DNA from: Escherichia coli 042
Lineage (GTDB): Bacteria > Pseudomonadota > Gammaproteobacteria > Enterobacterales > Enterobacteriaceae
Length of the DNA: 64,000 bases
Strand: one strand, 5' to 3'
Assembly: GCF_000027125.1 (NCBI RefSeq)
Contig: NC_017626.1
Shown: one piece after another, positions 1 to 64,000 of the stretch
How positions within the stretch are numbered: the stretch's first letter is position 1
Layout: the number at the start of each line of letters is the position of its first letter
Program-made: the position numbers and the translations under genes
The notes under the pieces: model-generated
The model's input: the letters and a program-made list of their open reading frames with translations, nothing else
What the model was told of the DNA's origin: nothing
Database searches by the model: none

Positions 1-101
1 CCCAATACCTTGATATATTCTGAATTTTTAATGAAGCGGCGTGTTACGATATCTCCGTCAGGGGAATTGATGCACCATAGCGCAAACCGAATTATCAAGG
101 A

Positions 102-713
102 TTGATAATGACGCTCTACCAGATAAAACCGCTCTTTCAGTCGCTGTTAAGGCCGACGATGTTTTGGCTTAATAAGCACCATGTTACAGCGAATCACATC
201 ACTCTTGCTGCACTGGCACTTTCTCTTCTTAGCGGATTGCTGTTGATGTTGGTGGCACAACCCATCCTCTTTTTGCTATTGCCTATCGTGCTTTTTATCC
301 GTATGGCGCTCAATGCGCTGGATGGCATGATGGCGCGTGAGTGCAATCAGCAAACACATCTTGGGGCGATTTTGAATGAAACAGGCGATGTTATTTCCGA
401 TATTGCGCTTTATTTACCGTTTTTATTTTTACCGGAAAGTAACGCATCACTCGTAATACTCATGTTATTTTGCACCATATTGACTGAGTTTTGCGGTTTA
501 CTCGCGCAGACGATTAACGGTATTCGCAGTTATGCCGGTCCATTTGGCAAAAGCGATCGCGCGTTAATATTTGGTCTGTGGGGTCTGGCCATTGCCATTT
601 ATCCACAGTGGATGCAATGGAATAATCTTTTATGGGGCATTGCTTCAATTCTGCTTCTCTGGACTGCGATTAATCGTTGTCGGAGTGTGCTTTTTATGAG
701 TGCAGAAAGATAA
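102..713 (+). CDS. ynbA: CDP-alcohol phosphatidyltransferase family inner membrane protein YnbA
   Basis: 203-codon ORF (likely real start at the second Met, 108); hydrophobic multi-TM protein; matches remembered K-12 YnbA; stop overlaps ynbB ATG at 713. Confidence 0.88.
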   Translation: MIMTLYQIKPLFQSLLRPTMFWLNKHHVTANHITLAALALSLLSGLLLMLVAQPILFLLLPIVLFIRMALNALDGMMARECNQQTHLGAILNETGDVISDIALYLPFLFLPESNASLVILMLFCTILTEFCGLLAQTINGIRSYAGPFGKSDRALIFGLWGLAIAIYPQWMQWNNLLWGIASILLLWTAINRCRSVLFMSAER

Positions 714-877
714 TGCTGGAAAAATCTCTGGCAACACTTTTCGCGTTGTTAATTTTAGCAACGCTGATAAACCGTTTTCTGATATGGCGGTTACCGGAGA
801 GAAAAGGGGGTGAGGTTACATTACGTATTCGTACCTGGTGGGGCATCGTCATTTGTTTTTCAGGTAATGACTCCAAC

Positions 878-1255
878 TTATTGATAGTGTTTTATGTTCA
901 GATAATGCCCGATGACTTTGTCATGCAGCTCCACCGATTTTGAGAACGACAGCGACTTCCGTCCCAGCCGTGCCAGGTGCTGCCTCAGATTCAGGTTATG
1001 CCGCTCAATTCGCTGCGTATATCGCTTGCTGATTACGTGCAGCTTTCCCTTCAGGCGGGATTCATACAGCGGCCAGCCATCCGTCATCCATATCACCACG
1101 TCAAAGGGTGACAGCAGGCTCATAAGACGCCCCAGCGTCGCCATCGTGCGTTCACCGAATACGTGCGCAACAACCGTCTTCCGGAGACTGTCATACGCGT
1201 AAAACAGCCAGCGCTGGCGCGATTTAGCCCCGACATAGCCCCACTGTTCGTCCAT
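878..1255 (-). CDS. insB: IS1 InsB' transposase frame (expressed as InsAB' by -1 frameshift)
   Basis: 125-aa ORF from an internal Met, ...[70 protein letters not shown]; the frame extends further upstream without an ATG, as in canonical IS1. Confidence 0.85.
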
Positions 1256-1299
1256 TTCCGCGCAGACGATGACGTCACTGCCCGGCTGTATGCGCGAGG

Positions 1300-1575
1300 T
1301 TACCGACTGCGGCCTGAGTTTTTTAAGTGACGTAAAATCGTGTTGAGGCCAACGCCCATAATGCGGGCAGTTGCCCGGCAGCCAACGCCATTCATGGCCA
1401 TATCAATGATTTTCTGGTGCGTACCGGGTTGAGAAGCGGTGTAAGTGAACTGCAGTTGCCATGTTTTACGGCAGTGAGAGCAGAGATAGCGCTGATGTCC
1501 GGCGGTGCTTTTGCCGTTACGCACCACTCCGTCAGTAGCTGAACAGGAGGGACAGCTGATAGAAACAGAAGCCAC
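1300..1575 (-). CDS. insA: IS1 InsA transposition regulator
   Basis: 91-aa [45 protein letters not shown]... is the canonical IS1 InsA. Confidence 0.93.
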
Positions 1576-2401
1576 TGGAGCACCTCAAAAACACCATCAT
1601 ACACTAAATCAGTAAGTTGGCAGCATCACCTGTTTTTCAATGGTGATTTCAGGTCCACGCTGGATGACGTTGACGTTTTTTGCGCTGATAAGTTTTCTGG
1701 CATTGAAAGAATATTGTACGCTTATATCTGTACATTTTCCGCGTTGGTTATATTGGGGTATTCCTCTTAACTATTTGCTTATCGGTTTTAATTGCTTTGA
1801 GCTGTTTCTGTTATTTATACCTTTGGCTGGGTTTCTGATATTAGCCACTTGGCGAGTTTTTGTGGGTGACCCCTCCGGTTTTCTGCATACCGTGAGCGCC
1901 ATTTTTTGGGGCTGGATAATGACCGTTTTCGCCTTGAGTCATGCCGCCTGGTTGTTAATGTTGCCAACCATAAATATCCAGGGCGAGGCGTTACTGGTGT
2001 TATTTCTTTTGGCATTAACCGAGTCAAACGATATTGCACAGTATTTATGGGGAAAATCCTGCGGCAGAAGAAAAGTGGTCCCTAAAGTCAGCCCGGGAAA
2101 AACATTGGAAGGTCTGATGGGCGGCGTAATCACCACCATTATTGCGTCACTGATTATTGGACCGTTGCTGACACCGCTAGATACATTACAGGCATTATTA
2201 GCGGGTTTGTTAATTGGTATTAGTGGTTTTTGCGGCGATGTAGTGATGTCAGCCATCAAACGAAATATTGGTGTTAAAGATAGTGGAAAACTATTACCAG
2301 GACATGGCGGACTCCTTGACAGGATTGACTCATTAATTTTCACCGCTCCGGTATTTTTTTATTTTATTCGCTACTGCTGTTACTGAAGGAAAACAGAGAA
2401 A

Positions 2402-5465
<3,064 letters not shown>

Positions 5466-5518
5466 GCGGATTGAGATGTGGACTGAATATCTACAGTCCA
5501 CATCAAGATCGTGTCCGC

Positions 5519-6133
<615 letters not shown>

Positions 6134-6324
6134 TTATAGATGTTTGAATGGGCGATGCCCCGTTGCTTGTTGACACTTTATTCACAATCCTGCCACAGAG
6201 ATAGCGCAATAAATCGAAGCCTATGTTCGAATTTATTGAACAACGCATAGAAAGCCGCGATGTGGTACTCTATATCTATCATTTAAAAGAAAATTAATCA
6301 GGCAGCCTACTGCCCACTAACGTT

Positions 6325-9300
6325 ATGACAGAACAACAAAAATTGACCTTTACGGCCTTGCAGCAGCGGCTGGATTCGCTGATGCTGCGCGACAGACAGC
6401 GTTTTTCTCGCCGTCTGCACGGCGTGAAGAAGGTTAAAAATCCTGATGCACAACAGGCCATTTTCCAGGAGATGGCGAAAGAGATTGACCATGCGGCAGG
6501 GAAAGTCCTGCTGCGTGAAGCGGCACGACCGGAAATCACTTATCCGGACAATTTGCCGGTTAGTCAGAAAAAGCAGGACATTCTCGAAGCAATTCGTGAT
6601 CACCAGGTAGTGATCGTCGCCGGGGAAACGGGTTCCGGTAAAACGACTCAGCTACCGAAAATCTGTATGGAGCTGGGCCGCGGGATTAAAGGGCTGATCG
6701 GCCATACCCAGCCGCGTCGTCTGGCGGCGCGAACGGTGGCGAACCGTATTGCGGAAGAGCTGAAAACGGAGCCGGGCGGTTGCATCGGTTACAAAGTGCG
6801 TTTCAGCGATCACGTAAGTGATAACACGATGGTCAAGCTGATGACCGACGGTATCCTGCTGGCGGAGATCCAGCAAGACCGCCTGCTGATGCAGTACGAC
6901 ACCATCATTATTGACGAAGCGCACGAACGCAGCCTGAATATCGATTTTCTGCTCGGCTATTTGAAAGAGTTGCTGCCGCGGCGTCCTGACCTAAAAATCA
7001 TTATCACTTCCGCGACTATCGACCCGGAACGCTTTTCGCGCCACTTTAATAATGCGCCGATTATCGAAGTCTCCGGTCGGACCTATCCGGTGGAAGTGCG
7101 CTATCGCCCGATTGTTGAAGAAGCCGATGATACCGAGCGCGATCAGTTGCAGGCGATTTTTGACGCTGTAGACGAACTGAGCCAGGAAAGCCCTGGCGAC
7201 ATTCTGATCTTTATGAGTGGTGAGCGGGAAATTCGCGATACCGCCGATGCGCTGAACAAGCTGAACTTACGCCATACCGAAATCTTGCCGCTTTATGCGC
7301 GGCTTTCGAACAGCGAACAGAACCGCGTGTTCCAGTCGCACAGTGGACGGCGCATTGTGCTGGCGACCAACGTCGCGGAAACCTCGCTGACCGTACCGGG
7401 GATTAAATACGTTATCGACCCAGGTACGGCGCGTATCAGCCGCTACAGCTATCGCACTAAAGTGCAGCGTTTGCCGATTGAGCCGATTTCTCAGGCGTCT
7501 GCCAACCAGCGTAAAGGCCGCTGTGGTCGTGTGTCAGAAGGGATCTGTATTCGTCTCTATTCGGAAGATGATTTCCTGTCGCGCCCGGAGTTTACCGATC
7601 CGGAGATTCTGCGTACCAACCTGGCCTCGGTTATTTTACAGATGACCGCGTTGGGGCTGGGTGATATCGCCGCGTTCCCATTTGTCGAAGCGCCGGATAA
7701 ACGTAATATCCAGGATGGCGTGCGTCTGCTCGAAGAGCTGGGCGCGATCACCACTGATGAACAGGCCAGCGCCTATAAACTGACGCCGCTCGGTCGCCAG
7801 CTTTCGCAATTGCCTGTCGATCCTCGTCTGGCGCGTATGGTGCTGGAAGCGCAAAAACATGGCTGCGTGCGTGAGGCGATGATTATCACGTCCGCGCTCT
7901 CCATCCAGGATCCGCGCGAACGACCGATGGACAAACAGCAGGCATCGGACGAAAAACATCGTCGCTTCCACGACAAAGAATCCGACTTCCTCGCGTTTGT
8001 AAATCTGTGGAATTATCTTGGCGAGCAGCAAAAGGCGCTTTCTTCCAACGCCTTCCGTCGCCTGTGTCGTACCGATTATCTCAACTATCTGCGCGTGCGC
8101 GAATGGCAGGATATCTACACCCAGTTGCGCCAGGTAGTAAAAGAACTTGGCATTCCAGTTAACAGCGAACCGGCGGAGTATCGCGAAATTCACATCGCCT
8201 TACTGACCGGTTTGCTTTCCCATATCGGCATGAAAGATGCCGATAAACAAGAATATACCGGCGCACGTAACGCGCGTTTTTCCATCTTTCCCGGTTCTGG
8301 TTTATTCAAAAAGCCGCCGAAATGGGTAATGGTGGCGGAACTGGTAGAAACCAGCCGCCTGTGGGGGCGCATTGCGGCACGCATCGATCCAGAATGGGTG
8401 GAGCCAGTTGCTCAGCATTTAATTAAACGCACCTACAGCGAACCACACTGGGAACGGGCGCAGGGCGCGGTGATGGCAACGGAAAAAGTCACCGTTTACG
8501 GGTTGCCGATTGTTGCCGCGCGTAAGGTCAACTACAGCCAGATCGATCCGGCGTTATGTCGTGAACTCTTTATTCGCCACGCGCTGGTGGAAGGTGACTG
8601 GCAGACACGTCATGCATTCTTCCGTGAAAACCTGAAACTGCGGGCTGAAGTGGAAGAACTGGAACACAAAACACGTCGCCGCGATATTCTGGTGGATGAC
8701 GAAACGCTGTTTGAGTTTTATGACCAGCGCATCAGCCACGATGTGATCTCTGCACGTCACTTCGACAGCTGGTGGAAAAAAGTCAGCCGCGAAACGCCTG
8801 ATTTGCTCAACTTTGAAAAGAGCATGTTGATCAAAGAAGGGGCGGAAAAGATCAGCAAGCTGGATTACCCGAACTTCTGGCATCAGGGCAATCTCAAACT
8901 GCGTTTGAGCTATCAGTTTGAGCCGGGGGCAGATGCTGACGGTGTGACTGTGCATATCCCGCTGCCGTTACTTAACCAGGTTGAGGAGAGCGGGTTTGAG
9001 TGGCAGATCCCCGGTCTGCGCCGCGAACTGGTGATTGCTCTGATTAAATCGTTGCCGAAACCAGTACGCCGTAATTTTGTGCCCGCGCCAAACTACGCCG
9101 AAGCTTTTTTAGGCCGCGTCACACCGCTGGAATTGCCGTTGCTCGACAGCCTTGAACGAGAGCTGCGGCGGATGACTGGCGTCACCGTTGACCGCGAAGA
9201 CTGGCACTGGGATCAGGTGCCCGATCACCTGAAAATCACCTTCCGCGTGGTGGATGACAAAAACAAGAAGCTAAAAGAAGGGCGCTCATTACAGGATCTG

Positions 9301-10227
9301 AAAGATGCTCTGAAAGGCAAAGTGCAGGAAACGCTGTCTGCGGTGGCGGATGACGGTATCGAGCAGAGCGGCTTACATATCTGGAGTTTTGGGCAACTGC
9401 CGGAAAGCTACGAACAGAAGCGTGGCAACTACAAAGTGAAGGCGTGGCCAGCGTTGGTGGATGAGCGCGACAGCGTGGCGATCAAACTGTTTGATAACCC
9501 GCTGGAACAAAAGCAGGCAATGTGGAACGGTCTTCGCCGTTTACTGCTGCTGAATATTCCGTCGCCAATCAAATATTTGCATGAGAAGTTGCCAAACAAA
9601 GCCAAACTTGGGCTGTACTTTAACCCGTATGGCAAAGTGCTGGAGCTGATAGACGACTGTATCTCCTGCGGTGTGGATCAACTGATCGACGCCAATGGTG
9701 GCCCGGTCTGGACGGAAGAAGGCTTTGCTGCGCTGCATGAAAAAGTCCGCGCTGAACTGAACGACACGGTGGTGGATATTGCGAAGCAGGTCGAGCAAAT
9801 CCTTACGGCAGTGTTCAATATCAACAAACGCCTGAAAGGGCGGGTGGATATGACCATGGCGCTGGGGCTTTCTGACATTAAAGCGCAGATGGGCGGGCTG
9901 GTGTATCGCGGTTTTGTCACTGGCAACGGTTTTAAACGGCTGGGCGACACGCTGCGTTATTTGCAGGCGATTGAAAAACGACTGGAAAAACTGGCGGTTG
10001 ATCCGCATCGCGACCGTGCTCAGATGCTGAAAGTCGAAAATGTCCAGCAGGCGTGGCAGCAGTGGATCAACAAACTGCCGCCTGCACGTCGTGAGGATGA
10101 AGACGTGAAAGAGATCCGTTGGATGATAGAAGAGTTGCGCGTCAGCTACTTCGCTCAACAACTTGGTACGCCTTATCCGATTTCGGATAAGCGTATTTTG
10201 CAGGCGATGGAGCAGATTAGCGGTTAA
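6325..10227 (+). CDS. hrpA: ATP-dependent RNA helicase HrpA (DEAH-box)
   Basis: 1300-aa ORF with Walker A GETGSGKTTQ, DEAH box and helicase C-terminal motifs. Confidence 0.96.
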   Translation: MTEQQKLTFTALQQRLDSLMLRDRQRFSRRLHGVKKVKNPDAQQAIFQEMAKEIDHAAGKVLLREAARPEITYPDNLPVSQKKQDILEAIRDHQVVIVAGETGSGKTTQLPKICMELGRGIKGLIGHTQPRRLAARTVANRIAEELKTEPGGCIGYKVRFSDHVSDNTMVKLMTDGILLAEIQQDRLLMQYDTIIIDEAHERSLNIDFLLGYLKELLPRRPDLKIIITSATIDPERFSRHFNNAPIIEVSGRTYPVEVRYRPIVEEADDTERDQLQAIFDAVDELSQESPGDILIFMSGEREIRDTADALNKLNLRHTEILPLYARLSNSEQNRVFQSHSGRRIVLATNVAETSLTVPGIKYVIDPGTARISRYSYRTKVQRLPIEPISQASANQRKGRCGRVSEGICIRLYSEDDFLSRPEFTDPEILRTNLASVILQMTALGLGDIAAFPFVEAPDKRNIQDGVRLLEELGAITTDEQASAYKLTPLGRQLSQLPVDPRLARMVLEAQKHGCVREAMIITSALSIQDPRERPMDKQQASDEKHRRFHDKESDFLAFVNLWNYLGEQQKALSSNAFRRLCRTDYLNYLRVREWQDIYTQLRQVVKELGIPVNSEPAEYREIHIALLTGLLSHIGMKDADKQEYTGARNARFSIFPGSGLFKKPPKWVMVAELVETSRLWGRIAARIDPEWVEPVAQHLIKRTYSEPHWERAQGAVMATEKVTVYGLPIVAARKVNYSQIDPALCRELFIRHALVEGDWQTRHAFFRENLKLRAEVEELEHKTRRRDILVDDETLFEFYDQRISHDVISARHFDSWWKKVSRETPDLLNFEKSMLIKEGAEKISKLDYPNFWHQGNLKLRLSYQFEPGADADGVTVHIPLPLLNQVEESGFEWQIPGLRRELVIALIKSLPKPVRRNFVPAPNYAEAFLGRVTPLELPLLDSLERELRRMTGVTVDREDWHWDQVPDHLKITFRVVDDKNKKLKEGRSLQDLKDALKGKVQETLSAVADDGIEQSGLHIWSFGQLPESYEQKRGNYKVKAWPALVDERDSVAIKLFDNPLEQKQAMWNGLRRLLLLNIPSPIKYLHEKLPNKAKLGLYFNPYGKVLELIDDCISCGVDQLIDANGGPVWTEEGFAALHEKVRAELNDTVVDIAKQVEQILTAVFNINKRLKGRVDMTMALGLSDIKAQMGGLVYRGFVTGNGFKRLGDTLRYLQAIEKRLEKLAVDPHRDRAQMLKVENVQQAWQQWINKLPPARREDEDVKEIRWMIEELRVSYFAQQLGTPYPISDKRILQAMEQISG

Positions 10228-10253
10228 CCCTGCTATTTGCCTGATAAATCTCA

Positions 10254-10286
10254 AACCCGGTAAGCATTTAGCGCCGGGTTTTTTCT
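10254..10286 (+). terminator. Rho-independent terminator downstream of hrpA
   Basis: Inverted repeat aacccgg ... ccgggtt followed by a T-run (ttttttc). Confidence 0.6.
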
Positions 10287-10457
10287 TTATGAATTCTGAA
10301 AAATAGCAAGGGCGGTACTATTTTACATAAGTTACATTCATACTCTGCCCATGGTAAACAGGACGTATTGCAATGAGTAGGCATGATATTTTAATGAGAT
10401 CGTATTATGAGCGAATAATAGAGCTTGATTGCGTCGGTCAGGCTTTAATCTCTTTCT

Positions 10458-10850
10458 ATGAAAAACTTCCAGAGGAAATTTTATCAGAAAATAATGGATT
10501 GGATTAATAGTATGAAAAATGTAGACAATATTATCTGGCATGATGGTGTTTTAGTTGAAACAAGAATGGAATGTCACCACGCCGGGTATAATTTTATATT
10601 GACGACAGAACTTTATGTTGATGAATTTACAGCCGGAAGGGAACGAAAAAGATTCGAGTTTACAGGAGTGGAACATTTATCGCAGGTTATGGATATTGCT
10701 GAGCTTATAGATAACCAAAACGCAGGTAATATTAAAGATGCGACAATTGTTTATAAGGCAAAGAAGTATGAAATTTCACTTCATTTGTTTGGCGGTTTTT
10801 TAAGTTTTACATTTAAAACCATGCGAGTTGTTGACAATGAATTTGAGTAA
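10458..10850 (+). CDS. Hypothetical protein, islet ORF A (start uncertain)
   Basis: 130-codon ORF in an AT-rich block; alternative starts at 10494 and 10512; no recognisable motif; its stop overlaps ORF B. Confidence 0.45.
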   Translation: MKNFQRKFYQKIMDWINSMKNVDNIIWHDGVLVETRMECHHAGYNFILTTELYVDEFTAGRERKRFEFTGVEHLSQVMDIAELIDNQNAGNIKDATIVYKAKKYEISLHLFGGFLSFTFKTMRVVDNEFE

Positions 10851-11286
10851 TGCCAAATGCGACAAATTGTCTTTTTATGAAGAAAAAATCCGCTGGCGAA
10901 TGCGTCGGCAAATCTCGAATGCAGAGGCAATATTTTACGAGAATCAGGAAGAACACATTCAGCGCTTTTTAGGCAGATATACCTGTCGCAAACCGGTTCT
11001 TGTTTATTGGGAAAGTGAACAAAGATGGACATCTGTAAACGGTCTGGAAGTGATGAGTATGTTTGATGGGCATTGTCATCACATCTACCTTGATGATATC
11101 AATAAAAAAATACAAGCTGAATTACCTGAAGATAAAACATTAGGTTTCAAACGTCAATTGCAATTTTTCAGTTTAGGGGATGAGAAGATTAGAATATGGG
11201 TGCCACAGGGGGAATTATATTTCGCATTAATGAATGTATTGCAGATGTTCCCCCTGAAGAAAATGGTTAATGACTGGACAAGGTAA
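10828..11286 (+). CDS. Hypothetical protein, islet ORF B
   Basis: 152-codon ORF (alternative start 10837) overlapping the end of ORF A, suggesting translational coupling; AT-rich; no recognisable motif. Confidence 0.45.
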   Translation: MLTMNLSNAKCDKLSFYEEKIRWRMRRQISNAEAIFYENQEEHIQRFLGRYTCRKPVLVYWESEQRWTSVNGLEVMSMFDGHCHHIYLDDINKKIQAELPEDKTLGFKRQLQFFSLGDEKIRIWVPQGELYFALMNVLQMFPLKKMVNDWTR

Positions 11287-11404
11287 TTTCAAATCACAGT
11301 AATGTCCATCGATTATACATGGTACGTAAACAGACTCGCACCGTTTTTGCAGAAGGTTAATGTGTGTCTATTGAGTGCAGTCTCATATATGAAGGGGTAT
11401 TGAC

Positions 11405-11782
11405 ATGGATGAATGTTTTATAAATATCACTCCGACTTCATTGTCTTTTAAAAACGCCGATCTGTCAGATTTAAGCTATAAAAATGCCAGGCTTGAACTT
11501 ACCCTGATATGCCCGGCGATCAAGTCAGAAGTTAAGTTATCATTTGACTGGATACATTCATTTCGTGTTACTGACGAAGGTGATTTGTTAGGAATGTCAG
11601 GAATGCACGGTATTAACCAAACAGGTATCTATAGAGTAGTGAATTCCGCCTATTTTTCATGGTTTACTATGCAAAGTTGTGAAATTTATAAAAATAATGT
11701 GATCGAGCATTATGTCATTGCCACGTCAAATGATGTTATTGATGTTTTATCAACAGTTTCTCCGCAAATACAGTATGACTAA
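11405..11782 (+). CDS. Hypothetical protein, islet ORF C
   Basis: 125-codon ORF on the same strand, 118 bp downstream of ORF B; AT-rich; no recognisable motif. Confidence 0.4.
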   Translation: MDECFINITPTSLSFKNADLSDLSYKNARLELTLICPAIKSEVKLSFDWIHSFRVTDEGDLLGMSGMHGINQTGIYRVVNSAYFSWFTMQSCEIYKNNVIEHYVIATSNDVIDVLSTVSPQIQYD

Positions 11783-11897
11783 AACCAGTGTCTGGTTCGC
11801 GATGGCGAGGTAGAAAAAGCATCATCTTCCTTTCAGAGTGCTCCGCTTCTCATTATTATCTCACGCAGTATTCTTAAGGAAACGATAAGGAGGAACC

Positions 11898-12698
11898 ATG
11901 AACATTACCCCGTTTCCGACGCTTTCGCCGGCAACCATAGATGCCATAAATGTTATCGGTCAGTGGCTGGCGTAGGATGATTTCTCCGGTGAGATGCCGT
12001 ATCAGGCCGATTGCGTGATCCTTGCAGGCAATGCGGTTATGCCAACTATCGATGCGGCATGCAAGATTGCCCGCGATCAGCAAATTCCTCTACTGATTAG
12101 TGGTGGTATCGGTCACTCGACAACTTTTTTGTATAGTGCCATCGCACAGCATCCGCACTACAACACTATCCGCACCACTGGCAGAGCAGAAGCTACCATC
12201 CTGGCGGATATCGCTCATCAGTACTGGCACATTCCGCATGAAAAAATCTGGATTGAAGACCAGTCAACAAACTGCGGTGAAAACGCACGCTTTAGCATCT
12301 CGCTATTGAATCAGGCCGTAGAACGAGTTCATACGGCTATCGTTGTTCAGGACCCCACAATGCAGCGGCGCACGATGGCGACGTTCCGCCGTATGACTGG
12401 GGACAATCCCGATGCACCACGCTGGTTAAGTTATCCCGGATTCGTTCCTCAGCTAGGAAACAACGCAGACAGTGTAATCTTTGTTAATCCGTTGCAAGGA
12501 TTATGGCCGGTTGAGCGTTATCTCTCACTACTCACTGGCGAGCTGCCACGTTTACGCGATGATAGCGATGGCTACGGTCCACGCGGGCGAGATTTTATCG
12601 TTCACGTTGATTTTCCGGCAGAAGTCATCCAGGCATGGCAAACGCTGAAACACGATGCGGTGCTCATCGAGGCGATGGAAAGTCGCTCGTTACGTTAA
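11898..12698 (+). pseudogene. ydcF: ydcF (DUF218 family) carrying an in-frame amber codon at codon 26
   Basis: Strong SD (aaggagg) plus ATG at 11898; frame reads MNITPFPTLSPATIDAINVIGQWLA, then TAG at 11973..11975, then continues in the same frame; next ATG at 11994 gives the 234-codon ORF. The two parts total 266 codons, the length remembered for K-12 YdcF. Confidence 0.6.
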
Positions 12699-12894
12699 AA
12701 ATTGCCCGTTTGTTAACCATTTGTTTGCAAACGGGCATGACTCCTGACGTTTATTTCTGCCTTTTATTCCTTTTACACTTGTTTTTATGAAGCCCTTCAC
12801 AGAATTGTCCTTTCACGATGCCGTCTCTATGATGATTGATGTTAATTAACAATGCATTTACCAATAACAAACATATAAATCACAGGAGTCGCCC

Positions 12895-14334
12895 ATGTCA
12901 GTACCCGTTCAACATCCTATGTATATCGATGGACAGTTTGTTACCTGGCGTGGAGACGCATGGATTGATGTGGTAAACCCTGCTACAGAGGCGGTCATTT
13001 CCCGCATTCCCGATGGTCAGGCCGAGGATGCCCGTAAGGCAATCGATGCAGCAGAACGTGCACAACCAGAATGGGAAGCGTTGCCTGCCATTGAACGCGC
13101 CAGTTGGTTGCGCAAAATCTCCGCCGGGATCCGAGAACGCGCCAGTGAAATCAGTGCGCTGATTGTTGAAGAAGGGGGCAAGATCCAGCAGCTGGCTGAA
13201 GTCGAAGTGGCTTTTACTGCGGACTATATCGATTACATGGCGGAGTGGGCACGGCGTTATGAAGGCGAGATTATTCAAAGCGATCGTCCAGGAGAAAATA
13301 TTCTTCTGTTTAAACGTGCGCTTGGCGTGACTACCGGCATTCTGCCGTGGAACTTCCCGTTCTTCCTCATTGCCCGCAAAATGGCTCCCGCTCTTTTGAC
13401 CGGTAATACCATCGTCATTAAACCCAGTGAATTTACGCCAAACAATGCGATTGCTTTTGCCAAAATTGTCGATGAAATAGGCCTTCCACGCGGTGTGTTT
13501 AACCTTGTGCTAGGGCGTGGTGAAACCGTTGGGCAAGAACTGGCGGGTAACCCAAAGGTCGCAATGGTCAGTATGACAGGCAGCGTCTCTGCAGGTGAAA
13601 AGATCATGGCGACTGCAGCAAAAAATATCACAAAAGTGTGTCTGGAATTGGGTGGTAAAGCACCAGCTATCGTAATGGACGATGCCGATCTTGAACTGGC
13701 AGTCAAAGCCATCGTTGATTCACGCGTCATTAATAGTGGGCAAGTGTGTAACTGTGCAGAACGTGTTTATGTACAGAAAGGCATTTATGATCAGTTCGTC
13801 AATCGGCTGGGTGAAGCGATGCAGGCGGTGCAATTTGGTAACCCCGCTGAACGCAACGACATTGCGATGGGGCCGTTGATTAACGCCTCGGCGCTGGAAA
13901 GGGTCGAGCAAAAAGTGGCGCGCGCAGTAGAAGAGGGGGCGAGAGTGGCGTTGGGGGGCAAGGCAGTAGAGGGGAAAGGATATTATTATCCGCCGACATT
14001 GCTGCTGGATGTTCGCCAGGAAATGTCGATTATGCACGAGGAAACCTTTGGCCCGGTGCTGCCAGTGGTCGCATTTGACACGCTGGAAGAGGCTATCGCA
14101 ATGGCTAATGACAGTGATTACGGCCTGACCTCATCAATCTATACCCAAAATTTGAACGTCGCGATGAAAGCCATTAAAGGGCTGAAGTTTGGTGAAACTT
14201 ACATTAACCGTGAAAACTTCGAAGCTATGCAAGGCTTCCACGCCGGATGGCGTAAATCCGGTATTGGCGGCGCAGATGGTAAACATGGCTTGCATGAATA
14301 CCTGCAGACCCAGGTGGTTTATTTACAGTCGTAA
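12895..14334 (+). CDS. aldA: Lactaldehyde dehydrogenase
   Basis: 479-aa ORF matching AldA; aldehyde dehydrogenase catalytic Cys/Glu motifs. Confidence 0.96.
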   Translation: MSVPVQHPMYIDGQFVTWRGDAWIDVVNPATEAVISRIPDGQAEDARKAIDAAERAQPEWEALPAIERASWLRKISAGIRERASEISALIVEEGGKIQQLAEVEVAFTADYIDYMAEWARRYEGEIIQSDRPGENILLFKRALGVTTGILPWNFPFFLIARKMAPALLTGNTIVIKPSEFTPNNAIAFAKIVDEIGLPRGVFNLVLGRGETVGQELAGNPKVAMVSMTGSVSAGEKIMATAAKNITKVCLELGGKAPAIVMDDADLELAVKAIVDSRVINSGQVCNCAERVYVQKGIYDQFVNRLGEAMQAVQFGNPAERNDIAMGPLINASALERVEQKVARAVEEGARVALGGKAVEGKGYYYPPTLLLDVRQEMSIMHEETFGPVLPVVAFDTLEEAIAMANDSDYGLTSSIYTQNLNVAMKAIKGLKFGETYINRENFEAMQGFHAGWRKSGIGGADGKHGLHEYLQTQVVYLQS

Positions 14335-14344
14335 TGAGTGAAAG

Positions 14345-14367
14345 AGGCGGAGGTTTTTCCCTCCGCC
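14345..14367. terminator. Hairpin between convergent aldA and gapC
   Basis: Inverted repeat aggcggagg / cctccgcct with a 5-nt loop. Confidence 0.5.
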
Positions 14368-14375
14368 TTTGCGCG

Positions 14376-15377
14376 TCAGAGTTTAGCGAATTTTTCGAGG
14401 GTGCGAATAAGCTGCGTGACGAAGCCATATTCGTTATCGTACCAGGCGACCGTTTTCACCAGTTGTAAATCGCCCACGGCGGTAATTTCCGTTTGCGTGG
14501 CATCAAACACCGACCCGAAATGGCTGCCAATGATATCAGAAGAGACTATTTCTTCATCGGTATAACCAAATGACTCGTTATTGTTTGTCGCCTTTTTAAG
14601 CGCGTTGTTCACCTCTTCGGCAGTCACTTTTTTTCCAAGAATAGACACCAGTTCAGTCACCGAACCTGTTTTCACGGGTACGCGTTGCGCATGACCTTTC
14701 AGTTTGCCGCTCAGTTCCGGGATCACCAGACCAATGGCTTTTGCCGCACCTGTAGTGTGGGGAATGATATTTTCTGCCGCTGCACGTGAAGCGCGTAGAT
14801 CTTTACCTCGCGGACCATCCACCAGTGACTGAGTGCCGGTATAGGCATGAATGGTCGTCATCGTGCCGACTTCTATTCCGAAACTGTCGTGCAAGGCTTT
14901 GGCCATCGGTGCAAGACAGTTAGTGGTGCATGACGCCACGGAAACAATGGTGTCGTTGCCATCCAGTGTGTCGTCATTGACGTTATAAACGATGGTTTTC
15001 ATTTCACCGGCAGGGGCGGAAATCAACACTTTCTTCGCACCAGCATCAAGATGCGCCTGCGATTTCTCGGCGGAGGTATAAAAGCCAGTACATTCGACAA
15101 TGATTTCTGCGCCTTTCGCTTTCCATGGAATATTTTTAGCCTCTTTTTCGGCGTAAACCGCGATACTTTTTCCATCAACGATAAGTGAATCTTCCGTAAA
15201 ATCAACGCGCCAGGGGAACGGACCATAGTTTGAATCATGTTTCAGCAGATAGGCGAGAATTTTTGGGGAAGTGAGATCATTAATAGCAACAATGTCTATG
15301 TTGCTTTTGACTTCAAGTAATCGACGCAACACCAGTCGACCGATACGACCAAAACCGTTAATACCAACTTTACTCAT
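14376..15377 (-). CDS. gapC: Glyceraldehyde-3-phosphate dehydrogenase C (intact)
   Basis: Uninterrupted 333-aa ORF with NAD-binding GFGRIGR and catalytic SCTTNC motifs. Confidence 0.9.
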
Positions 15378-15565
15378 GGTCTTCTCCTGTCAGGAACGTT
15401 CGGATGAAAATTGATCCTTTCCAGGCTTAGACCAGGATGGCGGGATGGGCAATCTACATTCTTGCCGTGAAACGTAACGTACTGAAAACGGGTGAACAAT
15501 ATTTAATGAAATTTTAAGAAAAGCTCGTTATGTTAACGGAAAATTGTTTTAAAGCAGGAAATGTT

Positions 15566-16096
15566 ATGGAAAATAAATACTCAAGGTTACAAATCAGCAT
15601 TCACTGGCTGGTCTTTTTGCTGGTTATCGCAGCGTATTGCGCAATGGAGTTTCGTGGTTTCTTCCCACGTAGCGATCGGCCGCTCATCAACATGATTCAT
15701 GTTTCCTGTGGCATCACAATTCTCGTGCTGATGGTGATTCGTCTTTTGTTAAGGCTGAAATACCCAACCCCGCCGATTATACCTAAGCCAAAACCGATGA
15801 TGACGGGACTGGCGCATTTGGGACATTTGGTGATCTATCTCCTGTTTATTGCGCTGCCAGTGATTGGTTTGGTGATGATGTATAACCGGGGCAACCCGTG
15901 GTTTGCGTTTGGTATGACGATGCCTTATGCATCAGAGGCCAATTTCGAACGGGTTGATAGCTTAAAGTCGTGGCATGAAACGCTGGCAAATCTGGGATAC
16001 TTTGTCATCGGGTTGCACGCTGCGGCTGCACTGGCACACCACTATTTCTGGAAGGACAACACACTTCTACGCATGATGCCGCGTAAACGTTCCTGA
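15566..16096 (+). CDS. cybB: Cytochrome b561
   Basis: ORF from 15530; start placed at MENKYSRLQISIHW (176 aa); multi-TM, His-rich haem ligands. Confidence 0.9.
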   Translation: MENKYSRLQISIHWLVFLLVIAAYCAMEFRGFFPRSDRPLINMIHVSCGITILVLMVIRLLLRLKYPTPPIIPKPKPMMTGLAHLGHLVIYLLFIALPVIGLVMMYNRGNPWFAFGMTMPYASEANFERVDSLKSWHETLANLGYFVIGLHAAAALAHHYFWKDNTLLRMMPRKRS

Positions 16097-16340
16097 AGGA
16101 TATTTAAAGAAAACGCCTGTACTAAAACCGACCCGTGGTACAGGCGAAGAATACGGGTCTACATCGGAAGCGCCTATTATATTTATTTGTGTGACAAATA
16201 AAACCATAATCCTGGTCCATACGTCCATCTGGCTTATCTTTAATCAATTCACCCGATCTTTGATCTCATCAACGGTATCAAAATAAACCAGCGTATAACG
16301 TTCAAATCGAACATAAGATTCGATAAACCATGGAGGTTAT

Positions 16341-16514
16341 ATGAAAAAACTGGCACTCATCTTTGTTATAGGAGCGCTTGTTTCCTTTTATGCCGATGCC
16401 GGGCGCAAACCCTGTTCTGGTTCGAAAGGGGGGATCTCACACTGTACGGCAGGCGGCAAATTTGTCTGTAATGATGGTTCTATTAGTGCATCGAAAAAAA
16501 CATGCACTAACTGA
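16341..16514 (+). CDS. ydcA: Small secreted protein YdcA
   Basis: 57-aa ORF MKKLALIFVIGALVSFYADAGRKPCSG... with signal peptide and SD ggagg; below the 60-aa cutoff of the ORF track. Confidence 0.75.
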   Translation: MKKLALIFVIGALVSFYADAGRKPCSGSKGGISHCTAGGKFVCNDGSISASKKTCTN

Positions 16515-16560
16515 AGCGTAAAAAGGGGTGCCATGAGAAAATGAATCTGCTAGTCAGATG

Positions 16561-16579
16561 CGCGGGGAAAATCCCCGCG
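16561..16579. terminator. Perfect hairpin between ydcA and hokB
   Basis: cgcgggg aaaat ccccgcg palindrome immediately 3' of hokB on the minus strand. Confidence 0.6.
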
Positions 16580-16586
16580 CTTGCCC

Positions 16587-16736
<150 letters not shown>

Positions 16737-16759
16737 AGCCTTTCTCCTTGCCGGATGGC

Positions 16760-16830
16760 GGGTAAGAGGCTAAGATCTGAATTGCTAGGTTCATTCGTTG
16801 GCCTCGGTTGATAGAAATATCGGTCGGGGC
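16760..16830 (+). ncRNA. sokB: Probable sokB antisense RNA region (approximate)
   Basis: Position antisense to the mokB/hokB leader, by analogy with hok/sok loci; boundaries not determined. Confidence 0.3.
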
Positions 16831-17134
16831 CTTCGTCTTTCTGATTCCCGGTTAGCCTGAAAACAGAAAGTCTCAGGCACCCGTGAGCATCCTATGTGGT
16901 TTCCTTAGGGACGAAAATAATCACCTGACGAAATTGCGTGCTGTTTTCCAGAATTTTTCGTCATTCGGTTTAGCCAGTTTAATCATTCGTTACTCTCTTC
17001 ATTCCAATGGCATTATTCTTCTCTGCCATAATTGTTGTAAAAATGTGACGCAAAGAGGTTTTTGGTCGTAAGAAATTACCGTCAAGTGCCGATGACTTTC
17101 TATCAGGAGTAAACCTGGAAGAGAGTCAACGGTA

Positions 17135-18775
17135 ATGAATACAACTCCCTCACAGCGATTAGGTTTTTTGCATCACATCAGGCTGGTTCCGTTATTTGCC
17201 TGCATTCTTGGCGGTATCTTAGTTCTATTCGCATTAAGTTCAGCTCTGGCTGGCTATTTCCTCTGGCAGGCCGATCGCGATCAGCGTGATGTTACTGCGG
17301 AGATTGAGATTCGGACCGGGTTAGCGAACAGTTCAGATTTTTTGCGTTCAGCCCGGATCAATATGATTCAGGCCGGTGCTGCGAGTCGTATTGCGGAAAT
17401 GGAAGCAATGAAGCGAAATATTGCGCAAGCCGAATCGGAGATTAAACAGTCGCAGCAAGGTTATCGTGCTTATCAGAATCGGTCGGTGAAAACACCTGCT
17501 GATGAAGCCCTCGACACTGAATTAAATCAACGCTTCCAGGCTTATATCACGGGTATGCAACCGATGTTGAAATATGCCAAAAATGGCATGTTTGAAGCGA
17601 TTATCAATCATGAAAGTGAGCAGATCCGACCGCTGGATAATGCTTATACCGATATTTTGAGCAAAGCCGTTAAGATACGTAGCACCAGAGCCAACCAACT
17701 GGCGGAACTGGCCCATCAGCGCACCCGCCTGGGTGGGATGTTCATGATTGGCGCGTTTGTGCTTGCCCTGGTCATGACGCTGATAACATTTATGGTGCTA
17801 CGTCGGATCGTCATTCGTCCATTGCAACATGCCGCACAACGGATTGAAAAAATCGCCAGTGGCGATCTGACGATGAATGATGATCCGGCAGGTCGTAATG
17901 AAATCGGTCGCTTAAGTCGTCATTTACAGCAAATGCAGCATTCACTGGGGATGACAGTAGGGACCGTTCGACAGGGCGCGGAAGAGATTTATCGTGGCAC
18001 CAGCGAAATTTCCGCTGGCAATGCGGACCTTTCATCTCGCACCGAAGAACAAGCGGCGGCAATTGAACAAACTGCCGCCAGCATGGAGCAACTCACTGCG
18101 ACGGTGAAACAGAATACAGATAACGCGCATCATGCCAGCAAACTGGCGCAGGAGGCTTCTATTAAAGCCAGCGATGGCGGGCAGACGGTTTCCGGTGTAG
18201 TAAAAACGATGGGCGCTATCTCCACGAGTTCGAAGAAAATTTCCGAGATCACCGCCGTCATCAACAGTATTGCTTTCCAGACGAATATTCTGGCACTGAA
18301 TGCTGCCGTTGAAGCCGCGCGAGCGGGTGAGCAAGGGCGTGGATTTGCCGTTGTCGCCAGCGAAGTACGGACACTCGCAAGCCGCAGCGCCCAGGCGGCG
18401 AAAGAGATTGAAGGCTTGATCAGTGAATCAGTCAGGTTAATTGACCTGGGGTCGGATGAGGTAGCAACGGCAGGGAAAACCATGAGCACTATTGTTGATG
18501 CCGTCGCGAGTGTCACACATATCATGCAGGAAATCGCCGCCGCCTCGGATGAACAAAGCAGAGGCATAACACAGGTTAGCCAGGCGATTTCTGAAATGGA
18601 TAAGGTGACGCAACAGAATGCTTCTCTGGTAGAAGAGGCCTCAGCGGCGGCGGTGTCCCTTGAAGAACAGGCGGCACGATTAACTGAGGCGGTGGACGTA
18701 TTCCGTCTGAACAAACATTCTGTGTCGGCCGAACCTCGCGGAGCGGGTGAACCAGTTAGATTCGCTACGGTGTGA
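17135..18775 (+). CDS. trg: Methyl-accepting chemotaxis protein III (ribose/galactose)
   Basis: 546-aa ORF with two TM segments, HAMP domain and conserved MCP signalling domain. Confidence 0.95.
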
Positions 18776-18812
18776 AAATGTTAAAGGAGGGATCGACAGA
18801 TCCCTTCACCTT

Positions 18813-19736
18813 TCAGAACGGCATTGATTTTCGAATAGCGTTAATCATCAACTGGCAACCAGAAGAGAACGTCGCATCTACGCGGGTCAGTATTCCAATC
18901 GGTTCGCCTGCACCATGACCCGGAACAGGCAGGGCCACCAGCGTGGCATGACGCAGGTCGTCTTTTACAGCGCCAGAAGGGACAAACCACACGTAGTCGT
19001 ATTCAACCGTAAGTTGACGAGATAGCGAAGCAGACAGTGTTTCGATACAGCCCGAAGGAATTTTACAGCCCTGGCTCTGCACTAATGCATCTGAATGCTG
19101 GCGTGGCGCAGTGCCTTCTGGTGATACAACAACCGGCCATTCCAGCACCCGGCTTAGCGTTACGTTCTCCTGAAGTAGCGGGTGATTAGGGCGGACAACC
19201 AGCTTCAGCGATTCAAGAAACAGCAGTTCGTAATTAAGCCCGGTCATCAGTTCAGGATCTGACATCCGACCAATGCCGATATCGATTTCCCCGGTTTTTA
19301 AACCTGCCAGAATCATAGGGTTACTCATTGTCGCAACTTGCAAGGTCGTCTCTTTTTGTTGCTGATGAAACTGACCTATAACCGAAGGTAATATCCCCAG
19401 TGCCGCAGTAGGTAGTGCACCAACCCTGACGACATCATTATTAAGACCTTCTTTACGATGAAGCGACTGTCCGGCAGTGTTGATGGCGTCAAGAACTCTG
19501 ACTGCATGCGTTAAAAATTGTTCGCCGGGTAAGGTAAGTTGCGCCCCCTGACGACCACGCTCAAACAAGCGAGCGCCCGTCAGTTGCTCCAGTTCATTCA
19601 ATGTCTTAGAGAGCGCAGGTTGACTCAAATTAAGGGTTTCAGCCGCGCGCCCCAAAGTTCCTTGTTGTGCGACAGCTACGAATGTATGAAGGTGGCGCAA
19701 ACGGATGCGCTGACTAAACAGACTATTTTTTTCCAT
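18813..19736 (-). CDS. ydcI: LysR-family transcriptional regulator YdcI
   Basis: ORF extends to 19805; start placed at MEKNSLFSQRIRLRHLHTFVAVAQ (307 aa); N-terminal HTH. Confidence 0.88.
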   Translation of the reverse strand: MEKNSLFSQRIRLRHLHTFVAVAQQGTLGRAAETLNLSQPALSKTLNELEQLTGARLFERGRQGAQLTLPGEQFLTHAVRVLDAINTAGQSLHRKEGLNNDVVRVGALPTAALGILPSVIGQFHQQQKETTLQVATMSNPMILAGLKTGEIDIGIGRMSDPELMTGLNYELLFLESLKLVVRPNHPLLQENVTLSRVLEWPVVVSPEGTAPRQHSDALVQSQGCKIPSGCIETLSASLSRQLTVEYDYVWFVPSGAVKDDLRHATLVALPVPGHGAGEPIGILTRVDATFSSGCQLMINAIRKSMPF

Positions 19737-19952
19737 AAGCGATGTTAAAAACGAAGCGGTGTCGCTGACAAGTGAAGTTGTTTGATTATGATAACTTGAT
19801 TGCAAAATATTATTAACAATTAAAGCAATTGTATTACATCAAAATGGGTAATATTAATGTTTTCGCGGCGAGATCACAGTTTGCAAATTCTTCCCGCCAG
19901 AGTGAATGCGGTTACCTACACTCCAGATTACTGACCACTGGAGGCAGACATT

Positions 19953-21296
19953 ATGGCGAACAGCATCACGGCGGATGAGATTCGGGAACAGTTTTCGCAG
20001 GCAATGTCAGCCATGTACCAGCAAGAAGTTCCGCAGTACGGCACGCTGCTGGAACTGGTAGCTGATGTGAATCTGGCTGTGCTGGAAAACAATCCTCAAC
20101 TGCACGAAAAAATGGTAAATGCAGACGAGCTGGCGCGACTGAATGTTGAACGTCATGGGGCGATTCGCGTTGGGACTGCACAAGAGCTTGCTACTCTTCG
20201 GCGGATGTTTGCCATTATGGGGATGTACCCGGTGAGCTATTACGATCTCTCGCAGGCGGGCGTGCCGGTACATTCCACAGCATTTCGGCCCATTGATGAT
20301 GCTTCTCTGGCGCGTAATCCCTTCCGCGTTTTTACCTCCTTACTCCGCCTTGAGCTTATCGAGAACGAAATTTTGCGCCAGAAAGCGGCGGAGATTCTGC
20401 GTCAGCGCGATATCTTCACCCCACGTTGTCGACAACTGTTAGAGGAATATGAGCAGCAGGGCGGTTTTAACGAAACACAGGCACAGGAGTTTGTGCAGGA
20501 AGCCCTGGAAACGTTTCGCTGGCACCAGTCAGCGACGGTGGATGAAGTAACCTATTGCGCCTTGCATAACGAACATCGGCTGATTGCTGATGTGGTCTGT
20601 TTTCCTGGATGCCATATCAACCACCTGACGCCACGCACGCTGGATATTGACCGGGTGCAGTCGATGATGCCTGAATGCGGAATTGAACCCAAAATTCTGA
20701 TCGAAGGGCCGCCGCGCCGCGAGGTACCGATTTTACTACGCCAGACCAGTTTTAAAGCACTGGAAGAGACGGTGTTGTTTGCAGGGCAGAAACAGGGCAC
20801 GCATACCGCGCGCTTTGGTGAAATAGAGCAGCGTGGCGTGGCATTAACGCCGAAAGGACGACAACTGTATGATGATCTACTGCGGAACGCTGGAACCGGG
20901 CAGGATAATCTCACTCACCAAATGCATTTACAGGAAACCTTCCGCACTTTTCCTGACAGTGAGTTTTTAATGCGTCAGCAAGGGTTGGCATGGTTCCGGT
21001 ACCGTCTGACGCCTTCAGGTGAGGCGCATCGTCAGGCGATTCATTCCGGAGACGATCCACAGCCCTTAATTGAACGTGGTTGGGTAGTGGCGCAACCCAT
21101 TACCTATGAAGATTTCTTGCCCGTTAGCGCGGCGGGGATCTTCCAGTCAAATCTGGGTAATGAAACGCAGGCACGCAGTCACGGTAATGCCAGTCGCGAA
21201 ACATTTGAGCAGGCGTTGGGCTGCCCGGTTTTGGATGAGTTCCAGCTTTATCAGGAAGCGGAAGAACGCAGTAAACGTCGCTGTGGTTTGCTTTAA
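19953..21296 (+). CDS. ydcJ: DUF1338 family protein YdcJ
   Basis: 447-aa ORF at the conserved position, divergent from ydcI. Confidence 0.88.
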   Translation: MANSITADEIREQFSQAMSAMYQQEVPQYGTLLELVADVNLAVLENNPQLHEKMVNADELARLNVERHGAIRVGTAQELATLRRMFAIMGMYPVSYYDLSQAGVPVHSTAFRPIDDASLARNPFRVFTSLLRLELIENEILRQKAAEILRQRDIFTPRCRQLLEEYEQQGGFNETQAQEFVQEALETFRWHQSATVDEVTYCALHNEHRLIADVVCFPGCHINHLTPRTLDIDRVQSMMPECGIEPKILIEGPPRREVPILLRQTSFKALEETVLFAGQKQGTHTARFGEIEQRGVALTPKGRQLYDDLLRNAGTGQDNLTHQMHLQETFRTFPDSEFLMRQQGLAWFRYRLTPSGEAHRQAIHSGDDPQPLIERGWVVAQPITYEDFLPVSAAGIFQSNLGNETQARSHGNASRETFEQALGCPVLDEFQLYQEAEERSKRRCGLL

Positions 21297-21520
21297 ATTC
21301 TGACCATCCGCCTTTGCAAAAATTTGCCTGATTTTACAAACGAATCAGGCTCATCCCATCGACATAAAAAAATTGCCGATTAATGCATATTCTCTCAGTT
21401 CAACAATTGGATTATTAATAAATATTGTCTAGAGTGAGCGGTCATAAATAAGCACTTTCTTGCCGCTGAAAACGACCAGCGCGGGACCATTCACAACACC
21501 AGAAGGACTCACTTTCAGGT

Positions 21521-23176
21521 ATGGATCGTAGACGATTTATTAAAGGTTCAATGGCTATGGCCGCCGTGTGCGGTACCAGCGGCATTGCTTCTCTTTTTTC
21601 TCAGGCGGCATTCGCGGCAGATTCTGATATTGCCGACGGGCAAACCCAGCGTTTTGACTTCTCCATTCTACAGTCAATGGCGCACGACCTAGCGCAAACA
21701 GCGTGGCGTGGTGCGCCGCGTCCGTTACCTGACACTCTGGCGACAATGACGCCGCAGGCTTATAACAGTATTCAATACGACGCCGAAAAATCGCTCTGGC
21801 ATAACGTTGAGAACCGTCAACTGGACGCTCAGTTCTTCCATATGGGAATGGGTTTCCGTCGCCGCGTTCGTATGTTTTCTGTTGATCCCGCAACACATCT
21901 GGCGCGTGAAATTCACTTTCGCCCGGAGTTGTTCAAATACAACGATGCGGGTGTTGATACCAAACAATTAGAAGGGCAAAGCGATCTCGGCTTTGCCGGT
22001 TTTCGCGTGTTTAAAGCCCCCGAACTGGCGCGTCGTGATGTAGTATCATTCCTCGGTGCGAGTTATTTCCGCGCCGTTGATGACACATATCAATATGGTT
22101 TGTCGGCTCGCGGCCTGGCGATCGACACTTACACCGACAGTAAAGAAGAGTTCCCCGACTTTACCGCCTTCTGGTTTGATACGGTAAAACCGGGGGCAAC
22201 TACCTTTACCGTTTATGCGTTGCTCGATAGCGCCAGTATTACTGGTGCCTATAAGTTCACTATCCATTGTGAGAAAAGTCAGGTGATTATGGATGTGGAA
22301 AATCACCTGTATGCGCGCAAAGACATTAAACAGCTGGGCATTGCGCCGATGACCAGCATGTTCAGCTGCGGCACTAATGAACGTCGGATGTGCGACACCA
22401 TTCATCCGCAAATCCATGACTCTGATCGTCTGTCCATGTGGCGGGGCAACGGCGAGTGGATTTGCCGTCCGCTGAATAATCCGCAAAAATTGCAGTTCAA
22501 TGCTTACACCGACAACAACCCGAAAGGGTTTGGTTTATTGCAACTGGATCGTGATTTCTCCCATTATCAGGACATTATGGGCTGGTATAACAAACGCCCA
22601 AGTCTGTGGGTGGAACCGCGTAACAAGTGGGGTAAGGGCACCATCGGCCTGATGGAAATCCCAACAACGGGCGAAACGCTGGATAACATTGTCTGCTTCT
22701 GGCAGCCAGAAAAAGCTGTAAAAGCGGGTGATGAGTTTGCATTCCAGTATCGTCTGTACTGGAGTGCGCAACCGCCTGTTCATTGCCCATTAGCGCGCGT
22801 TATGGCGACGCGTACCGGCATGGGCGGTTTCCCGGAAGGTTGGGCGCCAGGTGAACACTATCCCGAAAAGTGGGCGCGTCGTTTTGCCGTCGATTTCGTT
22901 GGTGGTGATCTGAAAGCTGCCGCACCAAAAGGCATTGAGCCGGTGATTACGCTTTCCAGTGGGGAAGCGAAGCAAATCGAAATTCTCTATATTGAACCCA
23001 TTGAAGGTTATCGTATTCAGTTTGACTGGTATCCGACTTCGGACTCCACTGATCCGGTCGATATGCGGATGTATCTGCGTTGTCAGGGCGACGCTATCAG
23101 TGAAACATGGCTGTATCAGTATTTCCCACCAGCGCCGGATAAACGTCAGTATGTTGACGACCGCGTGATGAGTTAG
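21521..23176 (+). CDS. opgD: Glucans biosynthesis protein D (periplasmic, Tat-exported)
   Basis: 551-aa ORF; N-terminal twin-arginine motif [10 protein letters not shown]. Confidence 0.94.
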
Positions 23177-23315
23177 TCGTTTTTTCTTCGGCACCTTCTT
23201 CGGGAGGTGCCGTCTGGTTAAACACGATCCCGCTCGCATTTTTCCCTAAGTTAAATGAGTAATCTGATGGTGTGTATTTCAGATACACCTTGTCAGCCAC
23301 TAACAGGGAGTGCGT

Positions 23316-23540
23316 ATGTTTCCAGAATACCGAGATTTAATATCCCGTCTGAAAAACGAAAATCCTCGCTTTATGTCCTTGTTCGATAAACACAATAAAC
23401 TTGATCATGAAATTGCCAGAAAGGAAGGTTCCGACGGTCGAGGGTACAATGCGGAAGTGGTCCGCATGAAAAAACAAAAGCTACAGTTAAAAGATGAGAT
23501 GCTCAAAATCCTGCAGCAGGAGAGCGTCAAAGAGGTGTAA
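23316..23540 (+). CDS. ydcH: DUF465 family protein YdcH
   Basis: 74-aa coiled-coil ORF MFPEYRDLISRLKNENPRF... Confidence 0.8.
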   Translation: MFPEYRDLISRLKNENPRFMSLFDKHNKLDHEIARKEGSDGRGYNAEVVRMKKQKLQLKDEMLKILQQESVKEV

Positions 23541-23548
23541 ACTTTCCT

Positions 23549-23575
23549 AAGCCGCCAGCCAGGCGGCTTTTTTAA
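23549..23575 (+). terminator. Rho-independent terminator after ydcH
   Basis: gccgcc agcc aggcggc hairpin followed by tttttt. Confidence 0.7.
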
Positions 23576-23602
23576 CAACTGCATGGAGTGACTGGAGATA
23601 AG

Positions 23603-24142
23603 ATGACTGAAACGATAAAAGTAAGCGAATCACTTGAATTACATGCTGTTGCAGAAAATCACGTCACACCTCTTTATCAGTTAATCTGTAAAAATAAAAC
23701 CTGGTTACAGCAGTCGCTAAACTGGCCGCAGTTTGTTCAAATTGAAGAGGACACACGAAAAACGGTGCAGGGCAATGTAATGTTGCATCAACGCGGCTAT
23801 GCCAAAATGTTCATGATTTTCAAAGAAGATGAACTTATCGGCGTTATCTCGTTTAATCGTATTGAACCACTGAATAAAACCGCTGAAATCGGCTACTGGC
23901 TGGACGAATCTCATCAGGGGCAGGGGATCATTTCTCAGGCGCTGCAGGCATTGATTCATCATTATGCTCAGTCTGGTGAACTTAGACGCTTCGTGATCAA
24001 ATGTCGGGTGGACAATGCGCAAAGCAACCAGGTCGCTTTGCGCAATGGTTTTATCCTTGAAGGTTGCCTGAAACAGGCTGAGTTTCTGAATGATGCCTAT
24101 GATGATGTGAACTTATACGCGCGTATTATCGATTCACAATAA
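23603..24142 (+). CDS. rimL: Ribosomal-protein L7/L12 serine acetyltransferase (GNAT)
   Basis: 179-aa [23 protein letters not shown]... with GNAT motif [11 protein letters not shown]. Confidence 0.9.
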
Positions 24143-25114
24143 CCCTGCCAGCGGCGTTCGCGTAATGCGCTCTTCGCCGTTAATGACTTTTGGACCACGG
24201 ACATGAACCGTGTCGCCATCAAAGGCTTCAACGACGGCGTGGTCGGTTAACTCCACATGGTTTTCAATTATCACCGCACCTGTAATACGGCTCTCACCTT
24301 GTATTACAACGTGCTCGTCGAGCAGAATCGGTCCGCCACGTACCACGGCATTTCCGCCAATCAAGACATGATGTTTTAACACACAATTACCTTCCACAAT
24401 GGCATATTCCGCTACCTGCGAACTGTAATGAATTGTCGGAATGGCATCTTCTTCTATGCCAGCTTTCACCTGCGCGTGACCGTAGACTTTAGCACAATCG
24501 CATAGCCAGACGTTGTTCTCTTCATTACCTTCAACGCTGGCAAAATCAAAAACTTCGGCGCGATGTTCAATAAAAGCATACCGGACGACGGCATCGCCAT
24601 AAATTTGTGCCTGGTGAACAATACGCGAGGCGCTAACCCTTGCGCGATCATAAATTTGTAGCAGGAGTTGATGGTCGGAGGTTAAGCCTTGCGCGGCGAC
24701 GATCATAGAATGTTGATCAATTAAGGCGTGACCAAATATTCTACATTGACCGCAAACTAATGCGTCACGAATGGTGACGCTGTCACTTATATGTGCACCC
24801 TGACTGATTTCACTATTATCGATCCAGACGTTATCCGTTGCGTAAACCTCTCCCCAAAGGACGCTGGTGCCGGTGATACGCGTATTACCGGAAATCACCG
24901 TTCCGCCGAACGCAATAGCATTCTGATCGTAAATCCAGCAATTTCCTTCCTGCGCTAACACCGTTTCGCGATCGATCCAGCCGCCAGCGGTTCCTGCTAT
25001 CACATCGTTAAAATCGCTCATGGCGATAATTTGCCGTAATAACACACTTTTTTTAGTGCCATCATCCTGATAACTAAAGGCTCGCTGTTCTTCACTTAGA
25101 CGATATTTGCGCAT
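24134..25114 (-). CDS. ydcK: Hexapeptide-repeat (LbH) protein YdcK
   Basis: 326-aa ORF with repeated G-x-x-x-I/V hexapeptide-like segments. Confidence 0.88.
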
Positions 25115-25237
25115 AGCGTTTTCCCACAGGTGACTTACTATAACCGTAGCAAATTCTGCGGCTCTGGCTATGCTCGAGAAAATTCCATAAAATGCATTTC
25201 AAATATACTTTATAAATTAAACAAAATGAGTAAGAAG

Positions 25238-26230
25238 ATGCAGAGCGATAAAGTGCTCAATTTGCCGGCAGGCTACTTTGGTATTGTGTTGGGGACGATA
25301 GGGATGGGATTTGCCTGGCGCTATGCCAGCCAGGTTTGGCAGGTCAGCCACTGGTTAGGGGATGGGCTAGTGATTCTGGCGATGATCATCTGGGGATTAT
25401 TGACTAGCGCATTTATTACCCGACTCATACGCTTTCCGCATAGCGTGCTGGCGGAAGTGCGTCATCCAGTGATGAGCAGTTTTGTGAGTTTGTTTCCGGC
25501 AACGACGATGCTGGTGGCGATTGGTTTTGTTCCGTGGTTTCGCCCACTGGCGGTGTGCCTGTTCAGTTTTGGCGTCGTGGTGCAACTGGCTTATGCCGCC
25601 TGGCAAACTGCGGGATTATGGCGCGGATCTCATCCTGAAGAAGCTACCACGCCTGGACTGTATCTGCCGACAGTTGCCAACAACTTTATCAGCGCAATGG
25701 CCTGTGGTGCATTGGGCTACACCGACGCTGGTCTGGTGTTTTTAGGCGCAGGCGTTTTCTCATGGTTAAGCCTGGAACCGGTGATCTTGCAGCGTCTGCG
25801 CAGTTCGGGAGAATTACCCACGGCGCTGCGGACATCACTCGGCATTCAGCTCGCTCCTGCGCTGGTGGCCTGTAGTGCCTGGCTGAGCGTCAACGGCGGC
25901 GAGGGTGACACGCTGGCGAAAATGCTTTTCGGTTATGGGCTGCTGCAACTGCTGTTTATGCTACGTCTGATGCCATGGTATCTCTCCCAGCCATTTAATG
26001 CTTCATTCTGGAGTTTCTCGTTCGGCGTATCTGCACTGGCAACCACCGGTTTGCATCTGGGGAGTGGCAGCGATAATGGATTTTTCCATACGCTGGCGGT
26101 GCCGCTGTTTATCTTTACCAATTTTATAATTGCAATACTGCTCATCCGTACTTTCGCGCTTCTGATGCAGGGGAAATTGTTAATCAGAACCGAGCGCGCC
26201 GTTTTAATGAAAGCTGAGGACAAAGAATGA
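25238..26230 (+). CDS. tehA: Tellurite resistance / dicarboxylate-type transporter TehA
   Basis: ORF from 25130; start placed at [19 protein letters not shown] (330 aa); ~10 TM helices. Confidence 0.9.
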
Positions 26231-26820
26231 TCATTCGTGACGAAAACTATTTTACTGATAAGTATGAATTAACCCGCACACACTCTGAAGTACTGGAAGC
26301 GGTGAAAGTGGTTAAACCCGGTAAAACGCTGGATCTGGGCTGTGGCAATGGTCGTAATAGTCTTTACCTGGCAGCCAATGGTTATGAAGTTGACGCATGG
26401 GATAAAAATGCCATGAGTATCGCCAACGTCGAGCGTATTAAATCCATTGAAAATCTGGATAATTTACACACCCGGGTCGTTGATCTGAATAACCTTACGT
26501 TTGATGGGCAATACGATTTTATTCTTTCGACTGTGGTGCTGATGTTCCTTGAGGCTAAAACCATCCCAGGGCTGATTGCCAATATGCAACGTTGCACTAA
26601 ACCTGGCGGTTACAACCTGATTGTGGCGGCGATGGATACCGCTGATTATCCATGTACCGTCGGCTTCCCGTTTGCCTTCAAAGAGGGAGAATTACGTCGA
26701 TATTACGAAGGCTGGGAGATGGTGAAATACAATGAAGACGTCGGCGAGCTGCACCGCACCGACGCCAACGGTAATCGTATTAAACTGCGTTTCGCCACGA
26801 TGCTGGCACGTAAAAAATAA
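26227..26820 (+). CDS. tehB: Tellurite methyltransferase TehB
   Basis: 197-aa ORF with SAM-binding motif [11 protein letters not shown]; start overlaps tehA stop. Confidence 0.94.
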
Positions 26821-26982
26821 CCTGGTAAGAACAAGGCGCGTGAAAATTCCCCACGCTGAGATGGTCTACTGTTCTTCTTTTCGGTAAGCATAATTTTTAT
26901 CGAATGGATGTGAAATTAATCACAGTAGTCGAAGTTTTTTAGCAGCTTAACTTACTGAAATTTAACTACTGATGATTGACTT

Positions 26983-27024
26983 AGCCCCTTTTTCGGCATT
27001 GACTATGTCGTCTGAAAAGGGGCT
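26983..27024. promoter_or_regulatory. Perfect 10-bp inverted repeat upstream of ydcL
   Basis: agcccctttt (26983..26992) and aaaaggggct (27015..27024) separated by 22 nt, about 100 bp upstream of ydcL. Confidence 0.3.
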
Positions 27025-27122
27025 GAAAAATTTATTTTCACCAACACTTTTTTTGCCACAACACGAAGCGGCGCTTTTTGCTATAACTTAGAAAGTAATA
27101 TAATCATCTCAGGAAACTATTC

Positions 27123-27791
27123 ATGCGTACCACATCAATTGCGAAAGTTGCAGCTTTATGCGGCTTGTTGGCTCTGTCTGGTTGTGCCTCTAAAATCACC
27201 CAGCCAGATAAATATTCTGGTTTTTTAAACAATTACTCTGATTTAAAAGAAACAACCTCAGCAACAGGTAAACCTGTTTTACGTTGGGTAGACCCGAGTT
27301 TTGATCAAAGCAAATATGACAGCATCGTCTGGAACCCAGTCACTTATTATCCGGTACCGAAACCATCTACCCAGGTAGGGCAGAAAGTTCTGGATAAAAT
27401 TTTGAGTTATACCAACACCGAAATGAAAGAAGCGATTGCGCAGCGTAAACCACTGGTTACCACCGCTGGGCCGCGTAGTCTGATTTTCCGTGGGGCCATT
27501 ACCGGTGTTGATACCAGCAAAGAAGGGCTGCAATTCTATGAAGTGGTTCCTGTCGCATTAGTGGTCGCGGGGACGCAAATGGCGACGGGCCACCGTACCA
27601 TGGATACTCGCCTGTATTTTGAAGGTGAGCTGATTGATGCAGCTACTAATAAACCGGTTATCAAAGTCGTTCGTCAGGGCGAAGGTAAAGACCTGAATAA
27701 CGAAAGTACGCCAATGGCTTTCGAAAATATTAAACAAGTTATTGATGACATGGCGACCGATGCCACCATGTTTGACGTTAACAAAAAGTAA
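27123..27791 (+). CDS. ydcL: Lipoprotein YdcL
   Basis: 222-aa ORF with lipobox LALSGC. Confidence 0.9.
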   Translation: MRTTSIAKVAALCGLLALSGCASKITQPDKYSGFLNNYSDLKETTSATGKPVLRWVDPSFDQSKYDSIVWNPVTYYPVPKPSTQVGQKVLDKILSYTNTEMKEAIAQRKPLVTTAGPRSLIFRGAITGVDTSKEGLQFYEVVPVALVVAGTQMATGHRTMDTRLYFEGELIDAATNKPVIKVVRQGEGKDLNNESTPMAFENIKQVIDDMATDATMFDVNKK

Positions 27792-27825
27792 TTCCAGCCG
27801 CGCCATCGTAAGATGGCGCTTTTTA

Positions 27826-29001
27826 TTATCGGTTTCTGTGAGCGATTAAATTCAACACCACGTAACAAACGCCTCCGGCAATTAATCCCCAGAACGCAGA
27901 ACCAATCCCGACCAGCGTCAATCCACTTGCCGTTACCAGAAATGCCACCACCGCCGCGTCGCGCTCACGCTCATTATGCAGCGCCTGATACAAACTGCCG
28001 CCAATGGTACTCAACAGCGCCAGACCTGCCAGCATCTGGATCCAACTTACGGGCAGGGCAGCCATCATCCCGGTAATGGCACTACCAAAAAGACCTGCGA
28101 GCAAATAAAAAATGCCTGCAACGGCAGCTGCCAGCCAACGTTGATCTTTATCCGGATGCGCTTCCGGGCTTTGACAAATAGCCGCGGTGATTGCCGCAAT
28201 ACCGACGGAATAAACGCCGAAAGGGGAAAAAACAAGCGCCAGCAATCCAGTAAACACAATCAACGGCGAAACAGGAGCCGAATACCCGGCTGCTTTCATT
28301 GCTGCGATACCTGGAGCGTTTTGCGATGCCATCGTCACCAGAAAAAGGGGGAGTGCAACGCTCAGACTGTGAGCAAACGAAAAATCAGGGGTAATATAAG
28401 TGGGGAGAACGGGTTTAAAGACAACATCATTTGTGACAACGTCACCTTGCGCCATAACGATCACGATCCCAATAATCATCGCGGCAATTACCGCATAGCG
28501 CGGCGCAACGGCCCTGGTTGCCAGCCATACCAGCAACATACTGCCACACAACGTAAATTGACCATCCAGACTGGCAAACGCCTGTAAACCAAAGCGTAAT
28601 AAAATCCCGGCAAGCATTGCTGCCGCAAGCGAGTGCGGAATAATGCGCATCAGACGAGCAAAGAGTCCCGTTATGCCGCAGAGGACTATTAACGCGTTGG
28701 TGACAATAAAAACGCCGATGGCTTCGTTAAGTGTTAGTCCCTGTAATCCGGTGACCAACAAAGCCGCGCCAGGCGTTGACCATGCGGTGAGAACAGGTAC
28801 GCGATACCATAATGTCAGAGTCAGCGTACTGACGCCCATTGCCAGCCCCAGCGCCGTCATCCAGCCAGAGATTTGTGCAGTGGTGGCTCCGGCGACAATC
28901 GCTGCTTGCCAGATTATTGCCGCTGAACTGGCGTAGCCAATTAATACCGCCAGAAACCCCGCCAGTAGCGTGGGTGGAGGAATAGAAAACAGACGCATAG
29001 T
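27826..29001 (-). CDS. ydcO: BenE-family inner membrane transporter YdcO
   Basis: ORF extends to 29259; start placed at MRLFSIPPPTLLAGFLAVLIGY (391 aa); multi-TM. Confidence 0.88.
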   Translation of the reverse strand, partial: TMRLFSIPPPTLLAGFLAVLIGYASSAAIIWQAAIVAGATTAQISGWMTALGLAMGVSTLTLTLWYRVPVLTAWSTPGAALLVTGLQGLTLNEAIGVFIVTNALIVLCGITGLFARLMRIIPHSLAAAMLAGILLRFGLQAFASLDGQFTLCGSMLLVWLATRAVAPRYAVIAAMIIGIVIVMAQGDVVTNDVVFKPVLPTYITPDFSFAHSLSVALPLFLVTMASQNAPGIAAMKAAGYSAPVSPLIVFTGLLALVFSPFGVYSVGIAAITAAICQSPEAHPDKDQRWLAAAVAGIFYLLAGLFGSAITGMMAALPVSWIQMLAGLALLSTIGGSLYQALHNERERDAAVVAFLVTASGLTLVGIGSAFWGLIAGGVCYVVLNLIAHRNR

Positions 29002-29089
29002 CACCTCGTGCGTTATAGCGTACAGGTACCGTAGCATTTGTCCGTTATAACGCACAAGTGATAAACTTCCGTTTTGCCGGAGGAGTCGC

Positions 29090-29626
29090 ATGGAAAATCT
29101 CGCTCGCTTTTTATCCACCACACTTAAACAACTACGCCAGCAGCGCGGCTGGAGTCTTTCGCGACTGGCCGAAGCGACAGGCGTTTCTAAAGCGATGTTA
29201 GGGCAGATTGAGCGTAATGAGTCCAGCCCGACGGTCGCGACATTATGGAAAATTGCCACCGGGTTGAATGTGCCATTTTCGACATTTATTTCTCCGCCGC
29301 AGTCCGCTACGCCTTCAGTTTATGATCCGCAACAGCAGGCGATGGTGATCACTTCGCTGTTTCCTTATGATCCACAACTCTGCTTTGAACACTTCTCGAT
29401 TCAGATGGCACCTGGTGCAATAAGTGAATCGACGCCCCATGAGAAGGGAGTAATCGAACATGTTGTCGTCATTGATGGGCAACTTGATCTGTGCGTTGAT
29501 GGTGAATGGCAGAGCCTTAATTGTGGAGAAGGCGCTCGATTTGCTGCAGACGTTACGCATGTCTATCGTAATGGTGGGGAGCAAATCGTACATTTTCATT
29601 CCCTCATCCATTACCCACGCAGTTAA
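29090..29626 (+). CDS. ydcN: XRE-family HTH / cupin-domain transcriptional regulator YdcN
   Basis: 178-aa ORF with N-terminal HTH (LRQQRGWSLSRLAEATGVSKAMLGQIERNES). Confidence 0.9.
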   Translation: MENLARFLSTTLKQLRQQRGWSLSRLAEATGVSKAMLGQIERNESSPTVATLWKIATGLNVPFSTFISPPQSATPSVYDPQQQAMVITSLFPYDPQLCFEHFSIQMAPGAISESTPHEKGVIEHVVVIDGQLDLCVDGEWQSLNCGEGARFAADVTHVYRNGGEQIVHFHSLIHYPRS

Positions 29627-29698
29627 GCGGGAAAACTATTTCGCAACGTCGCGCTTGTGGCTAAAATAGCCGCCATTTTTCAGCTACTGGATAAGAAT

Positions 29699-31660
29699 GT
29701 GACCGTATCTTCTCATCGACTTGAACTGTTAAGCCCGGCACGCGATGCCGCCATTGCCCGCGAAGCTATTTTGCACGGTGCCGATGCTGTTTATATCGGC
29801 GGCCCTGGTTTTGGTGCCCGTCATAATGCCAGTAATAGCCTGAAAGATATTGCCGAACTGGTGCCGTTTGCCCATCGTTATGGTGCAAAAATTTTCGTCA
29901 CGCTTAACACCATTTTGCATGATGATGAGCTGGAACCTGCGCAACGGCTGATTACCGACCTCTACCAGACCGGCGTCGATGCGCTGATTGTTCAGGATAT
30001 GGGGATTCTGGAACTTGATATTCCGCCGATTGAACTGCACGCCAGTACGCAGTGCGATATTCGCACAGTAGAAAAAGCGAAGTTCCTCTCTGATGTTGGC
30101 TTTACGCAGATTGTGCTGGCGCGAGAGCTGAATCTTGAGCAGATCCGCGCGATTCACCAGGCCACGGACGCGACCATTGAATTCTTTATTCATGGTGCAT
30201 TGTGCGTGGCCTATTCTGGTCAGTGCTACATTTCTCATGCGCAAACAGGGCGTAGCGCCAACCGTGGCGATTGCTCGCAGGCATGCCGTTTGCCATACAC
30301 ATTGAAAGACGATCAGGGGCGGGTGGTTTCTTATGAAAAACATCTGCTGTCGATGAAAGATAACGATCAGACTGCCAACCTTGGCGCGCTGATTGATGCT
30401 GGCGTGCGCTCCTTCAAGATTGAAGGGCGTTACAAAGATATGAGCTACGTGAAGAATATCACCGCGCATTATCGCCAAATGCTGGATGCCATTATTGAAG
30501 AACGTGGCGATCTGGCGCGTGCTTCATCAGGTCGTACTGAACATTTCTTTGTTCCATCGACGGAAAAGACTTTCCACCGTGGTAGCACAGATTATTTTGT
30601 GAATGCCCGTAAAGGGGATATCGGCGCGTTCGATTCGCCGAAATTTATCGGCCTGCCGGTGGGTGAAGTATTGAAAGTGGCGAAAGATCATCTTGATGTT
30701 GCCGTCACCGAGCCACTGGCAAATGGCGATGGCCTGAACGTGATGATTAAACGTGAAGTAGTCGGTTTTCGTGCCAATACGGTAGAAAAAACCGGAGAAA
30801 ATCAGTACCGCGTCTGGCCAAATGAGATGCCTGCGGATTTGCATAAAATTCGTCCGCATCATCCGCTTAATCGTAATCTGGACCATAACTGGCAGCAGGC
30901 GTTGACCAAAACATCCAGCGAACGTCGCGTAGCGGTAGACATTGAACTGGGCGGATGGCAGGAACAACTGATTCTGACCCTGACCAGTGAAGAGGGCGTC
31001 AGCGTCACGCATACGCTGGATGGACAATTCGACGAAGCTAATAACGCCGAAAAAGCGCTTAATAACCTGAAAGATGGTCTGGCTAAGCTGGGGCAAACCA
31101 TCTATTACGCCCGCGATGTGCAAATTAACCTGCCTGGTGCGCTGTTTGTACCGAACAGTCTGTTAAATCAGTTCCGCCGTGAGGCCGCCGAAATGCTGGA
31201 TGCTGCGCGTCTTGCCAGTTATCAGCGCGGCAGTCGTAAACCGGTTGCTGATCCTGCGCCGGTTTATCCGCAAACGCATCTGAGTTTCCTCGCGAACGTT
31301 TACAACCAGAAAGCGCGTGAATTTTATCATCGCTATGGTGTGCAGCTGATTGACGCGGCGTATGAGGCACATGAAGAGAAGGGCGAAGTCCCGGTGATGA
31401 TCACCAAGCATTGTCTGCGCTTTGCCTTTAATCTGTGCCCGAAACAGGCGAAAGGCAATATCAAAAGCTGGAAGGCGACGCCAATGCAACTGGTTAATGG
31501 CGATGAAGTGTTAACGCTGAAATTTGATTGCCGTCCGTGTGAGATGCACGTCATCGGCAAAATTAAAAATCACATTCTGAAAATGCCGTTACCGGGAAGC
31601 GTAGTGGCATTCGTAAGTCCGGATGATCTGCTGAAAACATTGCCGAAGCGAAAAGGGTAA
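29699..31660 (+). CDS. ydcP: U32-family peptidase-like protein YdcP (RlhA)
   Basis: ORF from 29657; start placed at GTG 29699 (653 aa); U32-type Cys-rich motifs. Confidence 0.88.
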   Translation: MTVSSHRLELLSPARDAAIAREAILHGADAVYIGGPGFGARHNASNSLKDIAELVPFAHRYGAKIFVTLNTILHDDELEPAQRLITDLYQTGVDALIVQDMGILELDIPPIELHASTQCDIRTVEKAKFLSDVGFTQIVLARELNLEQIRAIHQATDATIEFFIHGALCVAYSGQCYISHAQTGRSANRGDCSQACRLPYTLKDDQGRVVSYEKHLLSMKDNDQTANLGALIDAGVRSFKIEGRYKDMSYVKNITAHYRQMLDAIIEERGDLARASSGRTEHFFVPSTEKTFHRGSTDYFVNARKGDIGAFDSPKFIGLPVGEVLKVAKDHLDVAVTEPLANGDGLNVMIKREVVGFRANTVEKTGENQYRVWPNEMPADLHKIRPHHPLNRNLDHNWQQALTKTSSERRVAVDIELGGWQEQLILTLTSEEGVSVTHTLDGQFDEANNAEKALNNLKDGLAKLGQTIYYARDVQINLPGALFVPNSLLNQFRREAAEMLDAARLASYQRGSRKPVADPAPVYPQTHLSFLANVYNQKAREFYHRYGVQLIDAAYEAHEEKGEVPVMITKHCLRFAFNLCPKQAKGNIKSWKATPMQLVNGDEVLTLKFDCRPCEMHVIGKIKNHILKMPLPGSVVAFVSPDDLLKTLPKRKG

Positions 31661-31729
31661 AACGCCAGTTTTCTGGTTACTCACAACTTATCAAATCTGC
31701 ATGATATTGTTGGCCGGGTAAGGCGTTAC

Positions 31730-32484
<755 letters not shown>

Positions 32485-32588
32485 ATCAGCATACTTGTCC
32501 TTAGCCTTCTGCAGTGACAGCTGGTAGTACAGCGTGCTTCTGGCCAGCCCTGCAGCCTTTAACAGGTCAGACTGGCAGTGTCCGCACC

Positions 32589-33119
32589 TCAGGCTCCGGA
32601 TGACTTTCGTTTTTTCTCCAGCTCCTGGCGCTTTTTTTCCAGGAGATGCTCCTGCATGGCTTTCAGATATGCATTTTCTGCGCGAAGATAACGCAGCTCA
32701 TTCTTCATCTCTTCCGGCGTCATGTTTGCCTCGTTTTCATGGGTATCATCAGAACGGGTCATGCTTTTCTCCTTCCTGCGCCTGATAAAGGCCTCATTAC
32801 CAGATTTGCGGTAGCCTTTTATCCAGTTTTTAACCGTGTTGTGGCTGGGAATGTTAAACCGGGCAGCTACCCGGGGTAGAGACTCAGAATGCCCGAGAGC
32901 ATAAAGAACCACGCAAAGTTTATCTTCAGGAGAATAGCTACGCTTGTGTCTGCAATCCAGTGCCCGAGGACCGTGAAGAAGAAAAAGATTAATCCAGTGT
33001 GAGAGGCTGGTGTGAGAAAGTTGAAAGAGTTTTGCCGTAGAAATGATGCCTGCATGACCAGCCAGGTAATGATTTACAGCGGCAAGTTTTACTTCAAATG
33101 AATGTTTCATAAACTGCAC
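32589..33119 (-). CDS. IS3-family transposase OrfA (HTH)
   Basis: 176-aa ORF with HTH and leucine-zipper-like C-terminus, ending in an A-rich slippery run (gagaaaaaacga). Confidence 0.88.
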   Translation of the reverse strand: MQFMKHSFEVKLAAVNHYLAGHAGIISTAKLFQLSHTSLSHWINLFLLHGPRALDCRHKRSYSPEDKLCVVLYALGHSESLPRVAARFNIPSHNTVKNWIKGYRKSGNEAFIRRRKEKSMTRSDDTHENEANMTPEEMKNELRYLRAENAYLKAMQEHLLEKKRQELEKKRKSSGA

Positions 33120-33186
33120 CTTCAGATGTCAGATTATGTCCAACATTTGGGGTGCAGTTCATACGCCGCATCCGGCAATAAATGAC

Positions 33187-33417
33187 TCAACGTTGTCCCG
33201 CTTCTGGTTTGCGCGATTTTTGCCAGTAAAAATGCTCGCGCAAACCTTCCGCCGACTCTTCCGCCACAGCACGCAATTCATCGCTGTCCGCTTCATGACG
33301 CAGTTGATGATCCACATTCTTTACCCACATAAATTCATGTCCTTTGTGCCCTGCCATGAGTTGTCCTGAGAACAGCGCACACGTTAATAAGACAACCGAT
33401 AACGCCTTCGTAAACAT
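33187..33417 (-). CDS. yncJ: DUF2554 family secreted protein YncJ
   Basis: 76-aa ORF MFTKALSVVLLTCALFSGQLMAGHKGHEF... with signal peptide. Confidence 0.85.
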   Translation of the reverse strand: MFTKALSVVLLTCALFSGQLMAGHKGHEFMWVKNVDHQLRHEADSDELRAVAEESAEGLREHFYWQKSRKPEAGQR

Positions 33418-33638
33418 CCCGCCACCTTTTTCTCACCTTTTGCCGCTATGATGCCGATCGTTTCTTGAGGTTATTATTCAGTTTTGCAAATTAGCGCAAA
33501 GAAATTCTGGAATCTTCCTTCCTGATTTTGCATTGCATTCTGCCGTTGCGGCGATTAAGTGCTATTTTCGAGAAAATTACACACGGAGGTAAACAATAAT
33601 GTTTACTTTGTTGATATACTCAGCGGCAGGGAGGCGAT

Positions 33639-33815
33639 GTGAAACAAAGCGAGTTCAGACGTTGGCTCGAATCTCAGGGCGTCAATGTAGCAAATGGCAG
33701 CAACCATTTAAAACTCAGGTTTCACGGGAGGCGCAGTGTCATGCCGCGTCACCCCAGCGAAGAGATTAAAGAACCATTACGTAAAGCCATTCTGAAACAA
33801 CTCGGTTTGAGTTAA
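33639..33815 (+). CDS. hicA: Type II toxin HicA (mRNA interferase)
   Basis: 58-codon GTG-initiated ORF (V)KQSEFRRWLESQGVNVANGSNHLKLRFHGRRSVMPRHP...; below the ORF-track cutoff, translated by hand. Confidence 0.8.
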   Translation: MKQSEFRRWLESQGVNVANGSNHLKLRFHGRRSVMPRHPSEEIKEPLRKAILKQLGLS

Positions 33816-33839
33816 TCGCCAATTAAAAAGGTTAATGAC

Positions 33840-34277
<438 letters not shown>

Positions 34278-34355
34278 TAACAGTTAATGAAAAGTTGTCA
34301 TTTTTAACAACTGATATAGACTGCCGAATCACCTGCACATAATAACGATTCGATA

Positions 34356-35762
34356 ATGAAAAAATACCAGCAGCTTGCAGAACAATTACGCGAGCAGATT
34401 GCGTCGGGTATCTGGCAACCCGGAGATCGTTTGCCTTCGTTGCGTGACCAGGTGGCGCTTTCTGGCATGAGCTTTATGACTGTCAGCCATGCCTATCAGT
34501 TGCTCGAAAGTCAGGGATATATTATCGCGCGACCGCAGTCGGGTTATTACGTTGCGCCACAGGCAATAAAAATGCCGAAAGCGCCAGTCATTCCAGTCAC
34601 ACGAGATGAAGCAGTCGATATCAACACCTATATTTTTGATATGTTGCAGGCCAGTCGTGATCCGTCGGTAGTTCCGTTTGCCTCGGCCTTTCCCGACCCG
34701 CGACTTTTCCCCCTCCAACAACTAAACCGCTCGCTGGCGCAGGTAAGCAAAACCGCCACGGCGATGAGCGTGATTGAAAACTTACCGCCAGGAAACGCAG
34801 AACTGCGTCAGGCTATTGCTCGTCGCTATGCCTTACAGGGCATCACTATTTCTCCTGATGAAATTGTCATTACCGCCGGGGCGTTAGAGGCATTAAACCT
34901 CAGTTTACAAGCGGTAACGGAACCAGGCGATTGGGTGATAGTAGAGAATCCTTGTTTCTACGGCGCGTTGCAGGCGCTGGAGCGGTTACGGCTGAAGGCG
35001 TTATCGGTGGCGACGGATGTTAAAGAAGGGATCGATCTTCAGGCGCTGGAACTGGCGTTGCAGGAGTATCCGGTGAAAGCGTGCTGGCTGATGACTAATA
35101 GCCAGAATCCACTCGGATTTACCTTAACGCCGCAAAAAAAAGCACAACTGGTGGCGTTGCTCAATCAGTACAACGTAACGCTGATTGAAGATGACGTGTA
35201 CAGCGAACTTTATTTTGGACGGGAAAAACCGCTGCCTGCGAAAGCGTGGGATCGCCACGATGGTGTTTTGCATTGCTCTTCGTTTTCGAAATGTCTGGTG
35301 CCTGGTTTTCGTATTGGTTGGGTCGCCGCCGGAAAACATGCACGTAAAATTCAACGATTGCAGTTGATGAGTACGCTTTCCACCAGCTCACCGATGCAGC
35401 TTGCGCTGGTGGATTACCTTTCCACGCGCCGATACGACGCCCATCTTCGTCGCCTGCGTCGCCAGCTTGCGGAACGTAAACAACGTGCCTGGCAGGCACT
35501 GCTGCGTTATCTGCCTGCGGAAGTGAAAATTCATCATAATGACAGCGGTTATTTTCTCTGGCTGGAACTCCCCGCGCCGTTAGATGCGGGCGAATTAAGC
35601 CTGGCGGCACTGACGCATCATATCAGTATTGCGCCGGGTAAAATGTTTTCTACCGGTGAAAACTGGTCACGTTTTTTTCGTTTTAATACCGCGTGGCAGT
35701 GGGGAGAACGTGAAGAACAGGCGGTAAAACAATTAGGCAAATTTATTCAAGAACGGCTGTAA
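34356..35762 (+). CDS. ydcR: GntR/MocR-family regulator with aminotransferase domain
   Basis: 468-aa ORF, N-terminal GntR HTH plus PLP aminotransferase-like domain. Confidence 0.92.
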   Translation: MKKYQQLAEQLREQIASGIWQPGDRLPSLRDQVALSGMSFMTVSHAYQLLESQGYIIARPQSGYYVAPQAIKMPKAPVIPVTRDEAVDINTYIFDMLQASRDPSVVPFASAFPDPRLFPLQQLNRSLAQVSKTATAMSVIENLPPGNAELRQAIARRYALQGITISPDEIVITAGALEALNLSLQAVTEPGDWVIVENPCFYGALQALERLRLKALSVATDVKEGIDLQALELALQEYPVKACWLMTNSQNPLGFTLTPQKKAQLVALLNQYNVTLIEDDVYSELYFGREKPLPAKAWDRHDGVLHCSSFSKCLVPGFRIGWVAAGKHARKIQRLQLMSTLSTSSPMQLALVDYLSTRRYDAHLRRLRRQLAERKQRAWQALLRYLPAEVKIHHNDSGYFLWLELPAPLDAGELSLAALTHHISIAPGKMFSTGENWSRFFRFNTAWQWGEREEQAVKQLGKFIQERL

Positions 35763-36006
35763 TAGCGTTTAATTAAATTCCTCTCAGGTTGGGTAATATG
35801 AATTTCGAATAGCAGTCATATTTCCTAACTCCTTGTCTATACTCCAGAAGATAACCTTACAGACGGCATAATGCGCGGTAGCTCACAACCTGATTAAATT
35901 TTCTCAGGGGCGAAGGTGTGCCTGCAAGCCGCCGTCTATGGTTAAACAAGGAGATATTTTTACGGCACGGCGGCTGAACAATTAATTACGACAGGAGTAA
36001 GACCTT

Positions 36007-37152
36007 ATGAGCAAGACATTTGCCCGCAGCAGCCTGTGTGCGCTCACCATGACAATAATCACCGCTCATGCCGCCGAACCGCCTACCAATTTAGATAAAC
36101 CGGAAGGGCGACTGGATATTATCGCCTGGCCGGGATACATCGAACGCGGACAAACTGATAAACAATACGACTGGGTAACGCAATTCGAAAAAGAGACAGG
36201 CTGCGCGGTGAATGTGAAAACCGCCGCGACTTCCGATGAAATGGTCAGTCTGATGACCAAAGGGGGTTACGATCTGGTTACAGCATCCGGCGATGCCTCG
36301 CTGCGCCTGATTATGGGCAAACGCGTGCAGCCGATTAATACCGCATTGATTCCCAACTGGAAAACGCTCGATCCGCGCGTGGTTAAAGGCGACTGGTTTA
36401 ACGTTAGTGGCAAAGTTTATGGCACACCCTACCAATGGGGGCCGAACCTGTTGATGTACAACACTAAAACCTTCCCGACGCCGCCGGATAGCTGGCAAGT
36501 GGTCTTTGTTGAGCAGAATCTGCCGGACGGCAAGAGCAATAAAGGCCGCGTACAGGCCTATGATGGCCCTATCTACATTGCGGACGCTGCGTTGTTCGTT
36601 AAAGCCACTCAGCCGCAGTTGGGCATCAGCGATCCGTATCAACTCACCGAAGAACAGTACCAGGCGGTGCTGAAAGTGCTGCGCGATCAACACAGTTTGA
36701 TCCATCGCTACTGGCATGACACGACCGTGCAAATGAGCGATTTCAAAAACGAGGGTGTGGTTGCTTCCAGTGCCTGGCCCTATCAGGCCAACGCCCTGAA
36801 AGCCGAAGGCCAGCCTGTCGCTACCGTTTTCCCGAAAGAGGGCGTTACCGGTTGGGCTGACACCACCATGCTACATAGCGAAGCGAAACATCCGGTTTGC
36901 GCCTACAAATGGATGAACTGGTCATTAACGCCAAAAGTGCAGGGCGATGTGGCGGCCTGGTTTGGCTCGTTACCAGTAGTGCCGGAAGGGTGTAAAGCCA
37001 GTCCGTTATTAGGCGAGAAAGGTTGTGAAACAAACGGTTTTAACTATTTCGATAAAATCGCCTTCTGGAAAACGCCTATAGCAGAAGGGGGCAAGTTTTT
37101 TCCCTACAGTCGCTGGACGCAGGATTACATTGCCATTATGGGCGGTCGCTAA
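36007..37152 (+). CDS. ydcS: Periplasmic polyamine/substrate-binding protein of ABC transporter
   Basis: 381-aa ORF with signal peptide; PotD/PotF-like. Confidence 0.92.
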   Translation: MSKTFARSSLCALTMTIITAHAAEPPTNLDKPEGRLDIIAWPGYIERGQTDKQYDWVTQFEKETGCAVNVKTAATSDEMVSLMTKGGYDLVTASGDASLRLIMGKRVQPINTALIPNWKTLDPRVVKGDWFNVSGKVYGTPYQWGPNLLMYNTKTFPTPPDSWQVVFVEQNLPDGKSNKGRVQAYDGPIYIADAALFVKATQPQLGISDPYQLTEEQYQAVLKVLRDQHSLIHRYWHDTTVQMSDFKNEGVVASSAWPYQANALKAEGQPVATVFPKEGVTGWADTTMLHSEAKHPVCAYKWMNWSLTPKVQGDVAAWFGSLPVVPEGCKASPLLGEKGCETNGFNYFDKIAFWKTPIAEGGKFFPYSRWTQDYIAIMGGR

Positions 37153-37169
37153 CTTCGCTGGGGTGTTTT

Positions 37170-38183
37170 ATGACGTACGCAGTGGAGTTTGACAACGTCT
37201 CGCGGTTGTACGGTGACGTGCGCGCAGTAGATGGCGTCAGTATTGCGATAAAAGATGGTGAATTCTTCTCTATGCTGGGGCCGTCCGGCTCCGGCAAAAC
37301 CACCTGCCTGCGCCTGATTGCTGGCTTCGAACAGCTTTCCGGCGGGGCTATCTCTATCTTTGGTAAACCCGCCAGCAATCTGCCACCGTGGGAGCGGGAC
37401 GTGAATACCGTCTTTCAGGACTACGCGCTATTTCCGCATATGTCGATTCTTGACAACGTGGCCTATGGGCTGATGGTCAAAGGCGTGAATAAAAAGCAGC
37501 GGCATGCGATGGCGCAAGAGGCGCTGGAGAAAGTGGCGTTGGGGTTTGTACAGCAACGTAAACCGTCACAACTTTCTGGTGGTCAGCGCCAACGGGTTGC
37601 TATTGCCAGAGCACTGGTGAATGAACCGCGCGTATTGCTGTTGGATGAACCGCTCGGCGCGCTGGATCTCAAATTGCGTGAGCAGATGCAACTTGAGCTG
37701 AAAAAGCTGCAACAGTCTCTCGGTATCACTTTTATCTTCGTTACCCACGATCAGGGCGAAGCGTTATCGATGTCCGATCGTGTTGCGGTTTTCAATAATG
37801 GACGCATTGAGCAGGTCGATTCCCCGCGTGACCTCTATATGCGCCCGCGCACGCCGTTTGTTGCCGGATTCGTCGGGACATCGAATGTTTTTGATGCACT
37901 GATGGCAGACAAACTTTGTGGCATGACGGGAAGCTTCGCCCTGCGACCGGAACATATCCGCTTCAACATCCCCGGCGAAGTGCAGGCCAATGGCACGATC
38001 CAGGCGGTGCAATATCAGGGCGCAGCGACTCGTTTTGAACTGAGACTGAACGGTGGTGAAAAACTGCTGGTGAGTCAGGCCAATATGACAGGCGAAGAAC
38101 TGCCTGCCACGCTCACGCCCGGACAACAAGTGATGGTTTCCTGGTCGCGTGATGTGATGGTGCCGCTGGTTGAGGAGAGGTGA
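37170..38183 (+). CDS. ydcT: ABC transporter ATP-binding protein
   Basis: 337-aa ORF with Walker A GPSGSGKTT and signature LSGGQRQR. Confidence 0.94.
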   Translation: MTYAVEFDNVSRLYGDVRAVDGVSIAIKDGEFFSMLGPSGSGKTTCLRLIAGFEQLSGGAISIFGKPASNLPPWERDVNTVFQDYALFPHMSILDNVAYGLMVKGVNKKQRHAMAQEALEKVALGFVQQRKPSQLSGGQRQRVAIARALVNEPRVLLLDEPLGALDLKLREQMQLELKKLQQSLGITFIFVTHDQGEALSMSDRVAVFNNGRIEQVDSPRDLYMRPRTPFVAGFVGTSNVFDALMADKLCGMTGSFALRPEHIRFNIPGEVQANGTIQAVQYQGAATRFELRLNGGEKLLVSQANMTGEELPATLTPGQQVMVSWSRDVMVPLVEER

Positions 38184-39125
38184 ATGGCGATGAACGTATT
38201 GCAATCACCTTCACGTCCAGGAGTTGGAAAGATATCCGGCTTTTTCTGGCGAAAACCAGGACTGGGGCTGTTTTTGTTGCTGCTTGGCCCGCTAATGTGG
38301 TTTGGCATTGTCTATTTCGGCTCGCTGCTAACGCTGTTATGGCAGGGCTTTTATACTTTTGACGATTTCACCATGTCGGTAACGCCGGAACTGACGCTGG
38401 CGAATATCCGTGCGCTGTTTAATCCGGCGAATTACGACATCATTCTCCGCACGCTGATTATGGCTGTGGCAGTCACTATCGCCAGCGCCATTCTGGCTTT
38501 TCCAATGGCGTGGTATATGGCGCGCTATACCAGCGGGAAAATGAAAGCGTTTTTTTATATCGCGGTAATGTTGCCGATGTGGGCGAGCTACATTGTTAAA
38601 GCCTATGCCTGGACGTTATTGCTGGCGAAAGATGGTGTGGCGCAGTGGTTTTTACAACATCTGGGGCTGGAACCACTGCTGACAGCGTTCCTTACATTAC
38701 CAGCGGTGGGCGGTAACACGCTGTCAACTTCCGGGCTGGGGCGCTTTCTGGTGTTTCTCTATATCTGGCTGCCGTTCATGATCCTGCCCGTGCAGGCGGC
38801 GCTTGAGCGTTTGCCGCCGTCATTGTTGCAGGCGTCGGCTGATCTTGGCGCACGTCCACGGCAAACCTTTCGCTATGTGGTACTGCCGCTGGCAATCCCG
38901 GGTATTGCCGCTGGCTCTATCTTTACCTTTTCACTCACACTGGGCGATTTTATCGTCCCGCAGCTGGTTGGCCCTCCAGGATATTTTATCGGCAATATGG
39001 TTTATTCCCAGCAGGGAGCGATTGGCAATATGCCGATGGCGGCGGCATTCACCCTGGTGCCGATTGTTCTCATCGCACTGTACCTGGCGTTCGTGAAACG
39101 TCTGGGAGCGTTCGATGCACTCTGA
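38184..39125 (+). CDS. ydcU: ABC transporter permease
   Basis: 313-aa multi-TM ORF immediately following ydcT. Confidence 0.92.
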
Positions 39126-39909
39126 ACGCGCACCGTTTTTCCTCAAACTGGCGGCCTGGGGCGGCGTGGTTTTCCTACATTTTCCCATTCTGATTATCGC
39201 CGCCTATGCGTTTAACACTGAAGATGCGGCGTTTAGTTTTCCACCGCAAGGCCTGACGCTGCGCTGGTTTAGCGTGGCAGCACAGCGCAGTGATATTCTT
39301 GAGGCTGTGACACTGTCACTTAAAGTGGCGGTGCTGGCGACATTAATTGCGCTGGTGTTAGGGACGCTGGCCGCTGCCGCGCTGTGGCGACGAGACTTTT
39401 TCGGCAAAAACGCCATTTCGCTGTTACTGCTGCTGCCCATTGCGCTGCCGGGTATTGTCACTGGTCTGGCGCTATTAACCGCCTTTAAAACCATCGATCT
39501 GGAGCCGGGATTTTTCACCATCGTGGTCGGTCATGCGACTTTTTGCGTAGTGGTGGTGTTTAACAATGTCATCGCCCGTTTTCGCCGCACCTCGTGCAGT
39601 CTGGTTGAGGCGTCAATGGATCTTGGGGCCAATGGCTGGCAAACCTTCCGCTACGTAGTGTTGCCGAATCTCAGTTCGGCGCTACTGGCAGGAGGAATGC
39701 TGGCGTTTGCCTTGTCGTTCGATGAAATCATCGTGACGACCTTTACGGCAGGTCATGAACGAACGTTACCGTTGTGGTTGCTCAATCAGCTTGGGCGACC
39801 GCGTGATGTACCGGTAACCAACGTGGTGGCACTGCTGGTTATGTTGGTAACAACCTTGCCGATCCTGGGAGCCTGGTGGCTAACCCGCGAAGGCGACAAT
39901 GGTCAATAA
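39115..39909 (+). CDS. ydcV: ABC transporter permease
   Basis: 264-aa multi-TM ORF overlapping the ydcU stop. Confidence 0.92.
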
Positions 39910-39930
39910 CCACTGATACAGGAATATGCT

Positions 39931-41355
39931 ATGCAACATAAGTTACTGATTAACGGAGAACTGGTTAGCGGCGAAGGGGAGAAACAGCCTGTCTATAATC
40001 CGGCAACGGGGGAAGTTTTACTGGAGATTGCCGAGGCATCTGCAGAGCAGGTCGATGCCGCTGTTCGTGCAGCAGATGCAGCATTTGCCGAATGGGGGCA
40101 AACCACGCCGAAAGCGCGTGCGGAATGCCTGCTGAAACTGGCGGATGTAATCGAAGAAAATGGTCAAGTTTTTGCCGAACTGGAGTCCCGTAACTGTGGC
40201 AAACCGCTGCATAGTGCGTTCAATGATGAAATTCCGGCGATTGTCGATGTCTTTCGCTTTTTCGCCGGAGCAGCTCGCTGCCTGAATGGTCTGGCGGCAG
40301 GTGAATATCTTGAAGGTCATACTTCGATGATCCGTCGCGATCCGTTGGGGGTCGTGGCTTCGATCGCACCGTGGAATTATCCGCTGATGATGGCTGCGTG
40401 GAAACTGGCTCCGGCGCTGGCGGCAGGGAATTGCGTAGTGCTCAAACCATCAGAAATTACCCCGCTGACAGCGTTGAAGTTGGCAGAGCTGGCGAAAGAT
40501 ATCTTCCCAGCTGGCGTGATTAACGTGCTGTTTGGCAGAGGCAAAACGGTGGGCGATCCGCTGACCGGACATCCCAAAGTACGGATGGTGTCACTGACGG
40601 GCTCTATCGCCACTGGGGAACACATCATCAGCCATACCGCGCCGTCCATAAAGCTTACTCATATGGAACTTGGAGGCAAAGCGCCAGTGATAGTTTTTGA
40701 TGATGCGGATATTGAAGCGGTGGTCGAAGGTGTACGTACTTTTGGCTATTACAATGCCGGACAGGATTGTACTGCGGCTTGTCGGATCTACGCGCAAAAA
40801 GGTATTTACGATACGCTGGTGGAAAAACTCGGTGCTGCAGTGGCAACGTTAAAATCTGGTGCGCCGGATGACGAGTCTACGGAGCTTGGACCTTTAAGCT
40901 CACTGGCGCATCTCGATCGCGTCAGCAAAGCAGTAGAAGAGGCGAAAGCGACAGGGCACATCAAAGTGATCACTGGCGGTGAAAAGCGCAAGGGTAATGG
41001 CTATTACTATGCGCCGACGCTACTGGCTGGCGCATTACAGGACGATGCCATCGTGCAAAAAGAGGTATTTGGTCCGGTAGTGAGTGTTACGCTCTTTGAC
41101 AATGAAGAACAGGTGGTAAACTGGGCAAATGACAGCCAGTACGGACTTGCATCCTCGGTATGGACGAAAGATGTGGGCAGGGCGCATCGCGTCAGCGCAC
41201 GGCTACAATATGGTTGTACCTGGGTCAATACCCATTTCATGCTGGTAAGTGAAATGCCGCACGGTGGGCAGAAACTTTCTGGTTACGGCAAGGATATGTC
41301 ACTTTATGGGCTGGAGGATTACACCGTCGTCCGCCACGTCATGGTTAAACATTAA
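39931..41355 (+). CDS. patD: Gamma-aminobutyraldehyde dehydrogenase
   Basis: 474-aa aldehyde dehydrogenase ORF (MELGGKAP, catalytic Cys region). Confidence 0.94.
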
Positions 41356-41577
41356 GTTAAATGTTAGTGGCTGTTATAGGGCGGCCACTATCGTTTTAGG
41401 TTCTGAGTGTAATGGTGATTAAGTATCAGAATGATTACATTAATAACTAGCGGAAAAATTAGGCAGTTATTATGATCTAAATGTATGTTGGTGATTTTTC
41501 ATCCTGTCATAGTTGATTCGCATAAGGCTTTAGAGTATCGTTATTAACCTAATAATTTATAAGTAGAAGTATTAACA

Positions 41578-42387
41578 ATGAAAGTTCAATTGTATAAATT
41601 CACGGAAGATAAAAATAAAACCCTTACCTTCAGGTGGACGAAAAAACACTTTGAGTTTTGTATGGATAATAAAATCTTTTTAAATCATAAGGGGAAGAAG
41701 TCGTATAAAGAAAGAAATTTATTTCTTTTCTCAAAAGGTGACAAGATAACAATTGAAGATAATGTTATTGCTGAAGAATATTCAACAATGCCTGTAAAAA
41801 ATTTCTCCAGTGTCGGCGCTTTTTCATTCCCGACCTGTCATTTTACAGGGAATATACATATAGGTCGATTTTGTAGTATTGCATCAAATGTAAAAATAAT
41901 GGGTGGAAATCATCCTTTGAATCGTTTTACTACTCACATGATGACTTATAACGGTGAATTTGATAAGTTTGCTAAGAGTGAGTTTGAACGTAGCTGGACA
42001 TTGAAACCATTCATTACCAAACCTGAAAATCCGATTATAGGAAATGATGTCTGGATAGGAAATGATGTTGTACTGAAAGGTGGCATCGCAATAGGTGATG
42101 GTGCTGTTATTGCTGCCAATTCCGTTGTTACCAAAGATGTGCCCCCATATGCCATAGTTGCAGGAGTTCCTGCAAAAATAATCAGATTTAGATTTGATTC
42201 AAATGTTATTGATGAATTGTTGAGAATAAAGTGGTGGAATTATAATTACTCAGATCTTCCGGATAATAACAAATGTGATGATATAAATTATTTTGTTGAA
42301 GAGATGAATCGATTGATATCAAATGGAAATATTCAAGAGATGGACTATAAAAAATTCAATCTTTCTGAGATATTTAGAGACCTATAA
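41578..42387 (+). CDS. Hexapeptide-repeat xenobiotic-acetyltransferase (XAT/Vat/CatB-like) family protein with N-terminal extension
   Basis: 269-aa ORF in an AT-rich block; C-terminal half has a left-handed beta-helix signature (GNDVWIGNDVVLKGGIAIGDGAVIAANSVVTKDVPPYAIVAGVPAKIIRFRF) and an XAT-like loop GGNHPLNRFTTHMMTY; about 80 N-terminal residues have no counterpart in typical 210-220-aa Vat/CatB proteins. Confidence 0.6.
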   Translation: MKVQLYKFTEDKNKTLTFRWTKKHFEFCMDNKIFLNHKGKKSYKERNLFLFSKGDKITIEDNVIAEEYSTMPVKNFSSVGAFSFPTCHFTGNIHIGRFCSIASNVKIMGGNHPLNRFTTHMMTYNGEFDKFAKSEFERSWTLKPFITKPENPIIGNDVWIGNDVVLKGGIAIGDGAVIAANSVVTKDVPPYAIVAGVPAKIIRFRFDSNVIDELLRIKWWNYNYSDLPDNNKCDDINYFVEEMNRLISNGNIQEMDYKKFNLSEIFRDL

Positions 42388-42788
42388 TTATCTGTTCTGC
42401 ATGATAAATGGGCAAGATAACCAGTTCGGGGTTTGCAATTTCAATGGGACAGCGTCATCAAGGAGGTTGCAATCATCCTGCCATGCATATACTTTACGCC
42501 ATCTTTTTATATTTACTTTATTCCCTGAAAGTATAAAGCATTTATAGACTCCCGCGCGTCTAAAGTATTGATGATAGAAAAATGTGAAAACAAGGTTCCC
42601 TTTGAATCAGTAAGCTGTCTGTATAGACGACAGGAGGGGGATGTTTTCTACTTATTTCAATGTAGATGTCAGGAAAAAGAAGTAAATATTAAGGATAATG
42701 TTGTAAACCTGGAGAGTATGAGATGATCTTGCGTACTGTCAGAGCACTGATTTCTCTGACAGTACGTGCTGCGTGCAAAATCACTACA

Positions 42789-42884
42789 TCAAATAAACCA
42801 GCCAAATCTCATAGAGATAAGAGTAAACAAACCAACAGCAGCAAAGACATTTATCAGTACTACAGTTCTACTGGAAACATTCAT
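42789..42884 (-). CDS. yncL: Small membrane protein YncL
   Basis: Minus-strand 31-aa ORF MNVSSRTVVLINVFAAVGLFTLISMRFGWFI with SD aaggtgg; an inverted repeat (42733..42766) follows its 3' end. Confidence 0.75.
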   Translation of the reverse strand: MNVSSRTVVLINVFAAVGLFTLISMRFGWFI

Positions 42885-43078
42885 TTTTGCCACCTTTTAT
42901 CATTGCCCCTATGTGTATAGTACGGGTTAAGAAAATCCGCAATAATACTCATTCTGAAGATGGATAAGGGCAAGTTGCTGTTTGATGATTTTTTCTCAAA
43001 CTGGTGAAAAAACTTGATGCACGTCAAAAAATGACGCATATTTGCGCGCGTTTTATTCATCTGGCTGGACGCCCGTAC

Positions 43079-43252
43079 ATGTCTCTCTATCAACACATGC
43101 TTGTTTTTTATGCGGTTATGGCAGCAATCGCATTTCTTATCACCTGGTTTCTTTCTCACGATAAGAAACGCATCCGTTTCTTAAGCGCCTTTCTGGTGGG
43201 GGCAACATGGCCGATGAGTTTCCCGGTGGCGCTGTTGTTTTCACTGTTTTAA
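43079..43252 (+). CDS. ortT: Orphan toxin OrtT (YdcX), GhoT-like membrane peptide
   Basis: 57-aa ORF MSLYQHMLVFYAVMAAIAFLITWFLSHDKKRIRFLSAFLVGATWPMSFPVALLFSLF. Confidence 0.8.
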   Translation: MSLYQHMLVFYAVMAAIAFLITWFLSHDKKRIRFLSAFLVGATWPMSFPVALLFSLF

Positions 43253-43337
43253 ATCTTACTCACTGGCTTGACGGCACCACACAGACTTATATCATTTGGA
43301 TGAATCGATAAATTTCACAAGTGGCTAAGGAGAAAGT

Positions 43338-43571
43338 ATGTCGCATCTGGATGAAGTCATCGCGCGCGTGGATGCCGCGATTGAAGAGAGCGTCATTGCC
43401 CATATGAACGAATTATTAATCGCCCTGAGCGATGACGCGGAGTTAAGTCGGGAAGATCGCTATACCCAGCAGCAGCGTTTGCGCACCGCTATTGCTCATC
43501 ATGGTCGCAAGCATAAAGAAGATATGGAAGCGCGCCACGAACAGTTAACCAAAGGCGGTACCATCCTCTGA
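43338..43571 (+). CDS. ydcY: DUF2526 family protein YdcY
   Basis: 77-aa ORF MSHLDEVIARVDAAIEESVIAHMNELL... Confidence 0.85.
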   Translation: MSHLDEVIARVDAAIEESVIAHMNELLIALSDDAELSREDRYTQQQRLRTAIAHHGRKHKEDMEARHEQLTKGGTIL

Positions 43572-44021
43572 TTAAAATGAGCGTCTGGCCACCAGCCAGG
43601 CGCCAACCACAAGTAAAATTGCGCCACAAATTGGGCCGATCAACGCCCGAAGTGGTACGCCATGGCTGCGGAAGATATCCAGCACCAGACCGCCAATCAG
43701 CTGGCTGGCGACCAGTACTGCAATAGTTGTTGCCGCTCCCACATTCTGATATCCGCTGATACTGGCGAAGACAAAAAACGATCCAAGCAAGCCAGGTATA
43801 AGTGTCCACCAGCGCACGCTGGACACCAGTTCACCAAACCCCTCCATACCTTGTTTAAACCACAAAATAGAAACGAACAGCACAATTCCTACCAAAGAGT
43901 TCAGCAACATGGCGATGAGAATGGTAGAGGAGCTCTGGGTGATGCGCACCATCAGCGTGTTTTGCACCACCAGACCAATTCCGGCGGCAATCAAAAAAGC
44001 AAGGGTAAGCGACTGATTCAT
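43572..44021 (-). CDS. ydcZ: Inner membrane protein YdcZ (DMT-like)
   Basis: 149-aa hydrophobic ORF. Confidence 0.85.
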   Translation of the reverse strand: MNQSLTLAFLIAAGIGLVVQNTLMVRITQSSSTILIAMLLNSLVGIVLFVSILWFKQGMEGFGELVSSVRWWTLIPGLLGSFFVFASISGYQNVGAATTIAVLVASQLIGGLVLDIFRSHGVPLRALIGPICGAILLVVGAWLVARRSF

Positions 44022-44536
44022 CCAATCGCGTCCGGTTCAGTGCGCTCGTCGAGTTGCAACTGCATAAATGTCAGATCCAGCCAGCGCCCAAATTTAGTGC
44101 CTACCTGCGGCATTTGCGCGGTGACGACAAATCCCAGCGACTGGTGGAGATGCAGCGAAGCCTGATTTTGCGATTCGATCCCCGCGACCATGACATGCTT
44201 CCCGCAATCCCGCGCTTCATCAATCAATCGGCTTAACAATTTACGCCCCAGACCTTTGCCCTGATGATCGGGATGGACATAAACCGAATGTTCCACGGTA
44301 TGGCGAAAACCATCGAAACTACGCCAGTCGCCAAACGAGGCATATCCTGTAACGACGCCATCTTCTTCACTCACCAGCACCGGATAACCTGCTATGGTCC
44401 GCGCTTCAAACCAGGCAATGCGGTTATCTGCATCCACCGTTTGGTCATTCCAGATAGCCGCCGTATACAACACGGCGTGGTTATAAATTTCCGCAATGGC
44501 AGCACAGTCGGCTTTGCGGGCAAAACGGATGGACAT
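44018..44536 (-). CDS. mnaT: L-amino acid (methionine derivative) N-acyltransferase, GNAT
   Basis: 172-aa GNAT ORF (HQGKGLGRKLL). Confidence 0.9.
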   Translation of the reverse strand: MSIRFARKADCAAIAEIYNHAVLYTAAIWNDQTVDADNRIAWFEARTIAGYPVLVSEEDGVVTGYASFGDWRSFDGFRHTVEHSVYVHPDHQGKGLGRKLLSRLIDEARDCGKHVMVAGIESQNQASLHLHQSLGFVVTAQMPQVGTKFGRWLDLTFMQLQLDERTEPDAIG

Positions 44537-44716
44537 GTCTGGCCTCGATTAAATAATGATGATGACGTTATCAATACTATCGAAAACAGCCCGAAGCAAC
44601 GGATTCCTCGATGAAATTATTGCGTGTTGCAGAGGGGATGTGACGGCTGCAAACAAAACCAATCCCGTGAGCCTGCTACTATTGATCGATTCATGCCAAA
44701 AGCACAGGAGAGCATT

Positions 44717-45754
44717 ATGGGGCAACAAAAACAGCGTAATCGACGTTGGGTTCTGGCCTCGCGTCCGCATGGCGCGCCGGTTCCGGAGAATTTCCGTCTT
44801 GAAGAAGATGATATCGCCACACCGGGTGAGGGACAGGTGTTACTGCGCACAGTTTATTTGTCACTGGACCCGTATATGCGTGGACGTATGAGCGATGAGC
44901 CATCTTATTCACCGCCGGTTGATATTGGCGGCGTGATGGTCGGCGGCACGGTGAGCCGTGTCGTGGAGTCGAATCATCCTGATTATCAGCCTGGCGACTG
45001 GGTGCTGGGCTACAGTGGATGGCAGGACTATGACATATCCAGTGGTGATGATCTGGTGAAACTTGGCGATCATCCGCAAAATCCATCGTGGTCGCTGGGT
45101 GTGCTGGGGATGCCAGGCTTTACCGCTTATATGGGGCTGCTGGATATCGGTCAGCCCAAAGAGGGCGAAACGCTGGTGGTAGCTGCGGCGACAGGACCAG
45201 TGGGGGCGACGGTGGGTCAAATCGGCAAACTTAAAGGTTGCAGGGTGGTGGGGATAGCCGGTGGCGCGGAAAAATGCCGCCATGCTACCGAGGTGTTAGG
45301 CTTTGATGTTTGTCTTGACCATCACGCGGATGATTTTGCCGAACAACTGGCGAAAGCGTGCCCAAAAGGCGTTGATATCTATTATGAAAACGTGGGCGGT
45401 AAAGTATTTGATGCGGTGCTACCGTTACTTAATACATCTGCGCGCATTCCCGTCTGCGGCTTAGTGAGCAGCTATAACGCTACAGAGCTACCACCCGGCC
45501 CGGATCGTTTACCTCTGCTGATGGCTACGGTGCTGAAAAAACGTATTCGCTTGCAAGGATTTATTATCGCTCAGGATTATGGTCACCGCATCCATGAGTT
45601 TCAGAAGGAGATGGGGCAATGGGTGAAAGAGGATAAAATCCACTACCGCGAAGAAATTACTGACGGTTTAGAGAATGCGCCACAGACATTTATCGGCCTG
45701 CTGAAGGGTAAAAACTTCGGCAAAGTGGTGATCCGCGTGGCGGGTGATGATTAA
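44717..45754 (+). CDS. curA: NADPH-dependent curcumin/dihydrocurcumin reductase
   Basis: ORF from 44624; start placed at MGQQKQRNRRWVLASRPHGAP (345 aa); MDR/zinc-free reductase motif AAATGPVG. Confidence 0.9.
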   Translation: MGQQKQRNRRWVLASRPHGAPVPENFRLEEDDIATPGEGQVLLRTVYLSLDPYMRGRMSDEPSYSPPVDIGGVMVGGTVSRVVESNHPDYQPGDWVLGYSGWQDYDISSGDDLVKLGDHPQNPSWSLGVLGMPGFTAYMGLLDIGQPKEGETLVVAAATGPVGATVGQIGKLKGCRVVGIAGGAEKCRHATEVLGFDVCLDHHADDFAEQLAKACPKGVDIYYENVGGKVFDAVLPLLNTSARIPVCGLVSSYNATELPPGPDRLPLLMATVLKKRIRLQGFIIAQDYGHRIHEFQKEMGQWVKEDKIHYREEITDGLENAPQTFIGLLKGKNFGKVVIRVAGDD

Positions 45755-45951
45755 AGATACGACGGCGGCGTAAGCCGCCATAAAAATCCAGGCAAAAAGC
45801 TTATTTTCAGCTTTAATTAACTAACCACGTCATTGTTCTGCTGCTAATAACAACAAAGGTGAGTGGTTTATGATTATTCACTTTAATACCCCAGGTGAAC
45901 TCCTTCTGCCATGCAGGCAGGGTTGGACAGAAAACACGCGAAGGAATTAAA

Positions 45952-46617
45952 ATGCCTGGAACGGAAAAAATGAAACATGTCAGTTTGACTCTGCAGGTTG
46001 AGAATGACCTGAAACATCAGCTTAGTATTGGCGCACTAAAACCTGGCGCACGCCTGATTACTAAAAATCTGGCGGAGCAATTAGGTATGAGTATTACACC
46101 TGTGCGTGAAGCATTATTACGTCTGGTTTCGGTGAATGCGCTTTCTGTCGCACCAGCGCAAGCATTTACAGTTCCGGAAGTGGGGAAACGTCAATTAGAC
46201 GAAATCAATCGGATCCGCTACGAGCTGGAATTAATGGCAGTTACTCTGGCTGTTGAAAACCTCACCCCGCAAGACCTGGCGGAACTCGAGGAATTGCTCG
46301 AGAAATTACAGCAGGCGCAAGAAAAGGGCGACATGGAACAAATCATTAATGCGAACAGGCTATTTCGCTTAGCGATTTATCATCGTTCAAATATGCCCAT
46401 CCTGTGTGAGATGATTGAGCAACTGTGGGTCAGGATGGGACCTGGTTTACATTATCTCTATGAAGCGATTAATCCAGCGGAATTACGGGAGCGTATAGAA
46501 AACTATCGTCTATTACTCGCCGCGTTAAAAGCAAAAGACAAAGAGGGATGCAGACATTGTCTTGCTGAAATTATGCAACAAAATATTGCTATTTTATACC
46601 AGCAATACAATCGTTAA
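45952..46617 (+). CDS. mcbR: GntR-family regulator McbR (YncC)
   Basis: ORF from 45895; start placed at MPGTEKMKHVSL (221 aa); GntR HTH plus FCD domain. Confidence 0.9.
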   Translation: MPGTEKMKHVSLTLQVENDLKHQLSIGALKPGARLITKNLAEQLGMSITPVREALLRLVSVNALSVAPAQAFTVPEVGKRQLDEINRIRYELELMAVTLAVENLTPQDLAELEELLEKLQQAQEKGDMEQIINANRLFRLAIYHRSNMPILCEMIEQLWVRMGPGLHYLYEAINPAELRERIENYRLLLAALKAKDKEGCRHCLAEIMQQNIAILYQQYNR

Positions 46618-46633
46618 AGTAAATGCCCGGCAA

Positions 46634-46653
46634 ATACCGGGCATCAAGGTAAT
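46634..46653. terminator. Hairpin between convergent mcbR and yncD
   Basis: tgcccgg caaata ccgggca. Confidence 0.55.
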
Positions 46654-48755
46654 TACTCAAATCGCCATGCAATATTCATGCCGACACCATAATTTCGCCC
46701 GGGCGCAGGTTCGTAATATCGCCCGTTTGACTCATTGACAATGACAGAACCAACGTATTCTTTATCGAATAAATTATCGACACGACCAAATAAATCCACA
46801 GTTAAATTGTGGTAATTGTATTTATACCCGGTGAATAAGCCGACGAGAGTATAAGACGGCGCTTTGGCCGTATTTTCATCATCTGCCATAATATCGCCCA
46901 TATAACGCGCTTCCGTACCTGCATACCAGCCATCCTCCGGTACATAACCTATCGACGCAAAGCCCATATTACGGGCGATCCCTGGCATCCGATTACCGTT
47001 ACAATCCTGTTCATTGCAAACATTGCTGCGATAGGTCGCATCGAGCCAGGTCCAGGACGCTTTTACACGAAAATCTCCCGCGAAACGTTGATCCCATGCC
47101 AGCTCAGCGCCTTGACGACGGGTCTTTCCGGCATTTTTGTAAGTCGTACGCCCACCGCTACTGCTATCGACAACAATTTCATCATCGGTGTCGGTCTGGA
47201 ACAATGCGAGACTAAGCAGCCCATCACCAATACGCGTTTTACTGCCGATCTCAATTGTATCGTTGGTGGATGGTTTTAAACCAAAGTTCATACCGCTTTG
47301 ACCGTCAGCACGATAAGACAGCTCATTAATCGTCGGCGTTTCAAAACCTCGCCCGGCTGCCAGATAGATATTCCAGGCATCGGTCATTGCATATTTTAAC
47401 GAACCGGCAGGTAGCCATTTGTGATAACTGGCATCACCGCTGTCATCGCCGTTACCCGGAGTAACGTAATGGTCGTTGGAATCAAACCATACGGAGCTGT
47501 AGCGCACGCCAGCATCCAGCGACAGTTTTTCGCTCAGCTGCCACTGTGTCTGCAAATAGGGATCGACGTTCCACATCAGATTGCGTTCGTCACGGCGCAA
47601 CTCACCTTTTTGCCCGTATTCCGGCACGCCGCTATTCAGGCGGAAGTTATTGTAGCCTTTGCGATTTTCACTCATGTTTTCGTAGTTCAGGCCGGTAGTG
47701 AACGTGAGCGGAACGCCCAGCTCGCCACGGTGTGTCCAGCGGCTGTCTATCCCCTGATAATGGCGTTGCAGAGTAATCACGCCGCCCGCATGCGACGGGT
47801 TAAGTTGTGGTGCCATCGGGATTGACTGGTACTGGGTCGTTTCTCGCTCCCCGGCATACATCATCACACTCATATCATCTTGTGCGCTCAGGCTACGTTC
47901 ATAGCGCAACCCAGCCTGAGTTTGCTTGATGGTTTTTCGCGTGTCGTACTGTTCAGCGCGTGGCGCTTGTTGCGGATTCGCCTTCCATTCTGCTTCGGTT
48001 AGCCCACCTGGGTCATCTGCTTTGATATCCACACTATTGAAAATCAGGCTTAATTTGCTGGCGTCATCAATGCGTACGCCCAGTTTGGCATTGGCTAAAT
48101 TTTTCTGTGCGCCACTATGATCACGATAGCCGTGGGTCGTAAAGCGCGTGGTTGAGACGGTGTAATCGACATCGCCAGGCTGAGTGCCGTCGCCCATTGC
48201 GCCTGTTGCTTTCAGCCCATAGCGCCAGCTGCCAAAACTGCCGTAGTAACTACTGGCTTCAATGGTTGGTGGCTGTTGTCCGGTCTGGGTGATGACATTC
48301 ATTACACCGCCAGACGCGTTGCCATACAGAGCAGAGAAGGGGCCGCGCAGCACTTCCACATTTTGTACACTGCTTAAATCGATGTTGGATGTTTGCCCTT
48401 GTCCGTCGGGCATGGTGGCGGGAATACCGTCCACATACAGGCGAATACCGCGAATTCCGTAAGTGGAGCGGGAGCCAAATCCGCGAATCGACAGCTGTAA
48501 ATCTTGCGCATAGTTCTGCCGGTTTTGTACCTGCAAACCAGGCACGCTGGTCAGTGATTCGGACAAGTTAATGCGCGGTGTTGCCAGGCGCATCTCCTCG
48601 CCATCCACCACGCTCACGGCTGCTGGGGTATCCAGTTCTGAAACCACCTGCGGCGTGGCACTGACAATCATGGTCTGTTCATCAGCGGCAAAAACAACAG
48701 GGGAAAGGACAAGCAGTGCGGGCAAAACGGTCTGTCGGACGGAAAAAATCTTCAT
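46653..48755 (-). CDS. yncD: TonB-dependent outer membrane receptor YncD
   Basis: ORF extends to 48914; start placed at MKIFSVRQTVLPALLVLSPVVFA (700 aa); signal peptide, TonB box, C-terminal beta-barrel ending in W-R-F-E. Confidence 0.9.
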   Translation of the reverse strand: MKIFSVRQTVLPALLVLSPVVFAADEQTMIVSATPQVVSELDTPAAVSVVDGEEMRLATPRINLSESLTSVPGLQVQNRQNYAQDLQLSIRGFGSRSTYGIRGIRLYVDGIPATMPDGQGQTSNIDLSSVQNVEVLRGPFSALYGNASGGVMNVITQTGQQPPTIEASSYYGSFGSWRYGLKATGAMGDGTQPGDVDYTVSTTRFTTHGYRDHSGAQKNLANAKLGVRIDDASKLSLIFNSVDIKADDPGGLTEAEWKANPQQAPRAEQYDTRKTIKQTQAGLRYERSLSAQDDMSVMMYAGERETTQYQSIPMAPQLNPSHAGGVITLQRHYQGIDSRWTHRGELGVPLTFTTGLNYENMSENRKGYNNFRLNSGVPEYGQKGELRRDERNLMWNVDPYLQTQWQLSEKLSLDAGVRYSSVWFDSNDHYVTPGNGDDSGDASYHKWLPAGSLKYAMTDAWNIYLAAGRGFETPTINELSYRADGQSGMNFGLKPSTNDTIEIGSKTRIGDGLLSLALFQTDTDDEIVVDSSSGGRTTYKNAGKTRRQGAELAWDQRFAGDFRVKASWTWLDATYRSNVCNEQDCNGNRMPGIARNMGFASIGYVPEDGWYAGTEARYMGDIMADDENTAKAPSYTLVGLFTGYKYNYHNLTVDLFGRVDNLFDKEYVGSVIVNESNGRYYEPAPGRNYGVGMNIAWRFE

Positions 48756-48996
48756 GAAAAAAGCCAGGTTAAGAATGGGAAAACGCCGCCATGGTAATAA
48801 AATTGTAAATATATGGAAAACGAAACGGCACGATACGTTAAGTAATTGAGAAAATTGTAGTCGTAACGGCAAGAAATGCTCCACATTTGAGAAAATAATG
48901 ATTACCATTCCCATTTATAACAAGAGCGTAACGATGATTACGCTTAGCGAAGCATTGTGAAGCAGCAAAAATATCGGTTCATCAAAGGGAGTCGTC

Positions 48997-50058
48997 ATGC
49001 ATTTACGTCATCTGTTTTCATCGCGCCTGCGTGGTTCATTACTGTTAGGTTCATTGCTTGTTGCTTCATCATTCAGCACGCAGGCTGCAGAAGAAATGCT
49101 GCGTAAAGCGGTAGGTAAAGGTGCCTACGAAATGGCTTATAGCCAGCAGGAGAACGCGCTGTGGCTCGCCACTTCGCAAAGCCGCAAACTGGATAAAGGC
49201 GGCGTGGTTTATCGTCTTGATCCGGTTACTCTGGAAGTGACGCAGGCGATCCATAACGATCTCAAGCCGTTTGGTGCCACCATCAATAACACGACTCAGA
49301 CGTTGTGGTTTGGTAACACTGTAAACAGCGCGGTCACGGCGATAGATGCCAAAACGGGCGAAGTGAAAGGCCGTCTGGTGCTGGATGATCGTAAGCGCAC
49401 GGAAGAGGTGCGCCCGCTGCAACCGCGTGAGCTGGTAGCTGATGATGCCACGAACACCGTTTACATCAGTGGTATTGGTAAAGAGAGCGTGATTTGGGTC
49501 GTTGATGGCGAGAATATCAAACTGAAAACCGCCATCCAGAACACCGGTAAAATGAGTACCGGTCTGGCGCTGGATAGCAAAGGCAAACGTCTTTACACCA
49601 CTAACGCTGACGGCGAATTGATTACCATCGACACCGCCGACAATAAAATCCTCAGCCGTAAAAAGCTGCTGGATGACGGCAAAGAGCACTTCTTTATCAA
49701 CATTAGCCTTGATACCGCCAGGCAGCGTGCATTTATCACCGATTCTAAAGCCGCAGAAGTGTTAGTGGTCGATACCCGTAATGGCAATATTCTGGCGAAG
49801 GTTGCGGCACCGGAATCACTGGCTGTGCTGTTTAACCCGGCGCGTAATGAAGCCTACGTAACGCATCGTCAGGCAGGTAAAGTCAGTGTGATTGACGCGA
49901 AAAGCTATAAAGTGGTGAAAACGTTCGATACGCCGACTCATCCGAACAGCCTGGCGCTGTCTGCCGATGGCAAAACGCTGTATGTCAGTGTGAAACAAAA
50001 ATCCACTAAACAGCAGGAAGCTACCCAGCCGGACGATGTGATTCGTATTGCGCTGTAA
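48997..50058 (+). CDS. yncE: Periplasmic beta-propeller protein YncE
   Basis: 353-aa ORF with signal peptide and repeated propeller blades. Confidence 0.92.
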   Translation: MHLRHLFSSRLRGSLLLGSLLVASSFSTQAAEEMLRKAVGKGAYEMAYSQQENALWLATSQSRKLDKGGVVYRLDPVTLEVTQAIHNDLKPFGATINNTTQTLWFGNTVNSAVTAIDAKTGEVKGRLVLDDRKRTEEVRPLQPRELVADDATNTVYISGIGKESVIWVVDGENIKLKTAIQNTGKMSTGLALDSKGKRLYTTNADGELITIDTADNKILSRKKLLDDGKEHFFINISLDTARQRAFITDSKAAEVLVVDTRNGNILAKVAAPESLAVLFNPARNEAYVTHRQAGKVSVIDAKSYKVVKTFDTPTHPNSLALSADGKTLYVSVKQKSTKQQEATQPDDVIRIAL

Positions 50059-50140
50059 TAGATATGGCGAGGGTGAAAACGGAGAGACTTGCCTGACTTT
50101 TATCACGCCGTATCCGGTACCTTCGTCAGTAATTTGAATT

Positions 50141-50168
50141 TGCCCGGCACGTAGCCGGGCAATTTTGC
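50141..50168. terminator. Hairpin between convergent yncE and ansP
   Basis: gcccggc acgta gccgggc followed by aatttt. Confidence 0.55.
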
Positions 50169-50170
50169 AA

Positions 50171-51670
50171 TTAACTCGCCGTTTCAGGCTTAAACACAAT
50201 TTCCTGTTGTTCTTCATCTTCCTCGACGACTGGCGCAGTGCTGTGAATTTCAGCAACGCGTTTGCGCACACCAAACCAGCCTATAACCAGCAGAATACCG
50301 ATAATCGGCAGCGCCGCGATGGTATAAGTCCCGTTCGGGTAATCGAACGCCATCAGCACGAGGACGCTCAGCAAAAACAGTAATGTCAGCCAGGAAGTGA
50401 AGGGCGCGCCAGGCAGTTTAAAACTCACATCCGCGGCTTTGCCTTCTTTAATCGCTTTACGCAGGCGCATCTGGCACACGATGATAAACGCCCATGAGGC
50501 GATGATTCCCAGCGACGCGAAGTTCAACACAATCTCAAATACGCGCGACGGCACCAGATAGTTGAGGAATACGCCGACGACATACACAACCAGTGTCGCC
50601 AGAATCCCGGCATACGGCACATGCTGACGACTCATTTTCGCCATAAAACTCGGTGCGGAACCGCCCATCGCCATTGAGCGCAGAATACGTCCGGTGCAGT
50701 ACAGACCTGAGTTCAGGCTGGAGAGGGCAGCGGTCAGCACCACAATGTTCATAATGCTGCCGATATATGGCACACCCAGTTTAGAGAAAAACGTCACGAA
50801 CGGACTTTGCCCCGCCTGATATGCGCTCCACGGCAATAACATAACCAGCAACACCACGGAGCCGACGTAAAACAGGCCAATACGCCAAATCACACTGTTA
50901 ATCGCTTTAGGCACCATGGTCTGCGGATCTTTACATTCTCCGGCAGCTGTACCCACCATTTCAATGGAGGCAAAAGCAAACACTACGCCCTGAATCAACA
51001 CCAGCGCAGGCAGCAAACCGTGGGGGAAGAAGCCGCCATTATCGGTAATTAAATGAAAACCAGTGGTGTTGCCATCCAGCGGCTGACCACTACCGAGGAA
51101 CACTGTACCCACGACCAAAAAGGTCACAATGGCGAGCACTTTAATAAGCGCAAACCAGAACTCCATCTCGGCAAACCATTTCACACCGATCATATTCATG
51201 GTGCCAACGATGGTCAGCGCAGCGAGCGCAAAGACCCACTGCGGCACGCCGCCAAACGCACCCCAGTAATGCATATACAGAGCGACGGCGGTAATATCGA
51301 CAATCCCCGTCATCGCCCAGTTGATGAAGTACATCCAGCCTGCAACGTAAGCGGCTTTCTCTCCTAAAAACTCACGGGCATAAGAGACAAAACTGCCACT
51401 GGAAGGGCGGTGTAGCACCAGCTCACCCAATGCACGCAGAATAAAAAATGAAAACAGGCCGCAGATTAAATAGACCAGTGCCAGTGCTGGCCCCGCCATT
51501 TGCAGTCGGGCTCCCGCGCCTAAAAACAAACCCGTACCAATCGCGCCGCCAATGGCGATCATCTGTACCTGGCGATTGCCCATCGCTTTGTGATACCCCT
51601 CTTCGTGGGCATTAAGCCAGCGGCGTTTCGCGGCGTGCTGATCTGAAGTGTCGGTGTCGTGTTTACTCAT
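50171..51670 (-). CDS. ansP: L-asparagine permease (APC family)
   Basis: ORF extends to 51721; start placed at MSKHDTDTSDQHAAKRRWLNAHEEGYHKAM (499 aa); 12 TM. Confidence 0.92.
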   Translation of the reverse strand: MSKHDTDTSDQHAAKRRWLNAHEEGYHKAMGNRQVQMIAIGGAIGTGLFLGAGARLQMAGPALALVYLICGLFSFFILRALGELVLHRPSSGSFVSYAREFLGEKAAYVAGWMYFINWAMTGIVDITAVALYMHYWGAFGGVPQWVFALAALTIVGTMNMIGVKWFAEMEFWFALIKVLAIVTFLVVGTVFLGSGQPLDGNTTGFHLITDNGGFFPHGLLPALVLIQGVVFAFASIEMVGTAAGECKDPQTMVPKAINSVIWRIGLFYVGSVVLLVMLLPWSAYQAGQSPFVTFFSKLGVPYIGSIMNIVVLTAALSSLNSGLYCTGRILRSMAMGGSAPSFMAKMSRQHVPYAGILATLVVYVVGVFLNYLVPSRVFEIVLNFASLGIIASWAFIIVCQMRLRKAIKEGKAADVSFKLPGAPFTSWLTLLFLLSVLVLMAFDYPNGTYTIAALPIIGILLVIGWFGVRKRVAEIHSTAPVVEEDEEQQEIVFKPETAS

Positions 51671-51936
51671 TGCTCTCCCTGATTGCTTTAATGAAAAAGT
51701 CATATAAGTTGCCATGAACAATGTTTATTCATCCTGGCGATGATAGTTATCACCATTATTCTTTATGGGTATAAAACTATCGGCGCAGCATCCTACCCGT
51801 TATCGATAAACGATGCAAAACATCCCCTTACAATCCTGAAGGGGAATAATACAACTGACGAAAAAATGACAAATCCTTTTGCTGGTTAACCTGTGTACTG
51901 TCCTACACTTAATCTTTAAAAGATTGTGAGGGGCAT

Positions 51937-52554
51937 ATGATTAAGGTGTATGGCGTACCCGGATGGGGCTCTACAATCAGTGAGCTGATGCTAACACTGG
52001 CTGATATTCCTTATCAGTTCGTTGATGTCAGTGGTTTTGACCACGAGGGAACCTCACGCGAGTTATTGAAAACCCTGAACCCGTTGTGTCAGATTCCGAC
52101 ACTGGCGCTGGAAAATGACGAGATTATGACGGAGACAGCGGCGATTGCATTGATGGTTCTCGATCGTCGCCCGGACCTTGCGCCACCGGTTGGGCGCGCC
52201 GAACGTCAGCAGTTTCAACGGCTATTGGTCTGGCTGGTTGCTAATGTCTATCCAACATTCACTTTCGCCGATTACCCTGAGCGTTGGGCTCCTGACGCAC
52301 CCGAACAGTTAAAGAATAATGTTATTGAATATCGTAAATCGCTTTATATCTGGCTGAATTCACAATTGACCGCTGAACCTTATGCCTTTGGCGAGCAACT
52401 AACGCTGGTGGACTGTTATCTCTGCACCATGCGCACATGGGGGCCGGGGCATGAATGGTTTCACGATAATGCGCAGAATATCAGCGCGATCGCTGAAGCT
52501 GTATGTCAGTTACCGAAATTACAAGAAGTATTAAAAAGGAATGTCATTATTTAA
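51937..52554 (+). CDS. yncG: Glutathione S-transferase homologue YncG
   Basis: 205-aa GST-fold ORF. Confidence 0.9.
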   Translation: MIKVYGVPGWGSTISELMLTLADIPYQFVDVSGFDHEGTSRELLKTLNPLCQIPTLALENDEIMTETAAIALMVLDRRPDLAPPVGRAERQQFQRLLVWLVANVYPTFTFADYPERWAPDAPEQLKNNVIEYRKSLYIWLNSQLTAEPYAFGEQLTLVDCYLCTMRTWGPGHEWFHDNAQNISAIAEAVCQLPKLQEVLKRNVII

Positions 52555-53093
52555 CAATAATGCCGGAGGTTAATGTTAATGAATCACTGGCGTAATTAAC
52601 TGGATATCCATTTGTTTGCTATGAATAGTAATTAAAGTTGGTACAACTATTTATATGATTGATGTAATTTCGTTTTTTATATGAAATATCAATTTAATAT
52701 AATCCGAAAATAAAACATCTTTTCGCATGTAGAGAAACATGTCGATATGATAGTGCAGTGCAGATCATGTCATCAGGGTAGGGCGGTAGCGTATTTAATC
52801 AGGGAAAGATTACGCAACGCTGCTTTTTTGTATTGAACGATTCGCATTTTATGTTTAAAAATTGCGATATTCCTTATTTCCTGAAGCTGTTTTTATTGCT
52901 TATACATGATCAAATACTCCTTACATAATTAAGGAGAACAAAATGGAACTTAATACACGCCAACAATTTGTATTACTTAAATAGACCAGTGAAGGTACGC
53001 ATCAGAACATCCGGTGAAGTGATTAATATTTCGTTGAATATTTCTCCCGATTTTTGAAACCTGCTGCTGTAGAAATTCTGAACAGGAGGAATT

Positions 53094-53378
53094 ATGCCTT
53101 TAGCAGCCAAACTCACCGACAAAGGCACCCAGCACGACGGTTATTACGAGACCGTCATCACCGCCGGGTCATCCACCGTCTTTATCGATGGTCTTCCCGC
53201 AGCCCGTCAGGGAGATCCGCTGACGCCGCATGCTAAACCGAAGCATCCCCCTCATCCCCGTAAAATCGCCAGAGGTTCTTCAACCGTCTTTATTGACGGC
53301 CTGCCCGCCGCCAGAAGCGGTGATGCTGTTGACTGCGGCGGCGTGGTTATTGGTGGCGGTACGGTAAATATAGGCTGA
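53094..53378 (+). CDS. PAAR-repeat protein (T6SS spike tip)
   Basis: 94-aa ORF with two LPAAR motifs (VFIDGLPAARQGD, VFIDGLPAARSGD); SD aggagg; 18 bp upstream of vgrG. Confidence 0.8.
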   Translation: MPLAAKLTDKGTQHDGYYETVITAGSSTVFIDGLPAARQGDPLTPHAKPKHPPHPRKIARGSSTVFIDGLPAARSGDAVDCGGVVIGGGTVNIG

Positions 53379-53396
53379 TATGTCTGAGAGGTATTT

Positions 53397-55802
53397 ATGT
53401 CCTTAAAAGGTCTTCGCTTTACGCTGGAGGTTGACGGCCAGGAGCCGGACACCTTTGCAGTGGTGAATTTCAGGTTAATCCAGAACCAGTCATATCCGTT
53501 TGTGATGAGTGTGGATGTTGCCAGCGACTCTTTTATGCAGACGGCGGAGATGCTGCTGGAGAAGAAGGCGACACTGACCATCTGGCAGGGCGCAGTGGCG
53601 CAGCGTTATGTCACCGGCGTGGTGGCGGGTTTTGGCATGCAGGAGAATAACGGCTGGCAGATGCGTTATCACCTGCGTATTGAGCCGCCGTTATGGCGGT
53701 GCGGGCTGCGGCAGAACTTTCGTATCTTCCAGCAGCAGGATATCCGGACGATATCGGCCACGTTACTGAACGAGAACGGCGTCACGGAGTGGACGCCGCT
53801 GTTTTATGAGGACCATCCGGCGCGGGAGTTCTGTGTCCAGTACGGGGAGTCGGACCTGGCGTTTCTGTCCCGGCTGTGGGCGGAGGAGGGTCTTTTCTTC
53901 TTTGAGCGGTTTGCGGCGGACAGTCCGGAGCAGAAGCTGACGCTGTGCGACGATGTGGCGGGGCTGTCACAGGCGGGGGAGTTTCCGTTTAACCCGGACA
54001 CATCGGCAGGTGCGGAGACGGAGTGTGTCAGTATGTTCCGTTATGAGGCGCATGTCCGCCCGTCATCGGTGCAGAGCCAGGATTACACCTTTAAGGTGCC
54101 GGACTGGCCGGGGATGTATGAGCAGCAGGGTGAGAACCTGAACGGACAGCTGGAGCAGTATGAGATATTTGATTATCCGGGAAGGTACAAGGATGAACAG
54201 CACGGCAAGGATTTCACGCTGTACCAGATGGAGAGCCTGCGCAGTGATGCGGAAAAGGCCACAGGGCAGAGTAATTCGCCGAAGCTGTGGCCGGGAACGC
54301 GGTTTATGCTGACGGGGCATCCGCAGAAGATGCTGAACCGTGAATGGCAGGTGGTACAGAGCATACTGTCAGGAAACCAGCCGCAGGCGCTGCACGGCAG
54401 CCAGGGAAAGGGAACCACGCTGGGCAATCAGTTAGAGGTGATACCGGCGGACCGGACGTGGCGTCCACGGCTGCAAAACAAACCGAAGGTGGACGGGCCA
54501 CAGAGCGCCATCGTCACCGGTCCTGCGGGAGAGGAAATCTTCTGCGATGAACATGGACGGGTACGGGTGAAGTTCCACTGGGACCGTTATCACGGGATGA
54601 CGGAGGCGAGTTCATGCTGGGTGCGGGTATCGCAGGCGTGGGCGGGGCCGGGGTTCGGTAACCTGGCGATACCACGGGTGGGTCAGGAGGTGATAGTGGA
54701 CTTCCTGAACGGCGACCCGGACCAGCCGATAATCATGGGGCGGACGTACCATGAGGACAACCGTTCGCCGGGCGACCTGCCGGGAACGAAGACGCAGATG
54801 ACCATCCGGTCAAAAACCTATAAAGGAAGCGGATTTAACGAGCTGCGGTTTGAAGACGCCACCAGTAATGAGCAGGTGTATATCCATGCCCAGAAGAACA
54901 TGGATACGGAGGTGCTCAACGACCGGACAACGGATGTGAAACATGACCATACGGAAACCATCGGGAACGACCAGAAGATAACGGTGGTGAAGGGGCAGAC
55001 GGTTCAGGTCGGGACCAGAAAAGAAGGGGGCCACGACCAGAGTATCACGGTGGCGAACGACCGGTGCATCACGGTACGTAATGACCAGACGCTGCAGGTG
55101 ACGAATGACCGGACGGTGAGCGTGAGTAATGATGACGGCCTGTACGTCAGAAATGACCGTAAAGTGACGGTGGAAGGGAAGCAGGAGCATAAGACGACGG
55201 GGAACCATATCAGTCTGGTGGAGGGAAAGCACAGCCTGGTGGTGAAGGGGGACCTGGCGAGGAAGGTGAGTGGCGCGCTGGGGATAAAGGTGGACGGGGA
55301 TATCGTGCTGGAGAGCAGCAGCCGGATAAGCCTGAAGGTGAGTGGCTCGTTTGTGGTCATCCATTCAGGGGGCGTGGACATCGTCGGGCCGAAAATCAAT
55401 CTCAATAGCGGCGGTAGTCCGGGGACGCCGGTGCCGGCGCTGCAACCGGCGGTGCTGAAGACACTGGGGGATGAGAAGAGTGGTGATGGCAGTGATTCCG
55501 GAGAAGAAAATGAAGACTCTGGAGGGAACTGCGTGACCGGAAGTGGTGGTGATGATCGAGGTGACGATGAGGATGAACCTGAAAAATATACTCTCCAGTT
55601 CCATTTTACAGACGATGACGGGATACCGTATTCAGAAACCCGCTACATTGCCTTCTTTGAGGATGGCACGCAGACCCGCGGAGAAACGGATGAAGAGGGG
55701 TATACAGAGCGTTTTTTTGTATCTAGCAAACATGAAATTAAAGTGAAGTTGTTATTTGCGAATGATGATTTTCTCTCAATGGAAGGACACTATGGACGAT
55801 AA
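53397..55802 (+). CDS. vgrG: Type VI secretion spike protein VgrG with C-terminal extension
   Basis: 801-aa ORF with gp27/gp5-like N-terminal two thirds, beta-helix repeat region (TVSVSNDDGLYVRNDRKVTV...), then an acidic Gly/Ser/Asp linker and a ~70-aa C-terminal domain. Confidence 0.9.
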   Translation: MSLKGLRFTLEVDGQEPDTFAVVNFRLIQNQSYPFVMSVDVASDSFMQTAEMLLEKKATLTIWQGAVAQRYVTGVVAGFGMQENNGWQMRYHLRIEPPLWRCGLRQNFRIFQQQDIRTISATLLNENGVTEWTPLFYEDHPAREFCVQYGESDLAFLSRLWAEEGLFFFERFAADSPEQKLTLCDDVAGLSQAGEFPFNPDTSAGAETECVSMFRYEAHVRPSSVQSQDYTFKVPDWPGMYEQQGENLNGQLEQYEIFDYPGRYKDEQHGKDFTLYQMESLRSDAEKATGQSNSPKLWPGTRFMLTGHPQKMLNREWQVVQSILSGNQPQALHGSQGKGTTLGNQLEVIPADRTWRPRLQNKPKVDGPQSAIVTGPAGEEIFCDEHGRVRVKFHWDRYHGMTEASSCWVRVSQAWAGPGFGNLAIPRVGQEVIVDFLNGDPDQPIIMGRTYHEDNRSPGDLPGTKTQMTIRSKTYKGSGFNELRFEDATSNEQVYIHAQKNMDTEVLNDRTTDVKHDHTETIGNDQKITVVKGQTVQVGTRKEGGHDQSITVANDRCITVRNDQTLQVTNDRTVSVSNDDGLYVRNDRKVTVEGKQEHKTTGNHISLVEGKHSLVVKGDLARKVSGALGIKVDGDIVLESSSRISLKVSGSFVVIHSGGVDIVGPKINLNSGGSPGTPVPALQPAVLKTLGDEKSGDGSDSGEENEDSGGNCVTGSGGDDRGDDEDEPEKYTLQFHFTDDDGIPYSETRYIAFFEDGTQTRGETDEEGYTERFFVSSKHEIKVKLLFANDDFLSMEGHYGR

Positions 55803-56583
55803 TAATCAAACTTCTGGACAACCAAAGCCAGAGCCAGAAGAATGTGTGAAAGAGCAAAAAATAACTGATCATTTTAAAATAATGATTGATAAGGCTCGTA
55901 AGGCACAAAAGTTGGTTTTGATAAAAAGAGCAGATGATCTTTTGAGATGGGGAGCACAGGAGGAATATGATTTCAGTAAGATCTTTGGTGTTAAAGGAAA
56001 TAAGGAGGTTAATATAAGAAAATATGGACATAATACAGGTAGGCGCATGAATGCTAGATTTCTTATGATGGATGGTGTGAGAAGATTAATGATTATAGCT
56101 AATGATTTAACAATGAGCAGTTTTATAAATTATACAGGTTGTAATGAATTTGCAGCATTCGTCAGCCCAAGTAAGGATATGCCCTATATAATTAACATAG
56201 GCGCAAAATTTGAGTATAGAGATGGCAAAAAAAATCCAGTAACGGGAAAGGATTCTCATGTTGCTACTTTATGTCATGAAATGTCTCATATTCAGTGGTA
56301 TTATGGGGATAATAAAAAAGGTGGTATGTGGTCACAGGATTATACAACTACTGATAAATATTCAACGTGCAAAGAGGATGAAGTTTCATATGACGAACAT
56401 ATCCGTATTGCAACTAAACTGATCTCTAAACAAAAAGATCAAATATTCGAGAATGCATATAACATAGAAAGATATTTTGAAATAAGATTAATTGAAAGTG
56501 AGATAGACTCGATTAATGATGAAATATTAAGCAATTCAGTTAAGAAAAAAATAGCGGAATTAGAAAAAGCACTTCTCCATTAA
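55792..56583 (+). CDS. Putative T6SS cargo effector with HExxH zinc-metallopeptidase motif
   Basis: 263 codons from ATG 55792, which overlaps the last 11 bp of vgrG; motif TLCHEMSHIQWYYG (HEXXH); no signal peptide or TM segment. Confidence 0.6.
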   Translation: MDDNNQTSGQPKPEPEECVKEQKITDHFKIMIDKARKAQKLVLIKRADDLLRWGAQEEYDFSKIFGVKGNKEVNIRKYGHNTGRRMNARFLMMDGVRRLMIIANDLTMSSFINYTGCNEFAAFVSPSKDMPYIINIGAKFEYRDGKKNPVTGKDSHVATLCHEMSHIQWYYGDNKKGGMWSQDYTTTDKYSTCKEDEVSYDEHIRIATKLISKQKDQIFENAYNIERYFEIRLIESEIDSINDEILSNSVKKKIAELEKALLH

Positions 56584-56606
56584 CTAATAAGTCGAGAAAT
56601 ATATTA

Positions 56607-57428
56607 ATGCTGCAAGCTATAAAAAAAATCATAATAATGACAATCGTAAATATTATATTTTTCTATTCCTTTCAATCGACTGCGGATGAAATGGTTTTAA
56701 TAAAAAAATACGGGTTTGGGCTTGAGAGAGATATCAAAGGAAGGCCATTAATTTATCCTATCGAAAATTATGATGAGTGTAAGAAAAAATGCAATCATAT
56801 GAATTATATAGCGGATGTCAATGCTCAATTAGCTATGAGTAAAAAAAATAACAGGATTTTTGCTAACATAACCTTTACTAACAATAGCTCTACCACGTAT
56901 TTTTTTTCTAAATATTACCTACCTATGAAAGTAAAAGATGGAAAAGGAGATGAATATGATGCGATATGCAAAAAACCATTCAGAATCAACTCTGGGAATA
57001 TCACGTTGGACTACTTAGGTGGTTCATGTCCTTTTGAAATTAATACGAATCCTGAACGGTGGAATACTATTAAACCAGGTCGTAGTTTTTTGTTGAGTAT
57101 AACCTTAAATGATATGTATGCCTTTATACCAGGAGATAATTATTATTTTATAAAATCATCTGGCTATAAATTTGTTAATGACAAGTGGTTTACACTCAAA
57201 TCAATCAATAATATTTTTCTTTATTTTTTAAATTTAAAAATTAATTGTGCTGATGATTTTTTTGATATTAATAATTTTACTACATGTGATAATTTGTTAT
57301 TAGATGAAAAAAAACACTTTTTTATTAATCAGTTATGGGCAATTGAGGATGAAAAAAATTCTATTTACGTCACCCCTGATGAAATTTCTATAAGTATAGA
57401 CGGCGATAACTTAAAGTTGCCATATTAG
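56607..57428 (+). CDS. Putative cognate immunity protein (secreted/periplasmic)
   Basis: 273-aa ORF 23 bp after the effector; N-terminal signal peptide (IIIMTIVNIIFFYSFQSTA/DE); AT-rich; no recognisable domain. Confidence 0.5.
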   Translation: MLQAIKKIIIMTIVNIIFFYSFQSTADEMVLIKKYGFGLERDIKGRPLIYPIENYDECKKKCNHMNYIADVNAQLAMSKKNNRIFANITFTNNSSTTYFFSKYYLPMKVKDGKGDEYDAICKKPFRINSGNITLDYLGGSCPFEINTNPERWNTIKPGRSFLLSITLNDMYAFIPGDNYYFIKSSGYKFVNDKWFTLKSINNIFLYFLNLKINCADDFFDINNFTTCDNLLLDEKKHFFINQLWAIEDEKNSIYVTPDEISISIDGDNLKLPY

Positions 57429-57447
57429 GAATCTGTGAAAGAACAAG

Positions 57448-57936
57448 GTGCGCCGCTTTTTTGTACTAAATAATTCGCATTTTAGTCACGGCAGAGAAGA
57501 AATCCATCTTCATATTGTTTGCGATGTCCCTGATGAACTTATTGATTTCACGTTTGAATGGAAAGGTCAGAAGAAATTATGCGTGGCAGTCTCCTTTTGG
57601 TCAATAATAGCAGAACAAAAGAAAGAGCCAGAAATGACGGTCAGATATTATATCAGTTCTGCTGATTTAACCGCAAAAAAGTTCGCCACAGCGATACGAA
57701 ATCACTGGCACGTGGAGAATAAGCTGCACTGGCGTCTGGACGTGGTAATGAACGAAGACGACTGCAAAATAAGAAGAGGAAACGCCGCAGAATTATTTTC
57801 AGGGATACGGCACATCGCTATTAATATTTTAACGAATGATAAGGTATTCAAGGCAGGGTTAAGACGCAAGATGCGAAAAGCAGCTATGGACAGAGACTAC
57901 CTCGCGTCAGTCCTTGCGGGGAGCGGGCTTTCGTAA
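57448..57936 (+). pseudogene. H-repeat-associated (ISAs1-family transposase) C-terminal remnant
   Basis: 162-aa ORF whose C-terminal ~110 aa ([63 protein letters not shown]...) matches the C-terminus of H-rpt / ISAs1 transposases; N-terminal catalytic part absent. Confidence 0.75.
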
Positions 57937-58044
57937 TCTTGCCCTGGCGATCGAATAGCGCAGATGACGGTGCTCTAAATTTGAATCTAATAAGCCGGTG
58001 TTATTTTTCATCCACTATTAAAATCTTGACACAACGAGGCAACA

Positions 58045-58605
58045 ATGAAAAAAAGCAAAAAAATTAAAACAATGAACCATCAAAATAATAGCGGGATACA
58101 AAATCAACCAGACTATCACATCGAAATAGAAAGAAAAAATATGGTAAGATTGCTTGATGAACGTATTGATAAAGTTTACGGTTCATTGCTAGGACCAATG
58201 AAAAAGAAAAATATAGATAAAATACGTCATTTTACACTTGATGTAATGGTGTTTATTCTTGACACGAACCCTCGTGTTTGTAATAAATTATCCAGGGAAA
58301 TAATATCTTTAGCGCAAAATACCTTCATTGAAAAAAACGTTAATTTTTCAACTTTTAATAATGAACAGCATAGAATAAGGGAGTATATGAATGAAGGTGG
58401 TGGAATACGATGGTTTACATGGGATAACCCCGAGATATCTTTTGTTCGTGCATCTTTTGGCCTTTTTGTCAAAATGGAAACAAAAGGTGATCATGAACAT
58501 ACACTAAGTGACACATTTCTTCAGATTGTTGAGTGTGTTAATTTAAATATAGGACTTATTGCAAAAGATGAACTGGTAAAAATCATCAATAAACACTTTA
58601 TGTAA
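58045..58605 (+). CDS. Hypothetical protein (AT-rich orphan)
   Basis: 186-aa ORF in a low-GC block downstream of the H-rpt remnant; no recognisable motif. Confidence 0.4.
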   Translation: MKKSKKIKTMNHQNNSGIQNQPDYHIEIERKNMVRLLDERIDKVYGSLLGPMKKKNIDKIRHFTLDVMVFILDTNPRVCNKLSREIISLAQNTFIEKNVNFSTFNNEQHRIREYMNEGGGIRWFTWDNPEISFVRASFGLFVKMETKGDHEHTLSDTFLQIVECVNLNIGLIAKDELVKIINKHFM

Positions 58606-58964
58606 AAATATACTTCTGTATGAAGTTATAATAATACAGTGAAAATCATCAAATTATTAATTAATGATGCTCTTTGTTATTATTTACTTTTTACAATTGA
58701 ATCAGGGGTTTTATTTTCTGTAGTAAAGTTGTATTTTTGCTAAAGGTGATAAAGTACAGGTGTTTATATTAAATTAGAACTCCCCTTAATTATCATAAAT
58801 ACAAAGAGGTGAAAACATGCGGGGGTGTTTTCGTTAAATAATACCATGGTGAATTAATAACATGCTATCAGTGATATACATATTTTCTCTAACAAAGTTT
58901 TAGTAAAATTACGCGTAGTAAGAAGATTCCGCCAAAGATTCCATATAATAATATTAAGGTTGTT

Positions 58965-59600
58965 ATGAATAAAGGTAATAGATTACAACAGTTAGAAGAT
59001 GCGTGTCGTGATATTATTAAAATTAACATGTGGTATGAACTCCCCGATTATGTATTTTTTTCAATATCTGACACCATCGATGGGACGAGTGATGAATTCG
59101 CAATAAATGTGTATAAAAATATCGATAAAAGTCTTCTTGAAATATTATTGCATCCATCTGTTTTACTGTCAGTTGTTGAGTCCTTACAAAGTAATACTAT
59201 AGCTGAGTATATCGTGAAATTGTCTGAAATAGAGATGAATTATGACGACTTGCTAATATCGGATGTTAAATCATGTCTTTTTATCAACTATGGATTCAAT
59301 AACAGTGAATCGGTTGCGCTATTTAATAAGATTTACCGCGAATTAAAAGATATTGTAAAATCATCAAGAGTACATATAGATCATGAGAAAGATATTTTTG
59401 ATGGCCTTAATCAAATCTTGGCTTTTTCCGATAATAATAAACATGAGTATTTTTTATATATAAAGGCATATTGGCTCAGTTTATACTTTTGTGAAATTTC
59501 ACAGAACGTGAGAGAAAGAGATAAGTTGTCATTTTATTATAATGAATTTTCTGTCCGATTTCCTAATGTTGTCCTATATCCGTCATGCTACAAATTGTAA
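58965..59600 (+). CDS. Hypothetical protein (AT-rich orphan)
   Basis: 211-aa ORF in a low-GC block; no signal peptide; no recognisable motif. Confidence 0.4.
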   Translation: MNKGNRLQQLEDACRDIIKINMWYELPDYVFFSISDTIDGTSDEFAINVYKNIDKSLLEILLHPSVLLSVVESLQSNTIAEYIVKLSEIEMNYDDLLISDVKSCLFINYGFNNSESVALFNKIYRELKDIVKSSRVHIDHEKDIFDGLNQILAFSDNNKHEYFLYIKAYWLSLYFCEISQNVRERDKLSFYYNEFSVRFPNVVLYPSCYKL

Positions 59601-59779
59601 GGCTTGGCACCTGAAATTCATTGTTAATTCGAGACGCTTGATTGTCCACTATATCAAAACAGTCATACCTCGGAATTTTCTCGCATTAGTCCATACGGTA
59701 TTCAATATTCGCAACTGTGCCCTGAAATAAAAAACTGCAAAACTGCTTTTTCTTGACCTGTCCCAATCACGCAAGACTA

Positions 59780-59926
59780 CTTTTAGTAGAGACCTCCAGC
59801 TATGTCGATTTTAGTGCCGCCCGCGCATTTTATACAAAACAGGGCTTTATTAATGAAGCTATAATACGCAATTACTATGATGTTGGTGAGGATAAATTAA
59901 TCTTCACTAAAAATATGCAATCGTGA
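59780..59926 (+). pseudogene. C-terminal remnant of a RimI-like GNAT acetyltransferase
   Basis: Hand translation ...LLLVETSSYVDFSAARAFYTKQGFINEAIIRNYYDVGEDKLIFTKNMQS* resembles the C-terminal motif of RimI-type GNATs; frame is closed by TGA about 55 codons upstream, so no full-length gene. Confidence 0.4.
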
Positions 59927-59992
59927 GATAAAATATGCTTTTAACTCATATTGAAACATTGCTTAAGCAACTTGGTTGCTGCATATGATTCT

Positions 59993-60562
59993 TTAGCCCG
60001 CGGTGACTCGCTTGCCGCTGGTAACAAACGTGCCAGCACCTAAGTGATGTAGTGTATTGAGTTTATCATCATCAAACTGCCAGCGGCCTTCGACAAATAC
60101 CCGTGCGTCTGCCGCTGCTGATACCACCTCGCCAAACAGCGTGTCGTATTTTTCTTGCGCGGAAGTCGCAGGTAGCAAGCGGCACTCCATCCACGCCAGA
60201 CATTTTTCCTCGACCAGAGGCAAACCAAGTACCGGACCTTTCACTACTGGAATGCCGTAGCAATTAAATTTATCTTCTTCACGACCCGACACACTTCCCA
60301 CCGCCCACGTCCAGTTAGTTGCTGCAACGCCCGGGATAACGATGCCAAATTTACCGTTACGTTCAATCAACTCCCTGGTCCATGTCGATTTATCTACCAC
60401 GATCGCAACACGTGGCGGTTCAAACTCTACCGGCATCGACCAGGCCGCAGCCATCACATTACGTCGCTGTGATTTTTCATCAAAAGTTGTTATCAAAATA
60501 GTTGGGCCATGATTTAACAGACGGCTGGCATGGTGTAATTCGACAGGGATGAATCGGCTCAC
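59993..60562 (-). CDS. yddH: Flavin reductase-like protein YddH
   Basis: 189-aa ORF at the conserved position before nhoA. Confidence 0.9.
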   Translation of the reverse strand: MSRFIPVELHHASRLLNHGPTILITTFDEKSQRRNVMAAAWSMPVEFEPPRVAIVVDKSTWTRELIERNGKFGIVIPGVAATNWTWAVGSVSGREEDKFNCYGIPVVKGPVLGLPLVEEKCLAWMECRLLPATSAQEKYDTLFGEVVSAAADARVFVEGRWQFDDDKLNTLHHLGAGTFVTSGKRVTAG

Positions 60563-60736
60563 GGTATCGCCTCGCTAAGAAGGGGGTTTTAAAAGCGTAG
60601 CTCGTAACGCTATAAGTAACGAAATTAACGGGATTGGCGATTTGCGAACGTGATGCATGTCCGCGATCGCACAAAATAGCCGGTGCGGCGTCTATTCCAG
60701 GTTATAAGTTGAGAAAACCACTAAGGGAAACGCCTG

Positions 60737-61582
60737 ATGACGCCCATTCTGAATCATTATTTTGCCCGTATTAACTGGTCGGGAGCTGCTGCGGTCAATA
60801 TTGATACGCTGCGTGCATTGCACCTGAAACACAATTGCACCATTCCATTCGAAAACCTCGACGTTTTGCTGCCAAGGGAAATACAGCTTGATGATCAATC
60901 GCTGGAAGAGAAACTGGTGACAGCCCGTCGTGGTGGTTACTGTTTTGAGCAGAATGGCGTGTTTGAGCGGGTGTTACGCGAGCTGGGGTTTAACGTTCGC
61001 AGCTTGTTAGGGCGCGTAGTGTTATCAAATCCGCCAGCATTACCGCCGCGCACCCATCGTTTGTTGTTGGTGGAACTGGAAGGGGAAAAATGGATTGCTG
61101 ATGTCGGTTTCGGTGGACAGACGCTAACCGCGCCGATTCGTTTAGTTCCCGATCTCGTGCAGATCACGCCACACGGAGAGTATCGGTTGTTACAGGAGGG
61201 TGATGATTGGGTGTTGCAGTTTAATCATCATCAGCACTGGCAGTCGATGTACCGTTTTGATCTCTGCGAGCAGCAACAAAGCGATTATGTAATGGGCAAT
61301 TTCTGGTCTGCGCACTGGCCGCAGTCGCATTTTCGCCATCATTTGCTGATGTGCCGCCATTTGCCGGACGGCGGCAAGCTGACACTGACCAATTTTCATT
61401 TTACCCATTATGAAAATGGGCACGCGGTGGAGCAGCGAAATCTACCAGATGTGGCGTCGTTATATGCCGTGATGCAGGAACAGTTTGGTCTGGGCGTAGA
61501 TGATGCGAAACATGGCTTTACTGTGGATGAGTTAGCGATGGTGATGGCGGCGTTTGATACGCACCCGGAGGCGGGAAAATAA
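60737..61582 (+). CDS. nhoA: N-hydroxyarylamine O-acetyltransferase
   Basis: 281-aa arylamine N-acetyltransferase ORF with catalytic Cys in RGGYCFEQN. Confidence 0.94.
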   Translation: MTPILNHYFARINWSGAAAVNIDTLRALHLKHNCTIPFENLDVLLPREIQLDDQSLEEKLVTARRGGYCFEQNGVFERVLRELGFNVRSLLGRVVLSNPPALPPRTHRLLLVELEGEKWIADVGFGGQTLTAPIRLVPDLVQITPHGEYRLLQEGDDWVLQFNHHQHWQSMYRFDLCEQQQSDYVMGNFWSAHWPQSHFRHHLLMCRHLPDGGKLTLTNFHFTHYENGHAVEQRNLPDVASLYAVMQEQFGLGVDDAKHGFTVDELAMVMAAFDTHPEAGK

Positions 61583-61593
61583 TTTATGTCAGG

Positions 61594-61658
61594 TTGCCGG
61601 ATGCGGCGTAAACGCCTTATCCGGCATACATAGACCTGATAAGCGAAGCGCATCAGGC
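61594..61658. repeat. REP/BIME palindromic units
   Basis: gccggatgcggcgtaaacgccttatccggc followed by a second palindrome cctgataagcgaagcgcatcagg between convergent nhoA and yddE. Confidence 0.8.
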
Positions 61659-61665
61659 AACGGTT

Positions 61666-62559
61666 TCAGAATTCAATTGCCCATTCGGCATGAAACAAAA
61701 TCACCGCTGTGCCAGAAATGGTGACTTTCTCCGGTTGGTTATTGCGAATTGTCACCGTCACTTCAATCACGCCGTCACGCCCCAATGCGCGCCCCTGATG
61801 GCCTTTAACATGCAACACGTTGCCATCGTGGGGCAATACGTTGTGATGTACCAACCATGCACCCATCGGGCCATTGGCATTGCCAGTCACCGGATCTTCC
61901 ACAATACCAATCGCAGGCGAGAACATGCGACCATCGGTTTCATTTTTGCCTGGGCGGATCTGGAACGGGAAGAAACCATTGCAGCCAATCTGTTTGCTGA
62001 TAGCGGTCAGCGCAGCAAGATCAGGCGAAAGGGCGTCGATATCCACTTCTGGTTTCAGTGGGATCATCACTTTTGAGTGTCCTGTGGTTGCCACCTGAAT
62101 TGGCAAGCCTGACAAAATATCGTCCTCAGTGAGATGAAGCGCGTTGATAATCGCTGCACGTGTTTCACCTTCCAGCGGTGGCTCAAAGCCCGGCGTACCT
62201 TGTTCCAGCGAAATACGATAATCATCGTTGTGATTTTCGATAGTCACGCGATGTTTTCCTGACAGTGACGTTTGCCAGACCGTGCAATTTCCTAAACCTA
62301 ACACCTTCGCACGTACATAGTGCGCAGCTACTGTCGCGTGACCACAAATCGGCACTTCAACTGTTGGCGTAAAGTAGCGGATGCGCACATCGCTGTCGTC
62401 GCTGTGCAGCAGAAAAGCAGTTTCCGAATGACCTAATTCGCGGGCGATAAGCTGCATTTGCGCTTCACTGAGATTATCGGCGGGGAAAACAACACCGGCA
62501 GAATTGCCGCGAAACGGTTGTGAGGTAAAAGCATCGACGTGGTACACCTGCGGTTTCAT
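61666..62559 (-). CDS. yddE: PhzF-family isomerase-like protein YddE
   Basis: 297-aa PhzF-fold ORF. Confidence 0.92.
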   Translation of the reverse strand: MKPQVYHVDAFTSQPFRGNSAGVVFPADNLSEAQMQLIARELGHSETAFLLHSDDSDVRIRYFTPTVEVPICGHATVAAHYVRAKVLGLGNCTVWQTSLSGKHRVTIENHNDDYRISLEQGTPGFEPPLEGETRAAIINALHLTEDDILSGLPIQVATTGHSKVMIPLKPEVDIDALSPDLAALTAISKQIGCNGFFPFQIRPGKNETDGRMFSPAIGIVEDPVTGNANGPMGAWLVHHNVLPHDGNVLHVKGHQGRALGRDGVIEVTVTIRNNQPEKVTISGTAVILFHAEWAIEF

Positions 62560-62637
62560 TAACGTTCTCCTGTGGCTGGAGAACTATCATAGCCTGCAAG
62601 TGGCCGGAGAGCGAAGGGCTATCCGGCCAGGGTGAAA

Positions 62638-63318
62638 TTATCGCCGCGAGCGCACAATCTGATACCGACGAGTAAAGTACTCAAACGGCGCGCTCCACAC
62701 ATGCACCAGTCGGGTGAACGGGAAGAGCAGGAAGATGGTCATTCCCAACACCAGATGCAGGCGGAAAACGAACGCTACGCCGTTAAGCATTTCTGACGAT
62801 CCACCACGGAAAGTGACAATGCTTTGCGCCCAACCCACCAGCTTCATCATTTCGCTACCATCAGGATACTGTGCTGAAAACGGTATGGTACTTAGCCCCA
62901 GCAGACACTGAATCAGCAAAATGCTCATGATGATAATATCCGGCGTAGTGGAAGTGGCACGCACGCGCTGATTAGTCAGCCTGCGCCACAGCAGTCCTGC
63001 GCCGCCAATCAACGTCAATACACCGCAAATACCACCGAGCACCATCGCCATCTGCTGTTTTACCGCCACCGGCAGAAACCACGCGTACATCCAGTGCGGC
63101 GTTAACATGCCGAACAGGTGCCCGAAGAAAATCCCCAAAATGCCGATATGGAACAGATTCGACCATATCACCATCCCGCGTTTATCGAGCATCTGACTCG
63201 AGGAGGCGCGCCAGGTATACTGCCCGTAGTCGTAGCGCAGCCAGCTGCCGAGGAAAAACACTGTCGCACAAATGTACGGGTAGATATCATAAAAAAAGAC
63301 GTTCAGATACTGAATCAT
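62638..63318 (-). CDS. narV: Respiratory nitrate reductase Z gamma subunit
   Basis: 226-aa multi-TM haem-b subunit ORF. Confidence 0.93.
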
Positions 63319-64000
63319 TTCCCACCTCCCGCACTGATGTCGACATACTGCGGCGCGACATCCTGGCTAAAGCGTCGCTGATATTGATTAAGCGGCGAGC
63401 TGTCACACGCCGTGGCGTTATCTTCAATAAACTTCACCTGTTCCTCTTCCCACACCGCATCCAGTGCCTGGCGGGTGTCATCGCGCTCCTCACTGTTCAC
63501 CTGTTTTGTGACACTGTCACTTGAAAGTGTACTTCCTGCCAGTTGCAACAGGGTGTCAAATAACGCGTACCACGGTGCCTCGCGTTGTTTTAAGCGTCCG
63601 CCAAGCAGGGCGAGGATCGGCGCAACGTTGAGCAAGCCTTCTTTCGCCTGATCGTCCGGCAGTACGCTTAAGTACTCCAGATACAGCGGTAGATAATCGG
63701 GCAGTTCTCGACAATCCAACTGCAGGCCGACCTTTTCATACTCCGCCAGCAGGTCCACCATTGCCTGGCCGCGATCGCGGGACTCGGCATGAACATGTTC
63801 GAACAGCAGCAGCGATGTGGTACGTCCACGGTCAAACACTTCGCACCATTCGGCCTGTTTATCCAGCAGCGGCGCGTTAAGCAGGTTGCGGGTAAAATCC
63901 GTAAGCATCGGTGCGTCGCGGCGGATCAACGCCAGCGCGTCCTCCTTACATTCCCATAACAGCTCGTCCGGATACTCCATCAACAGGCCGATCACTTTGA
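63315..64000 (-). CDS. narW: Nitrate reductase Z assembly chaperone NarW (5' end outside window)
   Basis: ORF ...[26 protein letters not shown]... runs to the window edge; the start codon lies beyond position 64000. Confidence 0.88.

Follow-up and report, generated by a model that had tools for sequence, protein, structure and literature searches.

In the window, the 64,000-nucleotide (64-kb) stretch of DNA analysed here, ynbB in the ynbABCD operon is split by a complete copy of IS1 that is flanked by a perfect 9-bp target duplication. The presence of this insertion in ynbB, duplication included, is as good as certain, and the explanation that best accounts for the locus as a whole, which we hold to be very probable, is a simple IS1 insertion that knocks out ynbB with a probable polar effect on the genes behind it. 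It is a textbook IS1 insertion, an already known kind of event, and is in that sense routine and of little wider interest.

A complete IS1 element in the ynbABCD operon

IS1 is defined by a length of 768 bp, imperfect inverted repeats, the genes insA and insB with a -1 frameshift, and a target duplication of 8 or 9 bp (PMC12428005). The element at 863-1630 matches this definition in its length, its ends, its insA/insB' genes and the duplication beside it. By these features and the domains of its gene products it is a member of the IS1 family, with the following parts.

863-1630, minus strand: IS1 (IS1A-like), 768 bp, four nucleotide differences from K-12 IS1A
863-885, minus strand: right terminal inverted repeat (IRR), GGTAATGACTCCAACTTATTGAT, identical to K-12 IS1A
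1608-1630, minus strand: left terminal inverted repeat (IRL), reverse complement of GGTGATGCTGCCAACTTACTGAT, identical to K-12 IS1A
1575-1300, minus strand: insA, 91 amino acids, identical to K-12 InsA, with matches to PF03811 and PF12759
1324-1318, minus strand: A6C motif, programmed -1 frameshift site leading from insA into insB'
1575-878, minus strand: insAB' transposase, 232 amino acids after the -1 frameshift, identical to K-12 IS1A InsAB'
1623-1596, minus strand: promoter-like CTGCCA-16-TATGAT from a consensus scan, partly within IRL, at the position of the described weak insA promoter

The last of these agrees with the account of a weak IS1 promoter that partially overlaps IRL (PMC12428005). 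In an ungapped alignment over 768 of 768 positions, the element differs from the IS1A of K-12 MG1655 at IS positions 103, 250, 262 and 486 only; all four substitutions are synonymous, leaving InsA and InsAB' unchanged, and both ends are identical. The two terminal repeats are complementary to each other at 18 of 23 positions and are the only matches to IS1 ends in the 64-kb window, where 0.01 would be expected from shuffled sequence. The InsA zinc-ribbon, the InsA helix-turn-helix and the IS1 DDE domain (PF03811, PF12759 and PF03400) were all recovered far above the Pfam cut-offs, InsAB' matching PF03400 at 9e-78, and InsAB' also scored 243 bits (cut-off 100) with the NCBIfam equivalog NF033558, 'IS1 family transposase'. 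Since its ends are undamaged and its transposase does not differ from that of the active K-12 IS1A/E type, we infer that the element is probably competent for transposition. IS1 is present in 4970 of 5426 complete E. coli genomes, among which the closest copies of the window element are 99.7% identical to it over 768/768 bp.

The genes into which the element has been placed are those of the K-12 chromosome, since both the gene order, ynbA-ynbB-ynbC-ynbD-azoR-hrpA, and the gene lengths agree with it, and the interrupted gene is, judged from its sequence and position, the orthologue of ynbB (b1409), which encodes a CdsA-paralogous cytidylyltransferase. Scans with Rfam models and for tRNAs returned no RNA genes at the ynb locus.

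108-713, plus strand: ynbA, CDP-alcohol phosphatidyltransferase family (PF01066), 201 amino acids, 191/201 identical to K-12, no internal stop; its stop codon overlaps the start codon of ynbB
713-943, plus strand: ynbB 5' fragment, native codons 1-50 (713-862) followed by 26 IS-encoded residues, stop at 941-943
854-862, no strand: target-site duplication, left copy, TGTTTTTCA, found once only in L004 and L006, the relatives with an empty site
1631-1639, no strand: target-site duplication, right copy, TGTTTTTCA, a perfect match to the left copy
1640-2386, plus strand: ynbB 3' fragment, codons 51-298, opening with the native Met51 that adjoins the duplication and including the cytidylyltransferase catalytic region
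2402-4159, plus strand: ynbC, 585 amino acids, 556/585 identical to K-12, intact, no internal stop
4173-5465, plus strand: ynbD, last gene of the operon, 430 amino acids, 411/430 identical to K-12, intact, no internal stop

A match of 9/9 bases at two fixed positions would arise by chance with a probability of about 4e-6. When 863-1639 is deleted, an open reading frame is obtained that starts at 713 and runs over 298 codons and a stop, 897 bp in all; its product is identical to K-12 YnbB at 288/298 amino acids and matches PF01148 (CTP_transf_1) at 3e-68 over residues 37-295. The original prediction, which had described a complete 768-bp IS1 with both inverted repeats and insA/insB', is thereby borne out base for base. 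The same is true of the perfect 9-bp direct repeat, both copies of which are exact, of the in-frame 897-bp ynbB said to be restored on removal of the element and one repeat, which is indeed uninterrupted, and of the antisense orientation, the element lying on the minus strand and ynbABCD on the plus strand. Mis-reading of the repeats or of the restored frame, which had been named in advance as what would overturn the claim, was checked for, and all coordinates stand.

The proposed course of events is correspondingly simple. An IS1A-type element entered ynbB at codons 48-50 by ordinary IS1 transposition, duplicating the 9-bp TGTTTTTCA, within a sublineage of one E. coli clone. The gene is thereby simply knocked out, leaving a 76-amino-acid fusion peptide and a 248-codon 3' fragment predicted to have neither a promoter nor a ribosome-binding site; no Shine-Dalgarno sequence was found upstream of this fragment (1640). 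It keeps an in-frame ATG and the entire catalytic region, and some residual activity of a truncated protein made from it is conceivable.

Natural empty sites, carriers and age

IS-free relatives were found by exact-sequence look-up of the window's YnbC, and carriers of the insertion by this look-up together with a second one that used the junction-specific 76-amino-acid fusion ORF. Two natural relatives, an ENA metagenome contig (L004) and GCA_037910345.1 (L006), have an intact ynbB of 298 amino acids, and both contain, letter for letter, the 80-bp empty site as reconstructed, in line with the original description of the insertion as clean. Compared with the window, these two show no differences over the 862-bp left flank and 1 and 2 SNPs, respectively, in the roughly 6.5 kb that flank the element on the right, so that the IS-free relatives are 1-2 SNPs away overall in about 7.4 kb.

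The insertion itself recurs. LR134238.1 and LR134246.1, two independently assembled NCTC chromosomes from long reads, contain exact copies of both junction 60-mers. Three ENA metagenome contigs match the left junction exactly, and three drafts, with contigs that begin at 863, 1490 or 1529, match the right one; the 76-amino-acid fusion ORF has also been called in LR134238.1, LR134246.1 and ENA contigs. Draft contigs begin at window position 863, 1490, 1529 or 1632, and one contig broken at the element was found in at least 20 samples, a recurrent break in the draft assemblies of this clone that is caused by the IS1 insertion in ynbB. The TGTTTTTCA-site insertion is absent from all 5426 complete RefSeq E. 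coli genomes, to any of which window positions 1640-6200 are at most 98.6% identical.

Because some members of a very tight clone have the insertion and others lack it, it is evolutionarily young, and because its junctions recur in the two NCTC chromosomes and in metagenome and draft assemblies, it has been inherited by a sublineage of that clone; it is, moreover, real. Of the earlier claim that the insertion is recent, the evolutionary youth is upheld by IS-free relatives so close by, while any reading of it as private to a single isolate is not.

IS1 is a multicopy element at which short-read assemblies break, as the four contigs that start in or at the element (L007-L010) illustrate, and one could therefore ask whether a repeat has merely been misplaced into ynbB by the assembler. 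The exact junctions in two independent long-read chromosomes, in three metagenome contigs on the left and in three drafts on the right, together with a perfect 9-bp duplication, which a misplaced repeat would not leave behind, effectively refute such an artefact, to which we give practically no credence. We consider it just as implausible that the element marks a rearrangement junction, that is, an IS1-mediated deletion or inversion or the end of a composite transposon, in place of a simple insertion. Copies of IS1 with non-matching flanks, reflecting adjacent deletions or rearrangements, do occur at the ynb locus of other genomes (L011, L019, L024 and L025), but the flanks in the window are collinear, carry a perfect duplication, rejoin to the exact natural empty site and map adjacently in the IS-free relatives, and the window holds a single IS1 in 64 kb. 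A simple insertion is thus the reading that we retain.

In passing, LR134238.1 (L005/L026) and LR134246.1 (L027) were seen to differ from window positions 1-8157 by 0 mismatches and 3-6 single-base gaps, and these gaps split the gene calls of azoR, hrpA, ynbD and ydbD. Since the window and the drafts keep these four genes intact, the gaps look like homopolymer sequencing errors and not real pseudogenes.

Predicted polarity on ynbC and ynbD

The reading frame of ynbB ends at the stop codon at 941-943, 81 nt inside the element, and the plus strand through the element contains 9-13 stops in each of the three frames, so that from 943 to the start of ynbC (2402) nothing is obviously translated over about 1.4 kb. 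Between about 1020 and 1300 the plus-strand RNA is C-rich and G-poor, with 32-35% C and a C/G ratio of up to 1.69. IS1 has long been known to be polar whichever way it is oriented, with Rho as the mediator of this polarity; our literature search on IS1 polarity returned nothing useful. Transcription from the ynbA promoter would run antisense into the element, translation would stop 81 nt in, and the roughly 1.4 kb of untranslated RNA that remains would be open to Rho-dependent termination, probably lowering the expression of ynbC and ynbD in the manner of classical IS1 polarity. From the composition and coding content of this stretch, we judge polarity on ynbC and ynbD to be likely, if well short of assured.

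A less likely reading, which still deserves some weight, is that ynbB is knocked out by a non-polar IS1, ynbC and ynbD being expressed by read-through, from an internal promoter in the 3' part of ynbB, or from a hybrid promoter at IRL. Both downstream genes are fully intact, as this reading would have it, and IRL contains an outward-facing -35-like TTGGCA at 1617-1622; IS1 insertions reportedly create hybrid promoters, an observation that is said to go back to Prentki et al. in 1986. Against this, the hexamers 16-18 bp past TTGGCA (AATGGT, ATGGTG and TGGTGA) include no acceptable -10, which led us to reject an outward hybrid promoter at this end. A crude consensus scan, which could miss an internal ynbC promoter, returned nothing promoter-like on the plus strand from 863 to 2600, its sole match inside the element being the minus-strand CTGCCA-16-TATGAT at 1623-1596, and the 1.4 kb of untranslated RNA with its C-rich stretch favours Rho termination. 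The lack of inactivating mutations in ynbC and ynbD does not discriminate, as it fits a young insertion and continued expression under selection alike. Polarity therefore stays the reading that we favour for the two downstream genes.

Expected consequences of the loss of YnbB

YnbB is a paralogue of CdsA that backs up the first step in making the glycolipid MPIase, which becomes more abundant when YnbB is overproduced; a ynbB knock-out grows like its parent and has near-normal MPIase at 37 C, ynbB being non-essential, and the authors see YnbB as a backup for MPIase synthesis (PMC6362211). Both CdsA and YnbB are up-regulated below 25 C (PMC11413397), and PMC11413397 cites a 2023 paper according to which the coordinated up-regulation of CdsA and YnbB is essential in the cold. 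Because YnbB is a non-essential, cold-induced backup for MPIase synthesis, its loss in this lineage should, on the strength of this literature, produce no phenotype at 37 C and result at most in weaker cold adaptation.

For annotation, it follows that ynbB should be entered as a pseudogene in this lineage and that ynbC and ynbD should be flagged as possibly under-expressed. The insertion is a natural ynbB knock-out as well as a convenient clone-specific PCR marker, and the IS-bearing and IS-free, nearly identical isolates form a natural isogenic pair, which could be used to probe YnbB and the uncharacterised YnbC and YnbD in cold-induced MPIase synthesis outside K-12.

Other IS1 insertions in ynbA and ynbB

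Among the 5426 complete E. coli genomes, about 41 have IS1 inserted in or near ynbA/ynbB; 18 of them were found with the original query and 23 more, with sense-oriented or nearby copies, with a synthetic query in which the element had been flipped. RefSeq annotates ynbA or ynbB as pseudogenes in these other IS1-bearing genomes. Mapping of the junctions gave the following insertions, with positions in the coordinates of the reconstructed, IS-free ynbB.

446-454: duplication CACTCGTGA, in ynbA
505-513: duplication CGCAGACGA, in ynbA
835-843: duplication CTGGTGGGG, sense orientation, IS1B type, several genomes
844-852: duplication CATCGTCAT, IS1 insertion in ynbB
956-964: duplication CATTTTCCG, IS1 insertion in ynbB
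965-973: duplication CGGTGGTTA, IS1 insertion in ynbB, abutting 956-964
1262-1270: duplication CAGTATTTA, strain SE11
near 1543-1550: 8-bp duplication CAGGATTG

Two genomes (L024 and L025) share one CTGGTGGGG junction and have a mismatched flank at the other end of IS1, pointing to an adjacent deletion or rearrangement. The insertions clustered at 835-973 (L001-L003 and L021-L025) are in both orientations and comprise IS1A, IS1B and a divergent IS1. An apparent bias near ynbB towards antisense insertions only was an artefact of the joining of same-strand matches and was removed by the flipped query, and a candidate insertion at the window site in the opposite orientation (the 1501-bp single-piece matches H87-H95) proved to have the duplication CTGGTGGGG, 19 bp upstream.

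These recurrent hits invite the speculation that the loss of ynbB is adaptive, the start of the gene being selected or targeted as a micro hot spot or for a niche benefit. Three independent insertions, that of the window among them, have abutting duplications within 28 bp (835-843, 844-852 and 854-862), there is a second abutting pair (956-964 and 965-973), and IS1 lies in or close to ynbA/ynbB in some 41 of the 5426 complete genomes. A rough uniform expectation, obtained from 59,362 chromosomal IS1 copies and a capture zone of about 3.2 kb in 5 Mb, is however about 38 genomes, which leaves no regional enrichment and disposes of a regional hot spot; the statistic for clustering is weak (p about 0.2 in a rough scan estimate), the searches were centred on the window site and hence biased to nearby hits, and related genomes do not count as independent. 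We accordingly regard an adaptive or targeted origin as improbable. The same holds for its more specific form, in which the first 150 bp of ynbB, and especially 835-862, would be a preferred IS1 target and recurrent natural inactivation of ynbA/ynbB would mean that the cold-inducible YnbB backup route to MPIase is targeted or selected against; this too we think doubtful, and we keep to a simple insertion with an ordinary IS1.

Other features of the window

The window contains a second insertion sequence, which together with the IS1 in ynbB accounts for the draft contigs of about 30 kb that recur in this clone.

31730-33161, minus strand: IS1397 (IS3 family, 1432 bp), between rlhA and yncJ, 99.8% identity with RefSeq-annotated IS1397 copies
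31727-31729 and 33162-33164: IS1397 target duplication TAC

The flanks gccgggtaaggcgTTAC and TACgccgcatccggc on either side place this element in the loop of a REP-type palindromic unit, a known target preference of IS1397, and strain O17_K12a (L012) has the corresponding empty site with 100% identity.

Compared with the 5426 complete E. coli genomes, the window falls into segments of different affinity. The ynb-azoR segment (1-8000) does not exceed 98.6% identity with any of these genomes. For 8000-31730 one genome alone, GF60 (chicken meat, Switzerland), reaches 99.9% identity, the runner-up standing at 97.9%, whereas several human isolates (O17_K12a, KK19-02, Ecol_316 and others) match 31000-55900 at 100.0%. 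Such a mosaic of ancestry suggests blocks of recombination. Rfam models for the RydC sRNA and a sok antitoxin RNA (hok/sok-type, mokB-hokB) scored above the gathering threshold on the minus strand, at 16107-16170 and 16731-16882, respectively; this part of the chromosome is expected to carry both, and they have nothing to do with the IS1 insertion. At about 52600-57500, downstream of yncG, alignment to O17_K12a identified a type VI secretion PAAR-VgrG (tssI) module followed by a gene for an M35-family metalloendopeptidase, a module which we take to be absent from the K-12 layout.

Comparison with known systems

The window element can be set beside four known systems. The first comprises IS1A and IS1E of K-12, the 768-bp IS1 'consensus', with which it shares its length, inverted repeats, InsA, InsAB', A6C site and 9-bp duplication; it differs from them by its four silent substitutions and its chromosomal site, ynbB of K-12 being without IS1. 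The second is the classical polar IS1 mutations in gal and lac, which it resembles in that a promoter-proximal gene is hit, a premature stop is introduced and a long untranslated stretch follows, whereas the polarity proposed for the ynbB insertion has been read from the sequence. With the third, the laboratory ynbB knock-out (Keio JW1406 and derivatives), it has the loss of YnbB in common; the laboratory allele is a cassette replacement that was later excised, whereas the natural allele keeps its IS1 and may lower the expression of ynbC and ynbD. Finally, the IS1 insertions in ynbA/ynbB of SE11, GDSC2239PM, CP61_Sichuan, EC98 and EC21Z-063 involve the same family, the same operon and 9-bp duplications. 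The positions of the other ynbA/ynbB insertions differ from that in the window, the nearest lying 10 bp and 19 bp upstream of it, and some of them are in the opposite orientation and some consist of IS1B or more divergent IS1 variants.

Follow-up and report, generated by a model that had tools for sequence, protein, structure and literature searches.

The AT-rich block that separates hrpA from ydcF in the window (the whole 64,000-nucleotide stretch of Escherichia coli 042 DNA analysed here) is best read as an islet of orphan immunity genes directed against contact-delivered polymorphic toxins (CDI CdiA-CT and Rhs-CT), an assignment drawn from comparisons of sequence to which we give a probability of roughly 0.7. 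The assignment follows from the surroundings of related genes in other genomes, since relatives of one islet gene, ORF C, sit at the CdiI position and relatives of a second, ORF B, are found in an Rhs array and in a fusion with a CdiI_3 domain. On the best reading, the islet is old, decaying and Escherichia-wide, and as accessory islets go it is fairly ordinary and of a kind already known.

The block between hrpA and ydcF

The left neighbor of the islet, hrpA (6325-10227), is followed by a terminator-like hairpin on the plus strand (10254-10285, read from the sequence as AACCCGG...CCGGGTT and then a T-run). This hairpin is part of the backbone common to K-12 and lies inside the K-12-homologous left flank, just to the left of the islet. 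Alignment against the 271-bp hrpA-ydcF spacer of K-12 MG1655 places the homology with K-12 at 10128-10301 on the left and from 11825 onward on the right, and the blastn edges directly delimit an accessory islet of 1523 bp (10302-11824, 36.4% GC) that stands in place of 128 bp of the K-12 spacer. MG1655 therefore lacks the islet, a point on which the initial annotation of this DNA had been unsure. The markedly low GC content that the same annotation had noted is borne out, with 35-38% GC over 10250-11900 against about 52% in the flanks (53.6% in hrpA and 51.4% in ydcF).

The islet contains three genes on the same strand (ORFs A, B and C) and a fragment of a fourth (gene 1). The three co-directional ORFs of 130, 152 and 125 codons that had been described earlier are present at those lengths as maximal ORFs (10458-10850, 10828-11286 and 11405-11782), and for the gene starts we adopted the calls in the RefSeq genome of strain GF60, which is 99.9% identical and in which the products are 112, 149 and 125 aa long. 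All on the plus strand, the genes are thus ORF A (10512-10850), encoding an acidic (pI 5.3), predicted beta-rich protein; ORF B (10837-11286), whose product combines an N-terminal helix with a PH-like beta-sandwich; and ORF C (11405-11782), encoding an acidic protein (pI 4.7) and preceded by a Shine-Dalgarno-like sequence, GAAGGGG. When the block was simulated 2000 times under a first-order Markov model, the ORF third in length always fell short of 112 codons, indicating that three ORFs of such length did not arise by chance. ORFs A and B overlap by 14 nt, as first noted, and the operon proposed for them is plausible because the overlap is also kept in the E. albertii-type locus described below. 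None of the three proteins has a transmembrane segment (the maximal Kyte-Doolittle mean over a 19-residue window stays below 1.0), which agrees with the earlier description.

The fourth gene, which the initial annotation had missed, is a pseudogene fragment on the plus strand (10373-10477) that retains the first 35 codons and is called by PGAP as an incomplete CDS in GF60. Its intact form in O157:H7 (L002:1646-2071) encodes a 141-aa helical protein, and alignment against this intact gene shows that a deletion of about 290 bp cuts it in the window. A tblastn search with gene 1 against plasmids gave no match.

We further note a nonsense codon in the backbone gene on the right flank, also missed before. 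In translation, ydcF (11898-12698, plus strand) has an in-frame TAG at codon 26 (11973-11975, between QWLA and DDFS), where K-12 and O157 have Gln. The gene is intact in GF60 and in K-12, and the TAG reflects either a nonsense mutation confined to this strain or an error in sequencing. A restart at Met33 (11994) is possible and would give a predicted product of 234 aa.

Small ORFs are the sole content of the islet. It has no integrase, transposase or IS, and no direct repeats were found to flank it, so that these hallmarks of an integrative mobile island are absent. An Rfam scan of 10000-12100 returned no match, and a scan of the islet for promoters and terminators did no better than on shuffled sequence. 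The four islet proteins had no significant match in Pfam, NCBIfam, PADLOC or PHROGs, PDB sequences were matched neither by single sequences nor by profiles, and no toxin, antitoxin-type or defence-system feature was seen in the islet. Because no curated family or PDB entry is matched, the identities of the genes rest on the genomic context of their homologues; the absence of a match to any curated immunity family counts against the immunity reading. Known anti-phage defence systems were considered separately and rejected, as the PADLOC-DB models recovered zero families at E≤1 with the four islet proteins.

Relatives of the islet genes beside CDI and Rhs toxins

ORF C has the clearest context. 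Its 55 homologues come from Escherichia, Erwinia, Pantoea, Duffyella, Citrobacter, Cedecea, Ewingella and other genera, and in five taxa or more, those at 39-46% identity occupy the CdiI position or form part of orphan CDI/Rhs immunity arrays. In Duffyella gerundensis (L005-L008), a gap of 7 bp separates the homologue P0023 (46% identical to ORF C) from the preceding stop codon, that of a CdiA with Fil_haemagg_2 and PT-VENN domains. This placement recurs in three contexts, both chromosomal and on a plasmid or ICE, and a chromosomal one has cdiA at full length. The homologue in Cedecea neteri falls inside a long orphan cdiA-CT/cdiI array, and a frameshifted remnant of that same C-terminal toxin region comes before it (96% and 75% identity). 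Another homologue belongs to an Rhs orphan array (L016:5259-5645), one is separated by 4 nt from a CdiI_3 gene that itself lies downstream of a CdiA of 2851 aa, and others adjoin 'immunity 42' and MafI genes on Cronobacter plasmids. Homologues of ORF C are thus found directly downstream of the toxin-encoding 3' end of cdiA, the position that defines a CdiI.

The toxin partnered with ORF C relatives is a CdiA C-terminal domain of about 90 aa ending in ...GRPTLEIQSGKNRIKFRYDE, of which the entry/linker region, and no other part, resembles known CdiA tRNases. Searches of Pfam, NCBIfam and the PDB with this domain and with the one linked to the ORF B family matched nothing outside the linker and entry region that they share with CdiA. 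Both are C-terminal domains of about 90-100 aa of uncharacterised CdiA/Rhs types (L007:7680-7994 for the ORF C family and L019:2-412 for the ORF B family).

These placements make ORF C most likely an immunity protein of the CdiI type. It is an orphan copy, because its neighbors are hrpA and ydcF and the DNA upstream of it contains no remnant of a toxin. No remnant of a cognate toxin is present in the Escherichia islets, and DNA resembling the ORF C-linked toxin domain was undetected in complete E. coli genomes. Immunity tends to be highly specific, indeed allele-specific, and ORF C is only 39-46% identical to its toxin-linked homologues, which counts against the immunity reading. ORF C matches none of the curated CdiI and Imm families searched (CdiI_2, CdiI_3, CdiI_N, CDI_Immunity_Comp and Imm of Pfam, and those of NCBIfam) and, even by profile, no PDB sequence.

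Beside the CdiA-CT/CdiI modules there is also a gene of the SymE_toxin family on the opposite strand, both in Duffyella (L005, L006 and L007, each at 8434-8766) and at a further CDI locus (L034:2114-2317). This suggests that SymE-like type I toxins recur with CDI loci.

The second line of evidence comes from ORF B. The AF2 model of this protein has high confidence (pLDDT 91.6, pTM 0.85) and consists of a long N-terminal helix, a PH-like sandwich and a C-terminal helix. Its fold matches are PH-like and YokE-like, at a sequence identity of only 11-20%. A word-indexed search recovered ORF B homologues from Escherichia only, and an exhaustive HMMER search recovered 85 cluster representatives at E≤1e-3, which form an unnamed single-domain family of about 140 aa; tblastn against plasmids gave no match. 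One of these relatives, P0079 (42-43% identical to ORF B), starts at the stop codon of a toxin module with the CdiA-type linker NPNVGKDLTDEEKNELGG. P0079 sits in Rhs orphan arrays (L016-L019, where L016 is LR134154.1), in an array that also holds the ORF C homologue mentioned above, and its paired toxin module, of about 100 aa, differs from the toxin linked to ORF C. In another relative, P0080, an ORF B-like domain is fused to a CdiI_3 domain, a direct association with a known immunity domain.

The two other relatives with visible neighbors, P0086 and P0090, stand alone among housekeeping genes, P0088 lies on a contig too short for its surroundings to be read, and the link between ORF B and toxins is consequently drawn from one array and one fusion. 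We infer that ORF B is an immunity protein of the CDI/Rhs type, on evidence that is good but thinner than that for ORF C. A PH-like fold in such a protein, as modelled, would be a mildly novel detail; a search for literature linking YokE-type PH domains to immunity found nothing. A different arrangement, which we consider unlikely, is that ORFs A and B represent two undescribed immunity families, with B as a PH-fold class acting against the toxin module of about 100 aa and the pair working as a two-component immunity unit, or else that they form a defence or regulatory module unrelated to immunity.

ORF A is the most restricted member of the islet. A pattern scan of 100,044 species genomes confined its family to Escherichia, and its AF2 model has low confidence (pLDDT 58.7) with a beta-beta-beta-alpha-beta-beta pattern, for which the fold matches were uninformative. 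ORF A shows no similarity to ORF C. The lack of homologues outside Escherichia and of any toxin-linked context counts against the immunity reading for this gene, and the suggestion that ORF A may be a third immunity protein is a guess.

The arrangement of ORFs A and B invites the question of whether A could be an orphan toxin C-terminal domain and B its immunity protein, forming a displaced module or an addiction pair akin to a toxin-antitoxin system. ORF A is placed relative to ORF B exactly as the toxin C-terminal domain is placed relative to P0079, and stop and start overlap to a similar extent (by 14 nt in the window); the overlap of A and B is conserved in E. albertii-type contigs. However, hhalign found ORF A dissimilar to the toxin linked to P0079 (probability 0.3%), ORF A matches no toxin family, no VENN or Rhs-core sequence lies upstream of it, and it has its own conserved start codon. 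Moreover, an intact ORF A homologue under purifying selection occurs without ORF B at locus L012, and ORF A is therefore unlikely to be an active toxin curbed by ORF B. Taken as a whole, we regard a toxin-immunity relationship between A and B as improbable. A type II toxin-antitoxin module made up of the same two genes was also considered and rejected, as TA domains are lacking, ORF A occurs without ORF B and relatives of ORF B occur alone.

Distribution, age and decay of the islet

A direct census of 5426 complete E. coli genomes, in which the islet was scored as present when at least 80% covered, found it between hrpA and ydcF in 586, or about one E. coli genome in nine (~11%). The initial annotation had allowed that the same genes might turn up in K-12 and all E. 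coli, and these counts speak otherwise. The K-12-type 128-bp segment occupies the site in 4625 genomes. The intact four-gene form is found in 335 of the 586 carriers, which are mostly labelled O157:H7, and all of these copies are at least 99% identical. The accessions of the four O157:H7 proteins are WP_000086434.1, WP_000799861.1, WP_001102905.1 and WP_000344419.1.

A further 186 genomes carry an alternative cargo on the opposite strand of the same site, made up of genes for an SMI1/KNR4 protein and a 99-aa hypothetical protein together with a remnant of the 3' end of ORF C. In UPEC69 (L003:2604-3394), for example, the gene for a 164-aa SMI1/KNR4-family protein overlaps that for the 99-aa hypothetical protein. 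The SMI1/KNR4 superfamily is an immunity family, and its presence as the other cargo suggests that the hrpA-ydcF site gathers immunity genes and acts as a small hotspot of gain and decay. One genome with this type of cargo also has an IS1 insertion between hrpA and ydcF.

The islet is also found outside E. coli. E. albertii-type contigs have the order hrpA, a DUF7021/DUF2262 gene, A, B, C and ydcF, with an A protein of 115 aa, a B protein of 148 aa (60% identical) and a C protein of 125 aa (73% identical). Other Escherichia species, too, have the trio between hrpA and ydcF; it is therefore old at this locus, was probably ancestral to the genus there, and has probably since been lost or replaced repeatedly, lineage by lineage. 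In these contigs (L013:4146-5003 and L024:4667-5524), a 285-aa DUF7021/DUF2262 protein or a 171-aa protein with DUF7021 only takes the place of gene 1; a literature search on DUF2262 found nothing. As for the K-12 allele, about 105 bp of its spacer (L004:2571-2698) have no detectable similarity to any islet variant, which means that cleanly excising the islet would not by itself produce this 'empty' allele.

Nei-Gojobori estimates of dN/dS are 0.16-0.24 for ORF A, 0.35-0.63 for ORF B and 0.14-0.30 for ORF C. The dS between the window and the E. albertii-type islet is 0.66-1.26, and the adjacent ydcF has a dS of 1.03 between O157 and the E. albertii-type contigs. A, B and C are protein-coding genes under purifying selection.

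Decayed versions of the locus are seen in other Escherichia contigs. In some E. albertii-type contigs, A is truncated and B is frameshifted while C is intact; E. whittamii keeps remnants of A and B with an intact C; and at L012, A is the one intact gene and C survives as a remnant. Such decay, together with the truncation of gene 1 in the window, weighs against the immunity reading and would fit a functionless remnant of an ancient CDI/Rhs orphan array whose ORFs are open but inert. Other facts that would suit such a remnant are that E. whittamii, L012 and UPEC69 have only remnants left, that 85% of E. coli genomes are without the islet, and that a cognate toxin is undetected in E. coli. Against it stand the dN/dS values well below 1 in all three genes across a dS of about 1, the maintenance between species of open frames and of the A/B overlap, and the retention of all four genes at 99% identity or more in the O157:H7 lineage. 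We consider an inert remnant rather unlikely, and retain the reading of the block as an islet of orphan immunity genes.

Proposed function and comparison with known systems

If this reading is correct, each of the small cytoplasmic proteins would capture and inactivate a single toxin domain delivered by a rival cell, so that the cell would be guarded without encoding the toxin, a 'herd-independent' form of protection. ORF C would act as a CdiI-type protein, its relatives being paired with the CdiA-CT domain of about 90 aa, and ORF B would represent a further immunity family, PH-like in fold, whose partner in another setting is the different toxin module of about 100 aa; ORF A would be translationally coupled to ORF B. 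The location and limits of the islet, its spread among genomes, the selection on its genes, the contexts of their homologues and the fold of ORF B are documented here; that the genes are expressed, that their products neutralise toxins and which toxins these counter in E. coli is what we infer.

The initial annotation had offered three options for the block, namely orphan immunity genes, toxin-antitoxin modules and compact anti-phage systems. The first has gained support from the CDI and Rhs contexts of ORF B and ORF C relatives, and the other two have fared poorly, with no PADLOC, Pfam or NCBIfam match and with ORF A occurring without ORF B. A compact anti-phage system or some other new stand-alone function, with the immunity-like contexts being coincidental, would be consistent with an AT-rich accessory block in a variable hotspot, with the often solitary relatives of ORF B and with the fact that none of the families is characterised. 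Yet no PADLOC model matches, no enzymatic or nucleic-acid-binding domain is present in any islet protein, and relatives of B and C recur specifically in CDI/Rhs toxin-immunity arrays, and we hold such a function to be highly improbable.

Were the orphan-immunity reading to hold, some 11% of E. coli, with practically all of the sampled O157:H7 lineage among them, would have an unannotated shield against contact-dependent toxins for which they lack genes of their own, and this would bear on the question of which competitors can oust the carriers in the gut. Two families without a Pfam or NCBIfam model would also gain names and contexts, one as a CdiI family with an uncharacterised CdiA-CT and the other as a PH-like, immunity-associated family. 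No new principle is opened by the islet, because orphan immunity islets and arrays have already been described, and a search for literature on an islet between hrpA and ydcF found no paper.

The proteins of the islet can be set beside two known groups. SMI1/KNR4 (SUKH) proteins share the site, being the cargo between hrpA and ydcF in the 186 E. coli genomes, but have no sequence or fold relationship to ORFs A-C, of which ORF B is PH-like. The YokE-like bacterial PH-domain proteins resemble ORF B in fold only, at 11-20% identity and with no Pfam match. We know of no function for these YokE-like proteins.

Two published gene arrangements are closer in kind. Orphan cdiA-CT/cdiI modules downstream of CDI loci are well known (Poole et al., 2011, PMC3150448; reviewed in PMC9086364). 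Relatives of ORF C reside in such arrays and directly after cdiA, whereas the genes in the window are detached, with neither a cdiBAI locus in the vicinity nor a piece of cdiA-CT upstream. Among published systems, the nearest counterpart is the orphan T6SS/CDI immunity islet at the yegQ locus of S. Typhi, which comprises 14 genes and whose function was inferred from context (Barretto and Fowler, 2020, PMC7400221). It differs in locus, in genus and in size (14 genes compared with three to four here), no sequence relationship between the two islets was seen, and the hrpA-ydcF islet is without Rhs or PAAR fragments. Like the yegQ islet, however, the hrpA-ydcF islet is an AT-rich accessory block at a fixed site that is mostly empty and holds other alleles in some strains, most of its genes encode no conserved domain, their homologues are found in CDI and T6SS-Rhs clusters, and the host, as judged from complete E. 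coli genomes, is without the cognate toxins.

Follow-up and report, generated by a model that had tools for sequence, protein, structure and literature searches.

The ydcF frame lies at positions 11898-12698 of the plus strand in the window, i.e. the whole 64-kb stretch of E. coli DNA that was analysed. Direct reading, the list of open reading frames (ORFs) and the translation of 11898-12701 all give the same composition, with 266 codons made up of 25 sense codons, a TAG, six further codons and a last block of 234. A Shine-Dalgarno (SD) sequence, AAGGAGG at 11887-11893 (+), stands 4 bases 5' of the ATG at 11898-11900 and marks the native start; its predicted pairing with the 3' tail of the 16S rRNA amounts to -12.2 kcal/mol. 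Further upstream, a consensus scan picked out a candidate promoter-like site at 11832-11859 (+), which is formed by TTCAGA, a 16-nt spacer and TATTAT and agrees with the consensus at 9 of 12 positions. Similarity to K-12 resumes at 11825, so that this site falls just within the shared sequence.

Codons 1-25 (11898-11972, +) encode MNITPFPTLSPATIDAINVIGQWLA, which represents most of the conserved helix alpha-1; translation from the native start covers no other part of ydcF. The amber codon follows at 11973-11975 as codon 26 and takes the place of the CAG of Gln26 through a derived C-to-T change at 11973. Past the stop the same frame reads DDFSGE (codons 27-32, 11976-11993), a variable linker in orthologues, and then reaches an ATG at 11994, which is found 21 bp past the T of the TAG and 18 nt past the end of the stop. 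This ATG (Met33) is a candidate restart and opens the remaining 234 codons, closed by the TAA at 12696-12698, so that the segment 11994-12698 (+) holds the DUF218 domain. A second ATG, out of frame and one nucleotide after the TAG, opens a mini-ORF of 13 codons ended by a TGA (11977-12018, +). The original prediction had named the SD, the ATG at 11898, the TAG at 11973-11975, the in-frame Met at 11994 and the 234 codons behind it, and all of these were confirmed to the base. It had also summed the two parts to 266 codons, which is true of the whole frame but not of the two ORFs alone: these add up to 259, the difference of seven codons being due to the stop and to the six codons of DDFSGE.

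On the 5' side of ydcF, the window carries an islet of low GC content between hrpA and ydcF (10302-11824, 1.5 kb, 36.7% compared to 48% for the window), whereas K-12 has 128 bp at this place, which the islet replaces. Three hypothetical ORFs are found in the islet (10512-10850, 10837-11286 and 11405-11782) and no Pfam family was matched by any of the three. At the same spot the related strains GF43 and N3 hold a different cassette, which lies on the opposite strand and includes an SMI1/KNR4-family protein. Such variation among strains suggests a hotspot of integration at this site, possibly for orphan genes of the immunity type.

On the 3' side, aldA is located 196 bp from ydcF (spacer 12699-12894), and both aldA and the spacer are conserved with K-12. 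Further along, gapC (14376-15377, minus strand) is intact in the window with 333 codons and encodes a type I glyceraldehyde-3-phosphate dehydrogenase. In K-12 MG1655, gapC is a pseudogene two genes 3' of ydcF and, like ydcF here, exhibits the strain-specific inactivation of a dispensable gene; the arrangement is reversed, however, since the window has gapC intact and ydcF broken while in K-12 it is gapC that is broken. The Rfam search displayed the sRNA RydC at 16107-16170 (minus strand, 92.5 bits) and the sok antitoxin RNA of hokB/sokB at 16731-16882 (minus strand, 109.7 bits), both at their K-12 positions relative to cybB and hokB. Towards the other end of the window, the region of 53397-55802 and its surroundings contains yncE, ansP, a tssI/VgrG type VI secretion tip gene and yddE, as named from the annotation of identical DNA elsewhere.

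Once codon 26 is restored to Gln, residues 1 to 266 of the protein align with residues 1 to 266 of 3CA8 chain A (E = 4.5e-181), 3CA8 being the crystal structure of E. coli K-12 YdcF, a protein of 266 aa with Gln at residue 26. The alignment with K-12 ydcF, which the original prediction had proposed as a check, hence runs residue for residue over 266 aa with a Gln at position 26. The repaired protein is 97-98% identical to K-12 YdcF, and with the same restoration Pfam DUF218 (PF02698) is matched over residues 39-171 at 54.5 bits, for a gathering cut-off of 27.6. Furthermore, ydcF of MG1655 (b1414) is annotated as an 801-nt gene starting at the upstream ATG between hrpA and aldA, and the order hrpA-ydcF-aldA is common to the window and K-12. 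Given this identity and the shared gene order, the TAG pattern is not due to chance.

The two sequences of ydcF differ at 22 nucleotides, corresponding to 15 synonymous changes, six missense changes (V33M, F109Y, A135S, I196V, Q198P and H245Q) and the nonsense change. Counting the stop, seven of the 266 codons thus differ in meaning (the six missense ones and codon 26, CAG in K-12 against TAG here), while the locus, the 266-codon frame, the SD and the start are alike. Sequence, structure and synteny all identify the locus as the orthologue of ydcF, but its frame is interrupted by the TAG at codon 26; it is therefore a ydcF pseudogene with an internal stop and not a functional member of the YdcF / DUF218 family. 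YdcF is the sole cytoplasmic one among the four DUF218 proteins of E. coli and binds S-adenosyl-L-methionine, its physiological role being obscure (PMC3879167; PMC12176290). A paper in which a protein of the YdcF family figures as an interactor of type VI secretion was set aside, as it concerns a distant Pseudomonas protein and has no bearing on the ydcF locus.

Over codons 1-32 the window differs from K-12 by two synonymous changes and the nonsense change only, and the SD AAGGAGG is identical. At codon 33, K-12 has GTG (Val), and Met33 is thus a lineage-specific V33M variant. The native start combines its strong predicted SD pairing with an open local mRNA structure, predicted at -8.6 kcal/mol. 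To this can be added an alignment of 18 enterobacterial orthologues, all of 263-267 residues, from Escherichia albertii, Citrobacter, Salmonella, Leclercia, Silvania, Kosakonia, Lelliottia, Enterobacter and Trabulsiella. In this alignment no variation is seen at F6, L9, A16, N18, G21, W23, L24 and A25, and the stretch of positions 27-36 is a variable linker; none of the 18 sequences starts near residue 33. The upstream ATG is the true start: K-12 does not begin at the downstream Met, which the original prediction had considered as a reason to abandon the nonsense reading, given that it has a GTG there, is annotated from the upstream ATG and shares the conserved residues 6-25. The Met at 11994 was likewise rejected as a native start on the grounds of Val33 in K-12, of the upstream annotation and of the starts of the orthologues.

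The segment in front of the stop was also considered at the structural level. An AlphaFold2 model built from the 18-orthologue alignment shows a mean pLDDT of 87, with a helix at residues 11-25 predicted at pLDDT 91-98, and the superposition of the model on 3CA8 gives a TM score of 0.90-0.93, with all ordered residues aligned (259-261 in chains of 266). Since the superposition covers every ordered residue of the crystal structure, the N-terminal helix, as modelled, belongs to the ordered portion of that structure, and the amber codon comes directly after it. A role of helix alpha-1 in YdcF is suggested by the alignment and the model together.

The direction of the change was examined by a megablast of positions 11800-12760 (961 bp) against 5,426 complete RefSeq E. 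coli genomes. In 5,414 of them ydcF was found, and at least 80% of the 961-bp query is covered by a single piece in 5,369. The nearest complete genome, GF60, exhibits a single difference over the 961 bp, which is located at position 11973 with a C in GF60 against the T of the window; the further relatives GF43 and N3 have a C at 11973 too. Across the longer interval of 6200-16325, the window and GF60 are separated by three SNPs, of which one is synonymous, one is intergenic and one is the change at 11973. Contigs carrying the parental allele were found through the intact protein (WP_054623665.1 / P0016). One of them, L014 from run SRR8240396, is the same as the window over 20,801 bases except for a C at 11973, and another, L015, displays one difference from the window beyond 11973. 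In total six intact-allele contigs (L013, L014, L015, L018, L020 and L022) were compared base by base and all six carry C at 11973.

The intact parental allele, as found in GF60 and in the SRR8240396 contig, is thus the same DNA bar one base, with CAG as codon 26 and the full 266 aa. A CAG-to-TAG nonsense mutation, as the original prediction supposed, is borne out by the C present at 11973 in every intact relative examined, GF60 and L014 included. As the relatives with an intact allele all carry C at this position, TAG is, on these comparisons, the derived state, arisen from CAG very recently and on exactly this haplotype. The usual cause of a CAG-to-TAG change is the deamination of 5-methylcytosine in CCWGG. 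A Dcm hotspot at 11973 was rejected, the context being GCAGG and the only Dcm sites of ydcF being found at 12200 and 12629.

A single-base difference from the nearest complete genome could also be produced by a sequencing or assembly error, in which case the true sequence would be CAG and ydcF would be intact. The survey of complete RefSeq genomes is compatible with such an error, as the TAG is seen in none of the 5,426: in the 61-bp context of the window, 392 matches were obtained with no exact one among them, all having one mismatch, and in a K-12-like context there was no exact one among 5,318 matches. In public draft assemblies, however, the exact 234-aa remnant starting at Met33, annotated as "YdcF family protein", is found on 22 contigs that come from separate assemblies and projects. 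The check at the DNA level covered two of these 22 contigs, from different assembly projects, and both of them, L004 (12,705 bases) and L005 (7,714 bases), match the window at every base across their 12.7 kb and 7.7 kb, TAG included. Moreover, of the 46 genes that the window has in common with GF60, none apart from ydcF contains an internal stop or a disrupted frame, which argues against low-quality sequence. An error at 11973 is therefore next to impossible, and the lesion, for which the original prediction had allowed an artefact, is genuine, its allele having been assembled independently on 22 contigs. A poor assembly or a genome in decay was rejected on the same gene count, the only split gene of the window being ynbB, which is interrupted by a clean IS1 insertion.

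Short-read assemblies break at repeats such as insertion sequences. Most of the contigs with the remnant are about 30.4 kb long, which is about the distance between the IS1 at 863-1631 and the IS1397 at 31729-33162 in the window (a 30.1-kb segment). Both IS1 and IS1397 are hence common to the drafts and the window, which come from the same clone. The IS1 of 863-1631 splits ynbB and is flanked by a perfect 9-bp target duplication, TGTTTTTCA, at 854-862 and 1632-1640; GF60 is without this IS1 and has copies of its own at other nearby positions. IS1397, an element of the IS3 family, sits in the intergenic region between rlhA and yncJ and is absent from GF60 as well.

The relatedness of the window to other strains varies along its length. 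From 6300 to 41000 it is nearly identical to GF60, but the segments 1-6200 and 43300-49650 are only 93-99% identical, and the last 15 kb (49000-64000) are 100% identical to KK05-19, ESC818 and JNE25-001, with the exception of an IS1397 that is found in those strains. This shift of the nearest relative along the window is consistent with recombination. Within the window tehB (26227-26820) is an uninterrupted frame of 594 nt, whereas in GF60 a 10-bp difference is observed and the gene is annotated as frameshifted.

With a genuine stop, a full-length product would require read-through of the amber by a suppressor tRNA or by a near-cognate tRNA-Gln, which would give meaningful amounts of wild-type YdcF. 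Suppressors of the supE type and near-cognate tRNA-Gln insert Gln at amber codons, which happens to be the ancestral residue, and ydcF past the stop has not decayed. Basal read-through is very low, however, and to our knowledge natural isolates rarely carry strong amber suppressors. Furthermore, no tRNA gene is present within the 64-kb window, and neither a recoding RNA family nor any other Rfam family was found at the amber site. The stop itself is not conserved, with CAG in every relative, and nothing points to a programmed event; given its absence from all relatives and from all 5,426 complete genomes, programmed recoding can be excluded on these comparisons. Read-through to any meaningful extent is on the whole highly improbable.

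The remaining route to a product is a restart at Met33. Classical early-amber restart mutants are known in lacI and in rIIB of phage T4. There, as in ydcF here, an in-frame start lies only a few codons past an early amber, so that an N-terminally truncated restart product is conceivable, and the ATG at 11994, 18 nt past the stop and directly preceded by the SD-like GGTGAG, resembles such sites. A 234-aa YdcF without residues 1-32 could in this way be made with useful activity: the whole DUF218 domain (39-171) is kept, annotation pipelines call the 234-aa ORF as a protein, and the 234-aa sequence is unchanged on all 22 contigs, which the youth of the allele explains too. Unlike the lacI and rIIB cases, however, ydcF combines a weak SD with an 18-nt spacing and a nearer out-of-frame ATG, and its restart product is a candidate only. 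Indeed, the predicted SD pairing at ATG 11994 is merely -3.6 kcal/mol compared to -12.2 kcal/mol at the native start, and the predicted local structure is stronger, with -17.6 against -8.6 kcal/mol, which does not make a usable ribosome-binding context.

The start nearest the amber is not the in-frame one but the ATG at 11977, whose 13-codon ORF reads through 11994, and a scanning ribosome takes the start nearest the stop (PMC12548453). In native E. coli gene pairs a stop-to-start spacing of about 20 nt nearly abolishes termination-reinitiation (PMC10666635), although reports differ on how coupling varies with distance (PMC12548453). The TGA of the mini-ORF (12016-12018) overlaps an in-frame GTG at 12015 as GTGA, and one may speculate that such an overlap might let ribosomes return to the frame of ydcF at Val40. 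On these sequence features, ribosomes may restart at 11994 but are expected to do so weakly, and the 234-aa product should be scarce, owing to the weak SD, the stronger structure, the 18-nt spacing and the nearer out-of-frame ATG.

Any 234-aa product would moreover be devoid of the invariant N-terminal helix and would probably be unstable or inactive, even if some residual function is possible with the DUF218 domain kept in the remnant. The lost segment comprises eight invariant residues and a helix that is both confidently predicted and ordered in the crystal, none of the 18 orthologues starts near residue 33, and Met33 itself is specific to the lineage. A rescue of YdcF function by reinitiation is thus unlikely. 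The original prediction, supported in both its observation and its interpretation, had left the choice between a pseudogene and a truncated product; on the evidence, a pseudogene is more likely than a useful reinitiation product.

Lesions of this kind are not restricted to the clone studied here. The 90%-identity cluster that contains the truncated product has many shortened YdcF entries, and four contigs (L006-L009) on one other allele background (P0004) display four different N-terminal lesions, i.e. a Q22 amber, a 1-bp deletion, a W23 opal and a Q26 amber. Between the window and L008, the contig with the Q26 amber, 68 sites differ over about 2.3 kb, and the amber of L008 therefore represents a separate event. 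As in the window, these early lesions leave a 234-codon remnant that is called as a gene; unlike in the window, the background is K-12-like with GTG at codon 33, and all four contigs are annotated with one and the same 234-aa "YdcF family protein" starting from this GTG. This shows that gene callers systematically turn early ydcF null alleles into a shorter protein.

Such recurrence, together with the presence of the allele in at least 22 sequenced isolates, could suggest that the nonsense allele was selected because the loss of YdcF benefits the clone. Within codons 1-32, however, there are six single-base routes to a stop and the four that are transitions fall at codons 22, 23 and 26, which are the codons seen to be hit, and a look-up by the 234-aa product recovers only lesions upstream of codon 33. 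Mutation and ascertainment thus predict the recurrence. A mutational hotspot at codons 22-26 was rejected for the same reasons, these being the only stops accessible by transition in codons 1-32 and the look-up being biased. Furthermore, 5,414 of the 5,426 complete genomes have ydcF, and its loss is not known to cause any phenotype (PMC3879167). The recurrence of lesions is what neutral mutation predicts given the very large number of sequenced E. coli, selection is not evident, and an adaptive loss of ydcF is very unlikely.

We consider it very probable that a genuine and very recent C-to-T change at 11973 converted Gln26 into an amber codon in one E. coli clone and that the resulting allele is most likely a functional null. 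Ribosomes would start at the strong native ribosome-binding site, make a 25-residue peptide and terminate at the TAG, so that the remaining ~700 nt of the ydcF message would be largely untranslated and at most a trace of the 234-residue protein would be produced from Met33. The allele would then persist as a neutral or nearly neutral young pseudogene, as ydcF is dispensable in the laboratory. Indeed, single, triple and quadruple deletions of DUF218 genes including ydcF (with sanA, ygjQ and elyC) gave no phenotype attributable to ydcF (PMC3879167), and cells should therefore tolerate a null allele. A polar effect on aldA would not be expected either, aldA and its spacer being conserved with K-12.

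The ydcF allele is thus an ordinary, very young and clone-specific loss-of-function allele of a dispensable gene, which is already present, unremarked, in public assemblies. It is of little importance beyond correct annotation, the proper one being a ydcF pseudogene with an internal stop instead of the 234-aa "YdcF family protein" of several public records, and it provides an example of a gene caller making a plausible shorter protein from an early nonsense allele. The SNP at 11973 can serve as a clean marker of the sub-clone, since siblings that are identical over 20 kb still carry C, and the natural near-isogenic CAG/TAG pair is usable in the search for a YdcF phenotype. There is a slim chance that either the product from Met33 is made with retained or altered activity, or the loss of YdcF is advantageous and aided the spread of the clone; if one of these were true, the allele would be the first natural tool for finding out what the cytoplasmic DUF218 protein YdcF does.

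Follow-up and report, generated by a model that had tools for sequence, protein, structure and literature searches.

The stretch of Escherichia coli 042 DNA analysed in this report, 64,000 nucleotides in length and referred to here as the window, contains at positions 14376 to 15377 a gapC reading frame. The question raised by this locus is whether that frame specifies a working glyceraldehyde-3-phosphate dehydrogenase (GAPDH) or is a relic, as it is in E. coli K-12. We conclude, with a probability that we put at roughly 0.9, that 14376-15377 is an intact gapC gene whose product is a catalytically competent, NAD-dependent phosphorylating GAPDH of type I. It should be noted how the parts of this reading were arrived at: gene integrity, protein family, functional residues, prevalence and selection were computed here; activity is taken from a protein of 98.8% identity; and expression and physiological role we infer. 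To speak of a "second" GAPDH presupposes gapA elsewhere in the genome, and gapA is indeed located elsewhere in the E. coli genome; within the 64-kb window, tblastn searches detected no GAPDH paralogue, gapA included.

The gapC reading frame and its surroundings

The gapC coding sequence occupies positions 14376..15377 of the minus strand. The open reading frame listing gives a single uninterrupted frame that begins with the ATG at the 15377 end, includes the TGA stop and specifies 333 amino acids, and both domains of a GAPDH are matched within it, which bears out the statement of a first-pass annotation, made from the nucleotide sequence, that the frame is intact over 333 codons. Six nucleotides to the 5' side of the ATG is a putative Shine-Dalgarno sequence, AGGAG (15384..15388, minus strand). 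The convergent neighbour is aldA (aldehyde dehydrogenase A, 479 aa; 12895..14334, plus strand) and the divergent neighbour is cybB (cytochrome b561, 531 bp; 15566..16096, plus strand), both assigned from their reading frames and from the annotation of K-12 and of strain GF60; farther along, beyond cybB, are a gene for a small periplasmic protein, the hokB region and trg. The order aldA-gapC-cybB is the same in the window, in K-12 and in GF60, as is expected of gapC orthologues.

In the interval that separates the stop codon of aldA from that of gapC, RNA folding predicted a GC-rich hairpin with a 9-bp stem and a 6-nt loop (14345..14368), with a folding energy of -19.9 kcal/mol and a z score of -4.3; none of 200 shuffled sequences folded equally well. 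The hairpin is a probable bidirectional terminator shared by the 2 genes. On the gapC side its T-tail is weak, and for this reason a simple scan for terminators passed it over.

Family and functional residues of the product

The 2 Pfam domains were recognized with scores far above the gathering score, Gp_dh_N (PF00044) over residues 3-102 (E 1e-35) and Gp_dh_C (PF02800) over residues 155-313 (E 4e-58). The NCBIfam equivalog profile for type I GAPDH (TIGR01534; EC 1.2.1.12) was matched from positions 1 to 330 of its 330 by residues 3-325 of the protein, at 446.8 bits with a curated cut-off of 367.2, which places the protein within that equivalog.

We also tried, and rejected, more specific identities: GapA (PRK15425), with 301.8 bits against a cut-off of 662; the erythrose-4-phosphate dehydrogenase Epd/GapB, with 280.5 against 539 (PRK13535) and 277.8 against 530.55 (TIGR01532); and the ArsJ-associated GAPDH (NF033735), with 307.5 against 450, the neighbours here being aldA and cybB with no arsJ. 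Because its scores lie below those curated cut-offs, we assign GapC to a type I GAPDH subfamily that is neither GapA nor Epd. GapC has the fold, the catalytic chemistry and the two-domain architecture in common with GapA, the housekeeping glycolytic GAPDH, but the 2 proteins are of different subfamilies; GapC would represent the "bacterial" lineage of type I GAPDHs, separate from GapA and from Epd (GapB).

For individual residues we took the roles, and the numbering, from the crystallized E. coli enzyme, EcGAPDH1 (PMC8615399). The catalytic cysteine, Cys150 (14928..14930, minus strand), is present in its active-site motif, which is of the ASCTTNCL type, and the catalytic histidine, His177 (14847..14849, minus strand), is present in the sequence TTIHAYT. 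At the amino terminus we find the glycine motif of the NAD-binding Rossmann fold, INGFGRIGR, of which the segment NGFGRIGR makes up codons 7-14 (15336..15359, minus strand) and includes Arg11 and Ile12; the other NAD contacts, Asp34, Lys78, Ser120 and Asn315, are also in place. In GAPDHs, Asp34 favours NAD over NADP. Both phosphate sites are complete, the "Ps" site with Thr180, Thr182 and Arg232 and the "new Pi" site with Ser149, Thr151 and Thr209. The NAD-binding and catalytic cysteine motifs are therefore preserved, as had been noted previously for this DNA, and to these may be added the histidine. With this set of residues, Cys150 would attack glyceraldehyde-3-phosphate (G3P) with His177 serving as the base, a hydride would be transferred to NAD+, and phosphate would then cleave the thioacyl intermediate to yield 1,3-bisphosphoglycerate.

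Comparison with the K-12 pseudogene

The K-12 gapC pseudogene (b1416/b1417, gapC_1/gapC_2) is at the same locus, between the same neighbours, as the gene in the window. RefSeq lists the homologous 1001 bp of BW25113 as a pseudogene, "frameshifted; internal stop". When the 2 sequences were aligned, we observed 44 differences (95.6% DNA identity), of which 2 are disabling in K-12. One is an AAA to TAA change at gene nucleotide 115, which converts codon 39 to a premature stop; the other is a deletion of 1 bp in the run of 7 A residues at gene nucleotides 744-750, which leaves A6 and shifts the frame. Both lesions are absent from the window allele, in which codon 39 (15261..15263, minus strand) is AAA, for lysine, and the A7 homopolymer (14628..14634, minus strand), within Gly248-Lys249-Lys250, is complete. 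The alignment with K-12 had been proposed as a check in the first-pass annotation, which described K-12 gapC as a split pseudogene; the pseudogene annotation and the 2 aligned lesions agree with that description, and K-12 gapC is disrupted rather than intact.

At the A7 run the window and K-12 differ by a single A, and errors in homopolymer length are common in some long-read assemblies, such that the intact state could in principle be an artefact of sequencing or assembly and the true gene could be frameshifted like that of K-12. We regard this explanation as exceedingly improbable. The codon-39 stop, which is independent of the A7 run, is also absent from the window; the GF60 gene, which was assembled independently, is identical in sequence; and A7 is present in 9 of 10 other intact alleles that we sampled (described below), with a nearby polymorphism in ST95-32 having blocked an exact-string match. 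Since 43 further positions differ from K-12, the window carries a different allele and not the K-12 allele with an error in it.

One other difference may be mentioned. K-12 gapC (3001-4001 of its extracted locus, L001) specifies Gly18 in place of the Arg18 of the window (LRRLL to LGRLL, gene nucleotide 52). Arg18 is retained in the 10 sampled intact alleles, and the K-12 glycine is consistent with a relaxed constraint after inactivation.

Intact and broken alleles among E. coli genomes

Matches to gapC with 90-100% identity and a coverage of 80% of the gene or more were found in 5,409 of 5,426 complete E. coli genomes, and the high full-length DNA identity to the locus across E. coli is that expected of orthologues. 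To the same group belong the GapC of O157:H7 (UniProt P58072) and the RefSeq "gap" of most E. coli, which have the same location between aldA and cybB, the same 333 codons and 95-98% DNA identity; the "gap" alleles differ from the window protein by 2-5 amino acids. The gene has been used as a species marker for E. coli, with citation of P58072 (O157:H7) and of Hidalgo et al. 1996 (PMC10614358).

Short strings of sequence were used to count the alleles. The 35-mer that is centred on the K-12 TAA stop was present in 1,154 of the 5,426 genomes (21%), the 35-mer with AAA at codon 39 in 3,715, and the A6 frameshift context of K-12 in 1,050. The AAA and TAA 35-mers jointly cover 4,869 of 5,417 matching genomes, and about 550 match neither. 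At least in part, these are explained by a synonymous TCC to TCT polymorphism, which we observed beside an intact AAA in Combat11I9 and again in the truncated gapC copy of SCPM-O-B-7615; O55:H7 is also unmatched by both 35-mers. Forty matches were sampled at even intervals, of which 31 were ungapped and 1002 bp long, 8 were frameshifted (1000-1001 bp) and 1 was truncated beside an IS1 element. Ten ungapped matches were checked, and all 10 are annotated as intact with RefSeq protein accessions and translate without a stop; they include alleles from Nissle 1917, ST95-32, O111:H8 and O55:H7 and from giant-panda, urine, chicken and faecal isolates. From the complement of the TAA count, the sample of 40 matches and the 10 annotations, on which our estimate rests, gapC is intact in roughly three of every four sequenced E. 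coli. The intact gene is thus the majority and normal state in E. coli and is not peculiar to the 042 window, and it is most likely the ancestral state of the species.

It follows that there is nothing unusual about 042 in this regard; an intact, functional-looking gapC was already known. Environmental isolates have been reported to carry an intact gapC, with the lesions of K-12 described as decay in a laboratory strain (PMC2949598); the work of Espinosa-Urgel and Kolter 1998 is cited there and also in a passage of PMC1796617. With regard to the origin of the lesions, we found TAA and A6 alleles in isolates from patients, pigs, chickens, a migratory bird, a frog and a mouse. Because the K-12 lesions are carried by many natural isolates, they represent a polymorphism of lineages and not laboratory decay. 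This result corrects a common simplification: laboratory domestication did not produce the K-12 pseudogene allele, a natural polymorphism carried by about 21% of complete genomes.

Inactivation has also occurred in other ways. ECZP248 has a further frameshift in gapC, which is an independent event. In SCPM-O-B-7615 (L014, 2501-4678) only 198 bp of gapC remain, separated by an IS1A element from an aldA that is also truncated; apparently the 2 genes were destroyed by an IS-associated deletion that occurred independently. Since gapC has been lost repeatedly in nature, it is dispensable in at least some niches. In the aggregate, we think it fairly likely that gapC can be dispensed with under some conditions and has been lost by lineage, with the K-12 allele inherited in about a fifth of E. 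coli, and that elsewhere it is under strong purifying selection.

The window allele and selection on intact gapC

The window gapC is 100% identical to the gene of GF60 (WP_000048642.1), an isolate from chicken meat in Switzerland, and this was the only exact match among the 5,426 complete genomes; the next-best gene is 98.0% identical. Likewise, the 12 kb from 8000 to 20000 of the window are 100% identical to GF60 and at most 97.6% identical to any other of the 5,426 genomes. Because gapC and these 12 kb match GF60 only, the window seemingly comes from a rarely sequenced, divergent lineage of E. coli. Over the region compared, the sole difference that we saw between the window and GF60 is an IS1A insertion in the latter (L002, 1300-1997), at window position ~16326, between cybB and the gene for a periplasmic protein of 57 aa (16341-16514).

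The window and GF60 proteins have Arg57 (codon at 15207-15209), where Ser57 is found in the 10 other intact alleles, in K-12 and in the crystallized enzyme. Position 57 is outside the functional residues listed above. As a weaker addition to the reading of gapC as a gene lost by lineage, this rare Arg57 allele may have altered properties.

Compared with the 10 other intact alleles, the window gene has 18-40 synonymous and 2-5 non-synonymous differences, such that dN/dS is 0.027-0.037; for all pairs pooled the value is 0.042, with dS up to 0.19. The intact gapC alleles are under strong purifying selection. These low ratios argue against the idea that intact gapC is a silent relic.

Expression of the gene

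The gapC promoter is presumably located in the 188-bp region between the divergent gapC and cybB genes (15378..15565). A simple scan for consensus sigma-70 promoters detected none in 14250-15650, which includes this intergenic region. Observations from other strains bear on the matter. In K-12, the gapC-cybB region is the site of a sigma-S peak in ChIP-seq experiments (PMC4447067); inactivation of rpoS lowers the level of gapC transcripts, whose pattern places them with gluconeogenic and RpoS-dependent genes (PMC2759082); and gapC_1 is among the transcripts that changed, by ~5.6-fold, in a study of carbon- and energy-limited growth (PMC4512719). In EPEC, which has an intact gapC, the mRNA was detected and was lower in a csrA mutant (PMC6333774). 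By analogy with these strains, 042 gapC would most likely be expressed from the gapC-cybB region under RpoS control, in starvation or under environmental conditions.

These observations also bear on the proposal that the frame is intact yet cryptic, silent or untranslated, with GapA the sole working GAPDH and gapC decaying towards the pseudogene state seen in K-12. Such a gene might be expected to lack a consensus sigma-70 promoter upstream, as the scan suggests, and to be dispensable, as its repeated inactivation in E. coli lineages shows. However, a dN/dS ratio of ~0.03-0.04 at dS values of up to 0.19 is incompatible with long-term neutrality, and a good Shine-Dalgarno sequence is in place. 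Moreover, even the pseudogene locus of K-12 is transcribed and bound by sigma-S (PMC4512719, PMC4447067, PMC2759082), and the gapC mRNA of EPEC is both detectable and regulated (PMC6333774). We therefore consider a cryptic gapC to be improbable, and prefer the reading of gapC as an expressed and functional gene.

EcGAPDH1 is a gapC product

When the window protein was compared with solved structures, the best match was to PDB 7C5F, with 329 of 333 residues (98.8%) identical over the full length. This is EcGAPDH1 (PDB 7C5F, 7C5H, 7C5P and 7C7K, and mutants), which is the same as the window protein in length and register and in its catalytic, NAD-binding and phosphate-binding residues. The 2 proteins differ by I29V, R57S, K262Q and N265T, the window having Ile29, Arg57, Lys262 and Asn265, and none of these positions is among the functional residues that we checked. 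The name gapC occurs 0 times in the report on this enzyme (PMC8615399). Yet a common allele, WP_000048667.1 (HKUOPY1, O111:H8 1074-2 and RM9245), differs from the window at the same 4 positions, and since the differences of EcGAPDH1 are equal to those of this allele, we identify EcGAPDH1 as the product of gapC.

EcGAPDH1 oxidizes G3P in an NAD-dependent reaction, with a KM of 0.73 mM for this substrate; its activity is abolished by C150A and is reduced ~10^4-fold by C150S and ~8,000- to 10^4-fold by H177A (PMC8615399). Its crystal structures include complexes with NAD, with phosphate and with G3P; the thioacyl intermediate was also captured, and 1,3-bisphosphoglycerate was formed in crystals (PMC8615399). 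In effect, then, the enzymatic assay that one would wish to have for the window gene has already been done with a near-identical allele (PMC8615399). The assays were carried out at pH 10 and 50 C (PMC8615399), and these conditions say little about physiological role. The first-pass annotation had put forward the possibility of a second functional GAPDH in this strain, and this is accordingly supported by the functional residues, by the dN/dS values and by the 98.8% identity to an enzyme of known activity.

Possible physiological role of GapC

A different view would be that GapC is active, yet with another physiological substrate or direction, as a gluconeogenic, stress-specific or other aldose-phosphate dehydrogenase. 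There is a precedent in Epd (GapB), which proved to be an erythrose-4-phosphate dehydrogenase, and gapC adjoins an aldehyde dehydrogenase gene, aldA; also, as described above, its expression clusters with that of gluconeogenic and RpoS-dependent genes (PMC2759082). Against this, the protein falls under the cut-offs for Epd and for the ArsJ-associated enzymes and over that for generic type I GAPDHs, and EcGAPDH1, which is nearly the same protein, uses G3P and NAD+ as substrates (PMC8615399). We judge such a role to be unlikely, though less so than a cryptic gene.

Our preference remains for GapC as a GAPDH in the strict sense, which would be a conditionally used second enzyme and not the main glycolytic one. 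From the pattern of expression in other strains, it most likely would serve in stationary phase, in starvation or outside the host.

The result reveals no new kind of biology, and its main import is for correct annotation, K-12 being an unrepresentative reference for gapC. Where metabolic models, or inferences about gene essentiality, are derived from K-12 and applied to wild E. coli, a second GAPDH, probably induced by RpoS or by the environment, should be added.

Other observations

The hrpA-ydcF interval of the window and of GF60 contains extra DNA, at 10458-11782 of the window, that does not align to K-12. Within it are 3 small reading frames, of 130, 152 and 125 aa, none of which has a Pfam match; the last is annotated in GF60 as a hypothetical protein, WP_000343024.1.

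Five of the matches to the gapC locus are on records labelled as plasmid, and these could be mislabelled replicons or segments derived from a chromosome. In O111:H8 1074-2 and in ECCWS199, gapC is intact and aldA is annotated as frameshifted (1344-1602 onward in the extracted loci, L008 and L010); these could be real aldA pseudogenes or homopolymer errors in the assemblies.

Follow-up and report, generated by a model that had tools for sequence, protein, structure and literature searches.

A conserved stem-loop between tehB and ydcL in Escherichia as a possible U-tract-less 3' element of the tehAB transcript

The spacer between tehB and ydcL in Escherichia coli contains an inverted repeat that forms the outer part of a stable predicted RNA hairpin, which is conserved within Escherichia and occupies the position at which other Enterobacteriaceae carry the terminator of the upstream gene. 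We judge the chances to be about even that this repeat forms a stem-loop in the RNA at the tehAB 3' end, which would work as a weak terminator and/or an exonuclease barrier insulating ydcL. It is most likely an unannotated but ordinary-looking intergenic stem-loop, and not a new kind of regulatory element.

All coordinates refer to the window, which is the whole 64-kb stretch of DNA that was analysed. Strain Ecol_316 matches bases 26700–27300 at 100%, some 5,400 further complete E. coli genomes do so at 95–99%, and the flanking genes were identified as tehB and ydcL through the 100% match to annotated E. coli chromosomes; RefSeq has no annotation at the hairpin site. In K-12 (L001/L086), IS609 (a tnpA remnant and insQ/tnpB) lies immediately 3' of ydcL; the window strain has no IS609 ORF at 27792–27830, and ydcO comes directly after ydcL. 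Comparisons between species draw on a YdcL scan that took one genome per species and gave 80 loci, of which six are Escherichia lineages, namely the window type, L006 (a close relative of E. coli), L007–L009 (cryptic or related lineages) and L010 (E. albertii). The features of the locus are as follows.

26227–26820, + strand: tehB coding sequence, with its stop at 26820; the hairpin begins 163 nt later
26975–26981, + strand: ATTGACT direct repeat, whose second copy (26998–27004) lies in the hairpin loop; neither copy varies within Escherichia
26981–27026, + strand: full predicted RNA hairpin, with a 13-bp outer stem, 3-nt bulge, 6-bp inner stem and 5-nt loop
26983–26992, + strand: left arm AGCCCCTTTT of the perfect repeat, 5' side of the outer stem
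26994–27010, + strand: predicted inner stem-loop CGGCAU-UGACU-AUGUCG within the 22-nt spacer, with one G-U pair; E. coli and L006 only
27015–27024, + strand: right arm AAAAGGGGCT of the perfect repeat, 3' side of the outer stem
27025–27040, + strand: tail GAAAAATTTATTTTC, an A-run and then a T-rich run, leaving the stem without a direct U-tract
27047–27062, + strand: T-tract and GCCACAAC box, 5' of the ydcL −10 and outside the hairpin; TTTTTTGYCACAAC in most of the 80 species
27079–27087, + strand: putative extended −10 TGCTATAAC of the ydcL promoter, with a C just before TATAAC, sigma-S-like
27123–27791, + strand: ydcL coding sequence (DUF3313 lipoprotein), with its ATG at 27123

The two arms of the repeat are 100% complementary and 22 nt apart, and the ydcL ATG is 99 nt 3' of the right-arm end. 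The earlier note on this DNA had the coordinates, sequence and 22-bp spacer of the repeat right, and the distance measured here agrees with its placing of the repeat between tehB and ydcL, about 100 bp before the ydcL start. On its own, the perfect 10-bp repeat is only modestly above chance for a 64-kb scan, since the window contains seven perfect inverted repeats (arms of at least 10 bp, spacers of 3–40 nt) compared with 2.1 ± 1.25 in first-order Markov simulations. The fuller hairpin structure is clearly non-random, because its folding energy (z = −6.1), its rank among the hairpins of the window (9 of 136) and its conservation above the neutral rate in the genus all set it apart.

Of the remaining perfect inverted repeats (arms of at least 10 bp) in this window scan, five lie at 5475–5504, 12703–12737, 24016–24044, 33206–33246 and 42732–42766, and several of these resemble terminator hairpins. 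A further one, GTGCGTTATA...TATAACGCAC at 29008–29055, has a 28-nt spacer and falls between the divergent ydcO, on the minus strand, and an ORF of 178 codons (29090–29626) whose length is that of YdcN/SutR; it could be an operator of the regulator encoded by that adjoining ORF.

When the + strand is folded as RNA, the perfect repeat is extended by U-G and U-A pairs at its base and by a U-G pair at its top to form the 13-bp outer stem, and together with the inner stem this gives a nearly continuous 19-bp hairpin of −24.4 kcal/mol at 26981–27026. Dinucleotide shuffles of the same sequence fold at −9.4 ± 2.4 kcal/mol, from which the z-score given above derives, and none of 200 shuffles was as stable. 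The ranking covers all 46-nt windows of the 64 kb, in which 136 loci form hairpins, and the high place is reached though the DNA is A+T-rich. The fold of the − strand is weaker in E. coli (−16.7 kcal/mol); this asymmetry in folding energy between the strands is gone in L007 and L010. A hairpin with a long loop had been suggested before, and the hairpin is upheld while the long loop is not, as the 22-nt spacer of E. coli itself pairs in the predicted fold, leaving 13 + 6 bp and a loop of 5 nt. In the Escherichia lineages other than E. coli and L006, the outer stem alone is retained and the inner pairing shifts register; in L007–L010 the inner stem is not retained and the loop region is 20–22 nt, compared with the 5-nt loop of E. 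coli if the inner stem forms. A weaker alternative hairpin can be drawn between UUUUUCGGC and GCUGAAAAA (26989–97 with 27022–30), with UUUAUUUUC directly after it, although the main hairpin, with which this pairing would compete, is far more stable. Scanning 26000–28000 against Rfam 15 (E ≤ 10) gave matches at chance level only, the best of which scored 17.8 bits against a 70-bit threshold and belonged to an unrelated family.

A 96-nt query around the hairpin has a single match site in each of 5,406 genomes out of 5,426 complete E. coli genomes, in 2,019 of them identically, and the copy number has a median of 1 and reaches at most two places. A dispersed repeat or mobile element was considered and is ruled out by this single copy per genome. 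Two E. coli loci depart from the common form. In APEC O2-211 (L002), a 36-bp complex tandem duplication at about 585–625 (window 26987–27009) affects the left arm and loop, with GCCCCTTTTTCGGCA and TTTTTCGGCATTGACTATGTC each repeated, and looks like replication slippage at a palindrome. In ET210 (L087), one partial and one complete copy of IS1 at 2568–3700 (window ~27022) sit inside the right arm and part the hairpin from ydcL, a natural disruption of the arrangement.

The hairpin is present in all six Escherichia lineages, that is, in five besides the window type. The outer-stem core GCCCCUUUU/AAAAGGGGC is almost invariant in E. coli, the four cryptic or related lineages and E. albertii. The left-arm core GCCCCTTTT is found in every Escherichia lineage, with a C>T change in L009 (U-G on the + strand) and a bulged C in L008, and AAAGGGG in the right arm is invariant in eight Escherichia sequences. 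One-sided changes in the outer stem are compatible with G-U pairing on the + strand (C-G to U-G in L009, U-A to U-G in L006), the base pair of the stem, 26982:27025, varies among U-G, U-A and C-G, and the stem of L006 has shifted register by one base with 11 pairs kept. The pair A26983-U27024 is confined to E. coli-type sequences (3 of 8 alignment rows), so the perfect 10 bp is, judging from the alignment, an E. coli feature and the conserved core is 9 bp. Standard pairs make up 90.8% of all pair cells in the Escherichia alignment. At this low divergence covariation is not significant, as changes on both sides are seen in two pairs, a level matched by 75 of 500 shuffles, and RNAalifold finds no compensatory pair in the Escherichia alignment.

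Purifying selection was assessed in five lineages (the window type and L007–L010) against four-fold degenerate sites of the flanking genes, with the following results.

Four-fold degenerate sites of tehB and ydcL, neutral proxy: 58 of 177 invariant (33%)
Hairpin block, 26975–27026: 39 of 54 columns invariant, P = 3.5e-9 versus neutral
22-nt spacer alone: 16 of 23 columns invariant, P = 3e-4 versus neutral
tehB-proximal 85 nt of the intergenic spacer: 32 of 85 invariant, P = 0.2, neutral level
ydcL promoter segment: 37 of 39 invariant, P = 4.1e-16 versus neutral

Within the hairpin, CATTGAC-TAT at the core of the loop does not vary across the genus, and the readings offered here do not fully explain the invariance of the loop CATTGACTAT and of the upstream ATTGACT. 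L006 (Escherichia sp. MOD1-EC7003, 2327–2500) has a tehB-ydcL spacer of just 175 nt, in which a 128-bp deletion has taken the tehB-proximal part together with a CRP-like site; the hairpin is kept about 30 nt after the tehB stop and is the sole structure left between tehB and the ydcL promoter. A plausible layout of the spacer thus proposed runs from a near-neutral tehB-proximal segment through a conserved CRP-like site and the conserved stem-loop to a sigma-S-type ydcL promoter.

The ydcL promoter is strikingly conserved across about 80 species of Enterobacteriaceae, with a T-run bearing GYCACAAC followed by TTTGCTATAAC, some 35–45 nt before the ATG. Its sequence suggests a sigma-S-type promoter, and genomic SELEX placed a peak of RpoS holoenzyme in the tehB>ydcL spacer (PMC5493296). 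The upstream box may be an activator or UP-like element, because it lies about 23 nt 5' of the −10, which is too far for a normal −35; box and −10 region form a direct repeat, TTTTTGCCACAAC / TTTTTGCTATAAC.

Conservation across Enterobacteriaceae had been put forward as the check on the repeat, and the outcome is divided: the repeat is conserved in Escherichia, while other Enterobacteriaceae carry different hairpins instead. The Escherichia hairpin sequence was not found outside the genus in the loci of the 80 Enterobacteriaceae species. In most of these species, the most stable hairpin 5' of ydcL ends 49–62 nt short of the −10 box, irrespective of whether tehB or a different gene precedes it, and the corresponding distance in E. 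coli is 52–54 nt. In Enterobacter, Leclercia, Lelliottia, Raoultella, Yokenella, Trabulsiella and others, the hairpin upstream of ydcL is a canonical terminator, with four to eight U among the first eight tail bases; Citrobacter and Salmonella arizonae/diarizonae have another 12-bp hairpin at this site (CUGCGUUCAGCA...UGCUGAGCGCAG), with an A-rich tail as in E. coli. By position, the E. coli hairpin corresponds to the terminator of the upstream gene in other Enterobacteriaceae. A stable hairpin at a fixed distance 5' of the ydcL promoter is accordingly a feature of the family, its sequence turning over between genera, which is the pattern of terminator evolution and not of operator evolution.

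The E. coli hairpin itself is not a canonical intrinsic terminator. It provides a stem-loop on the sense strand, but fails the definition because its tail GAAAAAUUUAUUUUC, with 2 U in the first 8 nt after the stem, has no U-tract (~7–9 nt), and a scan with the terminator consensus did not call it. The view that it is not a typical intrinsic terminator is therefore borne out, and the related statement that no T-tract follows holds for the first 6 nt after the repeat (GAAAAA), beyond which a T-rich run, TTTATTTTC, begins at 27031. The d'Aubenton-Carafa score, in a re-implementation that uses ViennaRNA energies and gives approximate values, is −57 to −63 for the E. coli hairpin compared with +24 to +57 for those of Yokenella, Leclercia and L076. 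The hairpin does have the architecture of a U-tract-less 3' stem-loop, being stable, devoid of a U-trail and downstream of the last gene of its unit. Nearer tehB, the segment 26824–26900 contains only weak A-U-rich hairpins before a T-run; these folds vary among strains and lineages, K-12 lacking the outer stem, and no better tehAB terminator can be named there. The Term-seq supplementary tables that were searched list no 3' end for tehB, ydcL or coordinates 15023xx, the corresponding region of K-12 being NC_000913.3 1,502,317–1,502,375; expression of tehAB may be too weak for such an end to show.

If the repeat acts as a stem-loop at the end of the tehAB RNA, the hairpin would form on the + (sense) strand where the tehA-tehB unit ends, directly before the ydcL promoter region. 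Two modes of action are proposed because the hairpin has no U-tract. It could serve as an inefficient U-tract-less terminator or a pause hairpin, or it could block 3'-to-5' exonucleases, thereby setting the tehAB mRNA 3' end and making it more stable; either mode, or both, would lessen read-through into the putative sigma-S-type ydcL promoter. This reading is consistent with the + strand fold, the kept stem, the conserved block, the retention of the hairpin in L006, the equivalent position in other genera and the single copy. Counting against it are the lack of a direct U-tract, a distance of 163 nt past the tehB stop, which is farther than usual, the empty Term-seq result, the non-significant covariation and the lost strand asymmetry in L007/L010, and an unvarying loop sequence is not something that a plain terminator requires.

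The invariance of the loop bears on a second explanation, in which the block is a DNA-level site for a regulator or other protein acting on the ydcL promoter, at about −70 to −115, with the arms and/or the two ATTGACT repeats being recognised. In its favour, conservation in Escherichia exceeds the neutral rate over the entire block with its 22-bp spacer, neither CATTGACTAT nor the ATTGACT 5' of the stem varies, and the position would suit an upstream activator. Published transcriptomes also show that ydcL expression depends on rob and on stress conditions, being down in a rob mutant (PMC7537768). A Mar/Sox/Rob box was looked for on account of that fall and was rejected, as no marbox with ≤3 mismatches occurs in the spacer and the window shows no enrichment of the pattern. 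From centre to centre, the half-sites are separated by 32 bp, which is unusual for a dimer and departs from a spacing of one or two helical turns; the sole SELEX report found for this spacer in open-access text concerns RNA polymerase-RpoS, and the ChIP-exo supplementary data for 34 y-gene regulators have no peak naming tehB or ydcL. Furthermore, genera with a nearly unchanged ydcL promoter and upstream box lack the repeat and have unrelated hairpins in its place, and the changes in the arms are of the G-U type, which preserves RNA pairing while altering the DNA sequence. We consider a regulator site unlikely on these grounds, and the suggestion of a dimeric regulator-binding site finds no support in the spacing of the half-sites, in the SELEX record or in the fate of the repeat outside Escherichia, where it is not kept with the promoter. 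Open-access literature on tehB, ydcL, SutR/YdcN, Hfq, ProQ and RIL-seq contained nothing on the hairpin element.

It is similarly improbable that the repeat has no present function, being either the relic of a decayed terminator or a chance palindrome preserved by its nearness to the constrained ydcL promoter. Chance alone would give about two perfect 10-bp repeats in 64 kb, the absent U-tract and non-significant covariation would fit decay, and the disruptions in APEC O2-211 (the 36-bp duplication) and ET210 (IS1) occur without obvious loss of the locus. However, conservation of the block is well above the rate at four-fold sites (P = 3.5e-9) while the neighbouring tehB-proximal spacer is neutral, the stem survives both a register shift (L006) and a wobble change (L009), and about 5,400 of the 5,426 E. 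coli genomes have the hairpin.

Upstream of the hairpin, at 26909–26924, lies a perfect CRP core, TGTGA-N6-TCACA (TGTGAAATTAATCACA), the only perfect match in the 64-kb window. This CRP-like site is 3' of tehB and about 180 nt 5' of the presumed ydcL start; 17 of its 21 columns are invariant in five Escherichia lineages, and it is deleted in L006. On the minus strand, a promoter-like TTCACA-16-TATGCT (26914–26887) overlaps it, and a terminator-like hairpin, GCGTGGGGAATTTTCACGC (26856–26838), lies opposite to tehB. A Shigella flexneri sRNA prediction, 'Ssr15', has been placed in the spacer on the strand opposite tehB, with a blank RT-PCR column where others have 'Yes' (PMC4782007, Table 1).

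An Escherichia-specific transcript, either an sRNA or a long ydcL leader, could start 3' of the CRP-like site with the hairpin as its core, in which case the invariant apical loop would be a contact surface for an RNA or protein partner. The conserved CRP core 60–75 nt 5' of the hairpin and the invariant loop would suit such a transcript, as would the T-rich run 6 nt past the stem and the alternative UUUUUCGGC/GCUGAAAAA hairpin abutting UUUAUUUUC. We think this very unlikely, since the CRP-like site has no conserved −10 at a class I or class II spacing (TAACTT, the candidate, reads TAACTG, CAAGTC or TAACCC in other lineages), L006 has the hairpin without the CRP-like site, an Rfam match is absent and no sRNA has been reported here except the Ssr15 prediction on the opposite strand. 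A CRP-dependent + strand promoter feeding the hairpin was rejected for the first two of these reasons, and coding by a 39-codon ORF at 26972 was rejected because 1-nt indels break it in L008, L010 and O157. Somewhat more broadly, there is a slim chance that the hairpin, its apical CAUUGACUAU and the upstream ATTGACT form the core of an Escherichia-specific regulatory module, be it an sRNA, a leader of ydcL or an element that a protein recognises as DNA or RNA. If so, the module might be linked to the CRP-like site 60–75 nt upstream and couple carbon status to sigma-S-dependent ydcL. The invariant loop is the only part of the hairpin that hints at something more specific in this way.

Returning to the stem-loop at the tehAB 3' end, its importance beyond annotation is small. 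Should tehAB RNA indeed be terminated or stabilised by it, with no U-tract involved, it would add one more non-canonical 3' stem-loop to those of E. coli, a class that is poorly characterised.

The closest known systems include canonical terminators such as those of Enterobacter, Leclercia, Yokenella and Raoultella, which share with the E. coli hairpin a stable G+C-containing stem-loop on the sense strand 3' of the gene and, at ydcL, the same place, their 3' end lying about 50–60 nt 5' of the −10 box. The E. coli hairpin differs from them in having an A-run instead of the U-tract, a long stem (19 bp with a bulge) that is half A-U, and a location 163 nt past the stop. A palindromic operator of a dimeric factor would likewise present a perfect 10-bp inverted repeat 5' of a promoter, but the repeat described here has a 22-bp spacer and half-site centres 32 bp apart, is not conserved with the promoter outside Escherichia and has no known binder. 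REP/BIME elements resemble the hairpin as intergenic palindromes between co-oriented genes that could stabilise the upstream mRNA; they occur in many copies per genome, whereas the hairpin is single-copy, has no REP consensus and matches nothing in Rfam. 'I-shaped' terminators without a U-trail, and protective hairpins that bound the trimmed transcripts of Rho-dependent termination, have reportedly been described by Mitra et al. 2009 and Dar & Sorek 2018. Members of that class would have an mRNA 3' end at the hairpin base that depends on Rho and/or exonucleases, while the tehAB hairpin is known from its sequence and predicted fold; such U-tract-less 3' stem-loops are, like the E. coli hairpin and its counterparts in Citrobacter and Salmonella, stable, without a U-tail and located past the coding region.

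Follow-up and report, generated by a model that had tools for sequence, protein, structure and literature searches.

An AT-rich islet of Escherichia coli 042, absent from K-12, carries a single gene whose product is in all probability an acetyltransferase of the XAT structural class. Its sequence sets it apart, together with other N-extended XAT proteins of about 255–290 residues, as a distinct subfamily in which a module of about 55–75 residues stands ahead of the core. A sugar is a likelier substrate than a drug, and we assign a probability of roughly 0.45 to the reading in which the acceptor is a sugar hydroxyl on a cytoplasmic envelope glycoconjugate intermediate, such as an LPS or other glycan precursor. 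All positions refer to the window, the whole stretch of 64,000 nucleotides that was analysed.

The patD–yncL islet, its occupancy and selection

The interval between patD and yncL is the site of the islet and holds one gene. The low-GC block with a single 269-codon gene described in an earlier sequence-only reading is confirmed by open reading frame calls, GC content and RefSeq annotation, while its bounds, given there as 41360–42720, are corrected by alignment with K-12. The features of the locus are as follows.

39931–41355: patD (RefSeq annotation of an identical genome)
41346–41356, plus strand: left junction repeat TAAACATTAAG, which takes in the patD stop codon at 41353–41355
41357–42693, no strand assigned: AT-rich islet of 1337 bp, present here and absent from K-12, with bounds from the K-12 alignment
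41365–41390, plus strand: terminator-like hairpin and T-run just past the patD stop, within the islet (consensus match only)
41497–41577, plus strand: leader and probable promoter region travelling with the gene (nucleotide homology with Citrobacter begins at 41497)
41529–41556, plus strand: weak sigma-70-like site in the leader, a match not above chance
41578–42387, plus strand: XAT-fold acetyltransferase gene of 269 codons, RefSeq WP_000867994.1, "CatB-related O-acetyltransferase"
42388–42693, no strand assigned: non-coding tail of the islet, 306 bp, with no conserved ORF and no Rfam match
42683–42693, plus strand: right junction repeat TAAATATTAAG, sharing 10 of 11 bases with the left copy
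42789–42884, minus strand: yncL (RefSeq annotation)

The GC content of the islet is 0.334, compared with 0.534 and 0.504 in its two flanks, and that of the gene alone is 0.325; scanned along the window, it stays at 0.29–0.39 over about 41300–43000 and at 0.51–0.56 in the flanks. The junction repeat is present as a single copy in K-12 and is common to both E. coli allele classes (L094 and L095). Terminal inverted repeats or transposon-type ends were sought on the islet and none was found, the 10/11 direct repeat being the sole junction feature. Nucleotide homology with the Citrobacter locus extends from 41497 to 42376, ending inside the ORF, and the 306-bp tail is not common to the Citrobacter or Cedecea loci. 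One terminator-like site was counted in 41250–43000, where shuffled sequences average 0.7, and Rfam returned no match over 41200–43300. The islet is best read as an old insertion of a single gene, acquired horizontally, at the 3′ end of patD. PADLOC gave no match either, and a defence-system role for the islet gene was rejected.

Occupancy of the patD–yncL interval across strains, a comparison that the sequence-only reading had proposed, places the gene in 1154–1155 of 5426 complete E. coli genomes, or about one in five (1154 when presence is counted as at least 80% coverage of a 1801-bp query), and it is missing from 79% of them, K-12 included. The insertion site is always the same; about 1151 of the 1155 carriers have an unbroken ORF, and IS1 interrupts a few copies. 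The gene is under purifying selection: dN/dS is 0.10–0.15 between E. coli alleles, with the ORF intact in both allele classes, and about 0.08 relative to Citrobacter with the N-terminal module included. In the N-terminal 75 codons, no nonsynonymous and 3–4 synonymous differences separate the E. coli alleles, and omega relative to Citrobacter is 0.08. These values, the intact frames and catalytic residues that are invariant across the family argue against regarding the gene as a silent, functionless remnant of an old horizontal transfer, a reading that seems highly improbable in spite of the AT-rich composition typical of xenogeneic DNA, the promoter-like matches not above chance, the few IS1-interrupted copies and the large share of strains that do without the gene.

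Protein architecture and enzyme class

The protein divides into three regions, and the positions of these and of two conserved residues are listed below.

41578–41802, plus strand: N-terminal module, codons 1–75 (alignment A2 and AF2 model)
41803–42192, plus strand: left-handed beta-helix with the XAT loop insert, codons 76–205 (Pfam, alignment A2 and AF2 model)
41911–41913, plus strand: codon CAT of the catalytic His112
42052–42054, plus strand: codon of Trp159
42193–42384, plus strand: C-terminal helical region, codons 206–269 (PDB sequence alignment and AF2 model)

In the AF2 model, computed for the monomer only (mean pLDDT 90.7), the loop insert spans about residues 109–152 with a helix at 126–136, and the C-terminal helices span residues 208–268. 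The sequence contains no signal peptide or transmembrane segment. Assignment to the XAT class, which had been proposed from the sequence, proved right on several lines of evidence. Pfam Hexapep matches with an E value of 1.8e-9, bearing out the hexapeptide beta-helix predicted for the C-terminal part; phmmer against the PDB finds Vat(D) as the best match (E 2.5e-29, query residues 61–230); and the top Foldseek matches in the PDB are Vat(D), VatA and CatB, with ApmA also among the top matches of both searches. The features of the structural class (LbH_XAT) are present, namely a left-handed beta-helix, an extended loop with a histidine at its start, C-terminal helices, and XAT enzymes as the nearest characterised relatives. 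His112 aligns with H82 of Vat(D), where the loop insert begins, and all 35 family members in alignment A2 have it; neither H112 nor W159 varies in A2 or in the larger set used for the core tree. The motif around this histidine, earlier written as NHxxxxxxTT, has the spacing NHx5TT (N111-H112-PLNRF-T118-T119) rather than NHx6TT.

The N-terminal module begins with a disordered stretch (residues 1–12), continues with a conserved core (F18-R19-W20...H24...I33-F34-L35...Y43...R46-N47...G54-x-K56-I57) and ends in the YSTMP segment (68–72); after the disordered start, the AF2 model shows one strand and one helix. The N-terminal extension noticed from the sequence does exist; it is conserved among orthologues and purifying selection acts on it, but its size had been overstated at about 80 residues. 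The Vat(D) alignment begins at query residue 59–61, corresponding to Vat residue 23–28, which leaves a surplus over Vat of about 33–35 residues at the N-terminus and about 20 at the C-terminus, and residues 60–80, thought to have no counterpart in Vat or CatB, do match these proteins as the EYSYY segment. A PDB sequence search with the N-terminal 96 residues alone gave chance matches only (E > 0.5). A profile of the module matched 53 clusters out of 1.84 billion, a XAT core lies downstream of the module in nine of nine longer or atypical proteins scanned with NCBIfam, and AFDB holds many full-length structural matches with TM scores of 0.76–0.85.

Comparison with drug- and sugar-acetylating enzymes

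The comparison with the Vat, CatB, LacA/Maa and WbbJ families, proposed as a check in the sequence-only reading, places the protein in none of them, since every family score lies under its cut-off. Among drug-acetylating families, NCBIfam Vat (NF000311) gives 125.5 bits against a cut-off of 300, CatB (NF000490) 105.7 against 350, and ApmA (NF000084) 81 against 550, the last matching on the core only. The residues that contact the substrate differ as well. In the case of Vat(D), Tyr37 and Asn92 hydrogen-bond streptogramin A, with Tyr37 bonding virginiamycin M1 (bioRxiv 10.1101/2025.01.31.635826), while CatB binds chloramphenicol through Tyr30 and Ser32 together with Pro8 and Gly11 of its N-terminal tail (PMC8096840). 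The query has Thr70 in place of Vat(D) Tyr37 and CatB Tyr30, and Pro72 in place of Vat(D) Asp39 and CatB Ser32, so that YSYY of Vat and CatB is replaced by YSTMP; the CatB3 motif RYSYYSG corresponds to query E67-Y68-S69-T70-M71-P72, the catB3 copy used being frameshifted and compared at its N-terminal motif only. CatB Pro8 and Gly11 have no alignable counterpart. Asn92 of Vat(D) is probably not kept: it falls opposite M122 in the pairwise alignment, and the multiple alignment is shifted by one position in a loop whose alignment is ambiguous.

The resemblance to these enzymes is nonetheless extensive. With Vat(D) (PDB 1KHR) the query shares the beta-helix, the histidine (H82 = H112), the tryptophan (W121 = W159) and the C-terminal "WW" helix segment, but it is longer by about 35 residues at the N-terminus and about 20 at the C-terminus, and unlike Vat its gene is chromosomal in a Gram-negative host and never on a plasmid. 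With CatB and PaXAT it has in common the XAT fold, the catalytic histidine and the loop insert, at a core identity of about 28–35%. ApmA is built on the same plan, with an extra N-terminal region joined to a XAT core, and is 274 residues long (PMC7885111), compared with 269 here; the 82 residues of its N-terminal region, however, form four strands and two helices, whereas the query module has a single strand and a single helix and resembles that region neither in sequence nor in fold. Fold alignments to ApmA span 162–185 positions. The YSTMP segment in place of YSYY, together with the extra module, indicates at the level of sequence that the protein lies outside the Vat, CatB and ApmA families.

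The earlier suggestion of a cryptic enzyme that modifies chloramphenicol or streptogramins is thus not supported, given the sub-threshold scores, the replaced binding tyrosine and a gene found on no true plasmid. A related proposal, in which a XAT of new specificity modifies an antibiotic or xenobiotic other than chloramphenicol or streptogramin A by O- or N-acetylation, with the module remodelling the pocket, accounts well for the identity of the nearest characterised proteins by sequence and Foldseek, the retained catalytic histidine and acetyl-subsite tryptophan, and the solitary gene, as is usual for resistance-type XAT genes. ApmA moreover offers a precedent of an N-extended XAT gaining a new drug substrate (PMC7885111). 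We nevertheless consider it unlikely, in view of scores below every curated resistance-family cut-off, the loss of the tyrosine that hydrogen-bonds both virginiamycin M1 and chloramphenicol, and an N-terminus unlike that of ApmA. The islet gene was never found on true plasmids, integrons or sequenced phages, and where the neighbourhoods of its nearest relatives are informative, they point to glycan genes and not to resistance contexts. In addition, E. coli is intrinsically insensitive to streptogramins.

The RefSeq label "CatB-related" derives from resemblance to CatB. Caution is needed with this name, as with "antibiotic acetyltransferase" and with "response to antibiotic", the GO term that plasmid-borne relatives carry, all of which hint at resistance; that reading finds no support in curated thresholds, in substrate-contact residues or in the genomic company of the relatives.

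The scores for the sugar O-acetyltransferase families also fall short of their cut-offs: WbbJ 70 against 243, LacA 59.8 against 347, Maa 52.9 against 314 and the WcaF family 48.5 against 192, with partial matches that lie mostly on about residues 145–207 and in some cases on 80–205. These matches bear on a further alternative, in which the enzyme acts like Maa or LacA and detoxifies or modifies a small free metabolite, so that an acetylated non-metabolisable sugar or other cytoplasmic compound is then expelled. A solitary, cytoplasmic protein with no signal peptide or transmembrane segment would suit such a role, and the Citrobacter copy adjoins nucleoside phosphorylase, MFS and Tsx genes, but the Maa, LacA and WbbJ matches cover only residues 153–205 or 80–205 far under their cut-offs, the XAT loop insert and C-terminal helices differ from Maa and LacA, and no transporter or catabolic gene accompanies it consistently from host to host; we regard this alternative as distinctly unlikely.

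The best NCBIfam match overall is TIGR03308, a phosphonate-cluster hexapeptide transferase, at 131.6 bits against a cut-off of 201.65. A phosphonate-pathway role was rejected on account of this sub-cut-off score, the lack of phn genes nearby and a different clade, the true phn-linked relative (L032) falling outside the query clade in the core tree.

Glycan-linked relatives and the proposed acceptor

Relatives that adjoin glycosyltransferase genes share 32–41% identity with the query over 80–92% of its length, have the same full-length architecture, and reach bit scores of 166–185, compared with 106 for Vat(D). In Brochothrix and Listeria they lie in XAT-GtfA-GtfB operons, in Enterococcus thailandicus in a teichoic-acid-type cluster, and in E. 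raffinosus directly downstream of a GT8 gene; glycosyltransferases and heptose genes stand beside the Azospirillum relative, a GT4 gene lies near that of Paracoccus, and the Vibrio bivalvicida protein is encoded in an LPS-core cluster with waaA, kdkA and heptosyltransferases. In the core tree, a neighbour-joining tree without support values, the enterobacterial clade joins the Vibrio LPS-core protein first and the glycan-linked clade of Firmicutes next, Vat(D) branching outside. The Firmicute relatives lack the FRW motif found in the N-terminal module of the enterobacterial proteins. The contig profile search with alignment A2, which supplied three neighbourhoods (L015, L029 and L032), gave generic XAT relatives whose identity did not exceed 49%, with no close orthologue among the matches listed. 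A sugar O-acetyltransferase, the other option raised in the sequence-only reading, fits the neighbourhoods of relatives better than a drug role does, an argument by association and not by orthology to a characterised enzyme.

Under the envelope-glycan reading, the protein would be a soluble, acetyl-CoA-dependent acyltransferase of the XAT class, presumed from its class to be a trimer. His112, placed where the loop insert begins, would serve as general base and take the proton from the acceptor hydroxyl, Trp159 would line the acetyl subsite, and the acetyl group would be passed to a sugar hydroxyl of the envelope intermediate in the cytoplasm. The N-terminal module may help to shape the acceptor pocket, because the N-terminal tail of CatB contacts its substrate and the N-terminal region of ApmA reshapes the substrate pocket. 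Counting against a glycan acceptor, carriers of the islet in E. coli have diverse O-antigens (O104, O111, O103 and O121), so that any glycan target would have to be a conserved one, and the characterised XAT-class enzymes all act on antibiotics (PMC7885111). Moreover, whereas the glycan-linked relatives lie in glycan operons, the copies in E. coli, Citrobacter, Cedecea, Rahnella, Apirhabdus and the P0032 genome stand alone, away from any glycan genes. A possible functional analogue of the GtfA/GtfB-linked relatives is Asp2 of the S. gordonii accessory Sec system, which O-acetylates GlcNAc placed by GtfAB on serine-rich repeat adhesins (PMC7948813); the parallel is one of genomic association only, as no sequence relationship between Asp2 and the query was found.

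A literature search on this gene, its clade, or XAT-like enzymes in glycan clusters found no biochemical characterisation. A broader proposal holds that the N-extended XATs form a family so far overlooked and that its enterobacterial branch acts on a new substrate of biological importance, either a natural product, in a novel resistance activity reminiscent of ApmA, or a conserved envelope glycan (LPS core or ECA); in this form it appears quite improbable. As it stands, the gene is an accessory, already annotated member of a well-known enzyme superfamily and matters little. If its acceptor were found, a function would follow for the whole subfamily across Proteobacteria and Firmicutes and might explain strain-variable surface modification in E. 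coli; envelope-glycan acetylation, if true, would alter how phages or the immune system recognise about one fifth of E. coli strains, B1-type STEC and EAEC lineages included.

Some homologues travel with phages: the Dickeya copy is phage cargo, and the Providencia homologue (56% identity) is prophage cargo lying between a tail-fibre gene and a GT52 glycosyltransferase gene, a neighbourhood that adds to the glycan link. In PHROGs, one unnamed family was matched, over the core only.

Location, distribution and conservation of the islet

The interval between patD and yncL has a GC content of 0.29-0.39, compared with 0.51-0.56 in the flanks, and contains a single ORF of 269 codons; the identical RefSeq sequence (strain Ecol_316) is annotated as WP_000867994.1, "CatB-related O-acetyltransferase". 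The GC drop, the ORF and the annotation together confirm the low-GC block with one 269-codon gene that had been proposed from the sequence alone. Alignment with K-12 delimits the extra DNA to 1337 bp (41357-42693), flanked by an imperfect 11-bp direct repeat of which K-12 keeps one copy.

Features of the patD-yncL region
3' end at 41355: ydcSTUV-patD operon, E. coli chromosome
41346-41356: left repeat TAAACATTAAG, overlapping the patD stop codon
41578-42387, + strand: single ORF of 269 codons, between patD and yncL
42683-42693: right repeat TAAATATTAAG
42789-42884, - strand: yncL, then ortT, ydcY, ydcZ, mnaT and curA, all downstream of the islet

Inspection of the ends and ORFs of the islet revealed neither terminal inverted repeats nor mobility genes, and the 11-bp repeat is compatible with target duplication or precise microhomology deletion. 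A perfect hairpin (GTACTGTCAGAG...CTCTGACAGTAC, 42720-42760) stands just beyond the right junction of the islet, on the yncL side; K-12 has it too, and it was probably the bidirectional terminator serving patD and yncL before the insert parted it from patD.

The gene occurs in 1155 of 5426 complete E. coli genomes (21%), always as one chromosomal copy, and IS1 interrupts a few copies. One allele class has at least 99% identity to the window (188 genomes) and a second approximately 97.4% (963 genomes, including O104:H4, O111:H8, O103:H2 and O121 strains). Junctions are identical in both classes, which implies one ancestral event. The classes differ by 2.6% in the ORF (dS ~0.09) and by a comparable 3.4% at the adjoining end of patD, indicating that the insert is old compared with the split between these lineages. 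Sequenced phages contained no close copy of the gene, and a plasmid collection search found it in no true plasmid; the sole 100% match, NZ_CP141089.1, a 4.94-Mb E. coli record filed in PLSDB as a plasmid, is evidently a chromosome.

Between E. coli alleles, dN/dS is 0.10-0.15, and codons 1-75 differ only at synonymous sites (3-4 changes, none nonsynonymous); against Citrobacter, omega for these codons is ~0.08, with dS saturated. This constraint indicates that the N-terminal extension is translated, and the annotated start is credible because the alternative start, Met29, would drop a conserved FRW motif. As judged by these substitution patterns, the islet gene is functional; a silent remnant, which these selection data contradict, is very improbable.

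Two other low-GC regions were observed in the window. Three small + strand ORFs (130, 152 and 125 aa) occupy an islet of GC ~0.39 at 10458-11782, between hrpA (6325-10227) and a ydcF-like ORF (11994-12698). At 53397-59600, a VgrG-like ORF of 801 aa (53397-55802) precedes a block that is very AT-rich (GC 0.29-0.36). Within this block, one ORF (275 aa) has a CHEMSH (HExxH-like) motif and another (273 aa) a hydrophobic N-terminus; the block also holds a 162-aa H-repeat/ISAs1-like transposase fragment and two ORFs of 186 and 211 aa. The region resembles a type VI spike-effector-immunity island.

Enzyme class, N-terminal module and drug-contact residues

The protein belongs to the xenobiotic acetyltransferase (XAT) structural class, an assignment that is secure. 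Pfam detected hexapeptide repeats, and the best solved relative by sequence is Vat(D) (E 2.5e-29; residues 61-230 aligned with Vat 28-192), with VatA, several CatB enzymes and ApmA as further relatives. A confident AlphaFold model (pLDDT 90.7), built on 35 homologues, predicts a disordered segment (1-12), a strand (15-19), a helix (22-30) and then a beta-helix, with a helix (126-136) in a loop insert and C-terminal helices (208-268). Foldseek ranked Vat(D), VatA and CatB highest in the PDB and aligned ApmA over the core only. His112 and Trp159, which align with catalytic His82 and Trp121 of Vat(D), are invariant in the family and wider relatives; the catalytic His loop is therefore kept. The chemistry expected of the class is acetylation of a hydroxyl or amine on the acceptor with acetyl-CoA as donor, in which His112 would act as the base.

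The N-terminal extension, put at ~80 residues in the sequence-only reading, shrinks to a surplus of ~35 over Vat(D), with ~20 more at the C-terminus. Its conserved stretch runs from F18-R19-W20 through the YSTMP segment; it matched no PDB sequence and, in structure, not the N-terminal region of ApmA. Only 53 clusters among 1.84 billion representatives matched the module profile, and in all nine longer or atypical module proteins scanned with NCBIfam the module precedes the XAT core. AFDB50 contains many full-length fold matches (TM 0.76-0.85), the architecture of 250-290 residues being common, from alpha-proteobacteria, Campylobacter, Listeria, Staphylococcus, Enterococcus and lactobacilli, so the extension is a feature of a sizeable, uncharacterised subfamily and not an E. 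coli peculiarity.

A few module proteins bear an extra ~100-residue domain, and one carries ATP-grasp ligase domains as fusion partners. Such fusions of the N-extended XAT unit are rare: two involve ATP-grasp ligase domains and one a glycerophosphodiester phosphodiesterase (P0136, a 1081-aa protein with two ATP-grasp domains; A0A0S3EYZ9, 1013 aa, from Sphingobium baderi; A0A0V8E142, 663 aa, from Lactococcus lactis). The ATP-grasp domains resemble those of cyanophycin synthetase and GshAB, a hint that some branches may act in amino-acid/peptide or glycerol-phosphate chemistry.

NCBIfam scores lie below the cut-offs for Vat (125.5; cut-off 300), CatB (105.7; 350) and ApmA (81; 550), as does the nominal top match, phosphonate-cluster TIGR03308 (131.6; 201.65). 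In Vat(D), Tyr37 hydrogen-bonds virginiamycin M1 (bioRxiv 10.1101/2025.01.31.635826), and CatB binds chloramphenicol through Tyr30 and Ser32 of its RYSYYSG segment and Pro8 and Gly11 of its N-terminal tail (PMC8096840). The equivalent segment here is E67-Y68-S69-T70-M71-P72, and every family member lacks the drug-contact Tyr at that position; Asn92 of Vat is apparently not conserved either, in a loop where the alignment is ambiguous. These scores and lost contacts rule out Vat, CatB or ApmA identity. An enzyme modifying chloramphenicol or streptogramin, as suggested earlier, is thus not supported, although the catalytic His is retained, and a xenobiotic or antibiotic acetyltransferase of new specificity is unlikely. 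The islet gene is an already annotated, uncharacterised member of a known superfamily, whose resistance-flavoured annotation has no evidence behind it.

Genomic context and candidate acceptor

We tentatively favour a cytoplasmic glycan-type O-acetyltransferase (probability roughly 0.45), for three reasons: relatives closer than Vat and CatB sit within glycan pathways, the protein has lost the drug-contact residues, and one of its enterobacterial orthologues is placed where phages classically carry a surface-modification gene. Outside Enterobacterales, homologues consistently keep company with glycan genes, unlike the solitary enterobacterial copies. In Brochothrix and Listeria innocua, the homologue (40-41% identity, ~90% coverage) opens an operon that also encodes GtfA and GtfB, the paired glycosyltransferases of serine-rich-repeat adhesins; the short L. 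innocua contig shows no gene for a serine-rich-repeat substrate. Others lie within a teichoic-acid-type cluster (Enterococcus thailandicus), directly 3' of a GT8 gene (E. raffinosus), among glycosyltransferase and heptose-synthesis genes (Azospirillum), after a GT4 gene and type I secretion genes (Paracoccus) and inside an LPS-core cluster with waaA, kdkA and heptosyltransferases (Vibrio bivalvicida). In a core-region neighbour-joining tree without support values, the enterobacterial clade groups with the Vibrio LPS-core protein and next with the Firmicute glycan-linked proteins, Vat(D) falling outside. An analogy is offered by the unrelated Asp2, which O-acetylates GlcNAc on serine-rich adhesins (PMC7948813).

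Within Enterobacterales the gene is solitary, at a different site in each genus.

Enterobacterial homologues and their neighbours
Citrobacter, 77% identity: between a GNAT gene and nucleoside phosphorylase/MFS/Tsx genes
Cedecea, 71% identity: after a chemoreceptor gene
P0032 genome, 57% identity: after icd
Apirhabdus, 53% identity: no glycan genes nearby
Rahnella, 46% identity: after a chemoreceptor gene

DNA-level homology with the Citrobacter locus covers only the gene and ~80 bp upstream, and gene GC is below its flanks in every host. Two facts speak against the glycan assignment: in E. coli no glycan genes adjoin the gene, and O-antigens are varied among its carriers, so any glycan target would have to be a conserved structure. 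Acetylation of a free small molecule, as by Maa/LacA, is rather improbable.

Two homologues are phage cargo: that of Dickeya follows phage tail/lysozyme and small-terminase genes, and that of Providencia rettgeri (56% identity) is flanked by a tail-fibre gene and a GT52 glycosyltransferase gene, with DarTG or a retron and an integrase nearby.

On the L. innocua contig (886-6568), a gene pair for PAPS-reductase/DUF3440 and ParB_N proteins (IbrA/IbrB-like) comes after the XAT-like/GtfA/GtfB operon. Besides the homologue, the prophage cargo of the two P. rettgeri loci (3785-9400), which adjoins the integrase, includes the GT52 gene, a 250-aa gene that lacks annotation and, as alternatives, DarT-DarG or a retron-like pair of reverse transcriptase and AAA ATPase.

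Follow-up and report, generated by a model that had tools for sequence, protein, structure and literature searches.

The conserved backbone of the E. coli 042 chromosome gives way, directly after yncG, to an island headed by a PAAR gene and vgrG, and the question raised by this junction is what purpose, if any, is served by the seemingly empty DNA between yncG and PAAR. Here we dissect this gap within a window of 64 kb (the whole stretch of DNA that was analysed, 64,000 nucleotides) and compare it with complete E. coli genomes and with published data for the orthologous locus of strain CFT073. We consider it very likely that the gap serves as 5′ untranslated leader and as control region for a PAAR-vgrG-effector operon, a T6SS auxiliary island, regulated by RfaH.

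Extent and mosaic structure of the gap

The gap runs from 52555 to 53093, 539 bp between the yncG stop codon (52552-52554) and the PAAR ATG (53094). A preliminary description, made from the sequence without database searches, had presented it as an AT-rich non-coding junction of about 540 bp following yncG, holding only short broken frames, for example one of 29 codons, and ending in a strong Shine-Dalgarno sequence before the PAAR gene. Its coordinates are right and each of these statements holds: the GC content of 32.8% (window as a whole, 48.3%) falls at the 4.7th percentile among 539-bp windows, with a minimum of 26% in 200-bp windows, the longest ORF fully within the gap reaches 31 codons (+ strand) or 29 codons (- strand), and an AGGAGG precedes the PAAR ATG (Table 1). 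These observations are correct and not remarkable in themselves. Equally AT-rich DNA also occurs at 41.2-42.2 kb and 55.9-59.3 kb of the window, so the AT-richness of the gap alone is unremarkable, and the lack of long ORFs is what chance predicts for 539 bp at 33% GC. No intrinsic terminator is predicted on the + strand between yncG and PAAR (52400-53300), no tandem repeat in the gap exceeds the TRF threshold, and an Rfam search of the gap returned a sub-threshold JUMPstart match, the remaining matches being noise. The RNA fold of the entire leader is likewise unremarkable (z = -1.8). Comparison with 5426 complete E. coli genomes resolved the gap into a mosaic of four parts, 52555-52757, 52756-52793, 52800-52953 and 52954-53093, whose features are collected in Table 1.

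Table 1. Features of the yncG-PAAR junction, of the downstream island and of loci where an ISAs1-family left end lies next to an ops site. Positions are those of the window unless preceded by the designation of another locus (L).
Feature	Position	Strand	Basis or remark
yncG, glutathione S-transferase family, last backbone gene	51937-52554	+	ORF list; Pfam GST_N domains
203-bp AT-rich segment, 28% GC	52555-52757	+	in place of the K-12 714-bp yncH segment; no similarity to it
Promoter-like site TTTATA-16-TATAAT	52676-52703	+	10/12; start near 52710, ops then at about +72
Promoter-like site TTCGCA-18-TATGAT	52722-52751	+	9/12; start near 52758, ops then at about +25
29-codon frame atgatagtgcag...	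52747-52836	+	as quoted in the preliminary description
AGTGC pentamer run, 2.4 copies	52752-52763	+	overlaps 5′ block of JUMPstart-like element
JUMPstart-like element, blocks CAGUGCA - 18 nt - GGGCGGUAGCGUA	52756-52793	+	Rfam RF01707
ops site GGCGGTAGCGTA	52782-52793	+ (non-template/coding strand of operon)	11/12 match to GGCGGTAGCGTG
ISEc1 (H-rpt, ISAs1 family) left-end fragment, 154 bp	52800-52953	+	megablast, blastn
Terminal inverted repeat CAGGGAAAGAT, 11 bp	52800-52810	+	matches K-12 left repeat and right repeat at 57936-57946
Hairpin over transposase Shine-Dalgarno	52917-52936	+	-8.0 kcal/mol, z = -6.2
13-codon mini-ORF MELNTRQQFVLLK*	52943-52984	+	transposase start fused to unrelated sequence
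PAAR-specific leader	52954-53093	+	AGGAGG at 53084-53089, four bases before ATG
PAAR gene, first in operon	53094-53378	+	PF05488, E = 5e-21
vgrG/tssI, 801 aa, second in operon	53397-55802	+	Phage_GPD, Phage_base_V and Gp5 domains
Second ISEc1 remnant, internally deleted	57458-57946	+	blastn: L001 9198-9224 then 10001-10464; DDE_Tnp_1
Right inverted repeat ATCTTGCCCTG	57936-57946	+	sequence
ISEc1 left end, 6 nt after ops	52782-52810		yncG locus
Different ISAs1-family element, full-length and ~67% identical, 1 nt past the ops of the yncG locus, followed by RHS core gene	L002 4328-4352; L006		21AH004, AF34
ISEc1-like element, 7-8 nt after ops of E. coli rfb JUMPstart	L068 4001-4027; L165 2572-2600; L167 2572-2599		
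ISAs1-family elements of Halomonas sp. 328, two loci, 1 and 6 nt after ops	L007 10207-10232; L008 8444-8464		
Miniature derivative (~215 bp, both inverted repeats present) directly adjoining the ops (0 nt)	L104 near 3861-3880 (- strand)		

On the yncG side, K-12 is collinear with the window over 48190-52552 (97.5% identity, 4363 bp) and collinearity stops at 52552, as would be expected from the earlier statement that the backbone ends at the yncG stop. The K-12 yncH segment (L001 4364-5077) has no match in the window by blastn at word size 7, and a tblastn search with YncH found nothing in the gap, its chance match elsewhere in the window having E = 0.62; an intact yncH (DUF5445) ORF, whose absence had been noted before, is indeed lacking between yncG and the rhs/vgrG island. 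The preliminary description had itself proposed alignment with K-12 as a check, naming an intact yncH homologue or collinearity with K-12 as evidence against it; the alignment places the breakpoint at 52552 and reveals neither beyond it. The suggestion that this is the left boundary of the island is thereby supported, with the refinement, missed at the time, that the boundary is itself a mosaic, because a 37-nt ops module within it (52758-52794) is common to the window and to K-12 upstream of rhsE. Next to yncG the gap consists of a segment that can be exchanged: 3553 of the 5426 genomes have the yncH type found in K-12 and 850 have the 203-bp type, the latter being single-copy and confined to this locus.

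Two of the promoter-like sites, both upstream of the ops, are candidates for the start of the operon. The consensus scan returned four sites where 3.1 are expected from shuffled sequence, so the candidates carry no significance alone; both hexamers of the 52676-52703 site are invariant in six aligned alleles, and the 52722-52751 site is kept in the aligned alleles. The AGTGC run that follows them is under the TRF threshold in the window and is longer by 30 nt, or six extra copies, in strain N47 (L055). A heptamer array of variable length, (GCTCAGT)n, abuts an ISAs1 left end in Salmonella (L041 and L042), and both kinds of array may be slippage-prone leader tracts. The yncG-PAAR locus attracts other insertion sequences as well: yncG is split by an IS3-family element in strain 21AH004 (L002 2158-4100), and strain EC6868 (H1) has an IS1 in the part of the locus that was searched (window 52455-53193).

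The third part of the mosaic is the left end of an ISEc1 element. By megablast this stretch is present in 5338 of the 5426 genomes at a median of six places, with matches that start at 52798 or 52800, end at 52953 and are labelled “ISAs1-like element ISEc1 family transposase” (ydcC, ybfD); the fragment is 93.8% identical to the K-12 sequence upstream of ydcC. It comprises the inverted repeat, the 5′ untranslated region, the hairpin and the ATG at 52943 plus 8 nt, and homology breaks at 52953, leaving the transposase gene cut off 11 nt in. Only the left repeat was found, the right end of ISEc1 being absent from 52954-53093, and nothing of the DDE transposase gene remains beyond these 11 nt, which lead into a 13-codon ORF of unrelated sequence. 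The fragment is therefore a remnant or scar and not a mobile element. Near-full-length, frameshifted copies of ISEc1 occupy the same junction in two gut metagenome contigs (L134 and L115), which identifies the stump as an old insertion that was truncated and joined to the PAAR leader at 52953/52954. The mini-ORF created at this fusion is unbroken in each of the six alleles, which differ at codon 2 (E/K) and codon 5 (T/S), and is probably a by-product of the truncation. The scar accounts for 154 of the 539 bp of the gap and was overlooked in the preliminary description.

A second ISEc1 remnant, situated beyond the effector and putative immunity genes, has lost positions ~55-830 of the element and the left repeat but retains the right repeat, and it encodes a C-terminal transposase fragment in an ORF of 162 aa. 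Pfam returned no match for the four ORFs that follow vgrG (275, 273, 186 and 211 aa; 55756-57428 and 58045-59600), which are located where the window is most AT-rich (GC as low as 27%); the counterparts of the first in CFT073 and UTI89 are annotated “peptidase M35” by NCBI. The fourth part of the gap, the PAAR-specific leader, was found with this PAAR arrangement only, in 687 of the 5426 genomes at an identity of at least 95%. An imperfect hairpin within it (53002-53057; -14.7 kcal/mol, z = -2.3) was considered as a terminator or attenuator and rejected, as its U-run lies inside the stem.

The ops site and probable control by RfaH

The proposal that the gap is a promoter or regulatory region gains substance from the second part of the mosaic, an ops/JUMPstart-like loading site for RfaH on the coding strand of the operon, with the promoter positions standing as candidates; the ops element itself had been overlooked. 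It lies inside the non-coding gap, 312 nt upstream of the PAAR ATG. The exact GGCGGTAGCGT is present on the operon strand, the sole match in the 64-kb window at one mismatch or fewer, and the site conforms to the ops definition (GGCGGTAGnnTG with an invariant GGCGGTAG core, on the non-template strand). Its position 12 is A, not G; the RfaH-bound kps ops of CFT073, GGCGGTAGCATA, likewise ends in A (PMC9765446). The ops is intact and invariant in all six PAAR-bearing alleles aligned, although the leader is uniformly conserved among these alleles (94% mean column identity), so that selection on the ops is inseparable from recent common ancestry. The region is without RNA structure (z = +1.1), as expected for ops, which acts as DNA. 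The match of the surrounding element to RF01707 scores 19.7 bits against a gathering score of 35 (E = 0.027 in a 151-nt search), with both terminal blocks aligned at the correct 18-nt spacing and the central 18 nt unmatched; since the score is below the Rfam gathering threshold, we refer to the element as JUMPstart-like and not as a member of the family.

The same module recurs ahead of related islands. Of the whole gap, K-12 shares positions 52758-52794 alone, at 94.6% identity to L001 5078-5114 (NC_000913.3 1527577-1527613), where an intact ops GGCGGTAGCGTA lies 276 nt upstream of the 5′-truncated rhsE pseudogene. Strain HS carries a related module (L005 3501-3544) 335 nt upstream of a vgrG pseudogene adjoining cusS, its ops degenerate as GAGCGGTAGCATA, and the K-12 rhsE and HS cusS-vgrG leaders are 80% identical over 440 nt. 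A 52-nt JUMPstart/ops query finds a median of two places per genome. Because it recurs upstream of K-12 rhsE and of HS cusS-vgrG, the ops module is a regular opening element of the vgrG/rhs islands of E. coli. Our literature search found no paper that links RfaH with rhsE or that mentions the K-12 ops module upstream of it.

Evidence for function comes from CFT073, where the DNA upstream of c1882 is 96.9% identical to the window leader over 738 bp and the gene order ansP-yncG-PAAR-VgrG is the same. In their ChIP-seq study of RfaH, H-NS, StpA, σ70 and RNA polymerase in this strain, Hustmyer et al. (mBio 2022; PMC9765446) reported c1882-c1889 as one of eight RfaH-bound loci and listed the c1882 ops, GGCGGTAGCGTA, at 1715753-1715764 (-313). 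The RfaH signal on c1882-c1889 was seen only in the Δhns ΔstpA strain, in rich medium, and was lost in ΔrfaH, while the RNA polymerase signal of c1882 was below background in the wild type; the authors accordingly describe a cryptic RfaH-regulated locus that requires some signal for relief of promoter silencing (PMC9765446). H-NS was found on the flanking genes c1880 and c1884-c1886 (PMC9765446), which, together with the low GC content of the gap (32.8% against 48.3%), agrees with the earlier suggestion that this DNA is a target of H-NS. The CFT073 data set gives the c1882 transcription unit as “NA”, and the CFT073 supplements give no transcription start for it (PMC9765446). As the same locus type as the published c1882 leader, the leader described here is of a known kind. 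What is added is its dissection into four parts, together with the recognition of the ISEc1 stump and of the K-12 ops module upstream of rhsE; the CFT073 paper contains no occurrence of “rhs” and does not mention Rhs elements, and its passages on the locus mention neither the IS fragment nor the K-12 counterpart (PMC9765446).

These data bear directly on a much less favourable reading, in which the gap is nothing more than an inert scar of recombination, with the ops and the IS stump as relics and the operon driven from elsewhere or silent. Such a reading would suit a region that is a patchwork of unrelated pieces, that carries an IS1 in one genome (H1) and whose ops module stands before dead genes in K-12 and HS (the rhsE and vgrG pseudogenes), degenerate in the latter. 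We nevertheless regard it as decidedly improbable, given that the RfaH ChIP signal in CFT073 begins at this very ops, spans c1882-c1889 and disappears in ΔrfaH (PMC9765446), and that the ops is intact in six of six PAAR-bearing alleles. It is also unlikely that the ISEc1 fragment serves as the working promoter, from the transposase gene or as a hybrid, so that most PAAR transcripts start downstream of the ops and escape RfaH. The first 143 nt of ISEc1, which are complete here, must contain the transposase promoter, and a promoter-like site (9/12) is present at 52901-52929, but this site is a weak match that overlaps the hairpin and Shine-Dalgarno; moreover, RfaH associates with DNA only by way of polymerase coming from an ops, and for the c1882 leader no other ops is listed (PMC9765446). 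A promoter in the fragment may add transcripts, cannot explain the loading of RfaH and is compatible with the ops route.

The least credible reading by far is that a small protein or small RNA has replaced yncH. The 29-codon frame reads the ops in the phase also used by a 25-codon frame of K-12, and the 13-codon frame has a consensus Shine-Dalgarno, AAGGAG, and is itself intact in six alleles. Against this, the 3′ half of the longer frame is ISEc1 sequence and the UTI89 and PAR alleles alter at least three of its residues (V3A, H9Y and codons 11-12), while the Shine-Dalgarno of the mini-ORF is buried in a stable hairpin. Furthermore, there is no similarity to YncH, no Rfam family was found besides the JUMPstart-like match, and ops sites within translated regions load no RfaH in CFT073 (PMC9765446).

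Under RfaH control of an untranslated leader, the reading that we prefer, transcription would start in the AT-rich 203-bp segment, at one of the two candidate promoters, or arrive by read-through from yncG. Initiation would normally be silenced by H-NS and StpA, as shown in CFT073. Polymerase that escapes would pause at the ops and load RfaH, as ChIP-seq indicates for the 96.9%-identical CFT073 locus, and the RfaH-modified polymerase would then escape termination by Rho over the ~300 nt of untranslated leader and in the AT-rich operon coated by H-NS. This last step follows from what is established about RfaH. The stump in the path of the polymerase is no block to transcription: CFT073 carries it too, and there polymerase with bound RfaH arrives at c1882-c1889. 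As to its origin, ISEc1 would have inserted 6 nt downstream of the ops and later been truncated 11 nt into its transposase gene, leaving the remainder fused to the PAAR leader.

ISAs1-family left ends beside ops sites

At several independent loci, an ops 12-mer is followed after 0-8 nt by the left repeat of an ISAs1-family element (CAGGGAAA...), and several IS subfamilies are represented (Table 1). The junctions of ISEc1 with the rfb JUMPstart include examples in O169:H41 and ATCC 8739, and 140 genomes have a place covering at least 80% of the junction query. The transposase of Halomonas sp. 328 is 51-56% identical to YdcC, and a metagenome contig (L070) related to one of the two Halomonas loci (L008) has a truncated copy. 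In the window, ATCAGGG occurs twice, 26 nt apart, at 52772-52778 within the JUMPstart-like element just before the ops and at 52798-52804 at the IS terminus; comparably, CAGGGTAGGGGCGGTAGCGTG precedes the IS of the other Halomonas locus (L007). The repeat could reflect mimicry of the IS end near the ops.

Scans for an ops followed within 10 nt by CAGGGAAA, covering one orientation, gave totals near chance expectation (32 in genomes and 107 in metagenomes), and only those matches with verified ISAs1 sequence downstream were counted. No convincing target-site duplications were found at the ops-adjacent IS copies. A rule that every ISAs1 element lies beside an ops was rejected: six other sites, in Salmonella and Serratia, and K-12 ydcC are without one, and the pairing of ops and ISAs1 is therefore a recurrent association and not a rule. 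A search of the literature found no paper linking ISAs1 or H-repeat elements with RfaH, ops or JUMPstart.

We tentatively raise the possibility, which we would not call probable, that ISAs1 elements (H-rpt/ISEc1 and relatives) repeatedly set their left end 0-8 nt past an ops, either through targeting by the transposase or because insertions there are tolerated via RfaH read-through; the stump in the window would be one example of such placement. Targeting and survivorship are inseparable in these data, and the association is the only lead presented here that might be new. Were such placement a rule, it would account for the association, long noted, between H-rpt/IS1358 and Rhs, T6SS and O-antigen clusters, and in the case of targeting the junctions would tie a transcription pause site to transposon site choice.

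Significance and comparison with known systems

The gap would illustrate how an orphan T6SS spike-and-toxin island is silenced and then expressed, with H-NS providing the block and RfaH, once initiation is allowed, acting from a single 12-nt site. RfaH and ops sites have been shown genetically to be needed for transcription of an E. coli T6SS core cluster (Cascales laboratory, bioRxiv 10.1101/2025.02.08.637259), and control of both by RfaH would suggest that the machine and its ammunition are expressed in coordination. On a practical level, a junction that would be passed over as “empty” merits annotation with an ops or regulatory feature and a mobile-element remnant. The ops module before the dead rhsE of K-12 further indicates that laboratory strains retain the control element after loss of the weapon.

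The closest known counterpart is the c1882-c1889 leader of CFT073, an orthologous locus with the identical ops GGCGGTAGCGTA and the same ISEc1 stump, in which the ops lies 313 nt from the PAAR start as opposed to 312 nt here. The two differ in the number of modules, one PAAR-VgrG(801 aa)-M35 in the window (UTI89 is alike in this) and two in CFT073, and in yncG, which is intact in the window and frameshifted in CFT073. The stump itself can be compared with the ISEc1/H-rpt elements of Rhs loci such as K-12 ydcC, with which it shares the 11-bp repeat, the 5′ untranslated region, the Shine-Dalgarno hairpin and the start codon at 93-94% identity; the intact element measures ~1.29 kb, whereas only nt 1-154 are present here, without transposase or right end.

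RfaH-dependent read-through in T6SS genes is also known from ops1 of the sci1 T6SS, between hcp and clpV (Taillefer, Desjardins & Cascales, bioRxiv 2025), and from tssH of CFT073. The sci1 ops1, however, lies inside the core cluster between structural genes, whereas the ops of the window heads an auxiliary PAAR-vgrG island. More broadly, the JUMPstart/ops leaders of rfb, waa, kps and hly (RF01707) have an ops on the non-template strand in a long untranslated leader, as proposed for the gap, and the operons that they precede are horizontally acquired and AT-rich, as is the PAAR-vgrG operon. Both JUMPstart blocks and their 18-nt spacing are shared with these leaders, although the middle 18 nt of the element in the gap are unrelated to the consensus. 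The cargo also differs, the classical JUMPstart operons specifying surface polysaccharide or haemolysin and the operon described here a T6SS spike and effector.
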